A stretch of DNA of 63,530 nucleotides, the filler included, from Phoronis australis (Eukaryota; Animalia; Phoronida): NCBI GenBank assembly GCA_002633005.1. It is 5 parts of 5 records of this genome, joined end to end, with 100 filler letters (N's around TTAATTAATTAA, not from the genome) between each part and the next. Parts side by side here need not be neighbours in the genome. Positions count along the whole stretch, not along the records: positions 27,218 to 52,544 come from NMRA01000161.1; 4 more parts are not named here. The stretch is one strand, 5' to 3'. Both the position numbers and the translations under genes were made by a program. The notes under the pieces were generated by a model, which saw only the letters and a program-made list of their open reading frames with translations, did not search any database and had not been told where the DNA came from. Below are positions 1-63,530 of this stretch, piece after piece (positions within the stretch are counted from its first letter, which is position 1; each line of letters begins with the position of its first letter).

Positions 1-922
1 ATCCCTACTAGAGTTACATTATTACTGAATGGTAGTCCTAACCTTGACTTTGTTCTCAACGAATTCCTCCTAAGCAACGTTAGCAAATTTTTATGTACCG
101 TTTGTCAATATTGTTGCATCTGATTTCCCTACATGAATCTGTAAATATTTTTGTTTTTATATATATGTAATAGCATGTCTAAGTATTGGAATACTTATTT
201 TAGATACTACTTAATTGTATATACCTCTATGTAAATAAGTTTCAATTATGAATTGTTTACAACCCAGATATAATGCTTCGCGGTTTCTGGGTTTGTTATT
301 ATTTCTTTGTATGTTCTGTGTATCCTTCAATAAATATATATCACAGTGAAAAAAAAAAGGATAAGTTACCCTCGTATATGACGTCAGCCATGACAGATGG
401 AGATAAAGAAGCACCAGCGCGTCTAACAGCCAAACACAGACCGTAGAGAGGGAGACAAACCACCTGACTTATGCTTGTTTGCTTCCCAACTGATTACGAT
501 AGATGATGTTCACGACTGAAACGAAGGATGTTTGCGTGAAAGTGTTTCCAGTCAACCGGCGATGGTCTAGGCGATTTGATCTTAATGTCTTTCCTGTTCT
601 CTGCATTTGATTGCTTATATGGAAAATTACCGTAAATTGTTAGCATTATTTTGGGAAATACTGATTAGTTTATTCTATGCCCATTGATGCTTCTAAGTTG
701 TTTCGAGTTGTAGACATATTTTCTGACTTTCTACCTTGGCCAGACTGAGAAATCAACTAAAGACCGGTTTTTGCCATAAGTCAAATGCATTTCACTCTTC
801 GAGTAGCAGGGTCTACGCCTATCGGTATCGATGAAAAATTCAAGCATTTTCAGTGAATCAGCAATATATATATATCATTCACTGGGATATATTGAATAAT
901 TGTTTTGTGGATCTCTCTTCAG

Positions 923-1039
923 GCTTCGTTTCACTTCCATCACAATACGACTCCTTTACACTATGCAGCTCTTGGAGGTAACCTGGGCGTTGTCAAGCTG
1001 CTGCTAGACAAAACGCCATATGCCACGGTTCGGGACTGC
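923..1039 (+). CDS. Ankyrin-repeat protein, exon A1 (ASFHFHHNTTPLHYAALGGNLGVVKLLLDKTPYATVRDC)
   Basis: TPLHYAA-xG-N..VKLLL ankyrin consensus; acceptor ctctcttcAG at 921-922; donor GTAAGT at 1040; 117 nt, phase 0. Confidence 0.8.
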
Positions 1040-3208
1040 GTAAGTATAAATACCAGATACATTGCATTAGCTTCACTAGCGATACTTGCGTCTACTCGAC
1101 CGGCCAGTGCTACGAAATTTAGCGTGACCTCACTGAACAAAGCATCACTGGCATAATCCGGTTCGTTAGAAAATAACGTTAAGATATTCTGATTTATTGA
1201 GGTTGAGAAGTACATCACTATACTGTTTCATCTATCGAGAAACAAATTTCTGGCTTGCCTTTACTGCAGCCACTGGAACACATTTAATTTACGCATTCCA
1301 CACAAAATCGTCCTTTAAGCACCCGAATTTGCAGGGCGCCAGATAAAAAATAAAGGCTTCATTATATTTTTCAGCTCATTGCCGTACCATGTGTATACAT
1401 GTGCGACAAATTTCTAAACCATGCACCCACACGGATTTCTGAGTGCATATCACCAACCACTCACAGGCCCACTCTGTCATATGCATTTCATGTTGGTGGC
1501 GCTGCTCTGAACGAGGATACTCGGCCCGAACGATTTCGCCACGCAGGAAATAGACCCACACTAGAGATCGAGCGGTTTATCTTGTCGAAGTCACAAAAGC
1601 ATTGCAAACATTCTGTCCTACATAAATACGTTGTAGAAAACATATTTGGTGGAGATTATAATGGTCAAAGACATTCCAAGACATGTGCTTTTGCCTAGGT
1701 ATGTTCCCCGGAAAAATTGAGATGCTAAAAACGACTATAAAATTTTGGCATTTTTCTCCCCAAAATCACAAATTCACGACTACCCAGGTACCAAAGCAGC
1801 GACAAGACTTCAAATGCTATTGACCTATAAGTTCCAGGGTAGATACATGTATAAAATCATGGTTTGGTCCTCTATAGCTCAAGAATGAAGAAAATGCAGG
1901 TCTGATGGCAATTATATAACCCAGTATTGACTGGTTGCCACGAATATCGGATCTGAAAGTCCTGGCATCTTGAAAGTACCTCTTTGCCAAAGGCTTTGTT
2001 GCAAATACAGGTACCCTCAAGAGAAACGGATTCTGAAAACATACGGTTGATTTTGACAAATTTTAGCCTAAACATGTGTGGAATCTTGTTTCCACTCTGG
2101 TAGTGGTGTACTCGTGAATATGGGGAGAAAATCTCATCTTCGCAATTTCGCAAGATTTTTTGCATCTTGATTTTGTTCTGGTATACATACCAAGGCACAC
2201 CCTTCCGGGTTTTCCAGCGTTTCTTTATCCATGGGAAAGTTCATTTAGTATATTTCCTTAAAGTAATGCAGGTTCCGTGAGAGAGTGGTAGCAACCGCTT
2301 TTGTTAAACTAATTTTTGATTTTGATCGGCCACTCTGTTTGTGGCGTTATCCCAATATGCATACCGAAGTTTCTCACACCGCTTGCCCTATTTCCGTAAA
2401 TACGTTTGAGGTTACTCGGGTATACCGGTGCACTTAAGTCGAGAGAGAGGCAATATAAATAAATGTAAGGTGTTTGCTCGTAGACAAGGTACTGTGGACC
2501 CAAAGATGCCCAAGATCTTCTTTCGCAAAGTGTATTTAAGCAAAATTTTTGAAAAATTCGAAAGGATTTGACACATTTTGGGAGTCAGAAGATTACTGCA
2601 CGGAAATGAAGCTAAATCAGGAGGCTTTTCAAGTGTGTCAAACATGCTCATTGAGTGCGTGAAAGAGAATTAAATACTACTTTAGTGTTTCATCTAATTT
2701 TAACAATGGTAGCCCTAATGTTAAAAGGTATTGAACATGATAGTATGTGTGATGATAATCGTCGTTCTTAAAACATTTGATCGTGTTATTGTCATAGCAC
2801 TACGGGCAACTTCAGCTAAAACATTGTTTCCAACGCGATATTATTCAGGGGTACTTACATGTGAACTTGTACTTATAAAGCGCTTATTCAGTATCCATTA
2901 GTTTTTTGCATCTTCGCCATTGTACAATGTACTGACTAAGATAGGTCACTTAATATTTGAATTATCGATTTGTTAGGTAATGCCATTAAAAAGTTTCGGT
3001 TTTGCTCACAAATCTCAGAATAGAGACACTGAATTGCTTTTTTCTCCTGATATCAATGATTCTCATGTTTCATTTGTTGTAAACCAAAATCGGAACAATA
3101 ATCACATAACCCCTCCCTATGAAGAACACCAGAATCAAGGACAGAGTTCTATCCTTAAAACAGAACAAACATTTCCCGGATTCAGTAACGGTTTCAATTC
3201 CATAGTGT

Positions 3209-3337
3209 GTGCGCGCACCCAGGGGGGGGGGGTCGTGGGCTCGGTCGAGTCCCTCATTTGGCAAAGTGAATAAAAAGGTCCGCCTCAGAGAAACAAAAAG
3301 TCCGAGAAAACGAGTCAAAAGTCCACTAAAAGGGCGC
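3209..3337 (+). mobile_element. hAT-like MITE fragment, same family as 34281-34395
   Basis: gcgcgcacccaggggg...catttggcaaagtg...aaaaaggtcc...gagaaac...aaaagtccactaaa matches the reverse complement of 34281-34395; superfamily assignment is inferred. Confidence 0.5.
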
Positions 3338-3707
3338 AGCCACACAGTTCACAGACCTGAAGGTGATACCCCGTTTTTTTAGTTCTCACGCTGTTTTGTT
3401 AGCAAAAAGGATGGGAACGCATGTAGTTAAATTAACATTTTTATTGTTTACATGCCAGCTGTTTATAGCACAATTGTTAAATAATGTGTAAAGGGTTACA
3501 ACTAAATATAATAAATGTCAGCAATATCAAGAATACAAATAAACCAGATCATTACGAGAGAGTCTAACCTTTGTATACTACGTTTTTATCAACTTAAAGC
3601 AGCACATGTCAAACATGCTATTACCTGTAACGATTAAACTTGGTGACTTGAAAAACGTACAATACATCTTGAAATTAAAATGTTTGTTTTCATTTTGTTC
3701 AATGCAG

Positions 3708-3809
3708 AAAAACCGAGGAACGCTGCATTTTGCTACATTGGGAGGTAACCTTGACATTGTCAATCTGCTGATAGCGAAGCAAGCGTGGGAAATCCAGCAC
3801 TTGGACGAG
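3708..3809 (+). CDS. Ankyrin-repeat protein, exon A2 (KNRGTLHFATLGGNLDIVNLLIAKQAWEIQHLDE)
   Basis: Ankyrin consensus; acceptor aatgcAG after a T-rich tract; donor GTAACT; 102 nt, phase 0/0. Confidence 0.85.
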
Positions 3810-5400
3810 GTAACTACACCCCCTCATGGGCGGCGCAGCACTGAAATAAGTGGGGACTATAGCCCCAGCCCCTATAGTGCACCGCCCATAGACCATGTGC
3901 GGCCCAGCATTGAAAAAGTGGGATGCAATAATCCCCCAGCCGCATATGGAGCCTCTGAAATCGCACTAGCGCAACACCTTTGTATTAAACTAGAAAAGGT
4001 TGACACAAAACATTTAAAACTCAATATCATGCTTTTGTCACAGTATTCACGTGCTAGAGACTTTTATTCTTTTAAATCAAATATGTGTTCAATGAACACA
4101 CAATGTAGCTGACAACATGCAAATAACGTGTCGAGTGCTACTTCAATACAAGCAATTATTTCTTCGCATGCTGTGAAAGACTTGTTTTCACTCGGGATGT
4201 CAAGTACCCCTTCCTGACATTGGTTGCACCTGATTGACTTCGCTGGTTCCTCTGGGTCAACTGGCTAGGGCATCTGGGTAGAATTCAATAACACTAGGAT
4301 CTCACTAGGACCTCGTTAGAAAAGCAAGACTTCGCGAGATTACGCGAGATACTGACGTGTATTTTCAATGAGACCACGTGACATTGGTTATATTTTCTCG
4401 CATCAAGGCAGTTTGAACTCTACGCTATTGATATTTAAGTTTGAATCGTCATAGAGATCCAATCAGATGTCTTAACCTGCTCACCAGGCGAAATTAAATG
4501 AGTGCACCTACTTTGTTGCGTGCAAGATGCTACCTCTCATTAAATTGTGTGTATATCCAAATGAAGTACTTCTTTACAAACTGCCCCCGATCTTCCGGAT
4601 TGCCAGAAACCACTCGAGAACCCGTTACTATTACCTGTGATCTTGCAAAAGTCTCGTTTTGCGAGACTATTTTGTCGAATAGAGTATGGTAACATGTCAT
4701 CCTTATCCTAATAAAGCAAGGCACAGTCTTACTATTTGCTCATCTCACTGTGAAATAACAATTGCGTAATATTTGGAATTTGCTAGGATTTTCTATATAT
4801 TCACGCTTGTATTTAAATGTATCAGTCGTGGTATTTTCGTTAAAACCACATTTTACTTAAAAATTGTTTCAGTAATCATTTACTGATTATAATTTTTCAC
4901 ATGGTTTTAAAGAGACATGGCATCTTTACGTGCAAAGTGCATTCTCTGCACTAAGGCCCAACTGCGTCATCGACTATTAATTGGCAAAATCAAGAACCTG
5001 GCGAAGTATAATAACTTTTTGTCAACTTTGAATGAACACTTGTTGCATTCATATAAAATTGGTGACCCACTTATGTGTATTCGCTGTGAAACCTTCATAA
5101 TGGCAGTGCTAGAACCATCACCTTTCATTGCTTGGTCAAATTACGAGGCTATGGCAAAGCATTTATGCAAGGTGGTAGTTGCTGACATGTTACTAGCAGC
5201 ACCTAAACTAAATGGTTAAGTTTGAAAAGACATTTTGAGCTTGTAGTGGACAAGTAGTCCGCATAGTGGGTTGGAGTTTTGGGGACGGTTGGAGATCATC
5301 CGAGTCGTTCACACACAATAGGCCTTTTGAAATTGACATGCAAGGTTGGTTAAAGTGATACATGGTGATTCCTGTTCTTAGTCATACAACTTTTGCAGCA

Positions 5401-5650
5401 GGGGCCTGTTCCAAGAAACTGACTTAAGTTCATTTTTGACTTAAGTTTAAGATTTGTCTTAACTTCCAAACTTTGAAACTTCCACATTAGGCAAGTAAGT
5501 CAAAGTTAAGACAAAACTTATGTCAAACACTTAAAACAAACTTAAGATCTCTTTCTTGAATTGGTTTTGAGACAAGTTTAACTTTTATTTTCAAATTTAC
5601 AAAAACTTAAGATTTGTCTTTGCTAAGTCAGTTTTGTTGGAACAGCCCCC
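5401..5650. mobile_element. MITE of ~250 bp with ~28-bp imperfect TIRs (Harbinger-like)
   Basis: ggggcctgttccaagaaactgacttaag versus ctaagtcagtttttgttggaacagcccc; CAG/CTG flanks; internal aacttaag-type repeats. Confidence 0.65.
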
Positions 5651-6222
5651 TGGTCTATTGTAAGTAAACACTTCTTAACAAAGGGTTTGTAGCCCCGGCT
5701 TAAAAGAATTGTTTCAGTACCCTGAGTTCTACGGGCTTCAAATTGTAGCCAAGACGAGACTGTAGGCCTGTACTATGGATCCGCCAGTCACTTTAAAATA
5801 ATATTCAATGCTGAAGACGTTATAAAGTGTTTTAATATTTCTTATCCTATGGATTTTCCCCCATGCAGTTCTGTTTTAGTGTTTACAAAAATATGCAGTT
5901 TATGAGAAAGAGTGAATTCGGGAATACTATAGTCGGGTGTTGTGTAAACAGAGCTATATTTTGCAAGAAAGTACTGGAGTAGTGATGAAAAATTGCGTTT
6001 TCAAGGAAAGTCCCAGTGCAGGCCGTGAGGGAGGGAGATTTTCCTGTCTGACACAAAAGTGTAGCGAATAAAGTGAAACTTGGGTTTACATGTAAGCTAA
6101 AAGTCTCCACGCATCAAATACATATACCGCGTAATGGCATTGTAGTTTCACAGTCTTATTAAGGTTTAGTGTTACTAAATTGTCCTGTGTTCTTATGTAT
6201 TTTGCATTCTCTCTCGACACAG

Positions 6223-6315
6223 CTTAATCGGACTCCTTTGCATTATGCTGCCTTGAGAGGTCACCCCGGCATTGTGAATCTGCTACTCAACATAGACTCA
6301 CACACAACAAATGAC
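6223..6315 (+). CDS. Ankyrin-repeat protein, exon A3 (LNRTPLHYAALRGHPGIVNLLLNIDSHTTND)
   Basis: RTPLHYAA..GH..IV.LLL consensus; acceptor acacAG; donor GTAAGT; 93 nt, phase 0/0. Confidence 0.88.
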
Positions 6316-7002
6316 GTAAGTAAAAATCTAGCAATCGTTAGAATTAACTTTCCAGCGTACGCCTACACGGTGCATGGGGAGAACTATTTGATCACTCCTG
6401 GTTTTTATTACCCACTTGCATGTACATGTATGCTATATAAAGTGTGCGATGTCCGGTGTAGGTTATTGCATCAAGACTCGTGATGCGCAAGGTTATTGGC
6501 TTACATGTATTTACCATTAATGCATACACGCGTTGATGGAATTTTTAAGGATATCTCGAATCTTATTCTGGCCATTTTTACAATATTTCACATATCTAAA
6601 GCAAAATACCATATATTTATTCTCGGGAAACTTCAAATAGCGAGAAAAAAGATTTAGCAGAATCACCTTGGAACCGCACAACTGCCTGGAAATTTGTTTA
6701 ATACTTTTCCGAGGTCAAAGACTACAGGGCTTCACTGAAATAGAATTTCTCGCCTGGTGCAGAGCAGCTTCTTATGTACCCTCAGTCCTCTCATTCACCG
6801 AGTCCCCGTAGTATTGTGTCAACGAAGTGTACATATAATAGAACGGTGCCGGGAAAAATGACGAAAGGTAGTTTTGATTCTGAGGGACTGTGCGTCTACA
6901 AACGTGCGACCGTTGATAACGAATGCTCTCAGAAAATGATATCTCCACGTTTACTGATTACATCAACGGTATTGGCAACTGTATTCAATGCACTACGGTG
7001 AC

Positions 7003-7800
7003 AGAAACTAAAAGAACCTTACCTTTTTGGATCTTTGTGTACACGTAGTTGACACGGACCAATACCGCCAGTTTTCATCCAACCACCTTTTAAAAGACAA
7101 ACATGTCGCCCGTACCCTCCTGGATAAAGCTGATCGTTACATCACCGACTACCAACACTATGTCGAAGAAGGTGACCATGCTGAAGATGCCTTGCGAGTT
7201 AATGGATACCAGGAATGGATGTTCACAGACCCCCAAGTTGCATATCTTCTGAAATTCTCGACGGTCCTACTGATGCCATCAGTGTCTGAACACCAACAAC
7301 ACACTTAGAGAACCCACTGAATTCCTTCATATATGAAACCCATCAACACCCTCTGATCCCTTCTAGTCAGACCCAAAGACGCAACCCCAATGGCCAAACA
7401 ATGTGGGGTCATATACCATCTGAAATGTGACCAGGATCCCAACCAAACCTTCACTGAAGAAACTAAGAGACCGTTCCTTACCAGATTCAAAGAACACCAG
7501 AAACTAGACAGACCCACAGCTGTGGGGAAACATATATTGGCGATTGAACATTCCATTTTCCTTTCATCATCCTAGATCTTAGCCAAAGACCAGAATTGGT
7601 ATGCTCGCATGTTAAAATAAACCATAAACATCAGCACTCAAGGCACTCTCTCGAACCGGGACCGAGGTCTCCACTTACCTCCCGTGTGTTCGATCATTCT
7701 GAACCAACGAAAGGCGGGAAACCCCTCACTCATTGATAAAGACCTGGCGGACCAGGTTGAAACGTCTGCACTCAATCTGCAGCGTCTCTAAGTAAGTGAC
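7003..7800 (+). mobile_element. Penelope-like retroelement remnant (RT C-terminus plus GIY-YIG endonuclease), frameshifted
   Basis: TDQYRQFSSNHLLKDKHVARTLLDKA resembles the PLE RT thumb; GVIYHLKCDQ...EETKRPFLTRFKEH...AVGKH resembles GIY-YIG. Confidence 0.8.
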
Positions 7801-8089
7801 TACTTTATACTGCAATACTTTCATGTGGTAAGCTTAGTTCCAAATTGAATGAGCATGGCTGGTTATGTGTGTCAGTTCCACTAGCCATCACTGATGACAT
7901 GAGTTATGAAACTTTCCCTCATTGAAAAACAACATGGCGATTATTCGAAATTTTCGAAGTCGGGGTGAAGTTGACATGGTTTGCAGGTGACGTTAGCATG
8001 GGCTGCCAACTTTACCCAAAGCCATGTCAACTTTAAGCTTTCACCTAATATGTACTTTCTGGCCAACTAAAACCGTTTTGACCTCTTTC

Positions 8090-8560
8090 AGGATGCTCGG
8101 ACACATACAAAGAGTACTCGTCGGAAGATCTATTAAAATGTGGTATCTGCATTTGAAGGTGGGATGACTAAAGCTGACGCAGCTAAAACGTTTAAGGTCC
8201 TGCAAAATCGCCTAAAGAGCGACCACATGAAATGTCACAGGGGCCAGAAGGTGCTGTCGGACACTGAAGAAAAATCAGTCGCAGATAATGTAGCAGTGAT
8301 GGCTGATTGGGGTATCCCCATAGACAAGCTGGATTTACGCCTGATGGTGAAGGCCTTTGTAGACAAAAGTGTTCACAAAATGAAACGGTTCAAATTAAAC
8401 TTACCTGGGAGAGAATTGGTTCACAGTTTGGAGAAAAGACACAAGCAAACCCTCGTAAGCAGAACATGTCAAAATACAAATTGTGCAAAAGCAAAAGTTA
8501 GCCAAGAAATCGTCTAAAAGTTTGTTGGAATCCTCGAGAAAACCTTGTACGGTGAACTGT
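8090..8560 (+). mobile_element. pogo/Tigger-type DNA transposase N-terminal fragment (psq/CENP-B HTH)
   Basis: ORF 8140..8517 contains VLSDTEEKSV...MADWGIPIDKLDLRLMVK...FKLNLPGRELVHSLEKRH, typical of CENP-B-type HTH; no DDE domain follows. Confidence 0.7.
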
Positions 8561-9013
8561 AGATCAAGACGCACGTGACTGGCGTGATCAAGTCATGATT
8601 GTAGACATTATTTTCTAAGGGTTTGAGCAAAAGGGTTAAACAGTAGGTTTAAGACCACTTTTGTACTTCCCATGGATTTGTATGTTTTAGAGATGTGGAA
8701 TCCTTTAGCTTAAATTGGTAACATTTGTGAAGTTTTCGTTGATGAATAAAGTTTTTATTCATATCAATTCCTTTTTGTGATATTGAATTTATTTTAGAAG
8801 TGTTTTTGTTTATTGAATTTTTAGTTGCCGATCACGAATTGGGGGTTCGTTATAAGACATAATTATGTTCAATATAGATCATAGGCTTCGCATATTGAAC
8901 TGTTTCAAATGTTTTTTGTTGTTGTTGGCTCAGCTGCTGAAATCCTTTTGGTTCGAATATTCGTGGCAGTCAAGTGGTGAATAAGCAGCGTTCAAGTAGT
9001 AAGCGCAAGAACA

Positions 9014-9112
9014 ATGGGGAAGGGAGCATTTTTCAGTGCGATAAATTGCACTAATTCATTCAAGAAAACCCAAGACGTGTCATTTTTTTACGTTTCCCAA
9101 GGATCCAGATAG
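9014..9112 (+). pseudogene. Degenerate THAP-domain N-terminus (transposon relic)
   Basis: MGKGAFFSAINCTNSFKKTQDVSF, then after a one-base frameshift FTFPKDPD; matches THAP C-x2-4-C...F.FP.D with the first Cys lost. Confidence 0.5.
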
Positions 9113-10651
9113 TTAAGGATTAATTGTTATCCGGTGTGTTCTGTTCGTGGTTTGAAGACAAATCGATCGCAGTAGGCAACTGCACAGGCTACACTTTGCC
9201 TTCTGCAGATGTACGTCTACTTAAATTATTTGTGAGGGAGCATCAGAAAGGTATACAATGTTATGGTAGTGATGAATTGTCTTGCTTTCTTCTTCTTACT
9301 TGTGTTACACCTATTGCACTGGTAGTAGCCTGGCGTATTCAATAGTGAACACATTCAAAATTGGATGGACATGAAACGAGCAGTGAACTGGCAGCACTTT
9401 GTAATGGAAAGCTGAAAAACACCCAGGATGGTTCTGGGGCATGATGACTATCCACCACTGAGAGGGATCAACACACATTTGGCACCCACCTGGTTAGCGC
9501 TCCTCCCTTGTACTCCTTTGCTGGTACCTGGGGGCAACTCCGCCTTGAAGTCCCAGGAGCAATCACTAAAATTATGTAGCCCATGGAGGTACATGTACAG
9601 TGTATGGAATGTTGTGAGGAACGGAAATTTGCCGTTAAGAATTGAAACATGATACAAATCACAATGTCTTTTGAAGGGAGATGACGAGAATGAAAACAAA
9701 CACATTTCAATATTGATTAAAACAAACATTTTCATTCTTATTTGGTTATAAGTGGATGTTAGTTTATGTATTTTACCCATTTTTAATTACACTGTAATTC
9801 TATTACACGCCGAACGTCATTAAGTTATGGATTTATAAGTGTTGACATGGTTCGGACTGCGCCGCTGAATGAGTGTTGCTTATTCACCTCTTGGGGCGCT
9901 AGTTTTTCAACCGATAACCATTTCAAGATGGAGGAATGAACTCTCCTATTCTATGTACACTCCTTGGTGTAACTAGGTAAAATTACCCTCTGCGCTAAGA
10001 GTCTGGTGATAACTAATACAACCAACCAGTCTGCGAGCAAAGGAACTGTAAACAAGATAAGTCTGACCGTTAAATAATGTTTCTGCAGCCAATTAAAAAG
10101 TTCCAGTCATTGTTTGTTTTTCATATTGCTGAGCCCTTGCAGCAAGTACTTGACACTTGACAACCAAACATGCGAATTTTAGTTGAATTTCTTTGCATGA
10201 AATCAAAAAAGACCAGAGCTTTGACCTTTATCGCCTTTTATTACAGTAACTTATATTCATCATATATTTTTTAAAACTCATTGTGTTACAGCTTGCTATA
10301 TGAATATTATACATGCCTACAGAGTATCGACTATCAGTCCCTAATCTACAAGGTTAAGTCCTGTTATCGAGAGAGGTATTTTTTTGCTAAAATTTTGGCA
10401 TGTCCCAAGTAAAAATTTCAGGGGGCATCAAAATAAACGAAAAGGTCAATGAGTGTATTATGGTGGTTGTTGTCATTTGAGGTGGATATGAATCCACTGG
10501 TAGAGTTTCAGCCTATGACGGGTCATGCAGATTTTTTTGATTTGAAAGTTTATATCAGAAATTGTTACTTAAAGTTTAAACCTCCGAAATATGTGCAGAT
10601 TGTGATTAGCCTTTACCACTTTTGTCCAAAAGAACTTCTTTTATATTACAG

Positions 10652-10744
10652 GTACTTGGGGCAGCTCCTCTCCATTACGCAGCTTTGAGTGGTAACGTGG
10701 AATGTGTAAAACTTCTGCTGAAAGACAAATTAAACAATGTTATA
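10652..10744 (+). CDS. Ankyrin-repeat protein, exon A4 (VLGAAPLHYAALSGNVECVKLLLKDKLNNVI)
   Basis: PLHYAA.SGNVECVKLLL consensus; acceptor ttacAG; donor GTAAGT; 93 nt, phase 0/0. Confidence 0.88.
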
Positions 10745-10853
10745 GTAAGTGTCAGGATGTTTATTAATACGCGAGCAAAATACCCGTTTCCTGAAATGGC
10801 TGAACGTCACATGACAACGTTCTCTATATGGACCAACGGCCAAGGAATATCAC

Positions 10854-10860
<7 letters not shown>

Positions 10861-10908
<48 letters not shown>
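10861..10908. repeat. (GT)24 microsatellite
   Basis: Read directly. Confidence 0.95.
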
Positions 10909-10909
<1 letters not shown>

Positions 10910-12434
10910 ACTTGGACGCTAGATTTCGCTATTCGCGATCTTAACAATAAAGGGGTAAAACGGTAAGCGTCGTACACAAAACTACAGGACTGTGGCACTA
11001 TGACAAACTAAATAAAATATGCCGATCTAACACCACAAGACGTAAAGGAATCAGAAGCAAAAGGCGTAATTGATCGTGTATTGATCGTGTAATAAGCCGC
11101 CAATACCACCAACATATCAGGTCATATGGACATCGGGTTCGGTCCGTGTTTCTATGTTGTTCTACTGGAGTTAGAGTAACCTAAGAGCCAGCTCCGACCT
11201 AGACCGGCTGCATCAGGTGAAAGTTGGCTGAGCTGACCACCTAATTCAGTGAGTGAAAAGACGGAACAATCGAATGAACTAGTCCTTAATTTATTCAAAT
11301 GTTCGCGCCTTTGAGTGAGCTGTGAACTCAGCCAACTTTCTCTTCCGGCAGCTAACATATCTCCTATTTCTGTGTCAGCTGTGTCGCCATTGCTTGTGTG
11401 TTTTTCAAGCTAATTTTGTTATAAGACGGAAATCCAGAATTTACGATTTCGGATATTTCACTTTTTTCAGTCACAAGTTACACCTTTACATTTTGCTGCC
11501 CTGGGACATAACTTGCTGAGCTTGAACTTGCTGAATATTTCAAAAACGCACGATTTCATTCAGGTAAGTGTGAGCGCCTGAAATAGTTTTCGTTTAAGAT
11601 GCATTTACTGGAATCAAAACTGTGCAAATTACTGCTATCAAACTCAGTTGGGTTATTGATAAAACATATACTAGATTAGAGAACCAGAAAATTAGCTAGT
11701 CATTGTGAAAGGCAAATTTCGACCTTTTAGAAGTAAATACGCTAAAGATTGCTCACATGTGAATTTCCCAATACATTTAAGCGAAACTTTTTAATGTTTT
11801 AAAATTGCAATGCTCCCGCATATTGCGCGTGACTTGTCAGACAGAATAACACCAATCCAGTAGCTTTTCCAAGGGGCGTATTATTTTGTATTTCTAACTT
11901 ATTCATATACATGTATCGTGCGTGTACGTGTATACGGCAGAGTGTGTGCAAACAATTTTTTTCTTTGGCAACTAGGCTTCAAATTTAGCTTCCTTTGAAG
12001 TCACCTGGATATCGGTGTTACAGCTTCCTCTCATGCAAACGTATCAATCACCATATATCACATTTACACTAATTTTCAAAACAAACGACTTTTATGAGCC
12101 AAAGTTTGATAAGAATGTCACGTTCAGTTTGTCGAAATTAAATTTTATGTAACATGAGCTTTTAAGTCTTACCGCTAAGTCTTTTTGTTAGAACAACAGC
12201 ACAGGATAATTGTATTCAATAACCAAGAATAAAAGCGTTCATGTCAGAGATTTGGACAAAATTTAACGTGAACTAAAACTTATTAATTTCCCTATGAAAT
12301 GGACATTTACATATAGGTGCACCCGAAACCGTTTTTGTCTAATTTATTTTGAAAACTTACTGCATACACTGCAGTGAAATATGAGACAGTACAGCACTGC
12401 ACATAATAATTAAAATATTTTTTTGATTTTGTAG

Positions 12435-12512
12435 GAAAACAAGTTGGGTCTCTTACACTACCTTGCTTCTAAGGGTACCTTTGAGCTTACTCCCCCAGAG
12501 CGGCTTCCCTAT
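12435..12512 (+). CDS. Ankyrin-repeat protein, degenerate short exon A5 (ENKLGLLHYLASKGTFELTPPERLPY)
   Basis: Not in the ORF track. Acceptor ttttgtAG, donor GTAAGT, 78 nt, phase 0/0; LLHYLASKG matches the first ankyrin helix but the second helix is degraded. Confidence 0.65.
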
Positions 12513-14469
12513 GTAAGTGTCTTCTCAGCAATACCCCTGTAATGAGTGGTCAAACAGCATGATTCTAGCAAATCAAGAAAACCTACGTTCTTTTGTTACC
12601 ATAAATATAATATATTGAAAGTGTGTTGCCGTCGTTTTCAATTTGTACCAAAAACATGATTGTTCTTCTTTGTCATCTTCGATCTCTTTCAACGTTATTA
12701 CTTTTCTGACAGTAAATAGTAGTGCACGAGTCTCTCAAACGACTGGCAAAGTGTAAGGTGAACATCACAAAATGACATGTTTTACAACACAGATCTGTTT
12801 TTTGAAAAGTGACTTAAGACTTTAGACACAGTTTTTCTTATGCTCCCACTTCCGAATAGATGGATAGGCGTTTAGTCAAGTTTAATGCTCTTATCACTGT
12901 CTAGAAATAATTGTCACCAATTTTTCTCAGTAACTATCAGTTATACGTATATTCTTAAATACTTTTTACTTTTGCTCAATTGAGATTTATTAATTATTTC
13001 TCAGAAATATTTGCGTGAAGTGAAAGACCGAATTTCTTACTTTATTGTCTTAAATAACTTTTCTTAACTCCAGGAGGTTGTTTCAAAAGATGCATTCTTA
13101 CCACACAACAAAAAGTCTTGAGAGGCGATTTTACTATGGTATGGTTTGATAAATTATTGATATGGCCATCAGGAGCCAAGCTTAAAAAATGTTGACACGA
13201 CAACCCAAAAAGGCGGGTCGTGAATATACTTTTGATGATTTCTGATTGATCTCCCCTATTTTGATTAAAAGAAATGTTAGTGCCGGTTACTTTTTGCAAG
13301 GTTCCTGCTATGCATTGACATACATGTACAAAGTGTCATAAGAGAACACGGTGGTAATAAGTGGTAATGAAAATTTGGCATGTGATATATTTTGCAGAAG
13401 ACGTCGTTATGGAAGCATCCTGAAGTATTTACTTGGGCAAATGACGGCGTACATGTAGGTGCTGTTATTTGAGTACAAACAATCGTTCCTATTTATCAAG
13501 TGCCACTTCTTTGTAATTGGAAACTGATCTGTTGCTACATGGATATAATTTGCGATGACAGTAATTAAGCGTGGGGACAATGCTAGTTGTACTGATATTT
13601 CCTCGAAACAGGCTAAGGTTTCAATTGATGTGAACAGAGATGATGGGAACAAAATATGAACCTGATTTGAGGAGTACGTTCAAGATGAGCAGATTTGGGC
13701 AAACCTATTATGTTTAACCTACTTGATGATTATAAGAAACAATTGCTCCGACTGCTTGACAAATACTATTTAAAACGCTTAAATCAATATGTGGGGCCAG
13801 ACCCCTTTATCAGCCTTACGCTTTCAAGCTTGAAAATGTTGCTCTCTTGGAAACCACTGCAAGCTTTAGTACAATAGATAGTCAGCAACGTAATTCAAGT
13901 TGACTTCATCAGTGCCATTTCATGAGAGGATTTTCTGCCTGGTCGATCGCAATTAAGTGGCTACCCTGTAAGCGAACATACATGTACAGGAATTTTTCTC
14001 TGTATTTGACTCGGCTTTACCTAGGCTATTGTAAACAATATTAACCTGATATTAAACTGTCGGATTGGTGCTTAATTAGTTTAACTTAAAGCTTGCCTCA
14101 AGACAAGTAACGTATCAAGGCAAGCTTAAAGACAATAATCTCCACTTAAAAGTTTTAAAGTTGTTAATAATTGGCAATTGACATCCCCCAAAGAGTGATC
14201 AATGACAGTTTTGAGTGATTAAGATACCTGTAGATGTCATTTCTTCTAACACCACTTTGCCATTTAAACTTTAATTAAGTTCTGGCCGCCTGACTTATCC
14301 TAACGCGCCGTTCAGTTTTCGTGGTCCACTTCGAATTTAAGGTGATTTGATTTATAATTTCGTTGCACAAGTGAGGATCATACCTCTCACTTTTTATAGC
14401 AAACCTTCAAACGTTTTGATGGATGTAAAGGGTCCTGTCAAAAACGTACTTTTTATAAATGGCCTCCGA

Positions 14470-15630
14470 GTCGCGCAAAATATGCCCAACCCGTCCGAAA
14501 ATTAGAAGGCGTTATCATATCCTTAATAGAAACCTATTTGCAAAATTTCATTGTACGTCGTATTTATCTGAAAACGGGCACCTGTCATCGCCTCATTAAT
14601 GGAAGCCGATTTATTAAATTTCATAAAAATCCATCAAAGTGCTTCATACATAGAGAAGACAACGGAAAACATGAAATTGCCACCAGGGTAGGGGGAAGAG
14701 CGGTAGTTGGATCCGTAAAAATGTCGTCGCTCCATTGTCAAATTCATATAAATACACTTGCCAAATTTAATGAAGATCCAGCCATTGACACAAAAAACTG
14801 CTACTAGGAGGCGACACTTTAGTTATTGTCATCCGAAATTCATCACCAGCCGTCTTCTTCAGACCAGAAACATACACGCCATCCTTAAATTGGTTTCGTT
14901 GATAAAGTGGCGGACAGACTATAAAACAGTAACAGCCACCAGATGGTGCAAAATAATTCGAAAACGAGAACATGTCATCGTCTTTTTAGGAAAAACCTAT
15001 TCTCCACATTTTATAAAAATCCATCAGGGAACTTAAAAAAATGAAATTTCCACTATAGGGCACAGTGCTTGTACGACCTCTTCATAAGTCATCGTCCTCT
15101 GTTAACTTCATGTAAAGACACTTGCCACCTTCAATAAAGATCTTGCAAAGGGTTAAGCACGTACATACATGGACACAAAAAACTGCCACTAGGAGGCATT
15201 ACAATTGTTGAAATCGTCCGAAAATCGTAGTCAGCTGCCTTCTTTGCACTTGAAATATATACGCCAATTTTCAAAACAATCCTTAGATTGGTTTGACTGA
15301 TACAGAGGCGGACGTCAAAAAGATACTCGAAAGCAGCAAAAATGGCAACTATATAGGGCAAAATACCACGAGTCCATCCGAAGAAGGGAAGGTAGGGTCA
15401 TTTCAATAATAGATAATTATTTGCTAAATTTTATGAAAATCCGTTAAGTACCTCTGAAGACACAGAGGTAAACGTAAAAAAATTGCCACTAAGGGGCACA
15501 CTGGTATTCCGATCCTTACGAAAATCTACTAATGCCGTCCCCGCCATGGCAGGATATAGCTGCAAAATTTCATGAACACGCATCGAAGGGGTCGCTGGAC
15601 AGACGGACAGAGATGACGGCATAATGCGCT
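14470..15630 (+). mobile_element. Helentron/HINE-like interspersed element with degenerate internal repeats
   Basis: Recurrent aaa(a/t)tgccactag(g)ggc, tccgtccgaaa and ccaaattt motifs; ends with gacagacggacag. A related copy is at ~26080-26700. Family call is inferred. Confidence 0.5.
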
Positions 15631-18399
15631 CACATATAAGACACCTTCACTCCATGACAAATTGAAGTGCATAATTTATTCTCAAGCGTTGCAAATAAAA
15701 TGAAATCTGCGGCAAAAATGTTCCTGACATAGTTCTGTTTTTGTTTTACTGCATACTTTCATGCTTCTTTAAAGTTATGTCGAAACAGTTTGATATTACA
15801 GGTTCAAAATAGTTAAAACTGGGGAAAAAGAATAAATTAATTTGGAATGAAGCGACATTTTTGGTCTCCCCAAAACGCTCTTTTACCTTCTACTGTTTCC
15901 AAATCTCATTTTAATTGTTTTCACATATCAGCTATCTCTAGTTTGTATTTTACTTAGAAATTGGCCAATTATAAATCAATAATTAGTATAATACTATTGT
16001 CTTGCGATTTTAAGTACTTTGTTTTGGGGGATTTGGCAATTAGACTTTCGTTGAGAGCATGATTTCACTTTCAAATAAAGAGATTTTGACAACACGTGTT
16101 TTTTCATATAATTCGACATTTTTGTGGAACGGTTTCAGTGAACGCTTTTTTAATATGGATTGTACAGAATAGAGTTCCGTAAACCAAAAGACATTAGCTT
16201 CTATTAGCGGCGAAAACTCTTTAGTTATGGAAAGAAAGTTGTGAATTCAATCCCAAGATTCAACACTTCAACCTCGCCGACCTTTCACGTTTTGTGTTCG
16301 TAATTTTGCTAGCTCCCAATTATACTCCTGAACACACGGTTTTCATTCATGTGAATTTGCAAGTTCTTAAATTCCTCTTAAAAAATTAGATCTAAAGAAC
16401 GCTCTCCATATTACGGGTGATTGGCAAAAAGCACAGAACTAGCAACTGACATTATTTCAGAAAAAATAGCCGGCCATATGTTCAGAATCATCGTCATTTC
16501 GGTTTACCTGAAAATGCATTAACTTAACTATAATCTCACGAACCCATATGAGTGTAATTGCATCGGTGTGGGAGCACAACAGGGCCTCACCCTTACCCCT
16601 GGAATCAGTACATCATCCAGTGTTTCCAAAAATCTACTTTCTGCCTATGTTGCAATGACCTCGTTGGAGGTGATTATATTGCAATGTTCTCCATATCTGT
16701 TGTTGTAATTAGAGCCTCACCTCGGTCAAAACTCAGTTGAAATTTGCATATTGCCCCCCTTCCCCGTACTTAGCAAAGTGCCCCCGATTGCCACACATTT
16801 CAGCCTCCTCTCCTATCGCAATAAATTCGCGTTTGGTCCCTAGTTAATGGTTTCTGCCAATGTCACTAGATGGCTTACACACACATCCCAAATAAGTACA
16901 CAAATCGCTTGTGTTGACGTCTAGTCGGCGACTTTTTAGCCTGATAACAAATACCAATGGCAGGTACAGAAGAACTAAGAGACTAAATATAGCAAATTGT
17001 GAACACAGTGAAGTCAGGGCACACAGATTTTACGGACATGTCACAAAGTCTGAATCGTTCTCTATCTTGTGTCATGAATCGAATTGCGTTTAGAGCTTCG
17101 ATGATCCCTTGCAGTACGTGAATTTTGACAAAATGTATAAGTCGTTGGGTGTATTTAATACTAAAAAGTTTCTTTCCATTGGTTGGTGTAAGCCACTTAG
17201 TCTCACATCAACAAATGGAATTTGCTCAGTGATCTACATAGATACTTCAGTATCCTAAGCCACGCTTAAAGAGGTCAATCTTACTTTGGAAAATTTAAAA
17301 TTTATTAAAATAATGTTACTAAACTGCAGTCGTGAGCTTGGCAATCCCCTAACACTGATCACAGACGGATTTTGGTAATTGTGATGTGTTTTGTTGTGTA
17401 TTCCACTACTTTGCCATCAACAGTTCATTGAGAAGACTTATCAGGCTTTATCTGCTGGCTAATAACTGTTAGTGACACAAATCAAAAGTTAAATACCGCT
17501 TTAATGTTTTGCTGTCTTATAAAAAATGTTAAGTGACGATCTGTGTGACATTACTACATGACGCTATTTGGTCTGAAAATAGACATGCTCAGTCACGTCA
17601 ATTTGTAAAGAATAGCCCAGGTCATTGGTAGGTCTATTGTTCCCATTCAGGTAACCCCGGACATTTTAACACTTGGCATTTAAAAAACATTGGTTTGGAT
17701 TAATCAGTATGTGCCGGCAACGGTAGCATCCACTGTATGCTTGAGCACAATAAGAATTGGCAAGATGAACAATCCGGTAATAAGTGTCAATTAGGTGAAC
17801 GGTTGAGAGCGACATGTAGCAGCTGGCCTTATCATAATTATCATCATCCTTAAGACCTCCGCTTCGTCACTGTAAGGATGAGAGTGCCACTTCGTATAGA
17901 GGAACTGAGTTTCATTCCGTGCACCTAAGTGACTTGCAAGAAGAGGTTGAGTGATGACGTGCTTTGGTTGCAATGCATGGCAGTATCTCGCGTGACTTTG
18001 CTTCGTTGGGTACTTTCTTCAGTCTGACTCTGCGGAATGCACTCCGGCAATGCAAACTCGCGCCAGTGTCCCATTCAAAGTTCTCTTCCGCCCAAGAGAG
18101 CAATAATCGTAGCTCGTCCACTTCACGTACTTCCACAATAGCCCTGGAAAGGAGTAAATCCTTACAAAATTTATAGTAAATCGAAAATTGTGAGCCTGTG
18201 CACCCTGCCGTAAATCATGAAAGAGGTGAAAACCCGTGAATGATTATTTTGAACTAGAAAGATTATTGTCACGGCGTGACAATAATGGACTCTGCGCGTG
18301 CGTATTAAAGGAATTGTTATGGGAAGTTACTGACAGCAACCCGTTTACCAATTTCAAAAGGAATTCCTTAAAATTGTCGGAAAAATTACATGTTAATAT

Positions 18400-20420
18400 T
18401 TTGATGACCTTTCCACTAATTGACCTCTTTCGGTGCATTATGAGCTCGGTTTAGGGAATAATTGTAAACTCGATTAAAAGTGTGACCCCATTGGTACACA
18501 AAATGACCTGATAATTTAGAATTCAAACTCAATCACATTTACTAAACAGATATGTAATTTCAAAGTCTCCAGCTCAAAATTTTAGTTTGCACTCAATGAC
18601 CTTCAACATATTTTTTCTGATGGGTTAGGCATATTTTGTAGTAAAATAGGGCTTTCGATTGAAATGGTGACTTACACCAGTGTGCTGAACTTGAAAAGAA
18701 TTCCATAAAAAATGGAGGGGGTATAACATTTTGAACGTTAGATGACCTTTGCACTAATTGACCCTATCCGGTGCATTATAAGCGTCTTGAGGAGAATTGT
18801 TGCAAAGCCTGTGGAAAGTGTGTTTAATGCTGAGAATCGCAAATGTCTAACGGTTGACACATCAGAATTCTTGGTGAATGAAAAGGAAAAATTTTCAGAA
18901 GAAAAATGCACCTAATGACCCCATGGTTGCACTAAATGACCTGAAACTTTATACTTTGAATTGAATTAAATGTACCAATCAGACTTGGGAATTTGAAGTG
19001 TCTAGCTCAAACTTTTAGTCTGCACTCAGTGATCTTTGACCTATTTTCTCTGATTGGTTTGCCATATTGCTAAGTGAAGTAGGGTATTTCTCTGGCGTGT
19101 AGGTTTACACCAATGTGCTGGAATTGAAGAGAATTCCTTGAAAAATATAGGAAGGAGAAATAACCTTTTCAATAGTAGGTGATAGTAGGTGACTTTTGCA
19201 CTAATTGACCATATCCAGTGCATTACTAGCCCTTTAAGTAGAACTAACTGCAAAGTCCGTGAAAATTATACTTATTGCTGAGAATCAGAGTTGTCCAACG
19301 GTTGACACATCAGAATACTTGGTGAATGAAAAGGACACATTTTCAGAAGAAAAATCCACCTAATGACCCCATGTTTGCACTTAATGACCTGAAACTGGAT
19401 TCCGATCTCATTTACCTGTGGCAATCAAACCTGTCAATTTGAAGTATCTAGCTCAAAATTTTAGTTTGCACTCAATGACCTTCGACATATTTTTTTCTGA
19501 TGGGTTAGGCATATTTTGTAGTAAAATAGGACTTTCGATTGGCATGGTGACTTACACAAGTGTGCTGAACTTGAAAAGAATTCCTTGAAAAATGGAGGGG
19601 ATATAACATTTTGAACGTTTGATGACCTTCGTACTAATTGACCCTATCCGGTGCATTATAAGCGTCTTGAGGAGAATTATTGCAAAGCCTGTGGAAAGTG
19701 TGTTTAATGCTGAGAATCGCAAATGTCTAACGATTGACACATCAGAATTCTTGGTGAATGAAAAGGACAAATTTTCAGAAGAAAATTGCATCTAATGACC
19801 CCATGGTTGCACTAAATGACCTGAAACTTTGTACTTTGAATTGAATTAGACGTACCAATCAGACTTGGGAATTTGAAGTGTCTAGCTCAAACTTTTAGTC
19901 TGCACTCAGTGACCTTTGACCTATTTTCTCTGATTGGGTTGCCATATTGCTAAGTAAAGTAGGGTATTTCTCTGGCGTGTAGGTTTACACCAATGTGCTG
20001 GAATTGAAGAGAAATACTTGAAAAATATAGGAGGGAGAAATAACCTTTTCAATAGTAGGTGATAGTAGGTGACTTTTGCACTAATTGACCCTATCCAGTG
20101 CATTACTAGCCCTTTAAGTAGAACTAACTGCAAAGTCCGTGAAAATTATACTTATTGCTGAGAATCAGAGTTGTCTAACGGTTGACACATCAGAATACTT
20201 GGTGAATGAAAAGGACAAATTTTCAGAAGAAAAATGCACCTAATGACCCCATGTTTGCACTTAATGACCTGAATCTAGATTCCGATTTCATTTACCTGTG
20301 GCAATCAAACCTGTCAATTTGAAGTATCTAGCTCAAAATTTTACTTTGCACCTAATGACCTTTGACCTATTTCACCTGATTAGATGATCCGATTACATAG
20401 AAAAGTAACTTTTTAAATTG
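18400..20420 (+). repeat. Tandem array, 880-bp unit made of two diverged ~440-bp subunits (about 2.3 units)
   Basis: Near-identical ORFs at 19041 and 19921 (period 880); ctagctcaaa(a/c)tttta..tgcac recurs at ~18570, 19000, 19448, 19880 and 20327. Confidence 0.9.
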
Positions 20421-20646
20421 TCATGTTGACTTATACCTGTGCAACGTATTTGAAAAAGATAGCTTTAAAACTGAAGGATGAGCAGCATTTTGGAATTTAT
20501 ATGACCTTTACACCAAACGACCTCTTCCCGTGCAATATGGAATATGATTATATAACCAATCCAAATATATATACTGTCAAATGTCATATGCTGAATTTAA
20601 AGACACCTGCACCCAATTTGGAGTTATTAAGCCTCAAAGTTGGTCG

Positions 20647-20811
20647 GAAGAAGAATAAGAAGAATAAGAAGAATAAGAAGAATAAGATAAGAATAAGAAT
20701 AAAATTGAAGAAAACCCAGGCACAACAGTACTCTGCGCTTACACGCGCAGAGTAATAAAATTGAAGAAAACCCAGGAACAACAGTACTCTGCGCTTACAC
20801 GCGTAGAGTAA
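20647..20811 (+). repeat. (AAGAAT/AAG)n microsatellite followed by a duplicated ~57-bp unit containing a hairpin
   Basis: Stem-loop tactctgcgc-ttacac-gcgcagagta at 20729-20754, repeated with one mismatch at ~20785-20810. Confidence 0.8.
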
Positions 20812-21282
20812 AAACAGTATTTACCGGCCCACTTAACGCTGGCGTAACTCGGGGATATTGGCGAATTCATGCCCAGTGCTATTTAGATACAAATGTTTAA
20901 AATGCGCACATTGGTGGGCGCAATCCTATTGTAAACCCGGTTAGGGAGAAACCCTTGCCCCAATTTTTAGGTTAAATCTTCATCTCAGAACGGTGTCCTC
21001 ATAATATGGGAAAGAGGGCACACAAAATTATCGCTCAATATGTCGTTAAATGAAATATCCTCTTGGTCAACCGGCCCATTGTTGGACGGGCCCGATCTTT
21101 GAGGGCGTTTTTGACATGCTCCCCTCTTAATCCAATACTGTTACAACGGAATTTCATTTTCTAGCCTGCATCGCGCACTATCGTAGACTGGAAGTAAACA
21201 GGTGGTGAAAACACACCAATATCAAACATGTATCTGTTTATTGATATAACCCATTTCCTACAAAATCATTTGCACGTTTCAG

Positions 21283-21372
21283 TCAATCGGCGGTCCAACA
21301 TCTTCCAATGGGCACATTGATGTGTTTAACCTGCTTCTGAAGAATGGCGAAGAAATTAGCTTCCACGACGAG
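21283..21372 (+). CDS. Ankyrin-repeat protein, exon A6 (SIGGPTSSNGHIDVFNLLLKNGEEISFHDE), GC donor
   Basis: Not in the ORF track. Acceptor gtttcAG; NGHIDVFNLLLKNG ankyrin second half; ends GAC GAG like A2 and A8, followed by GCAAGA (non-canonical GC donor); 90 nt. Confidence 0.65.
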
Positions 21373-22252
21373 GCAAGAGGCAACGTTTCCACGATTTACA
21401 TGAACGTCAATTGTTAAGTTTTCTCCGGATTGATACAGTACATTGTTCATTCAGTGTAGCCATTTAGATTAGACCACATAGAACTTGATGATTAACAAGT
21501 CATTTTTGCGGAACTGAAATAATGCTTAACTTCAAACTCTTTGCTTGATTTGTTCAGCATAGTTCAGAAGACTTCATCTACGGCAGCTTGGGGCAGTTGT
21601 CAGGTCGTAAACAGTCTGCGATATCAAGGCTAAATTATCTACGTGTAATCTGCCTACATGTAATACTTTTCGTTTTCGATGGGGATAATTAAAACTTCAC
21701 CGTGATCGGATGACGCATACCTCTATGTATAAAAAGGATTTGGCTCAGTTTACCACAAAGCCGCAAAATACAGCAGCAGTAGTCTCTGTCTAATGACGTT
21801 GATTGTTACATAACAGGTTTAATTATTACTTTTTGATTTCCGTTAAATGAATATTTCTTTAATTGCAAATTGTTCATTTTGCGTTGAGTTTTAACTGAAG
21901 TGTTAAATATTAACATGCGTTATCAATTTTCACGATGAAGTCACAGTAACAATGATAATTAGCATAAGCACAGTTGTAAACATTACGTGTCTTAATTTGC
22001 GGGGACTCGACATACTTTACTCTACTAAAGTAGAAACTTCTTAATGTTTTCAGTTCTGGTACACTCAAAGGACATGTGCTGTTTACCTACATATTCTTTA
22101 TACCAAGTTATTGGATTTTGACGAGCAAACAACCGTCTCCTAGTGCTTATGAACATCGACGGCAGCGCCGCCGTGAAGGAAATTCATTTTGATTCTACTG
22201 CTGAAAATTCGAAGGAAGTCAGTCCAGTTTTATTTGTTTTGTGTTTTTGTAG

Positions 22253-22351
22253 AATGATGGCACTATGTTGGATTATGCTGCGTATGGTGGCAACGTTGAA
22301 ATTTTCAATTTGGTGTTGAGTAAAGCAACCAATGATAACATAACGGAAGAC
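22253..22351 (+). CDS. Ankyrin-repeat protein, exon A7 (NDGTMLDYAAYGGNVEIFNLVLSKATNDNITED)
   Basis: Not in the ORF track. Acceptor tttttgtAG; donor GTAAGT; 99 nt (33 aa), phase 0/0. Confidence 0.85.
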
Positions 22352-22557
22352 GTAAGTATACAAGGCATACACCAAAAACCGAGTGTTAAATAATATGTAA
22401 GTTAGTTTCGACACACTTTTAGTAGTAAGAGTCTTAATGTCATTCGATAAACTATTTTCTGCCACTACTGCGTTCCACTGTTCACACATATTTTCGGTTT
22501 TCAGTAACTGCGTTTGCATAACGAACTTTGCTGACTCAATATGACGTCGTTTTGTAG

Positions 22558-22656
22558 GGGATCAGGAAATCTCTGCACTATGCTGCTCTGGGAGGAAACT
22601 TCGAGATTTTCAAATTACTACTCAACAAGGTAACGGATGAGCATGCACCAGACGAG
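22558..22656 (+). CDS. Ankyrin-repeat protein, exon A8 (GIRKSLHYAALGGNFEIFKLLLNKVTDEHAPDE)
   Basis: Not in the ORF track. Acceptor ttttgtAG; donor GTGAGC; 99 nt (33 aa), phase 0/0. Confidence 0.88.
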
Positions 22657-23488
22657 GTGAGCATCCTCCCCGGCACTCTTCCCAATAAACGTTCGCAGTT
22701 TCCATGTATGCGCATGCGTATGCGTTCTTGCGTAAAAACATTTACGTTTGACAGGACGTAATGGGAGACTAATGTGTTAGTGGTTTTATTTGGGTACTAA
22801 ATGTGCTCCGTGCTTAAGCGATGCAAGTAATAACTCCCAAAACGTGGCCAAAAGAGGTACTAGTACCTCTACGAAGCTTCAAAATTGACTGATACATGAC
22901 ATGACATGTACATGCAATATGTTGTGTCAGACAACGTTGTCTTGTCCTCATCATGTGCTGTTATGAGATTTTGAGGAACAAATAGAGAGGAAATAACTGA
23001 TCTTTAATATTTCAAAACGGCTCCTTGGCGTCAGTCGTCGACAATTGCTAGTTGACAATGTTTACCCACACATCACTCGTCTGTCTTAGTCCAGCCAGTC
23101 GCGATTCATGATCTTTTGTTCACGTTCATTTTTCCCTTTACACAATCGTTTGTAGGTAACACAGGGTCTTCTAATTTCAATAAAAAGATGGACCACCACG
23201 GAAATAAGTTCTGGTGTTACCCAGATAATGTGCATAATCATTTTTCAAATTTCTTATCTTGTACCTTTTACTTATTATTGTATTTATTATGGATTTCTCT
23301 TAGAAGGTGAAGGTGTACACATAACATAGACGGGTGATCATGATTTACACGTGCAATAGCTGGCAAAAACAGGACACACTAAAACGAACAAAAGGTTGTA
23401 TTTATCACGAAAAAAGCTACATTTCGTCTGTGAACCAACACTGAAAACTGTTCCCAGCATCTTTGAAATATTCTCTTACCTCTTACAG

Positions 23489-23587
23489 AATGGTGGTACT
23501 TTGTTACACTACGCTGCTTTCGGAGGGAACGCTGAAATTTTCAAATTTCTGCTGCCGCTAAGCGTTAACGTCAACATAGGAGACCAC
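23489..23587 (+). CDS. Ankyrin-repeat protein, exon A9 (NGGTLLHYAAFGGNAEIFKFLLPLSVNVNIGDH)
   Basis: Acceptor tcttacAG; donor GTAAGT; 99 nt (33 aa), phase 0/0. Confidence 0.88.
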
Positions 23588-24572
23588 GTAAGTAATACAT
23601 GTACATTGTTCAATTTTAAGACACCTTCCTACTAAAGGGTTTACACTTTAGACAAATTATCGGATCGATAGTCACTGGGCTTACACGTTGCTCGGTAAGA
23701 AAACGCGTCCAGGGTGATGCAATTCAGGCCTGGATTTGTACAAGCAGTCCTAATGCGCATATGATTTAAACCCAAAGATTAAAGACAGGTTATTTTACGA
23801 ACTCTGATGAAATGCATCATAAATCCTGCTGGGTGTTGGGTTTCTTAACTGAACATTTCTGGAATCAAATATTGTTGTCTTGAGCAAACACCAGTTCATC
23901 ATGAAAAGTAAATTTGCTACTATCAACACGTTAGAGAATTGGTCGATTGATTAATCATAATAATAGGACAGTGGTGTCGGATATTTGTGCAATAAATTAC
24001 GCGAATCAAAAAGGTCGACACGCTATTTAAGCCTTCTACATGCCCATTGGAACAATGTGCTTTATCTTTACTGCTCTTACCCAGCAAGTCTATCACCCTG
24101 CTTGACGAATTTTGCAAGTCTCGTGCTTAAAACCTCCAATACCCTAATTTTGACAATTGGTTGCATTGTTGGCATCCCAAGCCTCCCTTTATAGCCATGT
24201 AGATCACAATTGTGAATTCAGTATCCAAAAACGAGAAAATGGGAGAAGAGCAATTCCAATTCAAAGTTTTCTATATCCACGGGCATGTGTGTGACGTATG
24301 GAAGTACTCAGCGACAGTGTGTCATGTCCAACATGCGAGTTTCTTGTACGAATACGTGCCATACCCGCTTTTCTCCATTGGTCAAATACTAAGTTGTCAT
24401 AACCACCACAAACGCAACGGCTCCTCATTCCTTATTATACCGTCGAAAACGGGAAAACGAACAGCACTATCGAACGACTTCTCACACTAAACACAACTGA
24501 GGTTGACTGGAGCTGTAATTGGTTTTCCCATTTTATGTATCCACCGATAAACGCTAGAGATCATTTAGTTAA

Positions 24573-25388
24573 AGGCGAAGGCAACCTTTTTTCATGTCAT
24601 TTTGAGCTAAAATAAGGTTGGTTGGTTATCCTAGACATATTTTCCACTTAATTACAGCTTTTCGTAATTTTGTTAATTACTCGTCCGCTACTCAGGAAGT
24701 GACGTTTTAGGAGGCAGGCATTTCGCCACACGACACTATGTAAGCAGTTTGGGTCAGTGCTCAGGTCACCAAGGCCAGTGGGAGTGTGTCGCGGGACACT
24801 CTGGCAAGTTGGACAGTTGTTCCTCTGTCCGTGGTATGCCGGAGGTCCACTTAACCGTGTCCAGTAGTGGCTTGGCCTCGTCGAACTCTAAACAGCACGA
24901 GCATTCCATGGAGGTAGGCATAACAACGCACACAGTGCATTTGCACCAAGATGTGTCACCACGTCTGTCCTCAGTAGCCGCCTCGTTTCTCTCAACAGCT
25001 GCCTGTGCCTGTGCGTACTCTGCCTCGTTATACANNNNNNNNNNNNNNNNNNNNNNNNNNNNNNNNNNNNNNNNNNNNNNNNNNNNNNNNNNNNNNNNNN
25101 NNNNNNNNNNNNNNNNNNNNNNNNNNNNNNNNNNNNNNNNNNNNNNNNNNNNNNNNNNNNNNNNNNNNNNNNNNNNNNNNNNNNNNNNNNNNNNNNNNNN
25201 NNNNNNNNNNNNNNNAAAAAGAGTGAAGCAGGAGGGGAAACGCTTGCCTCCTAAAACGTCACTTCCGGAATAGAGGACGAGTAATTAATAAAATTGCGAA
25301 AAGCTGTAATTAAGTGGAAAATATGTCTAGGATAACCAACCAACCTTATTTTAGCTCAAAATGACATGAAAAAAGGTTGCCTTCGCCT
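24573..25388 (-). mobile_element. Kolobok-like non-autonomous DNA transposon, ~145-bp TIRs, TTAA TSD, internal Cys-rich coding remnant
   Basis: TTAA|aggcgaaggcaacc...ggttgccttcgcct|TTAA; long near-perfect TIRs; minus strand reads WCKCTVCVVMPTSMECSCCLE; spans gap 25035-25215. Confidence 0.85.
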
Positions 25389-26079
25389 TTAAGACATCGT
25401 AAGATAGTCTTTGCTGGTGTTCTAATTTTCAAAACTGATCTACTGATGGGGTTGTTTTTCATGCTTCTGTTATGAAATTGGTGACTTTATGTATTTTATC
25501 GTTTTTGTTATTTATGGCACATCTCACTGGTTTACTCCCAAATCATTCCTTTCCAATGTTTTTGTACGTAAAACATCGACCTACACGATGTGCTGGAGTT
25601 TCAGCTTTGATCCAGCATTTCAAACAGCAAGACGCTGTAGCTCGACCTGCTGTGGTGTTATGTGTTTGCAGGTTATAGTGACCCGTATGCTTCTACATTG
25701 CTACATGCAGTTGAGATCTTATCAGAATCAAGCGCTTGGTAATAAAACTGGAAGTTACCCAGATCACCATCTGTTTTGTTCTTCTGCAATCACTTCTGTT
25801 AGTTTAAGATGTCTTCCATTTGTTCGAATAGGAAGTACCTTATTCCTGAAACGCAGGAGGCATAAGGGACGGATAATATTGGTTCAAGTCCTTGGAATTC
25901 AAATTCTGAACCAAGTGTGGCTAATCGATCAGCTGCCTCATTACCCTGGGTGCCAAAACATTCAGAGGTACATTCAACTGTGACACGATAATATTTACCT
26001 TACATTTTTTAAATTAGGAAATCAGAAACATTGCTGCACATTATGTAATTTCACAGCAGTGTTTTTAAAAGGCCGCTGA

Positions 26080-26700
26080 AGAACAAAATCATGCATATTT
26101 AATGAAATTTCATTAAAACCAACCAAGGAGCTCCAAAGATACAGAAGAAAACGAAGAAGAACAAAATTGCCACAAGGGGGCGCAGCTGGAGTTGGATCTG
26201 TCCGAACGGCGTCGTCATCCATTGTTGCTTTCAGATGGTTTAGCAGAAACACCCACGGAAGGAACGGAAACAAAACTGCCACTAGGAGGCGCCACAGTAT
26301 TCGGCCCCGTCCAAAAATCATAGTCATATACCCTCTTTCCAGTCTAAAGAAATGTGTCAATTTTCACAATCATCATAAGAGAGGAAAGATATCATCACTT
26401 TTTCAATAGAAATCTATTTACTAAATTTAATAAAAATCCGTCCAGGAACTCCAAGGATACAAAGTAAAACGGAAAAAGGATTACCACTAAGGGGCACAGC
26501 GGTTGTTAGATCCGTCCGAAAGTCGCCGTCGTCACCTGTTGTCACCTTCATATCAATGCACTTGCCAAATTCAAGGAAGATCTTGAAGAGTGTTTAGCAG
26601 AAAAAAACTGCCACTAAGAGGAGGTGCTGTAGTTGGAGTCTTTCTGAACATGGTCGTCAGTCGTCCTCAATGCATTGGAAACGCATGTATGGTTTAGATA
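26080..26700 (+). mobile_element. Second copy of the HINE-like family at 14470-15630
   Basis: Shared motifs such as aaaactgccactaggaggc, gatccgtccgaa and cacttgccaaatt. Confidence 0.5.
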
Positions 26701-29095
26701 ATAGAGGGCAGACGTCTAAAGCAGCTGTGAAAATGACAAAATGGTCATAAGGTGACGCACAATATATCGAATTCACTTTAAAGCGTGAATGTGGCGTCAT
26801 CTTCGTAATGCTCTGAGTTAGAGCAATGGCATCAATCAAAATATTTCGCCACGCAGTGCTTCCAGTTTACCTCCGTCATGGTTGTACGGACATTCTCATT
26901 AACATGTCATTTTGTCACCAATTCGTTATCAATGCCACTTGTAAATTTTTCAACTAAGCACGAAAAGAAGGTGGGGGGTGGGGGATTGTCGTATTTGTGC
27001 CTCAACTTCTCATAAGTTCTATAGCCCTACATGTGGTAAACCAGTCAGACTATCAGGGTGCAGTAATGCGATAGTACCATGAAATCATGAAAAGTCTTAT
27101 ATACCCTTAGAATACTGNNNNNNNNNNNNNNNNNNNNNNNNNNNNNNNNNNNNNNNNNNNNTTAATTAATTAANNNNNNNNNNNNNNNNNNNNNNNNNNN
27201 NNNNNNNNNNNNNNNNNCGTTGGTCCTTCGGTCACGTATGCACTCAGCTGGCTGGCTTTCAGTTCACTTTGTTTTGGTTATGTCTGCACAAGTTAACAGA
27301 GAGTTTTGACCCCGACTGACCCAGGTAGCACTGTCGTACTGTAGACTGGAATTCCAGGCGAAATACTATTGTAAACATAACTTTGCTCTGCAGACTGTCA
27401 CATAGTGCCACCTATTTTGGATAGCGGGAACAAAGCATGGCTCGTCCGTCATGTTGCGCTATCTATTGTTCTTTATTGTAGTTCATTATATGCTCTCTAT
27501 TTGATTTCTTCGCTCGTCACATGAATGTTACCGTGTTATTCATTATTGTCGCCTTGATCGTCATGATTGTCGTCGTCCTCCCCATTGTCGTCTTTCGATT
27601 AATTCCGCCAAGTGTCGCTCCTCCGAGCGCTCTCGTTCTTAATACTGTAATTACAGTAAAAATTCTTCAGTTTGGTAATCTTTAACTCTCAAGTGTTTTT
27701 CTGAGACGTCGATACTTTTGATATTCTTCTTAGTAACGCAAGTGAAATTCTATTATGGTTAGGAATAATATGAGACCGATTTTATGAAAGTAAAATGACT
27801 TATTCAATTTCCCTTATTTAGTGAGGCTAATAGGACAAACTGCAGCTCTAACACAGGCAAGTGTCTGTCTGCAAGTTGCCATATTACTGCATTTTGATGC
27901 CAACAACAGTGCGCACTTGTGATTCCGTATTTTCAAGGAATAGATGAGTTTCCATACTATAAGACACAAAAAGTAGGAAGCACAAGCAAATGACAAAATC
28001 TTCCACATTTGACTAAATACCTGAATGGAGACAAAGTTCGCATTAAGCATCCAGGTTTTATGGCAAAAATTATAACATTACCAAAAGTCTACATAAGTGC
28101 CATGTTTTCCTTCATTTCAAAATGTGGAGAAGGAGAGTTTTCATCCTGGATGTTGTTATCAAGTTCGTAAGTCCAACATTTGGTCATAAACAATATTTTT
28201 TATTATAGATGATCACAGGCAAATCATTACTATCACATACTAGACAGAAATATTTTTAATTTTAGGGAATTAACTTAAAACGCTAAAACTTCCAGCAGTC
28301 GCTTAGGTGAGTACAAGGAGTAAAGGTAAACCGGAGATGCCTGCTGACTTAATCTCTGTGAAATCAGTCCAATAACCATAGATTATGAAAGAAAAACCTG
28401 TTCCTATTAGGAGAATAATTTCACAATTTGATCCTCACTGTCTGACACCTCTTTCTAACCACTTATCTGTCTAGAATGTCGATAAATATGGTTTCGAATT
28501 GGAGAATATAAGGCGTTTCAAATGATGCAGAATTTAGACCATCATTGTGAACAAAGAACTCGAGAGGTAACAGGAATCAAAGCCAAACTTTCTACTTGAC
28601 CTTACAGGAACTGTCGAGCTGGACTATAAGTTACCTGTTTTCTGGTGTGACACGACACCAGGAGAACTGATTTCAAGGATCACCTGAAGGGGTAAAATTT
28701 TCAACAAATTCAGCATTCAAGAGCCAGTTGCCTTGACAACATGAGGAATATCGCGACTTTAAGCTACATTTTAACCTGTTTAGCTGGTTGCGAAACGAAA
28801 ATCGAATTATTCTTTTTACTTTCATAAAATCAGTCTTGTAATACACCGTGCCATGATAAAATTCTCTTTCCATTACCAACAATATCATCGTGACTGAAGA
28901 AAACACTTCATGGTTTATTGGGGTTGGCCAACCCTTAAACTGCAAATGAAAATGGGACTTGGGCGTAATGGAAATGTCATCTTATCAGCTACAGCTTTAA
29001 GTTCCAGACAATATATTTTTTTATCATTATATTAATGTCCAGTTTGATGATGGTTTTTGTCAGTATCACATTTGATTGCAGACATCACAAAGAAG

Positions 29096-29225
29096 ATGAA
29101 AATGAGGCTAAGCGAGGTTTGCTTTGTGCTATTTGTGGTCCTGGGGTGTATATCAGCCTACACACTACGAGACCTGTTCCATGCTCTTGAAGACAAAGAG
29201 AACGAAAAGAAAAGCCAAGCAGAAG
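29096..29225 (+). CDS. Secreted peptide precursor copy 1, coding exon 1 (signal peptide MKMRLSEVCFVLFVVLGCISA plus YTLRDLFHALEDKENEKKSQAE)
   Basis: Acceptor ttgcAG at 29080-29081; ATG at 29096; basic n-region, hydrophobic core and I-S-A cleavage site; phase-1 donor G/GTACT at 29226; conserved in copy 2. Confidence 0.85.
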
Positions 29226-30153
29226 GTACTTGTAACAAAAGTCTGTGACCCTCCAAGCATTTACCAAGCGTTCCTTGATTGGATTCGACATTATAAATGG
29301 CGTACCAGATGCATTGGAAATTTTGTAATGCTCATCACACTAATAGTAACTTCTATGGTTACTTTGTACTCCCAGTTTTACTCGTACTAGTGTAGAACAG
29401 TATTGAAGTAAGGTTACGTAGAGTCATATCGACAAGTCTATGTATTTAGCCATATACCTGTAAAACTATAGATTTACAGTTAGTAAATATACAGTATGTA
29501 CATTTTGAAAGTAGAAAGCCTGTACAATTTGATTTTCAGTTTTACAACAATCTCCCATTAACTGGGCCACAAATAAAATTAAGCAAAAAAAGAAATGTAC
29601 ATTTGTAATAAATTAACGGCAACAAAAACCTAACCAAATCTGGTTTGATATATGTCCAAGAAGATATCTCAAAAAACCTGTTGCAGTTTTCGAAATTATT
29701 TCGTTTTCGTTTCATGCAACTCTAGATTTTTTTCAGAAAATTCATAAAAATCACATCTTTTAATAGATGCTCAAGCAAAACTGAAACACTTGAAAATTCT
29801 TTTATAAAACAGTGCGTGAAGCCAAGTACATGAAGGTTTCCTGTGAATTCAATAGACCATTTCTGAGTTGTGAAATTAGCATTGGATACTTTTCCATGAT
29901 CCTACAATTAACCTTAAAAAAATCTTATAACTGAATCCCATCACTAAGCTGCTCGTTTTGAAAACTCGTTTTCGCTAACAGAAATGTAATGATTATGGAA
30001 GATGTAACTAACAGTAACATGCCTGTACCTTCACACCAAAAGGAATGTTGAATCAATCAATCAAGCAAGCAAATACTTAGAAGTTCAACATAGTAATTGC
30101 CTGTACAAGTGCCTGAAAACTTTCAGCCACTGCTCTTCATTTTGTACTTTCAG

Positions 30154-30698
30154 CCGAGGTCAAGAAAGACACTATTCCAGAACAATCAAATGTTAGTGGT
30201 AAGAATGACAATAGAGAAAAAGAACTTCTAGAAAAATTGTTGAAGTTACTTGAAGACAGGAAGAAGGCAAAACAAGTTCTGATCAACAACAATGACTTGA
30301 AGAAAACTGTGACTGAGAAAAAGACAGTGACGCAACAGAAAGCGCTTAACAACAGGGACCAGTACTTTTCACCAAGTGGTTTAACCGAGCGAAACTTCGG
30401 ACCGCAGGGCGTTCCACAAGTCCGAAATTTTGGGCCCCAGGGAGGTCCTGACCCTCAGCTGAGGAACTTCGGACCTCAAGGCGTACCCCAACAAGGATCG
30501 AATTTACAGCAGAAGCGAAATTTCGGAATGTATGGGCGTGAGCTGCAGAACCTGAAAAGTAATGCGAACAGGGCATTTGGACCATCTGGCCTGGACTATA
30601 ATCAAAGATATTTAGACGCGTATGACAGAGACTATTTAAGAACTATGATTGATGAAGAAATAGAGAGATTGTTCTTTAGATCTAAGAATCGGCAATAG
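30154..30698 (+). CDS. Secreted peptide precursor copy 1, coding exon 2 (pro-region, R-NFGPQG x3, KR-NFGMY-G-R, R-AFGPSG); 224-aa precursor
   Basis: Acceptor tactttcAG at 30152-30153 joins exon 1 in phase 1 (G+CC = Ala) and runs in frame into ORF 30237..30698; TAG stop; AATAAA about 75 nt downstream. Confidence 0.85.
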
Positions 30699-30771
30699 AG
30701 AGCATTACACAGCTAAGAATTCCAAGAAATTGAATTAAAATTAACAATCAAAACACAAAAATTATTTTTGT

Positions 30772-30782
30772 AATAAAATAAA
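30772..30782 (+). promoter_or_regulatory. Overlapping polyadenylation signals (AATAAAATAAA) of precursor copy 1
   Basis: Two overlapping AATAAA motifs downstream of the stop codon; conserved in copy 2 at 50804-50814. Confidence 0.6.
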
Positions 30783-32930
30783 GCTAAGTTCTTTCAAGAC
30801 CATAGCGAATTGGACGCAGTCCAGTACTTTTGGAATTAATGTATTTTTCTTTACAAGCTTGGCTTTGAGGCATGTTACCATTTTATATGCTTTAGCCAGA
30901 TCTCAGAGATGTCTGCTGTCTAACAGATCAAACTAAGAGCAGGCAGCTTTATGTCTAAACCTGACTTTCCGGAGGTCAACTTTATCAGAGGATGCATGAA
31001 AAACAGTACAATGTAGATAAGTTCAAAGTGATCCATTCAGGATGTGAGGCTTGATCACTGTTTCACACTTTCGCCATAGAAATGTATGAGTGCAGAGGTC
31101 AGACGTCAAGGCAATGAACTAGACAGATAGTAAGATTCTTTTAACTGAACATTATATAGTGTCAGTTATCGATTATCTTAAAGCAGAAAAGCCCATGTAT
31201 TAGGTAGACCAATTCTTACATTTTACCTAGTGTTGGGTAGTAGTCACTTATAGGGGTCTAGCATTTGAAAAATGGTTTTCTTCTCTGAATTAAGCAGGCA
31301 CCAAACTGGTTCTCAAAATGCAGACTCCTGTAAGTGGCTTGATGCCCACTGTTGTATATTTCTGACTCATGGGCGTGTATTCTCCTCAGAAACCTTTTTG
31401 GTGATTCCTAGATTTAAGACCAATTAATGAGTATTTTTCAGTTATTTTGCAGAAAATAATTCCCTACTAGCCAGTTCTTCAAAGAGCAGCTTTGTGTATT
31501 GCAAGCAATCAAAATGTTATCATGACAGTTGTATGCCAGTGTTGTATAAAACCATGTTACTAGCATAGTAGAATTTTGTGTATTCTAGCTGAAAACGTGA
31601 CAAAATAAAATTTCACTTGCCTGTCAAATTGTGCACTGAATAGGTGAAATATTACCATGACATGAAGTTTCAATGCTGTGTCAAATTACAGTTACAATTT
31701 TTTCAATTTGGGATACAATATGTCGTAAAATTTAAATTTCGTTTGTCAACTTTCTGAACAACTGTAACTAACTTTTTTGGAAATTTCACTTTTTTATAGT
31801 TTGATCTGTATGGCATATCTTTTGGCGCATATTTGGTGAAATTTGTAGCATAATTATGTGGCGATGTATTTAACTTCTCAAAAATAGAAACATGGATATA
31901 TTTAGCAAATATTATGTCCAAGTTGAAGAATTTTTACCAGACTTCAAAGAAATACTGATTTGCCAGTGCTTTAAGGTTACCACCAACCTTATTCACAAAA
32001 AATGGCCACAAGTGTCTAGACAAATACCATATCTTCATTCTCAGGGAACTTCAAATACAAAGTATACACTGCGTGGCGAAAAAAAAATTAAAAGAACCAC
32101 CTTCGAACTGAACAACCACATGCATATTTGTTTACTTATTCGAGGTCAAAGGTTAAAGGGCTTTCAATCAAATCGAATCTCCCGCCAGGTACAGAACAGC
32201 TTCGTATACCCTCAGGCCTTTTATTCACAAAATCGCCATAACATTGAGTCAACGAGCTGTACTTATGGTGCGGGGGAAAACAAAGACACAACATAGTTTT
32301 GGTCCTATTAGAGTTGGGAGTTGTGCGTCTACATGCATATGACCGTTGGCGTTGAGAACGAATGCTATGTTTGCCTGATTCTTCTGTGGTCACCAACAAC
32401 TTGCGAAAAGAGATAAATCCTCACCCTAATTCCTTCATTCAATTAATAAATTGACACTTCAATGTTTCGATCTCATGCTAACGACATGCTTTAACCACCG
32501 ATTCGATTTTTGTTATCCATTTCTTACTTGGTTCCGTACCAGTCTCCAAGCACGTGAGGTGTACAGGCTAAGTGTATAACAATGAACTGTGCCCTATTTA
32601 TATAAAGTAGGCCAAAACGTCATAAACAATAGTAAGAATTAGCTGGGAAACGGTACATTTTAATGATAATTAAGTTAATTTTGCACTGCAAAATGAGTAG
32701 ACAATGCGAGTGAATGTTGAAATAGCGAGCACATTTAAGGCTTCCATAGGTTATGTGTACCGACAACAAGTTTTCACCGATTAATTAACCGAAGATTTTC
32801 ACTTGTCCCAGTTTAATCGGCTTTTTCTCGGCTTCGGTAAATCGACTTTATTTGAACTTAGGAACACAAGTTCTCGAAAACGGCTCGGCATTTCGCTGAA
32901 ACTTTCCAAATTTAATATTTAGTCATCAGT

Positions 32931-33100
32931 CTCAAAAACGCTGTTAGGATTTTCCATATAAGTCTACTTTTTACAAAAATAATTACCTTTTGCGAGTTGA
33001 TTGGTCTACTTTTTACAAAGAAACTTTGCGTTTTGCGAGTTGATTTGTCATAGAAACCAAACGAAAAGACTAATCAAAAATTCCTAACAGCGTTTTTGAG
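32931..33100. repeat. 19-bp perfect inverted repeat enclosing a short direct duplication (probably internal to a MITE)
   Basis: ctcaaaaacgctgttagga at 32931 and tcctaacagcgtttttgag ending at 33100; gtctactttttacaaa and tttgcgagttgatt each occur twice between them. Confidence 0.6.
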
Positions 33101-34280
33101 GTAACTGGTGAAGTTTTCATTTAAAAAAGTTTGATTGACCGAGGGGTTATTTTGCTATGAATGTGCCTCTCTTTAAAAAAGGTTTTTACGTAGATAATAA
33201 AGGTACATTAAGACTAAAAGTATTCTCATATTCCCTAATCTTTTTTATTTCAGAAAATATATACTTTTACAATTTGACAACGCTTAGTTTTTTGATATAT
33301 GAGTTAGAACAGAGGCCACTAAATAAGGTTGGAGATTACCTTAAGAGCAAACTGCTAAGATACCCTTACAAGAAAGAAAAATGTGAGGAGTAACCAATAA
33401 ACTAAGGTTTGAAAATGCACATCTTCACCAAGTCCTTCTGGGACATTATATCCTCCGTTGCAATGAAAATTATTCAATGTAACACAAAAATAATTACTAA
33501 AATTCATATTTTTCTATTTTATCGGCTTACTGTACCACTGCATATGTGAAAATTTTCACCAAATGTTTGATGACATCTACACCAAAAAGACTACATGAAT
33601 AGAAACCAATCGTTTCTGGATAAATTATTTTTGTTGACAAAATGAAATTTTACCTGTATGCCAACTTGTGTCCCAAGTGAAGCATTCTTACCCTAATTTC
33701 TCAGCAATCTGTGATTAGCACGATTCTTAGTGAAGGCAGCAGACAACTGCATACAACAGGTGCATGGGTCATACCAGTTTTGGAGGTACGGTAATTCTTC
33801 AAGTGTTTAGCCGGCAAGTGAAATTCTATTTTGTCAAATTTATCCACGTAAATCAAGATTAAGGAAATATTAGTTGATCACTACCATGGTTTGTACTGTA
33901 ACTGGTGGTGAATTTCCAATATTTTCAGCAAAGCAACCAGCCTTTGAAGATTGGAAAAATGGCAATGTTGGCAAATATTTTTGTGGGCAAAGAGAGGAGA
34001 ATTCCCATACACATAACATACATCAAGTTGTATCCACACTACTCTACCAGGTTGTCATGGTGTTAGTCAGAACTTTGATGTTCCACTAGGGCTCATGTGT
34101 ATTACATGTATGCAACAACACAGCAATCAAAATGCAACTTCAAGCAGTAAATTTGCAGACTTTGCGTACAGACCAAATTTACCCTAAAATGTAGGGAGGG
34201 GGTTGAATTTTTCGCAGTGGACCTTTCACTCACTAAAAAAAATAGGTTTGCACAGCGTACAGAGCTTTCGCCAAATTCTA

Positions 34281-34395
34281 GCCTCTTTAGTGGACTTTTT
34301 TCTCATTTTCTCAGACTTTTGGTTTCTCTCAGGACCTTTTTGGCCACTTTGCCAAATGGGGTACTCATTCAAGCCCTCACCCGGGTATGCGCATG
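34281..34395 (-). mobile_element. hAT-like MITE fragment, same family as 3209-3337
   Basis: Reverse-complement similarity to 3209-3337. Confidence 0.5.
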
Positions 34396-37300
34396 GGTAC
34401 TTTTCCTACTTACTTGCCTCTGAAACACTTTCTAAAATACATGTAGTGAATTGATCACCAATTATCAGAATAATTTAAGTTGTTTAGATGAGGGACAACG
34501 CGCTTACTGAAAAGATCCTGTTAATCAATAGAAAATGTCCTTACTGAACTTAGTTATGTTAATGTATACGTCATTTCTTAACACAAAAACATATCTGCAA
34601 AAATGTGTTGATGAATCTACACTGGACCATGTTTTGCACCAGACGATATTTCTTAACCATTCACAAAATTTTTTAATAATTATTCAGTGCAAGGGTCTGT
34701 GAACACGTACCACCATACTGCATGTGAAAAGACCTCGAGGCTCGAGGCTTGACTGTGGCTCGAGTATTATTGTCAGCTCAACATGCTACGAAGTCAGTGC
34801 AGTTACCATATCCGCAAAAAACATGCTATACAACTTGCAGTATAAATTCTACGGTCCCTTGAATAAGACATTGTCATTCTTTGGAATAACTGTGCAAAAA
34901 CACATGTTCCCTTCTTTCAGAAGCTACTTTCTTCACAGCTCAGAACATGCGACCTTTCATGCTCTGCCATTTTGTCAACAGAACGTATTTAGCCGTAAAT
35001 AGCCGGAAAGACGAAGTAAGCAATCCACAAATCACAGAAGTCGTGGCTTTTAGGTTATGCCTGTGACACACATACCGATAGAAGAGGCCTCGCGATTCGC
35101 CGATTATCAAGCTATATCAAGAATGAAATGAAGCAACTTTTCAGAGTTTGTAGCGCAACTTTTTGGCTAAAATAACGATTTTATAATATTTTTTTTAATT
35201 TCTAACTTTAAAATCTTCCTGGTCTGTTTCGACTACAAATCAGCGTATTTATTGAGAAACAAGCAAATTAGTAATCTCTTTTGAATTTGCGTATTTGTGC
35301 CTGGTCGTGCATACTTGCGTACTGGAGGCTTGATTTCCAGACGAATCCACATTTTTTGCGTACGGTACACAGGTCTGACAGTCATACTGCAGTGGCATCT
35401 TTTATGTACACCTGAAATATTTGCACACCGTGGCTAAAAGTCGCATTCATCACCATATTGAAAAAACTGTTTGGGTTTGTGGAAGATTTTAGTATTATGG
35501 ACTAAACACAGCTCATAGCAAGTCACAGGCAGACGCACAGACAAATCAGACAGTGAGAGTGTGAACATTGTGGATAAGGCACATGGATGAAACAATTCTT
35601 TTATCATATCATTCCAACAATGAAAATGATGAATACATTTATGATATGAGGAACATTGGCTGGGCTGCAGACAGCCGCTACCAGTTGACTCCATTGTTCT
35701 GTACTAAAGCTAATTATACCAGTAATAGACCACATGACAGAACACCATAGAGTTTTAAAATTTGATAACTAACTACAGTTAATTGATTATTATAAAATAA
35801 TTCCCTAAATAAAAAGAGGCAATAAACCCACGCGACCCATGAAAAAACAAATGTTGATTTAGGCCACTCTAGTTTGTTATTAAGTCTAGCTCATCTTGTT
35901 ACCTACTCAGATCAAATATGATTTCACGGCTTTAGAAGAACTGACAGGTAGTTATTGCCTCAGACCAGGCCCACGAGCCTAAGTTTCAGTAAACAGCGAA
36001 GGTAATATAGCTAGCAGTACAATTCCAGGCAATTCAGAGTAACCAATTTCAATTCAAAAAGATAAGAACTCGTTACAAAAGCCTCTCATTTTCAACTATT
36101 ATGACGAATTCCAAATCAAGGTGCAAAAATTATATTGCTAGGTGTTCCTGCAATCTTTTTTTTTTGGCATCAGGACTCAAAAGTTTTAAAATTAAATGCA
36201 ACTACTTTCATCAATGGGTATCAGAACACAAAAATGGCAACCCATGCCTACTTTTTATCATATTTATTCAAGTAAAAATCATCCTAACTTAACTTTTTAT
36301 GAAGAATTCAATTTCAAAGGGAACATAGTTTGAAAACCACCAGTTTTAGACCATAATGTATCAATATATTACAGTAGTGTTTTATTCTCCAGAAGTCAAT
36401 ACTAATGCTGTAATGACATAAGTCCACAAAAAGAACCTCAGATCAGTGTTCCTGTGATCAGGCCTCTTGGCCACAGCCGCTCTTGTACATAAAACACAAG
36501 ATGCTGCGATACAGTAGAGCTTCTAATGTTGATGATCGATGCTTTTGACGAGCACAAATGCTCAGTAAAGACTATTTTTAACACTTAAGTCTGAAACTTG
36601 ATTCCAAAACAGACCAATTGCAGGTCACGCTTGGAATAAACTACCTTATAAAGTTGTACTCAAAATCATCATACGTGACTGGTTGAATTCTAAGTCCCAG
36701 TCCGAACTCACATTACGCTCATGGTGTGAGCTCATCAGTCTGCAAGTTGGGGTACCTTTACAACGGATGGACATATTATGGATACGCAGTTTCTTAGATA
36801 ATATGTTCACGTTTAAGCTTTCCATTTGATTTTGAGCAGTGATAAGCACCAAGTAGAATGTTCCTGGGCACTCAGTTAGTCCAACTTCAGCATTTTTACC
36901 ATTTAATTAACAAACTGGACACCAGCAACTTAATTGACCTATCCCCATGAAGTGAGTTCAGTGCCTAAGCGAAATGCAGAAAACAGAACATTGCTTTGGA
37001 AGACGAAATGTGTACATGGTGAAAGATGACTCTAACCCTAAAGCACAAGGACTGACAGTGATTTAAAATGAACATTTTTGACATCAAATAAACACTGCCG
37101 TGAACATGAAGCAGCACAGTTACAATAACAGTTATCTAGATGGGGGACAATCCGTCATTGTTTGTAAACATCAAAATTCAAGCTGAAATTGAATTATCTT
37201 GATTCTGAAGATTGAGACATGGGTGATTTTGTCATTCATGATACTTCTCAAATGCTGGAAACTGTGCTTCACATCGACAGAGTTTGAAAATAGACTTGGC

Positions 37301-37544
37301 AGTTCATAAAATCGTTAAAAACAGACCGCGACGCATAGATGATTTTATACTTCCCATAGTATACAATGTTGAGATGAATAATGATTTGGCAATGATTGTG
37401 CTAGGCTATCTCTCACCTTTAGCTAAGTCAATAATTTTAAACTGTCCCAAACTGTATTTTTATTGTTCAATAAAATTTTCCCTTATTAATCACTAAATAA
37501 ACTTCATATTAAATTATCAAAACTATTAGTTTATTGTAACTTAA

Positions 37545-39137
37545 AGGAGAATGCCACCCAAAAAACAACCTATTTTGTATCAATTTAGATCGAGTGGTTC
37601 TACTCGATAACGACACGTTCAGTTGTGTTACCTGACACCTGACGGTAGACAGAGGTGTTGAACTTATGCAATGACGTAATTGGTTTCACACGCAGTCTGT
37701 TCAGCAGTTCACAACACGGGTTACTGGTGTCAGCTTATCGCTTGAATTCGTTTAACACCAATAAATCATCAAACAGCGATGTAAAACCCTTAAAAATACA
37801 TCGAGTTCTTATAAGAAGTGTTGTTTTATTTCGCTGTTACGGATTTACTGGTATTTGGACCGTAGCCTACAAAGTTCGGCAGGCCAATTTACCAAGGTCC
37901 GTAGCAGCAGTTTGGTGTCTGTTCGGAGATAAATTCGAAGTATTCTTCCGTGAAATAAAGACAGGAGAACCTAACTGTGTTTTTTATACTTGTATTTTTG
38001 AGTTCTAAACACAAAAAACGCTTGTTATCCCCGGCCAGTGGCTCGGAACCCGATCAGACCCGTCGCGGCCGCCGAGACTGGTACGAACATAAACCAGCTA
38101 GTGGAAACTTAACCTCCAGTCACGAAAAGACTATAATAATTGAGCCAAAAAAATAATGTGCACATATATTATTTTTGTGAATTAGCCACGAAACTGAAAA
38201 CCTACTTACTTGTCAGGGGCACTCACTGGTTGTAAAAATGATTTGAATAATGTTTTTGTATTTCAAAATAAAGATTCCCCTAACATGTGACCATAGCATG
38301 TAAAATCGAGTGTTTCACAACAGCTTTCTGTCAGCAAACACTGAATTAGCATGCGCTCAGACGGCCTCGGTGCCCGGTCAATTGCCTTTGTTGCCGGCAT
38401 CAAAAGCCGGTAACGCAGTGGTTAATTCATTGCTGGGTTCTCAAATCATTTGCAATCACGAGCACTCAAGGAATAACAAATTGTATCTAATGAGACAGAC
38501 TTTGTTCCAGTTTCAGGATGAGAATGATTCATTTTGAAACAGAATGCAAAATAATAAACGTTTACATGGCAACTCGCCCGGCGCCAATCCCGACTTAGTC
38601 AATAGCTCATCTGACAAAGACTTCATGGGTCGGATCGTTATTCACAGGCTATCAGTTCGAACCGGAATATACTGATCAAGAAATACTAGAGAGGCGCCGT
38701 GAACATGCACAGGCAATGGAACATATGGATAGTTCTTTGGTAAGCCGGAATTCGTCAGAGAAATCACTGTCGAGGAATTATGCCGGCCACAGACATGGAG
38801 ATGTTTCACAGCCTCATACTTGCTATTAACAGTGTACCTTTCGTTCTTCACTACCACGAGCCACTTCCTAAGCATTTCGGGCTCTAGAGGAAGTCGAAAA
38901 AACGATATACACGCCTTTTCGCCTCTTCATAGTTCGGACAAGCAGGAATGATGCACCGCAATATAGCGGCATTCACTCTGCAGACGAACCACTGATGTCG
39001 CTGCAGCATTTCTCACCTTCCTCACAGGTTAATGCGACACCTCTCGGCAAGGTGAGGTCGACCGTATAAGAGGCGATGTGTATATAGACCAATTAACATG
39101 GTAAAACAAGACTAATTAAATCGGGTGGCATTCTCCT
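37545..39137 (-). mobile_element. Kolobok-like DNA transposon derivative (1.6 kb), TTAA TSD, 15-bp perfect TIR, degenerate THAP domain
   Basis: TTAA|aggagaatgccaccc...gggtggcattctcct|TTAA; minus strand gives RCIIPACPN, then after a frameshift ISFFRLPLEPEMLRKWLVVVK...HVCGRH (THAP C2CH). Confidence 0.85.
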
Positions 39138-41027
39138 TTAATGTTCATGGCAAATTTAATATGTTTCATACTTAACTTTCATGTTGTAATTTTCGGAAGG
39201 ATCATCCGAATTCCGTGTTAGTGTTGCCAAACTGTATGACATATTCTCTATGCTGAAATGCATACAATTTTTCAACATTTTTCTCAAAGCTTAAGTGATG
39301 GTGAACAGCCAACAACAAACTTTTATTATTTAATCGCATTCATTCACAGAAGTTTCTGGGACACAATAATTGCTTTTATTTCATATTGCAAACAAACTTG
39401 CAATAGCTCACTAATGTGAGTTTCCATGTGATGTCACTGGAAGGAGGGCAAAACCTTCCATATTGTTCTTGTTTTGCCCTTAGTCTTTGCTACACACGCG
39501 AAATCTTACTAGAGTTCTTATGGTGAATTTTACGCTTAAAACATTAACACGATTTATGGGATGATAGATGGTTCGTGGAATAACTGTGAATGGACGAAGA
39601 AAATGTGAACTTGTTATGTTGTGCGAAGCTGTGAACGGACTGAAATTGGAACTCAACTCGGTCTAGACCTGAATGCCCCAGGCATACAGGGGCGATAGTA
39701 TATCCCCATAAAGTTACTCATTTCAAAATACAGCTTATAAAATCCACTGAAACATGTATATGTGCACATGGAGTTATAATTAGCACATACCCTGTTTCTG
39801 GATACAATTTAGTCGACAAATAACTTAAACATATCCATGAAAACCTCATGGTTCGCTCAAGTTTCTCTCATCGGGTGCCACTTTGAGGAAGTTACATCAA
39901 ATCACCCCTGTTGATGAACAAAAAGTCTAAGAGACACAAATCTTACAAATTTCACTTGATCTTTTCCCCATGCTATTGTGCAAGTGTCATGCGCCACTCA
40001 GGTCTCGCGCTTCCCTCAGTCTCATGCTAGCCTTTGCCTCATGTACTCGCGTGACTCAGCTGAAATACCTTGTGGTTATCGTGCGTGCGGTCAAACTTAA
40101 CAGTAACCAAAAAGTGGAGTTGGAATTCTTCGCCAAAGTCACGTGAATTCCCGTAACTATGCTTCATCGAAGACATGTTTAAAAGCAGAAACAATCACTG
40201 AAGAAAGTAAGCGCCTTATTAGGAGATATTTTTAGGTGTAGAACGTATTTTTGATGCGGTGAAAACTTAATCAGTGAGCGAATTTCGCCTACCGCCCGTT
40301 TAAAATACACGGGACAAAATTAGTACAGAACGCGATGGAACGTATTGCAGTGCGAATCTGAATTTCATTTGTCATAACAGCTTGTTTCACACTAAAAGAT
40401 TAAAAACTCAAAGTAAACAACAGAATACATTCTGCTACCGTATCGGGCAAATAGCCAAACGACAAGCTTTTGCCCCACTTCCGGTGACGTTACACTTAAG
40501 TCTCACATAATCTCACGTTATTTCTATAAACTCGCAAAAAAACTTTGCAACTGGGTGTTAGGCGTCACTATGATGTCAGAAATTGTTGAAGTTTGTAATT
40601 TATTCTCATGTGGAGAATTTCTCGCTTATACTGGTTATCTGATTCCCTAAACCCCACACAACTTTTATGATGCCTACTAAGCACGCTCTTTGTATTGATG
40701 TAGATCTGAGCTAATGAAGTGGAAAGGTAATACCTATCACTACTTTCTTAACAACGGTGGTTGTTATTACATCCAAATTCCACAGAGTAAAAGCTGCAAT
40801 ATGGAGAGCAGTTTTAACTTGGTACATCAAGAGACTAAAAAGTAAATTTGCATTGATCTTGGCAAAGGGTCACTTCCCAAAGGAACGTTGGTTTTAAATA
40901 GGTTTCATACCCGTTTTCATCACTTTATTTTAATACTCCTGTCTAGTTATTTTTTCTTACCAGTTAGGGTTGTTGTCTTTTTATTTTGTGTTTAAACAAA
41001 ATATCAGAACAACTTAGAAGTTAGTTA

Positions 41028-42548
41028 CCGTAATCACCGTAATAATCGCCCAGGGCGCTTAGAAAAGTTTGTTTCAGGGGGGCGCTTATTACAACCCAAG
41101 GCCGTTGAAACCCAGTCTCCGAAACGAGTGAAATTGGAAGCTAAGATTCATTATATTAATGCTCTGTGACGTATCTGTAATCTATGAAAGACTTTCTACA
41201 AAACCGTGGTGCATTACTATCAAACTTTGCTGCTAAATTACGATCATTTTACAGAAAATTGTGCTGAAATAACAGGGCGAAAACTCGCCCACTGCCTGCC
41301 TCGCAATCGTCGATATGGCGACTTGAATACTTGAATAAAAATACAGTTTCGACTCGAGCAAATTACTTGAAATCCTCCTTAAGTTTTGCAAGTTTGACAT
41401 CCCTAAGATTTTTAAGTTCACGTGGAGTCGGCATCACGGCAGGTTTAAATACAAATCTGTGCTAATATCGTGCCATCTACATGTATGACCGGCAACATGA
41501 AAAAATGTCTGGACGAACACACATGTTGTTGTCACGTGAAGTTTCTTTTGAAGTTGTCTGCGTTTGTGAGTAAGCGAGCACGTGCGTGTCACCAGAGTTC
41601 ATTTGCCAGAGCTGAGATAGTCTTTTGGCCAGAGCCACGCAATCTATCAAACCAGATGTGCATTGTATCTAAAGAAATTTGCACAAGCAGTAGGCCTAAA
41701 CCCGGCAGAGTGTGTTTCATTCAGCACTTGCCGGTCTCATGTGCTAAAAACGTTCGACATTTATCTCGGAAAGGCCATATTAGTCGCCGAGTGGCTGGAT
41801 GTTTACGTGACTATCTGACAGATGTTTTTTGGCGTAAGGGTGTGTAAGCATTCACTGTCAGTGGTTATTTTATCAGATATTTGGCTTAAAAACACCAATT
41901 ATGGTTAATCAAACAATTCATTTTAAAAATTACGCAAACATTTTTACAGAATGAGAAACTGTCGGAAATTAGTGCCAATATTCATTTCTTGCCGATGCTA
42001 TGCTACCCGTTTCATGAATGGTAGTTCCCGACTAATGCCTTTGATTATAGGTTCATGTATTTAGCGCGCGCTTCCTGGCCATGTGCTTTTAACACTGGCC
42101 AAGCTGTTTATTAGTCTTCGATTCGCAGTTTTCACGTGTAGGCCTACAAAGAAATTTGGATTCATGCTGAAAGCGGGAAATATCTACAAACCAATCCCGT
42201 AGACAAGTATACTACTTCTGTTCTGAAAGGCCACACCATTGGTCCTCGCAATATCGGCAGAACGTCTGTGTTCGTTTTGAGAAATGGCGGAAGTTTGAAG
42301 TGTATAGTCAAGGCTAAGTACCGACATAACGGCAAGGCTCGTGGTCTACAAATTCAGCGCACAATGATTTTTTTCAGGACTGTCGGACATCATTGATAAA
42401 TTGAAGACGTTATTGTAGAATTTTAGGACTGTAGGCAACGCATTTTTTGCACGTACACGTTCAAGGACTGGGCGCTTATTTAAGCAAAGTCTGAAAACGT
42501 GTGGGGGGACGCTTATAGGGGCATGGGCGGTTATTACGGCGAATACGG
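41028..42548. mobile_element. Tc1/mariner-pogo-type non-autonomous element (1.5 kb), TA TSD
   Basis: TA|ccgtaatcaccgtaataatcgccc...gggcggttattacggcgaatacgg|TA; 24-bp TIR with 3 mismatches; subterminal gggcgctta repeats. Confidence 0.8.
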
Positions 42549-44176
42549 TAATTGTGAATCCATCCCTGAATTTTCCAGATTACAGCTACACCAAACAGCA
42601 AAGAAAACTACACGTGCCATTAGTTCAAGTTCAATCTTTATTAGAACTCAAATCATAAAATACATACTAAAAGCGCCAATATGGTGATAGCCAAACTGAG
42701 GATTTGGAGCCTCTGGAAGAATTTTGGTTACAGTAACTACATAACTATTCAAACTTTTCCTCAGTCATAAAAAATGAAATCACAGCTCTTGCCCACGGAC
42801 CAACCTCATCCACTGTTTACACTCTCTTGTTGATTACAAAGCTAGCCATCTTAGTTGTCTTCACAGGTGTTCCATAACAACTACAAGCTGACTATCGAAA
42901 TTGGCGCATTTCCACGAATATCAGTTGACCGGTTAGTGTATTACTCCTCGAGTAACGTAGTTCGGCAAGCCCTGGACCTTTGCTTTAAAAGTTATTGACA
43001 TCTAATTAAGTCACTGTGTGTTGTTTATAGATGTTTCAAAGTAGCTTAGTTGTATCTTAAAAGAATAATCCACGTGATATTGTTAACTCTGATAGCATTT
43101 GTAAATCCACCGGGTATATCAATACGCACAGTCACTTATCTTCAATCGTAGTTTTTAGCTTCATCGATTTTAACAAATCAAGAACCAAATTTGGTTGTTT
43201 CCTCCATCTGAATTCTGCTGTGGTATTTGTTTTTAATGAAAACCGTTGTTTAAAGTATTTTGAAAATTCGCCAGTATGTAGAGGCAGAGGTGTTTACTAC
43301 AGTTTATGGTCGGGTATTTACACTTAATTGGGTCTTGCTCACACCGGACAATGCGGTCACCGCAACTGAGTCCGACTCTGGCGAGGCGCTCTCTTTGATC
43401 CCGGTAAAAGCCGCTCAGAAGGACGAGCGGTGAAGTCACGCATAGCTTTAGAAATGCGTGACTTTCGTGTAATTGTATTATTCACGGCGTTGCTATTGCT
43501 GTTCCTATATGAAATTTGTATTTATTTCCAGGCAAATCATATGTCACTAGAGTTACTTAAAGCTACATTGTCCAGTTCACTGACACTATGGAAATTACCC
43601 ACAGGCGCGTGAAACAGTGTTCTTAACCTCTGAATACGACCACTTACCCCTTTAAAACTGGCTTTGACACCGTGTTCCCTTACTCAGCTGAGATACGTCT
43701 GGACTCTCAGTTTCACGTCGAAAGTGACAAGCCAAGAAACCATCTCTAATGTGAGTACGGTACAAGTCAAAGACCAGTTTTGCACGTTAGAAGCAAGCGA
43801 CTTCATTCGATTTGCACATGAGTGAACAGTGGGCCGCCTTAAAAAAAAAAGACCTTTAGAATCGGTTCTAACCCAATGGACTTTCAAAACAGCAGTGTTT
43901 ACAGCTACACGTCTTACAGTATGTGATGTGTAAAGACAGCAAACTGAAGTACATTTTGATGAGCAAAAATGCACTTCAAACTTCCTGAAACAACCATTTG
44001 TGATTATTGTAGAACATTCCATCCAGAATAAACAAACTATCATAGTCCTATCACAACCCTACTGGATAGATGAAACTGTTGAGGAGATAAGTTTGATTGG
44101 AAAATAAACACAAGAGGTGATAGTATAGCCAAGAGATCAATGTATGGAGGGTACTGACTTCATGTCTGTGGCTTAA

Positions 44177-44682
44177 GGGCCTTTCATACTAAAGTCGATG
44201 CTTCGATGGTTTGGGGAGTTGCGTTCAGTATGAACGCTTAACTCCGATCCTGGATCACAGTTAACAGCTCCAGTTAACATCGCAGTTAACAGGTGGATTT
44301 AAGACCGCAGCGTCGACGCTGCGGTGCAGTATGAACGCTTAACTCCGGTCCAATCGAAGTTATCGCCAGGTGCCACTGTTATCGTCAACAGTTACAGAGT
44401 AGTGCCGTCACTAATAACTACTTATTTTTTGCTCTGATAATAACCAATTGATTTAAAAATGAGTTTAATGTCATTTAGCACATTTAAATGTTCCCAAATT
44501 GTCTCACTGAAAAAAATCTTAGCATGCAGCGCTACCTTGCGATAACTTCGATGACGTCAAGCATTACCAACCCTTTACTTCGATGGTCATTAACTACCGA
44601 AGCCAGTATGAACGGTCCAGTTAACTGCGCTGTTTACATCAACGCTCCGCTCAGACTGGATTTAAGACAATATGAAAGGGCC
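44177..44682. mobile_element. PIF/Harbinger-like MITE (~505 bp)
   Basis: ttaa|gggcctttcata...tatgaaagggcc|ttaa; internal repeats of cagtatgaacg(cttaactccg). Confidence 0.65.
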
Positions 44683-45747
44683 TTAAGACTAATTTGTTTG
44701 CAAAGAGTAAATTTCTTGATAAAAATGAAGAATAAGTAAATATCGAAAGGACACAGATCTGTTCTAGTGTGCCCACTCCTCTGCAGGTTGAAAACTGCCT
44801 AATCTGTGAGCAAATGCTGGGCAATGTGGGGTTATCTCAAGGCCGACACATTCACAGGGGAATAAATTTTTTGTAGACAGGATACTTCAAAAATGTGATC
44901 GGCTGGATATAAATCATATGCCTTGGACTCAATCACGGCCTGGGTAAATTCATTATGCTCAAGGGGGTGTAAGGTTGTGACACCAACAGCTAAAGACGTG
45001 CATCACTCGTTAGGGCTCAAATGATGTTCCCACACAAATTAATTTTAGACACTGATGCACCAAATTGCTATGTCTTAGACATAGATCTGTATGCTCTTGC
45101 AAAAGAACAACAGGAAGTTGGCAACTGTCCTCCCAGCATGCACCTAGCCACATCTTGGTCTGCTCTACAGTTAGGTTCTTTTTAGCATTTTGATTGGGCA
45201 CTGACGGGATGAGATAAGGCCAGAGGTACAAGTCAAAGACCATTCACTCACTCACCACACTGGGATGACATGGTCTGCTTCCCAACACGCAGATATTAAG
45301 CTGTATTTAAGGCAATGTGAACTTAAGCATTTTCAAAAACTTTTTTTCAGATATCCATGTTGAGTGTATGGTCTAGATGCACCGGTGGTTAAAGGGTTTG
45401 TGATCCATCTATAGGGGACAGTTTGCCTTCAATTCAACTGACATTTAGAGGTAAGTTGTTTTACATTCATTTTGCAGTTTCCCTACTGTTTTAACACAAT
45501 TTTTGAATTGTTCTCATTTCTACCAAAGTCTTCTAGACAAATTTCAAAAAGTAATGGTAGCTTGGCATACTAACTTTTACTTATATCATTTCAATGGTGT
45601 ACTAAATTTCACTAAAGCAACTACAGTAACTTTTTCATGGCAGCATTACGAAAGCTGTTCTAATTGTATCTAGGCACGCAGCGTTATTCCCGAAATAGAG
45701 TATTTCACAAATATTTAAAATACAACCAGTGCACTACTTGATTTTTG

Positions 45748-45949
45748 CAAAAAGACTGTTGCAGCAAGTAGCTGAGTCATTGTACTCTACAGATCAATTA
45801 GACTATAATGCTCTATTTCATCATTTAAAGTTTGCTCTGGAGAAATTTCAAAAAGACTGTTTCAGCAAGCAGCCGAGTCATAGTACTCCACAGATACCTT
45901 AGACTATAATGCTCTATTTCATCATTTAAAGTTTGTTCAGCAGAAATTT
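45748..45949 (+). repeat. Two-copy ~101-bp tandem duplication
   Basis: aaaagactgtt.cagcaag.agc.gagtcat.gtactc.acagat...ttagactataatgctctatttcatcatttaaagtttg occurs twice. Confidence 0.85.
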
Positions 45950-47747
45950 AAGCACAGATTTTGGCATATTCAAACAATGTTGCATGTGTCTAACTATGAA
46001 AAATACGTCATTTCGGATATACCGTATGTGCATTCCATGAAATACTTCATCATATGAAATCTACACCATTCTTTATATAAATTCTGAGGCACAATGTATT
46101 GGAAGAATATATTATTATAAGTAACATAACATGAGCGGCCTCCTTGGTGGATCCTTTTTATTAATTAACATTGCCATGTATTTTGTATGTGGTTTCTTCA
46201 ACATACTTAGCTAATTCCACCTGTTTAAGCCTTGCTTATGACAGTTATGTCATCAGTTCTGTGAAGCAATTTGATTATTAACCTCCATTTCAATATTATG
46301 AATAGTGGCGTCACATATCCTTTGGTAGTCATCTGATCTATAAGGAAAGACAAGCATCTAACATAAGGAAACTTTTCAGCTGTCTTCTTAAGTTTTAGTA
46401 GGCGAAAGTCCTGCTGTTGCTCTTATTCTTAATACTGTAATTACAGTAAAACTTGTCCAGTTTGGTAGTCTTTAACTCTCAAGCGTTTTTCTGAGATGTT
46501 GATACTTTCGATATTCTTCTTAGTAACAAAAGTAAAATTCTATTATGGTAAGGAATAATATGAGACCGATTTTATGAGAGTAAAATGACTAATTCAAAAT
46601 TCCTTATTTAGTCAGGTGAATTATTAGGGCAGCTCTAACAAAGGCAAGTGTCTGTCTGGATGTTGCCACATTGCTGCGTTTTGATGCCAACAACAGTTCG
46701 CACTTGTAAATCTGTATTTTCAAGGAATAGATGAGTTTCCATACTATTCGACACAATGGCTGATGTTAATGGTGACAATGTTCGCATTAAGCATCCACGT
46801 TTTATGGCATAAATTATAACACTACCAAAAGTCTACATAACTGCCATGTTTTCCTTCATTTTAAAATGTGGAGAAGGATAATTTTCATCCTGGCTGTTGT
46901 TATCAAGTTTGAGTGTCTAACAATTGGTCATAAACAATATTTTTATTATAGTTGATCACAGGCAAATCGTCATTATCACATACTAGATAGAAATATTTTT
47001 AATTTTAGGGAAATTACTTAAAATGCTAAAACTTTCAGCAGTCGCTTTGGTGAGTACAAGGAGTAAAGGTCAACCAGAGATGCCCGCTGAGTTAATCTCT
47101 GTGAAATCAGTCCAATAACCATAGATTATGAAACAAAAACCTGTTCCTATTAGGATAATAATTTCACAATTTGATCTTCACTGTCTGACACCTCTTTCTA
47201 ACCACTTATCTGTCTAGAATGTCGAAAAATATGGTTTCGAACTGGAGAATATAAGGCGTTTCAAACGATGTAGAATTTAGACCATCGTTGTGAACAAAGA
47301 ACTCAAGAGGTAACAAGAATCAAAGCCAAACTTTCTACTTGGCCTTAGCAGGAACTGTCGAGCTGGAATATAAGTTACCTGATTTCTGGTGCAGCAGGAC
47401 ACCAGGAGAACTGATTTCAAGGATCACCTGAAGGCGTCAAATTTTTTTAAAAATTCAGCATTCAACAGCCAGTTGCCTTGACAACATGGGGAATATCGCG
47501 ACTTTAAGCTACATTTTGCCCTGTTTAGCTGGTTGAGAAACGAAAATCGAATTAGTCTTTTTACTTTCATAAAATCAGTCTTGTAATACACCTTGCCATG
47601 ATAAAATTCTCTTTCCATTACATACAATAACATCGTGACTGAAGAAAACACTTCAGGGTTTATTGGGGTTGGCCAACCCTTAAACTGCAAATGAAAATGT
47701 GACTTGGGCTAGTAATGGAAATATCATCTTATCAGCTACAGCTTTAA

Positions 47748-49068
47748 AGTCCTTGTTGCAAACTGCCCATGTGGTTCTAGTATCCGAAAATACTTACTAC
47801 ATAAATTCTTATTTTCGACACCCTTTCTTTATATTCTTTTCGCCTTTCTTGCCAAACGCGATTTTTTAACAGTATTTGACCCTTCTCTCTGAGCGTATGA
47901 TTACCGGTTGTCATCGGTTATTTCCGTACCCACATTTCCGGCTCATCAGTTCAGGAACTTGTCCTGAACGCCGCCATTTTTTCCTTGTAACTGAATGTGC
48001 TATGGCTTGCTNNNNNNNNNNNNNNNNNNNNNNNNNNNNNNNNNNNNNNNNNNNNNNNNNNNNNNNNNNNNNNNNNNNNNNNNNNNNNNNNNNNNNNNNN
48101 NNNNNNNNNNNNNNNNNNNNNNNNNNNNNNNNNNNNNNNNNNNNNNNNNNNNNNNNNNNNNNNNNNNNNNNNNNNNNNNNNNNNNNNNNNNNNNNNNNNN
48201 NNNNNNNNNNNNNNNNNNNNNNNNNNNNNNNNNNNNNNNNNNNNNNNNNNNNNNNNNNNNNNNNNNNNNNNNNNNNNNNNNNNNNNNNNNNNNNNNNNNN
48301 NNNNNNNNNNNNNNNNNNNNNNNNNNNNNNNNNNNNNNNNNNNNNNNNNNNNNNNNNNNNNNNNNNNNNNNNNNNNNNNNNNNNNNNNNNNNNNNNNNNN
48401 NNNNNNNNNNNNNNNNNNNNNNNNNNNNNNNNNNNNNNNNNNNNNNNNNNNNNNNNNNNNNNNNNNNNNNNNNNNNNNNNNNNNNNNNNNNNNNNNNNNN
48501 NNNNNNNNNNNNNNNNNNNNNNNNNNNNNNNNNNNNNNNNNNNNNNNNNNNNNNNNNNNNNNNNNNNNNNNNNNNNNNNNNNNNNNNNNNNNNNNNNNNN
48601 NNNNNNNNNNNNNNNNNNNNNNNNNNNNNNNNNNNNNNNNNNNNNNNNNNNNNNNNNNNNNNNNNNNNNNNNNNNNNNNNNNNNNNNNNNNNNNNNNNNN
48701 NNNNNNNNNNNNNNNNNNNNNNNNNNNNNNNNNNNNNNNNNNNNNNNNNNNNNNNNNNNNNNNNNNNNNNNNNNNNNNNNNNNNNNNNNNNNNNNNNNNN
48801 NNNNNNNCCCCGTTTGCTGGCTGGTAACAGTACAGGCACTGCTCCAGTCGCACTGACGGCGTTTTCTCGGCCTGGGTTCCTGAATGAATTGTACTTCCGG
48901 GTTCGCGGCAAGTTCAAAATGGCGGTGTTTCTTCGGGTGCGAATCGTGAGTGGCGCGTTCATTTAAACTGTTTTCGAGTACGGATCGTGTATTAGTTATG
49001 GGGTAGGTACTTCTTGGATCCTTATAACATCTTCTAACCATGTAATAAGGGTTAACAACGCGTGAGAC
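47748..49068. mobile_element. Insertion specific to duplicate copy 2 (probable DNA transposon; mostly gap)
   Basis: Copy 1 has the empty site gctttaa/gttccagaca at ~29000. Degenerate subterminal inverted similarity: gttctagtatccgaaaatacttactacataa versus the reverse complement of ttatggggtaggtacttcttggatccttataac. Confidence 0.6.
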
Positions 49069-49162
49069 AAGTTCCAGACAGTTATATTTTTGATCATTAT
49101 ATTAATGTCCAGTTTGATGATGGTTTTTGTCAGTATCACATTTGATTGCAGACATCACAAAG

Positions 49163-49292
49163 ATGAAAATGAGGCTAAGTGAGGTTTGCTTTGTGCTATT
49201 TCTGGTCCTGGGGTGTATATCAGCCTACACACTACGAGACTTGTTCCAAGCTCTTGAAGACAAAGAGAACGAAAAGAAAAGCCAAGCAGAAG
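49163..49292 (+). CDS. Secreted peptide precursor copy 2, coding exon 1 (MKMRLSEVCFVLFLVLGCISA plus YTLRDLFQALEDKENEKKSQAE)
   Basis: Paralogue of 29096-29225 with 4 substitutions by manual alignment; same acceptor, ATG and phase-1 donor. Confidence 0.85.
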
Positions 49293-50230
49293 GTACTTGC
49301 AACAAAAGTCTGAGACCCTCCCAAGCATTTACCAGACGTTCCATGACTGGATTCGACATTATAAATGGTGTACCAGCTGCATTGGAAATTTTGTAATCCA
49401 CATCACACTAATAGTTACTTCTATGATTATTTTTGTACTCTCAATTTTCTCATACTAGTGTAGAACAATAGTGAAGTAAGGTTACGTAGGGCCACATCGA
49501 CACGTCTGTGTCATAGCAAAATACCTGTAAAACTATAGATTTCAAGTTAGTAAACATACAGTGTGTACATTTTGAAAGTAGAAAGCCTGTACAATTTGAT
49601 TTTCAATTTTACAGGAATCTCCCATTAATTGGGCCACATCACCAAGCCTTTTAAATAAAATTAAACAAAGAAAGAAATGTACATCTGTAACAAATTAACG
49701 GTAACAAAAACATAACCGAAATCTGGTTTGATATAAATGTCCAAGATGATACCTTGAAAAACCTGTTACAGTTTTCGAAATTATTTCGTTTTCGTTTCAT
49801 ACAACTCTGGATTTTTTCAGAAAATTCATAAAAATCACGTCTATTAATAGACGCTCAAGCAAAACTGAAACATTTGAAAATTCCTTTATAAAACAGTGCA
49901 CAAAGCATAGTACATGAAGGATTCCTAGGAGTTCAATCAACCATTTCCGAGTTGTGATTTTACCATTGGATACTTTCCCATGATCCTACAAAATCTTAAA
50001 AAATCTTATAACTGAATCCCATCACTAAGCTGCTCCTTTTGAAAACTCGTTTTCGCTAACAGAAATGTAATGATTATGGAAGATGTAACTTACAGTAACA
50101 TGCCTTTACCTTCACACCAAAAGGAATGTTGAATCAATCAATCAAGCAAATACTTAGAAGTTCAACATAGTAATTGCCTGTACAAGTGCTTGAAAACTTT
50201 CAGCCACTGCTCTTCATTTTGTACTTTCAG

Positions 50231-50730
50231 CCGAGGTCAAGAAAGACAAAATTCCAGAACAATCAAATGCTAGTGGTAAGAATGACAGTAGAGAAAAAGA
50301 ACTTCTAGAAAAATTGTTGAAGTTACTTGAAGACAGGAAGAAGGCAAAACAAGTTCTGATCAACAACAATGACTTGAAGAAAACTGTGACTGAGAAAAAA
50401 ACAGTGACGCAACAGAAAGCGCTTAACAACAGGGACCAGTACTTTTCACCAAGTCAGGACGTTCCGCAAGTCCGAAATTTTGGGTACTACCCATGGAAGT
50501 CAAGACCTCAAGGCGTACCCCAAAAAGGATCGAATTTACACCAGAAGCGAAATTGGGGAAAGTATGGGCGTGAGCTGCAGAACCTGAAAAGTAATGCGAA
50601 CAGGGCATTCGGACCATCTGGCCTGGACTATAATCAAAGATATTTAGATGCGTATGACAGAGAGTATTTAAGAACTATGATTTATGAAGAAATAGAGAGA
50701 TTGTTCTTTAGATCTAAGAATCGGCAATAG
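50231..50730 (+). CDS. Secreted peptide precursor copy 2, coding exon 2 (R-NFGYYPWKSR, KR-NWGKY-G-R, R-AFGPSG); 209-aa precursor
   Basis: Acceptor tactttcAG at 50229-50230; in frame with ORF 50314..50730; all indels relative to copy 1 preserve the frame. Confidence 0.85.
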
Positions 50731-50803
50731 AGAGCATTACACAGCTAAGAATTCCAAGAAATTGAATTAAAATTAACAATAAAAACACAAAAATTATTTT
50801 TGT

Positions 50804-50814
50804 AATAAAATAAA
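50804..50814 (+). promoter_or_regulatory. Polyadenylation signals of precursor copy 2
   Basis: AATAAAATAAA, same position relative to the stop codon as in copy 1. Confidence 0.6.
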
Positions 50815-51050
50815 GCTAAGTTCTTTCAAGACCATAGCGAATTGGACACAGTCCAGTACTTTTGGAATTAATGTATTTTTCTTTACAAGCTTGGCTTTGA
50901 GGCATGTTACCAGTTTATATGCTTTAGCCAGATCTCAGAGATGTCTGCTGTCTAACAGATCAAACTAAGAGCAGGCAGCTTTATGTCTAAACCTGACTTT
51001 CCGGACGTCAACTTTATCAGAGGATGCACGAAAAACAGTACAATGTAGAT

Positions 51051-52544
51051 ACCGTAAACGTTCGGGTTAACGCCCTGGGCGGTTAAATTGGCAAACACAA
51101 AAAATCGGGGGTGGGCAGTTAACCAGACATGGGCGCTTTAACGTGAAATTTCAAGAAATCTAGGGTGGGCAGTTAACCGAACATGGGCGCTTATTACGAC
51201 AGGCAACCGCCCTGGGCGGTTAATCTTACATCGTACTCGGAACGCGTAGCACTTTTCAAAGAGCGTTATCGTCACGTCGCCAGATGATGGGAAAAATGTC
51301 ATAACAGCGGATGATCCCAACAAAGATTCTCTTGCCCTCAGATTAGTTATTCGCTATTAAATTTACAGAATTGCTGAGTAATAATAGCCCCGTGGTGTCC
51401 TGCGGTCTTGTTACTTTGCCCTCTAGAGCACAGACGACCAGTGACCACGCAGCCTCCACTAGGATTACAACTATTTCAAGATGTGACCTTGTTAAAGTGC
51501 ACGCGTGCAAGCTTCACGTGTTGCAGAGGTCACAGCAGACATCAAATTTATGGTTACAGTCTCGTACTGAGCTGCCAAGTTCATAGTCTGAGAGCAGTTT
51601 TAAAATTAGTAGTAATAAAAGTTTGAAAAACTTAATTCAAATGTTTTTTGTGTTTATGATGTTTACAGTCGACACTCCGTGACTCAATGACATTTAGTTC
51701 TGCGGCTAGCTGTTTTATCTCGACCGCCCGGCATTGCTCAGTTGCCGTTGCGCCAAACATGCTCGGCAAAGAACTAGGCCTAAGACAAGAATCGGGGTTA
51801 AGCGGCCGTGAGCCACTCGTCAATCAAGCATAAAATTTCGAGCCACGACATACATACGTGATAAAACGCCACAAAACAGCGATGTTTCAATTCATTCTTA
51901 AACGATCACCTTACCAAACTTCGTGGTGGAAAAACATTTATTTTTCATGCAAGATGTCCAGATTATCCTATTTATATCACTTGCAATATCTCACTGCGGC
52001 ACTGTTCGGTCCCGCAGTTAGCGCGCAATGTCTCAGTCGGCTGACAATCGTGACTTGGAAATGCCGTCAAGTCATATAACGGCCTCTTTCAATATGCATG
52101 TCGTTTTTATGGCCAAAGACATGCTATGAACATTCCCACTAAATAAAATTGGTTCTAACCCCGGTGTTTAAGGTAAACGGCGGGGTATGGAAAATTGAAC
52201 TAGACCGTATTTATCCACCTTGGCTGAGACGCGCTCGGCTCATGCTCAAAGGGATGCCGCCAAGCTGCTCTATTCATCGAGTCACGAGCGAGGATAATTG
52301 ACTTCGCTCATGCGGATATGATCAGCTGATTACAGTCTAGCCTAACAACTGTACTTTTTATGGAGAGAATTTTACGTAGTTTTTACTGTAATATTTGAAA
52401 AGAGGAGCGAAAACAAATACGAATACAACTTTGAATTTTTCAAATCGGCCCAGGATAAGAGATTTTGCAACACAGAAACACTCACGATTACTTTCATTCG
52501 GCGCGCACGAATACAAAAATATAGGACCCAAGTTAGGATTGTAT
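51051..52544. mobile_element. TA-flanked pogo/Tc1-type element related to 41028-42548, cut by a gap
   Basis: Starts TA|ccgtaaacgttcgggttaacgccctgggc with repeated gggc(a/g)gttaa and gggcgctt motifs; segment 52120-52544 recurs at ~54944-55620. Confidence 0.55.
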
Positions 52545-52661
52545 NNNNNNNNNNNNNNNNNNNNNNNNNNNNNNNNNNNNNNNNNNNNTTAATTAATTAA
52601 NNNNNNNNNNNNNNNNNNNNNNNNNNNNNNNNNNNNNNNNNNNNATTAGTTTTATTGTACC

Positions 52662-53409
52662 TAAAGCCGGTTACGCAGTGATTTATTCATTGCTGGCTTC
52701 TCAAATTATTTGCACTCACGAACACTCCAAAGGCATTACAAATTGCATCTAATGAGACAGACTTTGTTTCAGTTTTATGTAAGTATTGGTTAGGGTGAGA
52801 ATAATTCATTTTGAAACAGAACGCTCAGTAATAAACACCAACATGGCAACTCGCAATCCCGACTTAGGACGAGCTAGAGCTCACCAGTCCCGACTTTGCA
52901 GGTGAATCGTTAAGTTTTACAGGCTATCAATTCGAACAGGAATACAATGATGAAGAAATACTAGAGAGGCTCCGTGAACGAGCTCAGACAACGGAACGTA
53001 TGGAGTTATTTGGTAAGCCGGCATTCGTGAGGCACTGTCGACGTCTGCAGGCCACAGACACGGAGATGTTTCACGGCCTCGGACTTGCAATTTACAGCGT
53101 GCATTTCATTCTTCACTACCAAGAGCCACTTCCTAAGCATTTCGGACTCTCGAGGAAGTAAAAAAACGATATACCCGCTTTCCTGGCAGCTGCTTAGTTC
53201 GGACAAGCGGGAACGATGCACCGCAACATAGCGGCATTCACTCTGCATATGAACCACTGACGTCGCTAGCGTCGTTTCTCACCTTCCTCACAGGTTAACG
53301 CGACACCTCTTGGCAAGGTAAGGTTGACCGTAAGCGAGGCGATGTGGATATAGACCGATTAAGATGGCAAAAGGCAAAAAAGACTAATTAAATCGGGTGG
53401 CATTCTCCT
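52662..53409 (-). mobile_element. Second, truncated copy of the THAP-bearing Kolobok-like element
   Basis: Aligns to ~38402-39137; ends gggtggcattctcct|TTAA; minus strand gives MLRCIVPACPN*...GISFF...LPRESEMLRKW...RVCG. Confidence 0.8.
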
Positions 53410-55238
53410 TTAAGATTGTGAAAACATTGATCTTACATGGGAAAAAAGATTAATGTACATAACCAGGTTTTTAAATAAATAACGAAATACTCTGAAAAAG
53501 ACTAGTTTTCTGGGTTTTGCTCATTTTGAATTCATTTGTTATGCAAATTTCATTGTTTAGAATTATTTCAAAATCTTTTGGAGCCAAAGAAACATGTTTA
53601 CTAAACCAAAGTAATTCTTGAAGTGTTTTGTCGTTTTCAAGGTAATAAGTTGCTCTCCTTTTAAAACATCACTTGTTAAACTTAGCTTCAGGGGCAAAAA
53701 TGTCCTGTCACAAGTCGATGGTGAATTTTTCATTTTTTGTTGTTCTTGTTTGTGCAAAATATAATAATTTGTGGTTTGGTGTCTATGCCATGTTGTTAAC
53801 CTACTTGTAAAGTACTCTTCACCTTGTTTTAAGAACACTGTGAGCTATGGATTCCCAAATATAGGTGCCTAAACTTGCCATTTTGTGTGGCCTGAAATTT
53901 CTGGGTGCCGTTTGATGAAAAAAAGCCATTTTTGAGGCTCTAAAATTCAAATAACTCGAGAACCGCCAAACCGATTTGAAACATTCAAAAAGTTGTATAA
54001 ACTACATGTCTAAAGCTATCATTTAACACTCTTTTCAAGTGTTTCTGATGAAATTTGTATTTGGGTTCGCTCACCCTATTTGCCCCCATAGATGATAGAT
54101 AAAGGCATCGCCTTACATAATTTAAGCAACCCTTAAAATTAAACCAGTGCACAAGTAATCTGTGAATAGTTTTTAAGAAATGCAGTACGAATTATTTGCA
54201 TAAAGCTGAACAGATGTACCGTATCTTTAAGCTTTGCTCTTGGAGTTTGGGCATCTCTTCCTGGGTTCGCCATCTTCGTATTTGCACTGTTATGCTTCTT
54301 CAGGCGTAGAAGAACCAAGTTTTTTTTTGCAGCGCCCTCATGTGACGAACGCGACCCGGAATAGCCCGAGCCAGGGGACTGTGGAACGTGTTGAGATCAT
54401 TGACTAAATTGAGAAAAGTAAAACAGTTATTCAGACCCGTAGGAAGGACAGACTTATTGGGGGACACAAACCAATTTGACTTCGTCATCCTACCTCCTTG
54501 TTATCGCCACCTCTCACCCATTCTCTGGATAGGCCTATCACCAGTACTGGCCGGCCCTCCACGTCCGCCAGAGTTGGGGGGCCATAGGCCTACCGGGGAT
54601 GCAGCCATCAGGATTTGAATAATCATGAACCAACAAAGTTTTACGGAGAGTAAGAATGGGTCTAGGGCCAGCGTACTGACTGGTGGTACGGAAGCCGAGT
54701 GAAGTAACTACATGTATAGCTGGGCTCCAACACCGTGACGGTGTATTCACACCTCATTCCTATGCTCTGAGCTAGTCGAAAGTCAAGGTTTGTTTTATAA
54801 TCCACTCGGGAAAACTTCGTTTTATTATGGCCAGTCTTTGAAGTATTTTATTTTTTTGGAAAGGTGAGGTCCCGAGACTGGTATGAGTGCCTTTGTGGCC
54901 GTTTCAGAATCCCTGAAACACAGCCGGTAGTCCTGCCAGTTGCCATGCTATAAACATTCCCACTTCAAATAAGATTGGCCCAAACCCCGCCTATCAGGGT
55001 AAAACTAGGTGGCCGGGGTTTGGCAGATTGAACTAGACCGTATTTATCCACCTTTGGCTGAGTCGCGCTCGGCTCACGATCAAAGGGATCCCGCGAGTCA
55101 CGAGCGAGGCCTTGGCTTCAATGCGGATATGATCAGCTGATTACAATCTAGTGTAGCAGACTGTAGTTTTTATGGAGAGAGTTTTACGTAGTTTTTACTG
55201 TAATATTTGAAAAGAGTAGCGAAAACAAATGTGAGTAC

Positions 55239-55504
55239 TGTTGTGTATCTTACTTTGTCAAATCATAAAGTAGACACTCCATTAACTATGCAGTGAAACG
55301 AACAGAATTGAACTGAACACTGAACTTATTTATTCTACATATCACAACAATATATACACACACAACTACATAACAACATATGATGCGTTATCTATGACAC
55401 ACTTCCTATACCAGGAATCGCATGACATAATACCAATTAAACTACTGAGCTCGTAAACAATAACAACCTACAAACATCCTGTTATTGTGACTAAGTACAC
55501 AACA
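55239..55504 (-). mobile_element. Solo LTR (266 bp), TG...CA, 5-bp TSD AGTAC
   Basis: agtac|TGTTGTGTA...TACACAACA|agtac; the paralogous repeat at ~52420 lacks the insert; TTTATT at ~55330 suggests minus orientation. Confidence 0.85.
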
Positions 55505-55960
55505 AGTACAACTTTGAATTTTTCAAATCGGCCCGGGATAAGAGATTTTGAAACACAGCAACACTCACGTACTTTCATTTGGCCCACACGAATACAAAAA
55601 TATAGGACCCAAGTTACTTAGATTTTGGAACACACTGCATTGCAATATTCAAAATACGTTTATTATGAATCTTACAAGCTGCAAAACGACGTTGTTTAAT
55701 TTCATTGTGCTCATTCAATGTCATCCGTCAAATCGGAAATTTCTGAGATGTGATCTGCGGCGTGCGCGTATGTGTACAAAACACGTGATTGTTATGTTCC
55801 TGAAGTACGAACTTTTGCATGCCGTTATACGATTGACAGGGACACGATCAAACGAATTTGGATTTTGGCTGTAGTCTTTATACAGCGAGCTGGTTGACCA
55901 CTGCGTCAGTGTCTCCATTAGACCCAGAAATTTCACACTGGCAGCCCGGGTAGTTCACCT

Positions 55961-56429
55961 CAGTGGCGGATCTAGAATATCAGGGGGGCCAACGTCCGGC
56001 TAAAGCATTCGCGCACCCCACGATTGTAGATACGCATAGCACCGAATGGGGGGAGGTCGGGAGGGGTTTGCCCCTCCGTGGCCCAGGGACTTTTTTTTCC
56101 TCTAAAAATCAAGCATTTTCCTTGATTCATGAAGTATTATCCAAGAAAAAAAGCAATAAAAAAAACACGGAGAACGTGTCAAATAGGAAAATCTGCAAGT
56201 GCCACAGACTCGAAGTCACGACCTGGCGTATAGAGCGCGCGTACTTTACCACTACACCACCACGATTTAATTCATAAGCAGGTACTTGTTTTATGGGTAT
56301 AATTTTTGTTGCCGGGGTTAATTAATTAACTCAACATTTCCATACGTTCGTGCTCAGTGTTTTATTTTTTGCGGCAGCCAAGGGGGGGGGGGAGGAGGCG
56401 GCCGGCCNCCCCCCGTAAATCCGCCTATG
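55961..56429. mobile_element. hAT-like MITE with an embedded tRNA/SINE-like segment
   Basis: cagtggcggatctag...gggggggcc start and ggcc..ccccc.taaatccgcctatg end; minus-strand A-box and B-box-like motifs at ~56197-56263; no TSD recognised. Confidence 0.5.
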
Positions 56430-57256
56430 CAATTTCATAGATAGTTCCCAAGACTCTCTGTCATATATAGCAGTATGTTTGTATCAAAAATGATCAGCCA
56501 ACCGCTGACTGGTAGATCACTAAACTGAAACATAAATATGTAAATCTTATACCGGCATGGAAATTAGGTCACTTGATGTGGCCAATAGGTGGCGTGCTGG
56601 TCAGATAAATGTTTGCGAAATTAAAACATATGTGTCCTGAATGCAAAAAAAAAACACGTTTAAATGCCATGTCTGATAAACGTCACTGATAATGCGTGCA
56701 TGAGCCCTTTGTAGAAAATTCTCCGCATTACTTATGCTGAAGGCAAAGTCACGTTACTATCAAACAGCTTCCGTTTCTCGTAACGATTTAAACAAATTTC
56801 TTTACTATAAACACTGCCATATTCGCTTTCGTTATACGGATGTTCAATTACCTTTTCGAACAGTGTTTGCAATATATCGCCATGTATAACAAGCAAATTA
56901 CGTAATAATACCCCAAAGCGGCGTTCGCGACGAATTTGCTAGGTAACAGGATAAAGTGATTGATTGTCTACTACTTGGGGAATTATCATAACTTCTGTAC
57001 AGTTCATCTGAACTGAATTGAAATGACTCGCCCAACCGTGATAGTTAACGGCTATACAAAATGACACACAGCCAGTAATTCCTGCAGAATGGGATTACAT
57101 GTAGATTTACCTTGTCTCACTCGAGACATCACGCGTCAGGAGGGTGGGGGGGGGGGNNNNNNNNNNNNNNNNNNNNNNNNNNNNNNNNNNNNNNNNNNNN
57201 TTAATTAATTAANNNNNNNNNNNNNNNNNNNNNNNNNNNNNNNNNNNNNNNNNNNN

Positions 57257-57624
57257 TGCAGCAATGTGTGCGGCTGGGTTGCAGGAACTGTTCCATATCC
57301 ATAGAGATGTTTGCGGCAAGCTTGCAGCAATGCGTGCGGCTGGATTGCAGGAACTGTTCCATATAAGGACATAGAGATGTTTGCTGCAAGCTTGCAGCAA
57401 ACTTCATTTGCATGGTAAAAGTTTGGTGCATGTTTGCGGCAAGCATGCCGCAAGCTTACGGCAATGTTTGCGGCTGGGTTGCAGGAAATTTGCATCCACT
57501 CTTTGGTCAGAGTTGATTCTTCGTGTTTGCGGCTGGTTTGCAGAAACTTTTGCAGCAAGCTTGCCGCAACTTTGCGGCAAGCTTGCGGCAAGTGTTTGCA
57601 GGAAGGCTTTTTTTTTGGTATGGG
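57257..57624. mobile_element. Repeat-rich element end with palindromic gcaagcttgc units, terminating ttttttttggtatggg
   Basis: Multiple (g)cggcaagcttgc(c/a)gcaa palindromes and a ~70-bp duplication; the other end is lost in a gap. Confidence 0.5.
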
Positions 57625-57779
57625 TAAACTATAGCCAACTACCAGCTGAAGTTCCATAACATTAATTGACAAAAGTAGTCCACCAGTAATGAAGAATAGA
57701 TGCACACCATTTCATTTTCATTTGAAAGTAAATGAAAAGCTGGAAGAGTTGAAACATCTAGATGTGATAGATCGAGCAG

Positions 57780-58550
57780 ATGTGATAGACCGAGTAGATG
57801 GCCAAACTTCCTGGGTAAACCCTTTTGTGAGATGAAACCAAATGGTGACCTCAGACTCTGTCTTGATATGCGTAGGGCAAATACCACTATTTTACCGGGA
57901 GAAACACCCAGTTCTCACAATAGAAGTGACTTTATCTGGGTTCTGGGGCCAAATGTATGAGTAAATTAGACATCAATACCACCTTTCATCACTGAGCCAC
58001 ACTCATTATACAGATATAAAAGACTCATATTTGGAGCAAAGATGGCCAAAGACAAATTTCCGCAACTCATCACTCAGGTGTTGAAGGGCTGACTTGGTGC
58101 TCACAACATACATGATGTTATCCACCATGTTGCTGACAGTAATGAACAATTAGACGACAGAGTTGAAGTAGTTATCCATACATAAGCAGAAAATGGGACG
58201 ACTCCAGATAATCTCAAGTGTGAGGTTGAGAGTAGCTTGCATGAATTTTATGGGTCACGTCATGAGTTCAGAGGGTTTCAAAATCGGCGATGAGAAGGTC
58301 AGAGTCAAGGCTGAGTTCAGAATTGTTGCATTAGTGTAAGTCACCTTACTATTGTCGGGGCACACATATATTCGAGGTCTGGATCAGCCATTACAGAAGC
58401 AAGTAAATGTTACCTTGCATCATTGTGTTAAATACTAATGCACACGGGTATTAAGCATACATTAATGTCTAGTTACCATCCTAGTTCTAATGGTGCAGCA
58501 GAACATAGCCTACAAATTTGCAAGCGATCATTGAAAAAGCACATATGTTG
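57780..58550 (+). mobile_element. Decayed Gypsy/Ty3 LTR-retrotransposon pol fragments (RT and integrase core)
   Basis: Pieces read WVNP...KPNGDLRLCLDMRRAN, SKLD, YRYKRLIFG, QVLKGL.GAHNIHD and SSYHPSSNGAAE...KRSLKK, with many stops and frameshifts. Confidence 0.8.
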
Positions 58551-61206
58551 ACTAAATATCAGAAGTATGTTAGTGATGTGGAGAAATTAGAGTAAGACAA
58601 CTTTTTGTTTTTGTAGCCAAACAGTGAAATTTCCATGCATCCTGGTACTTTTCTGGCACTTAACATGTCCCTGGAGTTTTTCTTAAGATAATTAAAAACT
58701 CTTCTCGATTTTTGGCTCATAAGTTTCGTGAAACCATATTTGTGCACATCTGGGTATGAGTCACGCCACCAGCAAAAATTTTCGTTGGAACATCTGCTTA
58801 CACACACCTTCTTAGCATACGAAAGAGTGTGGTGTGTATACAGGGGCTTAGACAACTACCAAACATTGAAGAGCATAAGGAGCACCCACGGGGCGTAAAA
58901 TCAGATGATCGCAACAGCCTCAAGCTGTTTAAGAATGAAGACCTGTACTATTAGTACGGAAATAAAAATGTGTTCTGTCTCGTTACGCGAAAAACTGGCG
59001 AACGATGGTGCTCTCAGGTCATAGTCTATTACTAAAAGCAACAATAAACAATTAAGTATCACTTTATTAAGCTGAATCACGTTGACAACAATTGAAAAAC
59101 GTCAAATGTATCAGGAAACAAATCATCTGAAAACACTTCCACGAAACCAAAACACTCTGTAAGCCTACACCGTGGTGAAAAGATATGCAGTAGTAGTTCC
59201 TAGAGGGACCAGTCTTATATTCTGATTTCGTAATAATCAGAAGATTACAAGATGTACACTGAGAGTACACAAAAACTCTGGCCTCGTCCGTCACGAGACC
59301 AAAAGTACACCTATGTGCTTATTATCCTTATAAAAATAGTCGATCTGTAGCGGGACCAAACAGTACTGGTTGAGATAAATAGTTTTACAAAGCACACTTT
59401 GGTAAAAAGCATCACAAGACTAGTTCGCTGAGGGACCAGAAGTACACTGAAACTCGATATCTACACAAATCAAGCTGGCCTGGTCCGTCGTGAGACATAA
59501 AGCGTACTTTGCAAAAAATTTTGAATTGAAACTTCTCTCTAGACACGTTTTAATCCCCAGTGGTTGCTCGTACGTGTAATTTACACATCTGGTGGTCAAC
59601 TGCTCCGAGAGGTTGTCAAGGAAGGGTTTTCGCACCGTTCTGTAGTACTCACTAGAAGAAATAAGTATTGGGTACAGATTTAACTACGCACTGTGTGAAA
59701 AAAGATTTTGGATATGAAGCAGATAGACTCATGTGGAAATACAAACCAGAATCAGTTTCTGTGCACTCGTAGACCCTCTGGTGTACTGGGTAAATTTGGC
59801 ATGTCTAAAAATAATTTCTATTTCGTTTTCATTGTACACAAGCATAAAAAAACCGACATTATTACAAACTGTGAATAATTATAACTTATTACCTGGGTGT
59901 TTCACCAGGAACTTTGGTCCTATCTTCCTGCTGTCTAGACTGCCGAGGATTCTGTATATCGGATCCAATGGTTTGCTTGTCTTAGAACCATAATTGTAAT
60001 CTGCGAGAGAAAGCTTGCTTCACCACTTAGTTTTTTGTGAAATGGAAAGACATGGATTGCAAGTTTACTTATTAAATACTAGTCCACGAGAGCACCAACC
60101 ATGAGCGGCAAGGTGGGGGTCAGCCGATTTTCACCAAATTTGGCACATATGTAGTCCTATGGGATTTATAAACAGCGGTAAAATATTTCCTCAAAATATT
60201 TTGTTTTTCTAAAGTTAAAGGTTCAAACACATTTTACGGTTTCGCAGCCATGTTTTCACGGTATAAAAACTGTCCAGTTCTAACTGTTCATATTTTTCCT
60301 TGAATGAAAGCTATTGATTTATTATTCGCTTGACATTATTTAGTGGTGCCTATAGATTGTTACACAGATGTCTTGAAACACGATTCCGATTTATCACCCT
60401 CATTTAGTAGTTTTACTACACTGCCCCCCGTTATGCCATTTTGAGGTTGTGTTCAGTACACTGCTGTACCAAATCTGCCCCCACTGTTATGAGAATGAAA
60501 CTTAGCCAAAATGCTGACAAAACATGTTAATTTCATTGCATAAAATAAAAACTTTGTCAGCCAGTTTATTAGTTATACATTTTGGCAACCTCAAATGTCT
60601 ACTAAAATGAGAAATTTTCATGTATCTGAGATCGATGCGTGAGCACCGTAAAATCCGATTGTCCTTCATATTTTTCGATATTTTTCAACAAGTTAGTTCC
60701 TCCTGAATGTTTTGAACGTTTTACTACTTATCACTTTGGGCTATAGTACCCCTAAATACCATACATGGCTCCATTTTGTAAAAAGCCGATTGTGTCCTCC
60801 ACAGTGAACAGGGTTAGACATGAACTCGACAAAGGTTATTTTGATTTACAGTNNNNNNNNNNNNNNNNNNNNNNNNNNNNNNNNNNNNNNNNNNNNTTAA
60901 TTAATTAANNNNNNNNNNNNNNNNNNNNNNNNNNNNNNNNNNNNNNNNNNNNTTAAGATCACACCAGAATCCCTGGTAAACCCCCCCCCCAGCATTGCTG
61001 TAACATATCATCTTGAACGTCATTCTGTTGAAAGTATTTTATATTTAGCTGTTTTCCTTAAAGTCCTAGTTTGTGTTTGTTGTTTTTCAGTGAATTTGTG
61101 GAGCTCCGTCGAAGTCAGGAAGTCGTTGTGAAAAATGTGGAGTTGATGAAGATCCCAGTCTTCCGCGACATTGAGAAAGGTTTGCACTGTGCTGCAAAGG
61201 TTATTA

Positions 61207-61290
61207 AAGAGGTAAGAGGGGAGGGAGAAGGGCGAGGGCGAGGGAGGAGAGGAGAGGAGAGGGGTAGAGGTAAGGGGCGAGGAGAGCTGG
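61207..61290. repeat. Purine-rich (GGA/GAG) low-complexity tract
   Basis: Read directly. Confidence 0.7.
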
Positions 61291-61885
61291 GGATATCTCA
61301 GGTGCTGGTTGTGCAAACCTATCTGTTGAATTCGGCTTCAAACGAATCGCAGATGTAGGTATTAGATCACTTCTTTGCTGCTAGGGTTTTGCTGTTAGTC
61401 AGACGTTAAGTTTGACTTCAGATAGCTTCAACTGCAGTAGTTCCTCATAGTGGTGTTTTTTGTGTCTTTGGCTGTATCTCCTAAACCCTCTGCAGGACCG
61501 TTGTTAATTTTTTCTATCTTATTTGGTATCTTGGGAGTTAAGCGATGACTTTTTTCTGTTTTCAGATGGGTTTGAAGTAGTACATGCCACCTAGTGGCTA
61601 TTTTTATTATATTTGAGTCTGTAGTGATCAAAACCATTCTCAGGATAAACATATTCTTACTGGTAATGTTGGCCATTATATTTGAATATCTGTGGATCCT
61701 AATGGCAATTTGCCTTAAGTTTGTATCTTTGGAGATTTCAATTTGCAGTGCAGTCGTGGGTGCATTTCAATGCTCTGCGTTGCTCTTGTGAATGTAATGT
61801 TGTGCTGTTCGCAGTAAATAGTGAAATATTGTTTGCCTATCGGATGCACGTCAGTCCCACTCAGTTCATGTGGGCTGTTTATATG

Positions 61886-61991
61886 GTTATTATTATGATA
61901 GGTATTATTAATATGAAAATTATTTTTATTGTTATTGTTATAATTATTGTTATTATGTTTGTTGTTATTGTCATTGTTATTATCATCATTA
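61886..61991. repeat. Degenerate (ATT/GTT)n low-complexity tract
   Basis: Read directly; it produces the spurious Ile/Val-rich ORF 61721..62005. Confidence 0.75.
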
Positions 61992-63530
61992 ATTTTCTTA
62001 TTTGACTGGAAACCACAATTCGTTTATAGTTTTAGTTCGTGAAGAAGTTGTTCAGGTAAAAAATTCACTTACTATACGAACCTTTTATTGTGAACAGTTA
62101 GATTTCACGCCCTGTTTTGTTTCTTGTAGAAACTACGAGTTCAAGATCTGAGGCTAGGTGATGGGGCCCGACCGTTGAGCTCTCCTCATGTTATGGTTGC
62201 ACAAAGTCTTCTGTGAGTTTTGGCAGTATCGGTCTACACACAGGACATAACTGTGTGCATTGTTTTACCATCATGGTTGCTGTGCACCAAGAACATCTTA
62301 TTAGGTCACATGATGTGGCCAACAGATGGCGTGCAGACCAGACAGTTGTATGAAGAGGGACTGAAACATGTTGCCTATATACAATTTGTGAAAACACTGA
62401 ATGTCCGTCTTATGCTGTTTTATTTTCATTACTGAGTCAATTTTTGACTTTGATGCACAAGTGCATTGAATTTTTCAATTATATTATGTATTGCCTCCTA
62501 AATTAAGAATCAGGTGACTATGCGTGACCCCTGACCCCAGGTCACTATTTGTTTTCAAATGACGATGATGAGATCATGCTGTAGTAAGACTCACCATGGA
62601 CTGTTGTATCCTGATGAGTTGACGGCTCACTGTTATATCCTGATGAGTTGACGACTCACTCATACTACAGCTAGCTGCTATAACATTACGTTATTTTGAA
62701 CAGCTAGTCGAGTATATACAAAACTCTACATATTCTTAAATTGAAAATCTTGTAGAATTTGACGCATGACTTTATACCAATGTGTCACGAATTGGGTCAG
62801 TTGACTATGTCTGTTAATAAGATTTAGAAGAACACAAGGGGCACATCAATAACAGCATAACAGTATCAAAAAAAATAGCAAATTTTATGTGATATTAATG
62901 TTATAGATGAAATCTCAGAAACGCGACAGTTTTCTAAATTGTAATTTCGTTTTTGTTTGATGCGACTTTTGTCATAGAAGTTGTAAAAGTCATGACATCA
63001 GTGTCTGAAAAATGATGAATCTTGGTTCTACACATAACCTGAATAAATTCAATGGTTAGAACACACCTGTATGTAAGAACCCCCTTATTTACCCCACTTC
63101 TCATTTTGTTTCAGTGAGTATAAAGAGGTGTTCGATTCATACAGCAAAAATGGGGGAGAGGTCAATGGTCAAGATGTGAGTATTTGAATTAAAATTCATT
63201 CTCTGCTGGGCAATGTGTTGATGAGTCATTTATCTTTCATTTGAAAGATTTATCAATTTAGGAAATAATTAAATTGATCTCCTGTATCTGGAGCCCTCGC
63301 GGGATTTGAAGTGGCATTTGTCCTGACTATGGCGATTCCCTCAAATTTCACTCATTGCCACAACATTGGAAATGACAACCTGGCCATTTAATAAGCTTGA
63401 AGGAAAAGGTATTCACGTTCACGTTCACGTTCAAACAAAAACAATCACCACGTTATCCATTTCCTAATTTTCAAAATCTCACTTCATTACAACAAACGTG
63501 TGCTTGGCTGATGCGACTGTGTAAACCTTA

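Follow-up and report, generated by a model that had tools for sequence, protein, structure and literature searches.

We report a two-copy, spliced and transcribed gene in the analysed stretch of Phoronis australis DNA (63,530 nucleotides, filler included; hereafter the window), and we consider it somewhat better than an even chance that its product is a secreted precursor cut into neuropeptide- or hormone-like peptides with an N-terminal x-Phe/Trp-Gly motif. The pair likely represents one conserved and one diversifying cassette of a lineage-specific neuropeptide-like precursor: one copy seems fixed, and the other varies by substitutions and frame-preserving indels in an otherwise 98% identical stretch. 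If true, the pair would show, as is rarely possible, a peptide signal in the course of diversification following duplication, the route by which novel hormones, pheromones and venom peptides are proposed to originate; without processing, the gene would encode an ordinary orphan secreted protein. As candidate ligands, two pentapeptide amides and a few 10-17-mers can be drawn from this precursor, for which our searches gave no family; the set is small and cheap to test. The features of copy 1, together with the upstream exon assembled 5' of copy 2, are as follows.

27629..31019, plus strand: duplicated block with copy 1, 88-91% identical to 46419-51051 (self-BLAST)
29082..29225, plus strand: first coding exon, with 14 nt of 5' UTR, ATG at 29096, signal peptide and pro-region start (read depth, loose read ends)
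29096..29158, plus strand: predicted signal peptide, residues 1-21 (hydropathy), presumably cut after residue 20 or 21
29226..30153, plus strand: intron of 928 nt, GT-AG, phase 1 (junction reads)
30154..31000, plus strand: last exon, with the stop at 30698 and a 3' UTR supported by stranded reads to at least 31000, the mapped edge
30357..30389, plus strand: unit DQYFSPSGLTE, after R111; does not match x-F-G
30393..30512, plus strand: three NFGPQG units (residues 124-133, 135-146 and 148-163), each after a lone Arg
30519..30536, plus strand: NFGMYG unit between KR and R; candidate NFGMY-amide
30573..30605, plus strand: AFGPSGLDYNQ unit, after R183; the same in both copies
45419..45450, plus strand: 3' end of the upstream exon, with a GT donor at 45451 (loose read ends, sequence match); likely non-coding

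Splicing of 29096-29225 to 30154-30698, as proposed in the sequence-only reading, yields 675 nt (224 amino acids plus stop) between a GT donor and an AG acceptor, and it was confirmed by RNA mapped to 28700-31000 from four public runs of two studies (X2, X3 and X4 as raw reads, X1 as contigs). The 29225/30154 junction, for which that reading had suggested an RNA-seq check, was spanned by 41, 38 and 89 stranded reads in X2, X3 and X4, respectively, both gene copies being pooled in these counts. Junction and strand-specific coverage were present in 3/3 raw runs, and one X1 contig, from the second study, carried the same junction. All first mates in exon-internal bins of the raw stranded runs fell on the minus strand, as most stranded library types would show for a plus-strand RNA; the gene is transcribed from the plus strand. 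Expression was moderate, at ~24, 26 and 59 RPKM-like units in the three samples (copies pooled).

Loose read ends at 29080 match window positions 45419-45450, which end in a GT donor, pointing to an additional, likely non-coding exon upstream of 29082. Since transcripts carry this exon, the gene has at least three exons, and not two as originally claimed. The upstream exon match occurs once in the window, 5' of copy 2, with no second match; the version belonging to copy 1 is absent from the assembled window and possibly falls in the gap at 27118-27217. This gap, the expected place of that exon, is the first of four filler joins (27118-27217, 52545-52644, 57157-57256 and 60853-60952), which appear as paired 44-N gaps around a 12-nt spacer that, in all but the last join, reads as a TTAA-repeat linker. 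Short repeats in or near the gene (28777-28950, 29393-29780 and 49000-49121) attract both-strand reads from other transcripts and loose ends, and are not exons.

The layout of the precursor agrees with the secreted prepropeptide claimed earlier, being supported by the splice reads, the hydrophobic N-terminus, the repeated motif and the mostly synonymous differences of the X1 contigs (6/8; see below). The sole hydrophobic segment is N-terminal: residues 1-21 begin basic, the best Kyte-Doolittle 11-mer (residues 9-19) scores 3.17, the maximum past residue 25 is 0.41, and no transmembrane segment follows the N-terminal signal by hydropathy. Residues 22-111 are charged (21 K/R and 17 D/E in 90), residues 112-196 are rich in Gly, Pro and Gln (34/85 residues), and a charged tail follows. 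Copy 1 contains no Cys past residue 21, just as the sequence-only reading had stated. The last exon as modelled by AlphaFold (mean pLDDT 52, pTM 0.23), with a quality below what a fold search would need, showed helices on either side of an unstructured cassette.

Within this cassette, the motif R-x-[FWY]-G occurs five times in copy 1, a count reached in 0/20,000 shuffles (mean 0.09, maximum 3), although the motif was defined after inspecting the sequence and the test is accordingly post hoc. The five units—three NFGPQG, one NFGMYG and one AFGPSG—each directly follow an Arg, have Phe or Trp at position 2 in 5/5 cases and are mostly flanked by a lone Arg; they end in V, L, Q, G and Q, and what they have in common is N-terminal. 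Six related motifs had been claimed initially: five do match R-x-F-G, but DQYFSPSG has only F-x-PSG in common with the last unit.

How the precursor might be cut depends on its basic residues, among which KR164-165 is the sole dibasic and the sole canonical convertase site of the cassette. According to excerpts of PMC8557429, monobasic cuts seen by mass spectrometry usually fall at an Arg that another basic residue precedes at a distance of 3-6 positions. This helper-basic rule holds at R111 and R183 and fails at R123, R134, R147, R172 (the G-R) and R195; in copy 2, the G-R conforms to it via its Lys. Excerpts of PMC11087051 give G-R as an amidation flank. Lone-Arg cleavage is also supported by a parallel with the ophiuroid TRH precursor, in which QFSAG follows either KR or a lone Arg (predicted processing; PMC5627052 supplement file 4), just as NFG here follows KR once and a lone R three times. 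On the other hand, an oyster PFGx8amide confirmed by mass spectrometry retains an internal Y-G-R uncut, there before Pro, in the part of the PMC4200219 supplement covered. Overall, we lean slightly towards the production of NFGMY-amide from copy 1 and NWGKY-amide from copy 2. The former had been predicted from the KR-X-G-R signature, which was given as established; the amide is plausible, but R172 lacks a helper basic residue and the case is weaker than first stated. The separate release of the three NFGPQG units as non-amidated peptides seems to us a little less probable than its opposite, which would be a single 52-residue piece (112-163). The monobasic release claimed earlier agrees with the helper-basic rule at R183, but not at the NFGPQG sites R123, R134 and R147.

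For the steps past transcription, all of which we infer, the following scenario might be proposed. The precursor would enter the endoplasmic reticulum and the regulated secretory pathway, losing ~21 residues; prohormone convertases would cut at KR164-165 (the most secure site), R111 and R183; and a cut at G171-R172, followed by trimming and amidation, would give NFGMY-amide, or NWGKY-amide from copy 2. Because the common part of the units is N-terminal, recognition of the N-terminal x-aromatic-Gly would fall to a receptor that is presumably a GPCR. The copy 1 cassette would be held constant, with new ligand sequences arising in copy 2.

Copy 2 lies 20 kb downstream of copy 1, at 49163-50730, and encodes an intact 209-amino-acid precursor; no third copy was found within the window. 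Its features are listed below.

46419..51051, plus strand: duplicated block with copy 2 (self-BLAST)
49152..49292, plus strand: first coding exon, ATG at 49163
49293..50230, plus strand: intron of 938 nt, GT-AG
50231..50730, plus strand: last coding exon, completing the 209-amino-acid precursor
50476..50496, plus strand: unit NFGYYPW, replacing the three NFGPQG units; reads carry indels here that keep the frame
50551..50568, plus strand: NWGKYG between KR and R; candidate NWGKY-amide

Divergence between the copies is focused on the cassette, which shows 12/114 differences and 45 gapped bases, with a remnant beside NFGYYPW where copy 1 has its three NFGPQG units, against 19/955 in the intron end, flanking coding sequence and 3' UTR (p=3e-5, a value dependent on an ambiguous repeat alignment). 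Over the 5' part of the intron, the copies disagree at 67/669 sites. Since the low-divergence stretch takes in intron and UTR, the pattern suggests gene conversion between the copies, with the cassette escaping. Copy 2 keeps both KR and G-R, while 2/5 residues of the pentapeptide enclosed by them have changed (NFGMY to NWGKY); this pentapeptide holds 3/18 ungapped coding substitutions in 15/579 nt (p=0.009). Synonymous changes account for 5/18 substitutions between the copies (p=0.66-0.84), which is compatible with neutrality, so copy 2 may simply be under relaxed constraint.

RNA from the two studies adds a view of variation beyond the assembled copies. X1 contigs differ from copy 1 at eight coding positions, of which 6/8 are synonymous (p=0.002-0.006); the cassette differences are synonymous in 3/3 cases, leaving it unchanged at the protein level. 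The read variants were taken from summary tables of listed differences, are unphased and come from samples that may be pools; 7/13 listed differences in the copy 1 coding region, with both copies pooled, are residue-changing. At copy-2 diagnostic sites, reads without the copy-1 letter numbered 7/52, 4/49 and 8/56 in X2, 9/53, 8/51 and 14/42 in X3, and 0/105, 0/92 and 0/86 in X4. Pentapeptide codon 2 ended in C in 53/59 X2 and 30/44 X3 reads, and the Met letter at codon 4 was found in 28/60 and 21/44, respectively; the disagreement between these counts indicates a third pentapeptide form. At 50491-50494, insertions that add up to 3 nt were present in X2 (8+7 and 5 reads) and X3 (4+4 and 3 reads); they would place Gly before the Lys there. 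In X4, 15/27 reads lack 12 nt at 50483. Altogether, there are at least three transcript classes in X2 and X3 and two in X4, and the net cassette indels (45 nt between copies, 12 nt in X4, 3 nt in X2/X3) all preserve the frame. Within a single species, the cassettes of conserved neuropeptides seldom vary.

Homology searches used the last exon only as query, the first coding exon being included in Pfam only. Pfam matched 0/3 queries, the word-index search with exon 2 gave 0/499 candidates at E<=1, PDB returned two matches, both at E>=0.76, Atlas gave one 0.75 match and one blank, and pattern matches in metagenome contigs were confirmed in 0/332 and 0/597 cases. A phmmer search of 1.84 billion representatives found a sole match, P0001 (E 5e-5). 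This single-member protein from JGI/IMG contains EARNFGPEASS as a tandem repeat; we rejected it as chance because it has no signal peptide and the match is confined to the repeat. Two transposon-like ORFs of the window were blank in the word-index search as well, so coverage of animals may be poor and these negatives weak. Relatives in other species are the rule for conserved neuropeptides, and the failure to find one therefore counts against a neuropeptide-like precursor. A likeness to sea-urchin pedal peptides starting NFG gained no confirmation from the literature search, and the literature search listing for sperm-activating peptides gave no support for a link. The exact-motif literature search revealed no such precursor by title or abstract start. 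No matching precursor appeared in the supplement files covered, including those of PMC6188537, PMC11868395, PMC11087051 (12/31 files) and PMC4200219 (4/6 files), in which figure-printed or line-wrapped sequences can be missed, or in a term search of the PMC6425005 main text; the comparison literature also took in parts of PMC4772807, PMC9793003, PMC3432112 and PMC5656890. The sequence-only reading had not recognised the motif as any named family, and the Pfam, word-index, phmmer, PDB and literature searches likewise gave no credible match. Lineage-specific precursors without a family are common, e.g., PCNP2-20 in crinoids (excerpts of PMC9793003). The latter and the crinoid AN peptides resemble the present case in combining a signal peptide with short candidates that have no cross-phylum homologues, and for AN peptides, too, the defining motif is N-terminal; however, the x-F/W-G motif is absent from the crinoid peptides listed in those excerpts.

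In a rival explanation, the same processing serves external release, and the gene encodes an exocrine precursor (pheromone, gamete-recognition, defensive or venom peptide) whose duplication and hypervariability stem from recognition or an arms race. The tandem duplication, the near-identical signal, pro-region and UTR beside a divergent cassette (again by the alignment-dependent p=3e-5), the multiple transcript classes and the lack of homologues in sequence searches would all fit, and recurrent recruitment of neuropeptides into venoms is described in excerpts of PMC8557429. However, expression reaches just ~24-59 RPKM-like units in three samples, the cassette of copy 1 is protein-identical in the X1 contigs, and the precursor has neither a Cys framework nor a toxin-family match in Pfam or in PDB (none at E<0.76). 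We regard this explanation as unlikely; the toxin or pheromone candidacy raised in the sequence-only reading found no direct support, and expression is moderate.

Improbable in our estimation is a scenario of a new, N-terminally read x-Phe/Trp-Gly family with a D-residue at position 2, in which the ligand of one copy is fixed, whereas that of the other, tandem copy changes from individual to individual and serves in recognition (pheromone, gamete or defence); a signalling gene would here be in the course of taking on another role. The aromatic residue at position 2 and the very short candidate peptides are shared with achatin and NdWFamide, and the Phe-to-Trp swap between the copies falls at that position (excerpts of PMC11277431 and PMC4200219). 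Position 2 may be Phe, Tyr or Trp for the L/D isomerase of Aplysia to act (excerpts of PMC11277431). Achatins, however, are G-F-x-D tetrapeptides and NdWFamide is a tripeptide, unlike the pentapeptides here, and isomerisation is unreadable from DNA; D-forms of these peptides are a lead only, drawn by analogy.

An equally small chance, in our view, belongs to strong divergence from a known FG-initial family, either molluscan PFGx8amide or echinoderm pedal peptide/orcokinin. Oyster PFGx8amide precursors likewise combine a signal peptide with repeated units bearing an N-terminal x-F-G after a basic site, and their units KRPFGKMYGR and KRPFGKIYGKR resemble KRNFGMYGR; KR-PFG-KMYGR is the nearest printed motif to KR-NFG-MYGR in excerpts of PMC4200219, a likeness at the level of the motif. 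Yet those excerpts describe units with Pro at position 1, preceded by KR in the two precursors shown, ~11-12 residues long, mostly amidated and present in at least eight copies, whereas the units here start NFG, NWG or AFG, with Asn or Ala at position 1 of copy 1, and the cassette has one KR and one G-R, with a single unit bearing Gly before a basic residue. As regards echinoderm pedal peptides/orcokinins (excerpts of PMC5069636, PMC6586643 and PMC5627052), many have an N-terminal Phe-Gly, are often non-amidated and are of similar length. The hydrophobic residue (Phe) near the N-terminus that excerpts of PMC5069636 describe has its counterpart in position 2 of 5/5 copy 1 units, and one unit, NFGPQGGPDPQL, recalls their D-P core. 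Nevertheless, the (D/E)-P-(L/M) core, the hydrophobic, typically Phe, C-terminal residue and the dibasic flanks are all missing here, the nearest approach to the core being D-P-Q in one unit, and the supplements searched held no matching precursor. Echinoderm NG peptides (NGIWYamide; NGFFF and NGFFY units) are similar in being Asn-initial pentapeptides with an aromatic amide end after KR, but their order is N-G-aromatic versus N-aromatic-G here (Asn-Phe or Asn-Trp in place of the Asn-Gly of the NG peptide/neuropeptide S type), and the ophiuroid NG precursor combines GKR ends with a neurophysin domain rich in Cys (PMC5627052 supplement), in contrast to the precursor here, which has no Cys after the signal.

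Least probable of all, although most Arg sites are non-canonical, the cassette is Gly/Pro/Gln-rich, between-copy substitutions look neutral and the upstream exon was assembled once only, is a secreted, mostly unprocessed matrix or mucus protein (helix, disordered Gly/Pro/Gln repeat, helix) with copy 2 as a drifting duplicate or tandem-assembled haplotype, since the KR and GR brackets are retained around a changing pentapeptide, each motif unit directly follows Arg, indels preserve the frame despite their last-exon position, more than two transcript classes per run fit two loci (unless samples are pools), and the 67/669 differences in the 5' part of the intron are high for alleles. A processed, neuropeptide-like precursor encoded by two copies remains the explanation that we prefer.

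Finally, we would like to comment on the surroundings of the gene, which are of animal type, with ~39% GC, large introns and transposon remnants. Upstream, at 938-23590 on the plus strand, at least eight exon-like stretches (near 950, 3723, 6232, 10664, 11480, 22259, 22573 and 23498) carry one similar ankyrin repeat each and probably belong to one gene. Between the copies lies a weakly trypsin-like stretch (42419-42655, plus strand, E 0.0075), which we rejected as a processing enzyme because the His motif of the catalytic site is missing and a search for further trypsin exons gave none; it is probably a chance match or a relic. One of two 80%-identical elements (38403-39141 and 52663-53413) sits downstream of each precursor copy; they contain what is left of a THAP domain (38645-38926 on the minus strand, with a Pfam E of 1e-5). 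Another transposon-like structure, at 24569-25392, consists of 159-nt inverted repeats (95% identical) flanking a gap and a minus-strand Cys-rich ORF remnant. Two degenerate plus-strand ORFs, at 6604-7305 and 8137-8514, have no Pfam match, the first being also without a protein match; we take the first to resemble the end of a Penelope-type retroelement and the second the start of a pogo-type transposase. Palindrome enrichment of the kind seen across the window may be a feature of echinoderm, hemichordate and some mollusc genomes, for which the literature search gave no real support; here, TACATGTA occurs 16 times against 1.6 expected and TAGGCCTA five times against 0.4. A tandem array with a period of ~448 nt and 3.7 copies occupies 18357-20538.

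What the first reader, a model, noticed from the sequence alone, without database searches (positions are those of the whole stretch)
49163..50730. Paralogue with rewritten mature peptides on a near-identical scaffold
Seen in sequence: copy 2 (209 aa) differs from copy 1 by only about a dozen substitutions (manual count) across the signal peptide, pro-region and C-terminal tail. The peptide cassette is remodelled in three ways: a 27-nt in-frame deletion (GLTERNFGP); replacement of PQGGPDPQLRNFG by unrelated YYPWKSR; and NFGMY changed to NWGKY by three nucleotide changes, all non-synonymous (ttc>tgg, atg>aag). The KR and G-R processing sites are retained and every indel keeps the frame. Established: conserved signal/pro regions with hypervariable mature peptides are typical of conopeptides, frog-skin peptides, antimicrobial peptides and reproductive signals. 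Inference: diversifying selection on the mature products, which also supports these short peptides being the functional output.
Basis: partly seen in the sequence, partly recalled or inferred. Interest (0 to 1): 0.88.

Follow-up and report, generated by a model that had tools for sequence, protein, structure and literature searches.

The report
Expressed peptide-precursor duplicate with variable cassette
An animal carries two neighbouring, transcribed copies of a gene with no known relatives that likely makes short secreted peptides, and the second copy has a rewritten peptide stretch that differs between samples, likely because gene conversion kept the rest of the gene alike while this stretch drifted, with diversifying selection possible but not shown.

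Summary
Copy 2 (209 aa) differs from copy 1 (224 aa, 20 kb upstream) by 13 substitutions outside the cassette, two in-frame length changes, and NFGMY>NWGKY. RNA reads show the gene spliced and reads with copy-2 letters present. They also show a third class (NYGKY, with HYLLGNSR) and a copy-2-like form lacking 12 nt.

Three corrections:
(1) YYPWKSR is not unrelated. It descends in frame from the last NFG repeat, as the third class shows (15/21 and 16/24 nt, shuffle p about 1e-4 and 2e-4).
(2) The near-identical scaffold is probably not recent duplication. The 5' intron is 10% diverged, while a 1.1-kb tract around exon 2 is 1.6% diverged at non-coding sites, as gene conversion would leave.
(3) Cassette pN exceeds flank pN (p=0.012), but pN/pS is about 1 (0.96 for the third class) and never significantly above 1.

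Best reading: an orphan peptide precursor whose second copy lost constraint on its repeats while keeping KR-N[FWY]G[MK]Y-GR. No homologue, organism name, peptide detection or receptor was found. A new member of a known kind; interest moderate.

The parts
45419..45450 (+). 3' end of a non-coding first exon upstream of copy 2 (its start not mapped), donor GT at 45451
   Evidence: Loose ends before 49150 in 4 of 4 runs match here at 28-29 of 30 nt (counted by eye); donor read
46419..47747 (+). Upstream part of the duplicated block (first intron), homologous to 27629-29000
   Evidence: blastn 88%; 101 mismatches in 1319 aligned sites
47748..49068 (.). About 1.3-kb insertion in copy 2's first intron, absent from copy 1; holds a 796-N gap
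49163..49292 (+). Copy 2 coding exon 1: predicted signal peptide (about aa 1-21) and start of pro-region
   Evidence: hydrophobic core aa 9-19, mean Kyte-Doolittle 3.14; acceptor AG at 49150-51
49293..50230 (+). 938-nt intron; 5' part 10.2% and last 233 aligned nt 1.7% diverged from copy 1
   Evidence: splice seen in 41, 38, 89 reads; divergence
50231..50730 (+). Copy 2 coding exon 2: pro-region, cassette, tail, stop
50455..50571 (+). Copy 2 cassette (aa 119-157); 27-nt deletion junction at 50454/50455
50485..50505 (+). YYPWKSR: eroded, shortened descendant of the last NFG repeat
   Evidence: read depth 10, 12, 18 at 50483, with a 12-nt deletion in 0, 0 and 15 of them
50545..50571 (+). KR-NWGKY-GR: predicted amidated pentapeptide with both sites intact
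   Evidence: NWG letters in 2/47, 10/42, 4/101 reads
49998..51051 (+). Low-divergence tract (matches 29917-31019), inferred gene-conversion tract; AATAAA at 50778 and 50804
   Evidence: 9/554 non-coding mismatches against 70/685, Fisher p=1e-10
29096..29225 (+). Copy 1 coding exon 1
30154..30698 (+). Copy 1 coding exon 2
30378..30539 (+). Copy 1 cassette: three R-NFGPQG repeats and KR-NFGMY-GR
   Evidence: majority form in all 3 RNA runs

Best explanation
This is a tandem pair of spliced, transcribed genes for an orphan protein that is likely a secreted peptide precursor, in which copy 2's flanks were likely overwritten by gene conversion from copy 1 while its cassette escaped, lost constraint on the NFG repeats and kept a changed, predicted amidated pentapeptide. 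Shown: gene structure, splicing, expression of F-M, W-K and Y-K forms of the pentapeptide, patchy divergence, cassette pN/pS near 1 against 0.14-0.37 outside. Inferred: the signal peptide routes the protein to secretion; a convertase cuts at KR and at G-R; Gly gives the amide, yielding NFGMY-amide from copy 1 and NWGKY- or NYGKY-amide from the second locus; these act as signalling ligands with shifted specificity or potency. Inferred also: the duplication is about as old as the 10% intron divergence, and the second locus is polymorphic for several cassettes.
For: Splice 49290>50229 in 41, 38, 89 reads, all exon reads on one strand. Hydrophobic core only at aa 9-19, next best window 0.41; KR dibasic; G-R has a basic residue at -8, and in copy 2 also at -4 (rule from passages of PMC6756747). 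Divergence 70/685 in the 5' intron against 4/233 + 5/321 around exon 2. The RNA Y-K class has pS 0.13-0.17 against copy 1 both inside and outside the cassette, i.e. the older age, with pN 0.162 inside and 0.019 outside. It shares cassette changes with copy 2 (P131 codon, F149S, G150R, M169K) but differs from both window copies at 30344, 30350, 30362, 30543, 30552, so window copy 2 is a mosaic. Position 167 stays aromatic in all three classes, though only 1 of 8 one-step and 2 of 24 two-step codon changes give W or Y (post hoc). Copy 1's cassette is nearly unchanged in the majority reads (V154A in 8/30, 9/28, 89/92; no indel listed).
Against: No peptide, tissue or receptor evidence. All three R|NFG sites of copy 1 fail the monobasic rule. 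No homologue gives an outgroup, so direction and conversion cannot be polarised; unequal crossing-over between old haplotypes would also give patchy divergence. The 7-8-codon segment is far more diverged (12/21 and 9/24 nt) than 10% predicts (p=2e-7, 4e-4, window chosen post hoc), which relaxation alone explains poorly. The Y-K class is assembled from unphased read counts, and in run X8 its upstream markers (10-17 reads) outnumber its NYG reads (4/42). The RNA is from other samples, of unknown ploidy and pooling.
Confidence: 0.5

Rival explanations
1. Positive diversifying or balancing selection rewrites the whole cassette and protects it from conversion (the opsin-type 'peak of divergence'), as in toxins, defence peptides or gamete signals.
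For: Cassette pN 0.082 against 0.019 outside (p=0.012) and against local non-coding 0.016 (p=0.004); with the segment 0.174 against 0.102 (p=0.046). At least three cassette forms in three RNA runs, every indel in frame (27, 18, 15, 12 nt). The Y-K class gains an RR site by two adjacent changes. The pattern is described as a selection signature in PMC3924837 and PMC2588116 (passages).
Against: pN/pS 0.96 and 0.87; N against S not significant; without the segment, substitutions are not clustered (7 of 21 in 100 of 800 nt, p=0.28). PMC3924837 also says large indels and many substitutions disrupt pairing, so an island can form without selection.
Confidence: 0.27
2. Copy 2 is a redundant duplicate decaying neutrally: repeat slippage made the indels, the indels blocked conversion, and its peptides do nothing.
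For: pN/pS near 1 in the cassette; two of three R-NFG repeats are lost; copy-2 letters are a minority of reads (7/52, 9/53, 0/104 at 50249); codon-multiple repeat units tend to give in-frame indels (inference).
Against: Four indels all in frame, no stop in any class seen; KR, N, G, Y, G-R and an aromatic second residue are kept in all three; Y-K class flanks have pN/pS 0.14; it is spliced and expressed.
Confidence: 0.13
3. The protein is not cut into peptides; it is a secreted low-complexity protein with a variable repeat region.
For: Most R|NFG sites fail the cleavage rule; no match to any peptide family.
Against: A canonical KR-peptide-G-R unit is kept through all classes; every repeat starts directly after Arg.
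Confidence: 0.06
4. The two copies are alleles of one very polymorphic locus placed in tandem by the assembler.
Against: Copy 1's exons and copy 2's first exon and upstream block lie in one gap-free contig (27218-48011) in tandem order; flanks beyond the block do not align; runs X7 and X8 each show about four haplotype classes, too many for one diploid locus if the samples are single animals (unknown).
Confidence: 0.04

Closest known systems
Bilaterian multi-copy neuropeptide / peptide-hormone precursors
   Same: Signal peptide, basic cleavage sites, Gly for amidation, repeated short units (general features from passages of PMC9793003).
   Different: No sequence match to any family (Pfam); repeats are aligned at their N-termini and bounded by single Arg that fail the usual rule; the mature part varies between copies and samples, which conserved neuropeptides usually do not (own knowledge).
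Conotoxin precursors (conserved signal, less conserved pro-region, hypervariable mature peptide)
   Same: Change is concentrated in the mature region (organisation described in passages of PMC11568388).
   Different: No cysteine outside the signal peptide; only two copies in the window; pN/pS about 1; moderate read depth; the conserved scaffold includes intron and 3' UTR, pointing to conversion.
Duplicates under gene conversion with a divergence peak (human red/green opsins; Drosophila block Pre28)
   Same: Tandem copies about 20 kb apart, homogenised flanks, a short divergent coding island (passages of PMC3924837 and PMC2588116).
   Different: Here the island holds two indels that could themselves stop conversion, and no orthologue is available for the type-C/type-N site test.
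Pedal peptide/orcokinin-type neuropeptides
   Same: Multi-copy, Phe near the N-terminus.
   Different: No Asp-(Pro/Thr)-Leu core and no aromatic residue near the C-terminus of the repeats (definition in PMC9793003 section 30).
NG peptides (NGFFFamide type)
   Same: Amidated pentapeptide starting with Asn after KR (size and motif recalled).
   Different: Asn-aromatic-Gly, not Asn-Gly; no neurophysin domain.

Membership tests
Secreted peptide (neuropeptide-type) precursor | N-terminal signal peptide | tested here: met
   Hydrophobicity heuristic only, no SignalP: core aa 9-19, mean KD 3.14-3.17, basic N-terminus
Secreted peptide (neuropeptide-type) precursor | Peptide between a dibasic site and Gly plus basic residue | tested here: met
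   KR-NFGMY-GR and KR-NWGKY-GR; final Arg has a basic residue at -8 (both) and -4 (copy 2)
Secreted peptide (neuropeptide-type) precursor | Repeats bounded by sites that fit the (K/R)Xm(K/R) rule | tested here: not met
   0 of 3 R|NFG sites in copy 1 and 0 of 1 in copy 2
Secreted peptide (neuropeptide-type) precursor | Spliced transcript | tested here: met
   3 of 3 raw RNA runs and 1 contig set
Secreted peptide (neuropeptide-type) precursor | Processed peptides detected; neuronal or endocrine expression; receptor | not testable with these tools
   No proteomics, tissue labels or receptor assay
Conotoxin-like hypervariable precursors | Conserved signal/pro, variable mature region | tested here: met
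   pN 0.019 outside, 0.082-0.174 inside
Conotoxin-like hypervariable precursors | dN/dS above 1 in the mature region | tested here: inconclusive
   Point values 0.87-1.9, none significantly above 1; few sequences
Conotoxin-like hypervariable precursors | Cysteine framework | tested here: not met
   2 Cys, both in the signal peptide
Conotoxin-like hypervariable precursors | Venom or skin gland expression | not testable with these tools
   Tissue not given
Pedal peptide/orcokinin | Phe near the N-terminus | tested here: met
   NFG repeats (definition)
Pedal peptide/orcokinin | Asp-(Pro/Thr)-Leu core and aromatic residue near the C-terminus | tested here: not met
   Closest is DPQL in one repeat; repeats end QV, QL, QQ
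NG peptides | N-terminal Asn-Gly motif (recalled) and, in many, a neurophysin domain | tested here: not met
   Asn-Phe/Trp/Tyr-Gly; no Cys-rich domain, no Pfam match
Divergence peak under gene conversion | Non-coding flanks more alike than the rest of the duplicated block | tested here: met
   9/554 against 70/685, p=1e-10
Divergence peak under gene conversion | Orthologue-based site patterns and a simulation excluding neutral causes | not testable with these tools
   No orthologue found

The most novel reading that the evidence does not exclude
An undescribed family of amidated pentapeptide signals, N[FWY]G[MK]Y-amide, in which one locus holds the ancestral ligand while a neighbouring locus segregates several functional cassettes kept by diversifying or balancing selection against ongoing gene conversion: a polymorphic recognition signal (mate, self/non-self or defence) with allelic ligand variation inside one species.
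Probability: 0.2. Interest if true: 0.75.

Novelty: new member of a known kind. Interest (0 to 1): 0.45.

Why it matters
It adds an expressed, orphan peptide precursor with three natural variants of one predicted amidated pentapeptide that can be synthesised and compared directly. It is a compact case of how a duplicate can change its product while conversion resets the rest of the gene. It also warns that 'hypervariable mature peptide on a near-identical scaffold' can come from homogenisation of the scaffold rather than acceleration of the peptide. If the second-locus cassettes are selected alleles, it would be a rare within-species ligand polymorphism.

Tried and rejected
Homologue searches with copy 1 exon 2 (180 aa): 0 of 499 candidates at E<=0.1; 0 of 1619 longer candidates at E<=1; 1 hit among 1.84 billion representatives, P0001, E=5e-5, a single-member hypothetical repeat protein matching only the NFGP repeat, rejected as a repeat look-alike; 0 of 332 pattern matches confirmed in metagenome contigs; 3 DNA-pattern loci, none with a tblastn match better than E=0.57; PDB 1 hit at E=0.46; Pfam 0 families for the three precursor ORFs; Rfam 0 in the window. 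No indexed RNA holder was on record; expression rests on the lays. Naming the organism failed: 144 further ORFs of the 207 of at least 62 aa were scanned in Pfam, and one ankyrin exon gave only a 45%-identical Wolbachia protein. My first idea that YYPWKS is a +1 frameshift reading of the PQGGP DNA was dropped: free-gap score p=0.059 against the far better in-frame route through the third class. Not in print as far as searched: 0 papers; 3 unrelated papers by listing; 3 unrelated by listing; 0; supplements of PMC8557429 and PMC6188537, one file each, 0 hits for five motifs; figures and other supplements were not seen and could hold the precursor. Earlier scan findings: none. No fold was predicted: no alignment depth.

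Full report
Observation. The window is animal-like DNA (about 38% G+C, intron-rich, with scaffold gaps). Two copies of one gene lie on the + strand 20 kb apart: copy 1 CDS 29096-29225 + 30154-30698 (224 aa) and copy 2 49163-49292 + 50231-50730 (209 aa). No third copy is in the window. Outside the cassette the copies differ at 13 nucleotides in 12 of 170 codons. G129D, Q157K, Q162H and one silent change also lie in the cassette.

Real duplicate. The duplicated block runs 27629-31019 against 46419-51051, with a 1.3-kb insertion in copy 2. Copy 1's exons and copy 2's non-coding first exon (ends 45450) lie in one gap-free contig in tandem order, and flanks beyond the block do not align. Copy 1's own first exon is not in the window; it may lie in the gap at 27118-27217 (inference). 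One DNA run holds a 212-nt contig identical to copy 1's cassette; it may be the assembly's source and is not independent.

Expression. In 3 of 3 raw RNA runs (18-19% of each read) the 938-nt GT..AG intron is skipped in 41, 38 and 89 reads, and exon reads lie on one strand; a contig set shows the same joint. Copy-1-like reads dominate. Copy-2 letters: at 50249, 7/52, 9/53 and 0/104 reads lack the copy-1 letter; at 50556, 6/46, 14/38 and 14/91; on the copy-1 reference the W codon's third letter is counted directly in 2/47, 10/42, 4/101. Depth inside NFGYYPW is 10, 12, 18. So the refutation 'copy 2 not transcribed' fails, with the limit that the RNA is from other samples.

More variants. One search shows a third class: F167Y in 14/47, 4/42, 0/102 reads, with M169K, a run of upstream changes in 7-17 reads, and a loose end (6 and 10 reads, agreement 0.99-1) that reads HYLLGNSRF in frame. 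I assigned rows to this 'Y-K' class by matching counts; it is not phased, and in X8 the counts match poorly. Run X9 has a copy-2-like form lacking 12 nt (15/18 reads) with S134L (16/16), which would read NFGKLR. One search hid 41 further rows of substitutions and 54 loose ends. A two-locus model, one conserved and one polymorphic, fits; three or more loci also fit.

The segment is not unrelated. With one in-frame deletion, the Y-K segment matches copy 1 at 16/24 nt (shuffle p=2e-4) and copy 2 at 15/21 (p=1e-4); copy 1 to copy 2 directly gives 10/21 (p=0.06). NFG became NSR and then KSR. The segment arose by deletion plus many point changes.

The scaffold is patchy. The 5' intron differs at 70/685 sites (10.2%) and the far upstream block at 101/1319 (7.7%), but the last 233 intron sites and 321 downstream sites differ at 9/554 (1.6%; p=1e-10). 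The Y-K class has pS 0.13 outside and 0.17 inside the cassette against copy 1, near the older value. It shares cassette changes with copy 2, yet copy 2 equals copy 1 at five flanking sites where Y-K differs. Window copy 2 is thus a mosaic, most simply by gene conversion (inference; unequal crossing-over between old haplotypes is not excluded). PMC3924837 and PMC2588116 (passages only) describe such a peak as a selection signature; the former also says indels and many substitutions disrupt the pairing that conversion needs.

Selection. Window pair: outside pN 0.019, pS 0.051; cassette without the segment pN 0.082 (6 changes), pS 0.044 (1); with it 0.174 and 0.126. Cassette pN exceeds outside pN (p=0.012) and local non-coding divergence (p=0.004), but not the 5' intron (p=0.69; with the segment p=0.046); N against S is not significant. 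Y-K against copy 1: pN/pS 0.96 inside, 0.14 outside; contrast p=0.049, or 0.15 without the segment. A scan for clustering without the segment gives p=0.28. For selection: the segment's 9/24 and 12/21 differences far exceed 10% (hand counts, post hoc, next to an indel); four indels are all in frame; position 167 stays aromatic although 1 of 8 one-step and 2 of 24 two-step changes would keep it so. Result: constraint differs sharply between cassette and flank, and positive selection is possible but not shown.

How it likely works. A hydrophobic core at aa 9-19 marks a signal peptide (heuristic). KR and the Gly-Arg after the pentapeptide fit the (K/R)Xm(K/R) rule (PMC6756747, passages); M>K adds a basic residue at -4. 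All R|NFG sites fail the rule, and KSR is followed by Pro, which usually resists cleavage (recalled). The firmest predicted products are NFGMY-, NWGKY- and NYGKY-amide; NFGYYPWK is doubtful. Cleavage, amidation, tissue and receptor are all inferred.

Comparison. No homologue or family was found and the organism was not identified. It works like a neuropeptide or peptide-hormone precursor, but fails pedal peptide/orcokinin (PMC9793003 section 30) and NG-peptide features (motif recalled; neurophysin link from a reference title). It resembles conotoxin precursors in layout only (PMC11568388, passages): no cysteine framework, no shown dN/dS above 1. Motif searches of the paper library found nothing relevant; some searches were seen as listings only.

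Verdict. Observation confirmed; interpretation partly supported. A new member of a known kind: an orphan, expressed peptide precursor pair with a variable cassette under a known evolutionary pattern. Interest 0.45; the bolder reading, a selected within-species ligand polymorphism, has probability 0.2.

Noticed in passing
window 896-23632 (+): Scattered short exons of an ankyrin-repeat gene (Pfam Ank at 896, 3543, 6163, 10610, 23360; motif also at 11480), about one repeat per exon, ending just upstream of copy 1.
   Followed up: partly
window 27118-27628: Copy 1's non-coding first exon is missing from the window; its block begins after a scaffold gap and 411 nt of unrelated sequence, although copy-1-type reads carry that exon.
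   Followed up: partly
window 38403-39141 and 52663-53413: Two 80%-identical copies of an element with a THAP-domain fragment (38645-38926, minus strand), probably a DNA transposon relic.
   Followed up: no
window 18483-20538: Tandem array with alternating units of about 433 and 447 nt (880-nt higher-order period).
   Followed up: no
window 24569-25392: 159-nt inverted repeat, 95% complementary, around a 181-N gap, with a Cys-rich ORF fragment; may be an assembly artefact or a transposon relic.
   Followed up: no
window 27118-27217, 52545-52644, 57157-57256, 60853-60952: Four 100-nt scaffold linkers: 44 N, a 12-nt all-frame stop spacer, 44 N.
   Followed up: no
window 30612-30620 (RNA run X9): A minority class in X9 (9 reads) diverges in the C-terminal tail (L197I and a loose end), suggesting a further allele or paralogue.
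   Followed up: no
window 30391-30403 (RNA runs X7, X8): The Y-K class loses the first R|NFG site (R123Q) and gains an Arg-Arg pair (G126R, P127R) followed by Gln, a possible new dibasic site.
   Followed up: partly
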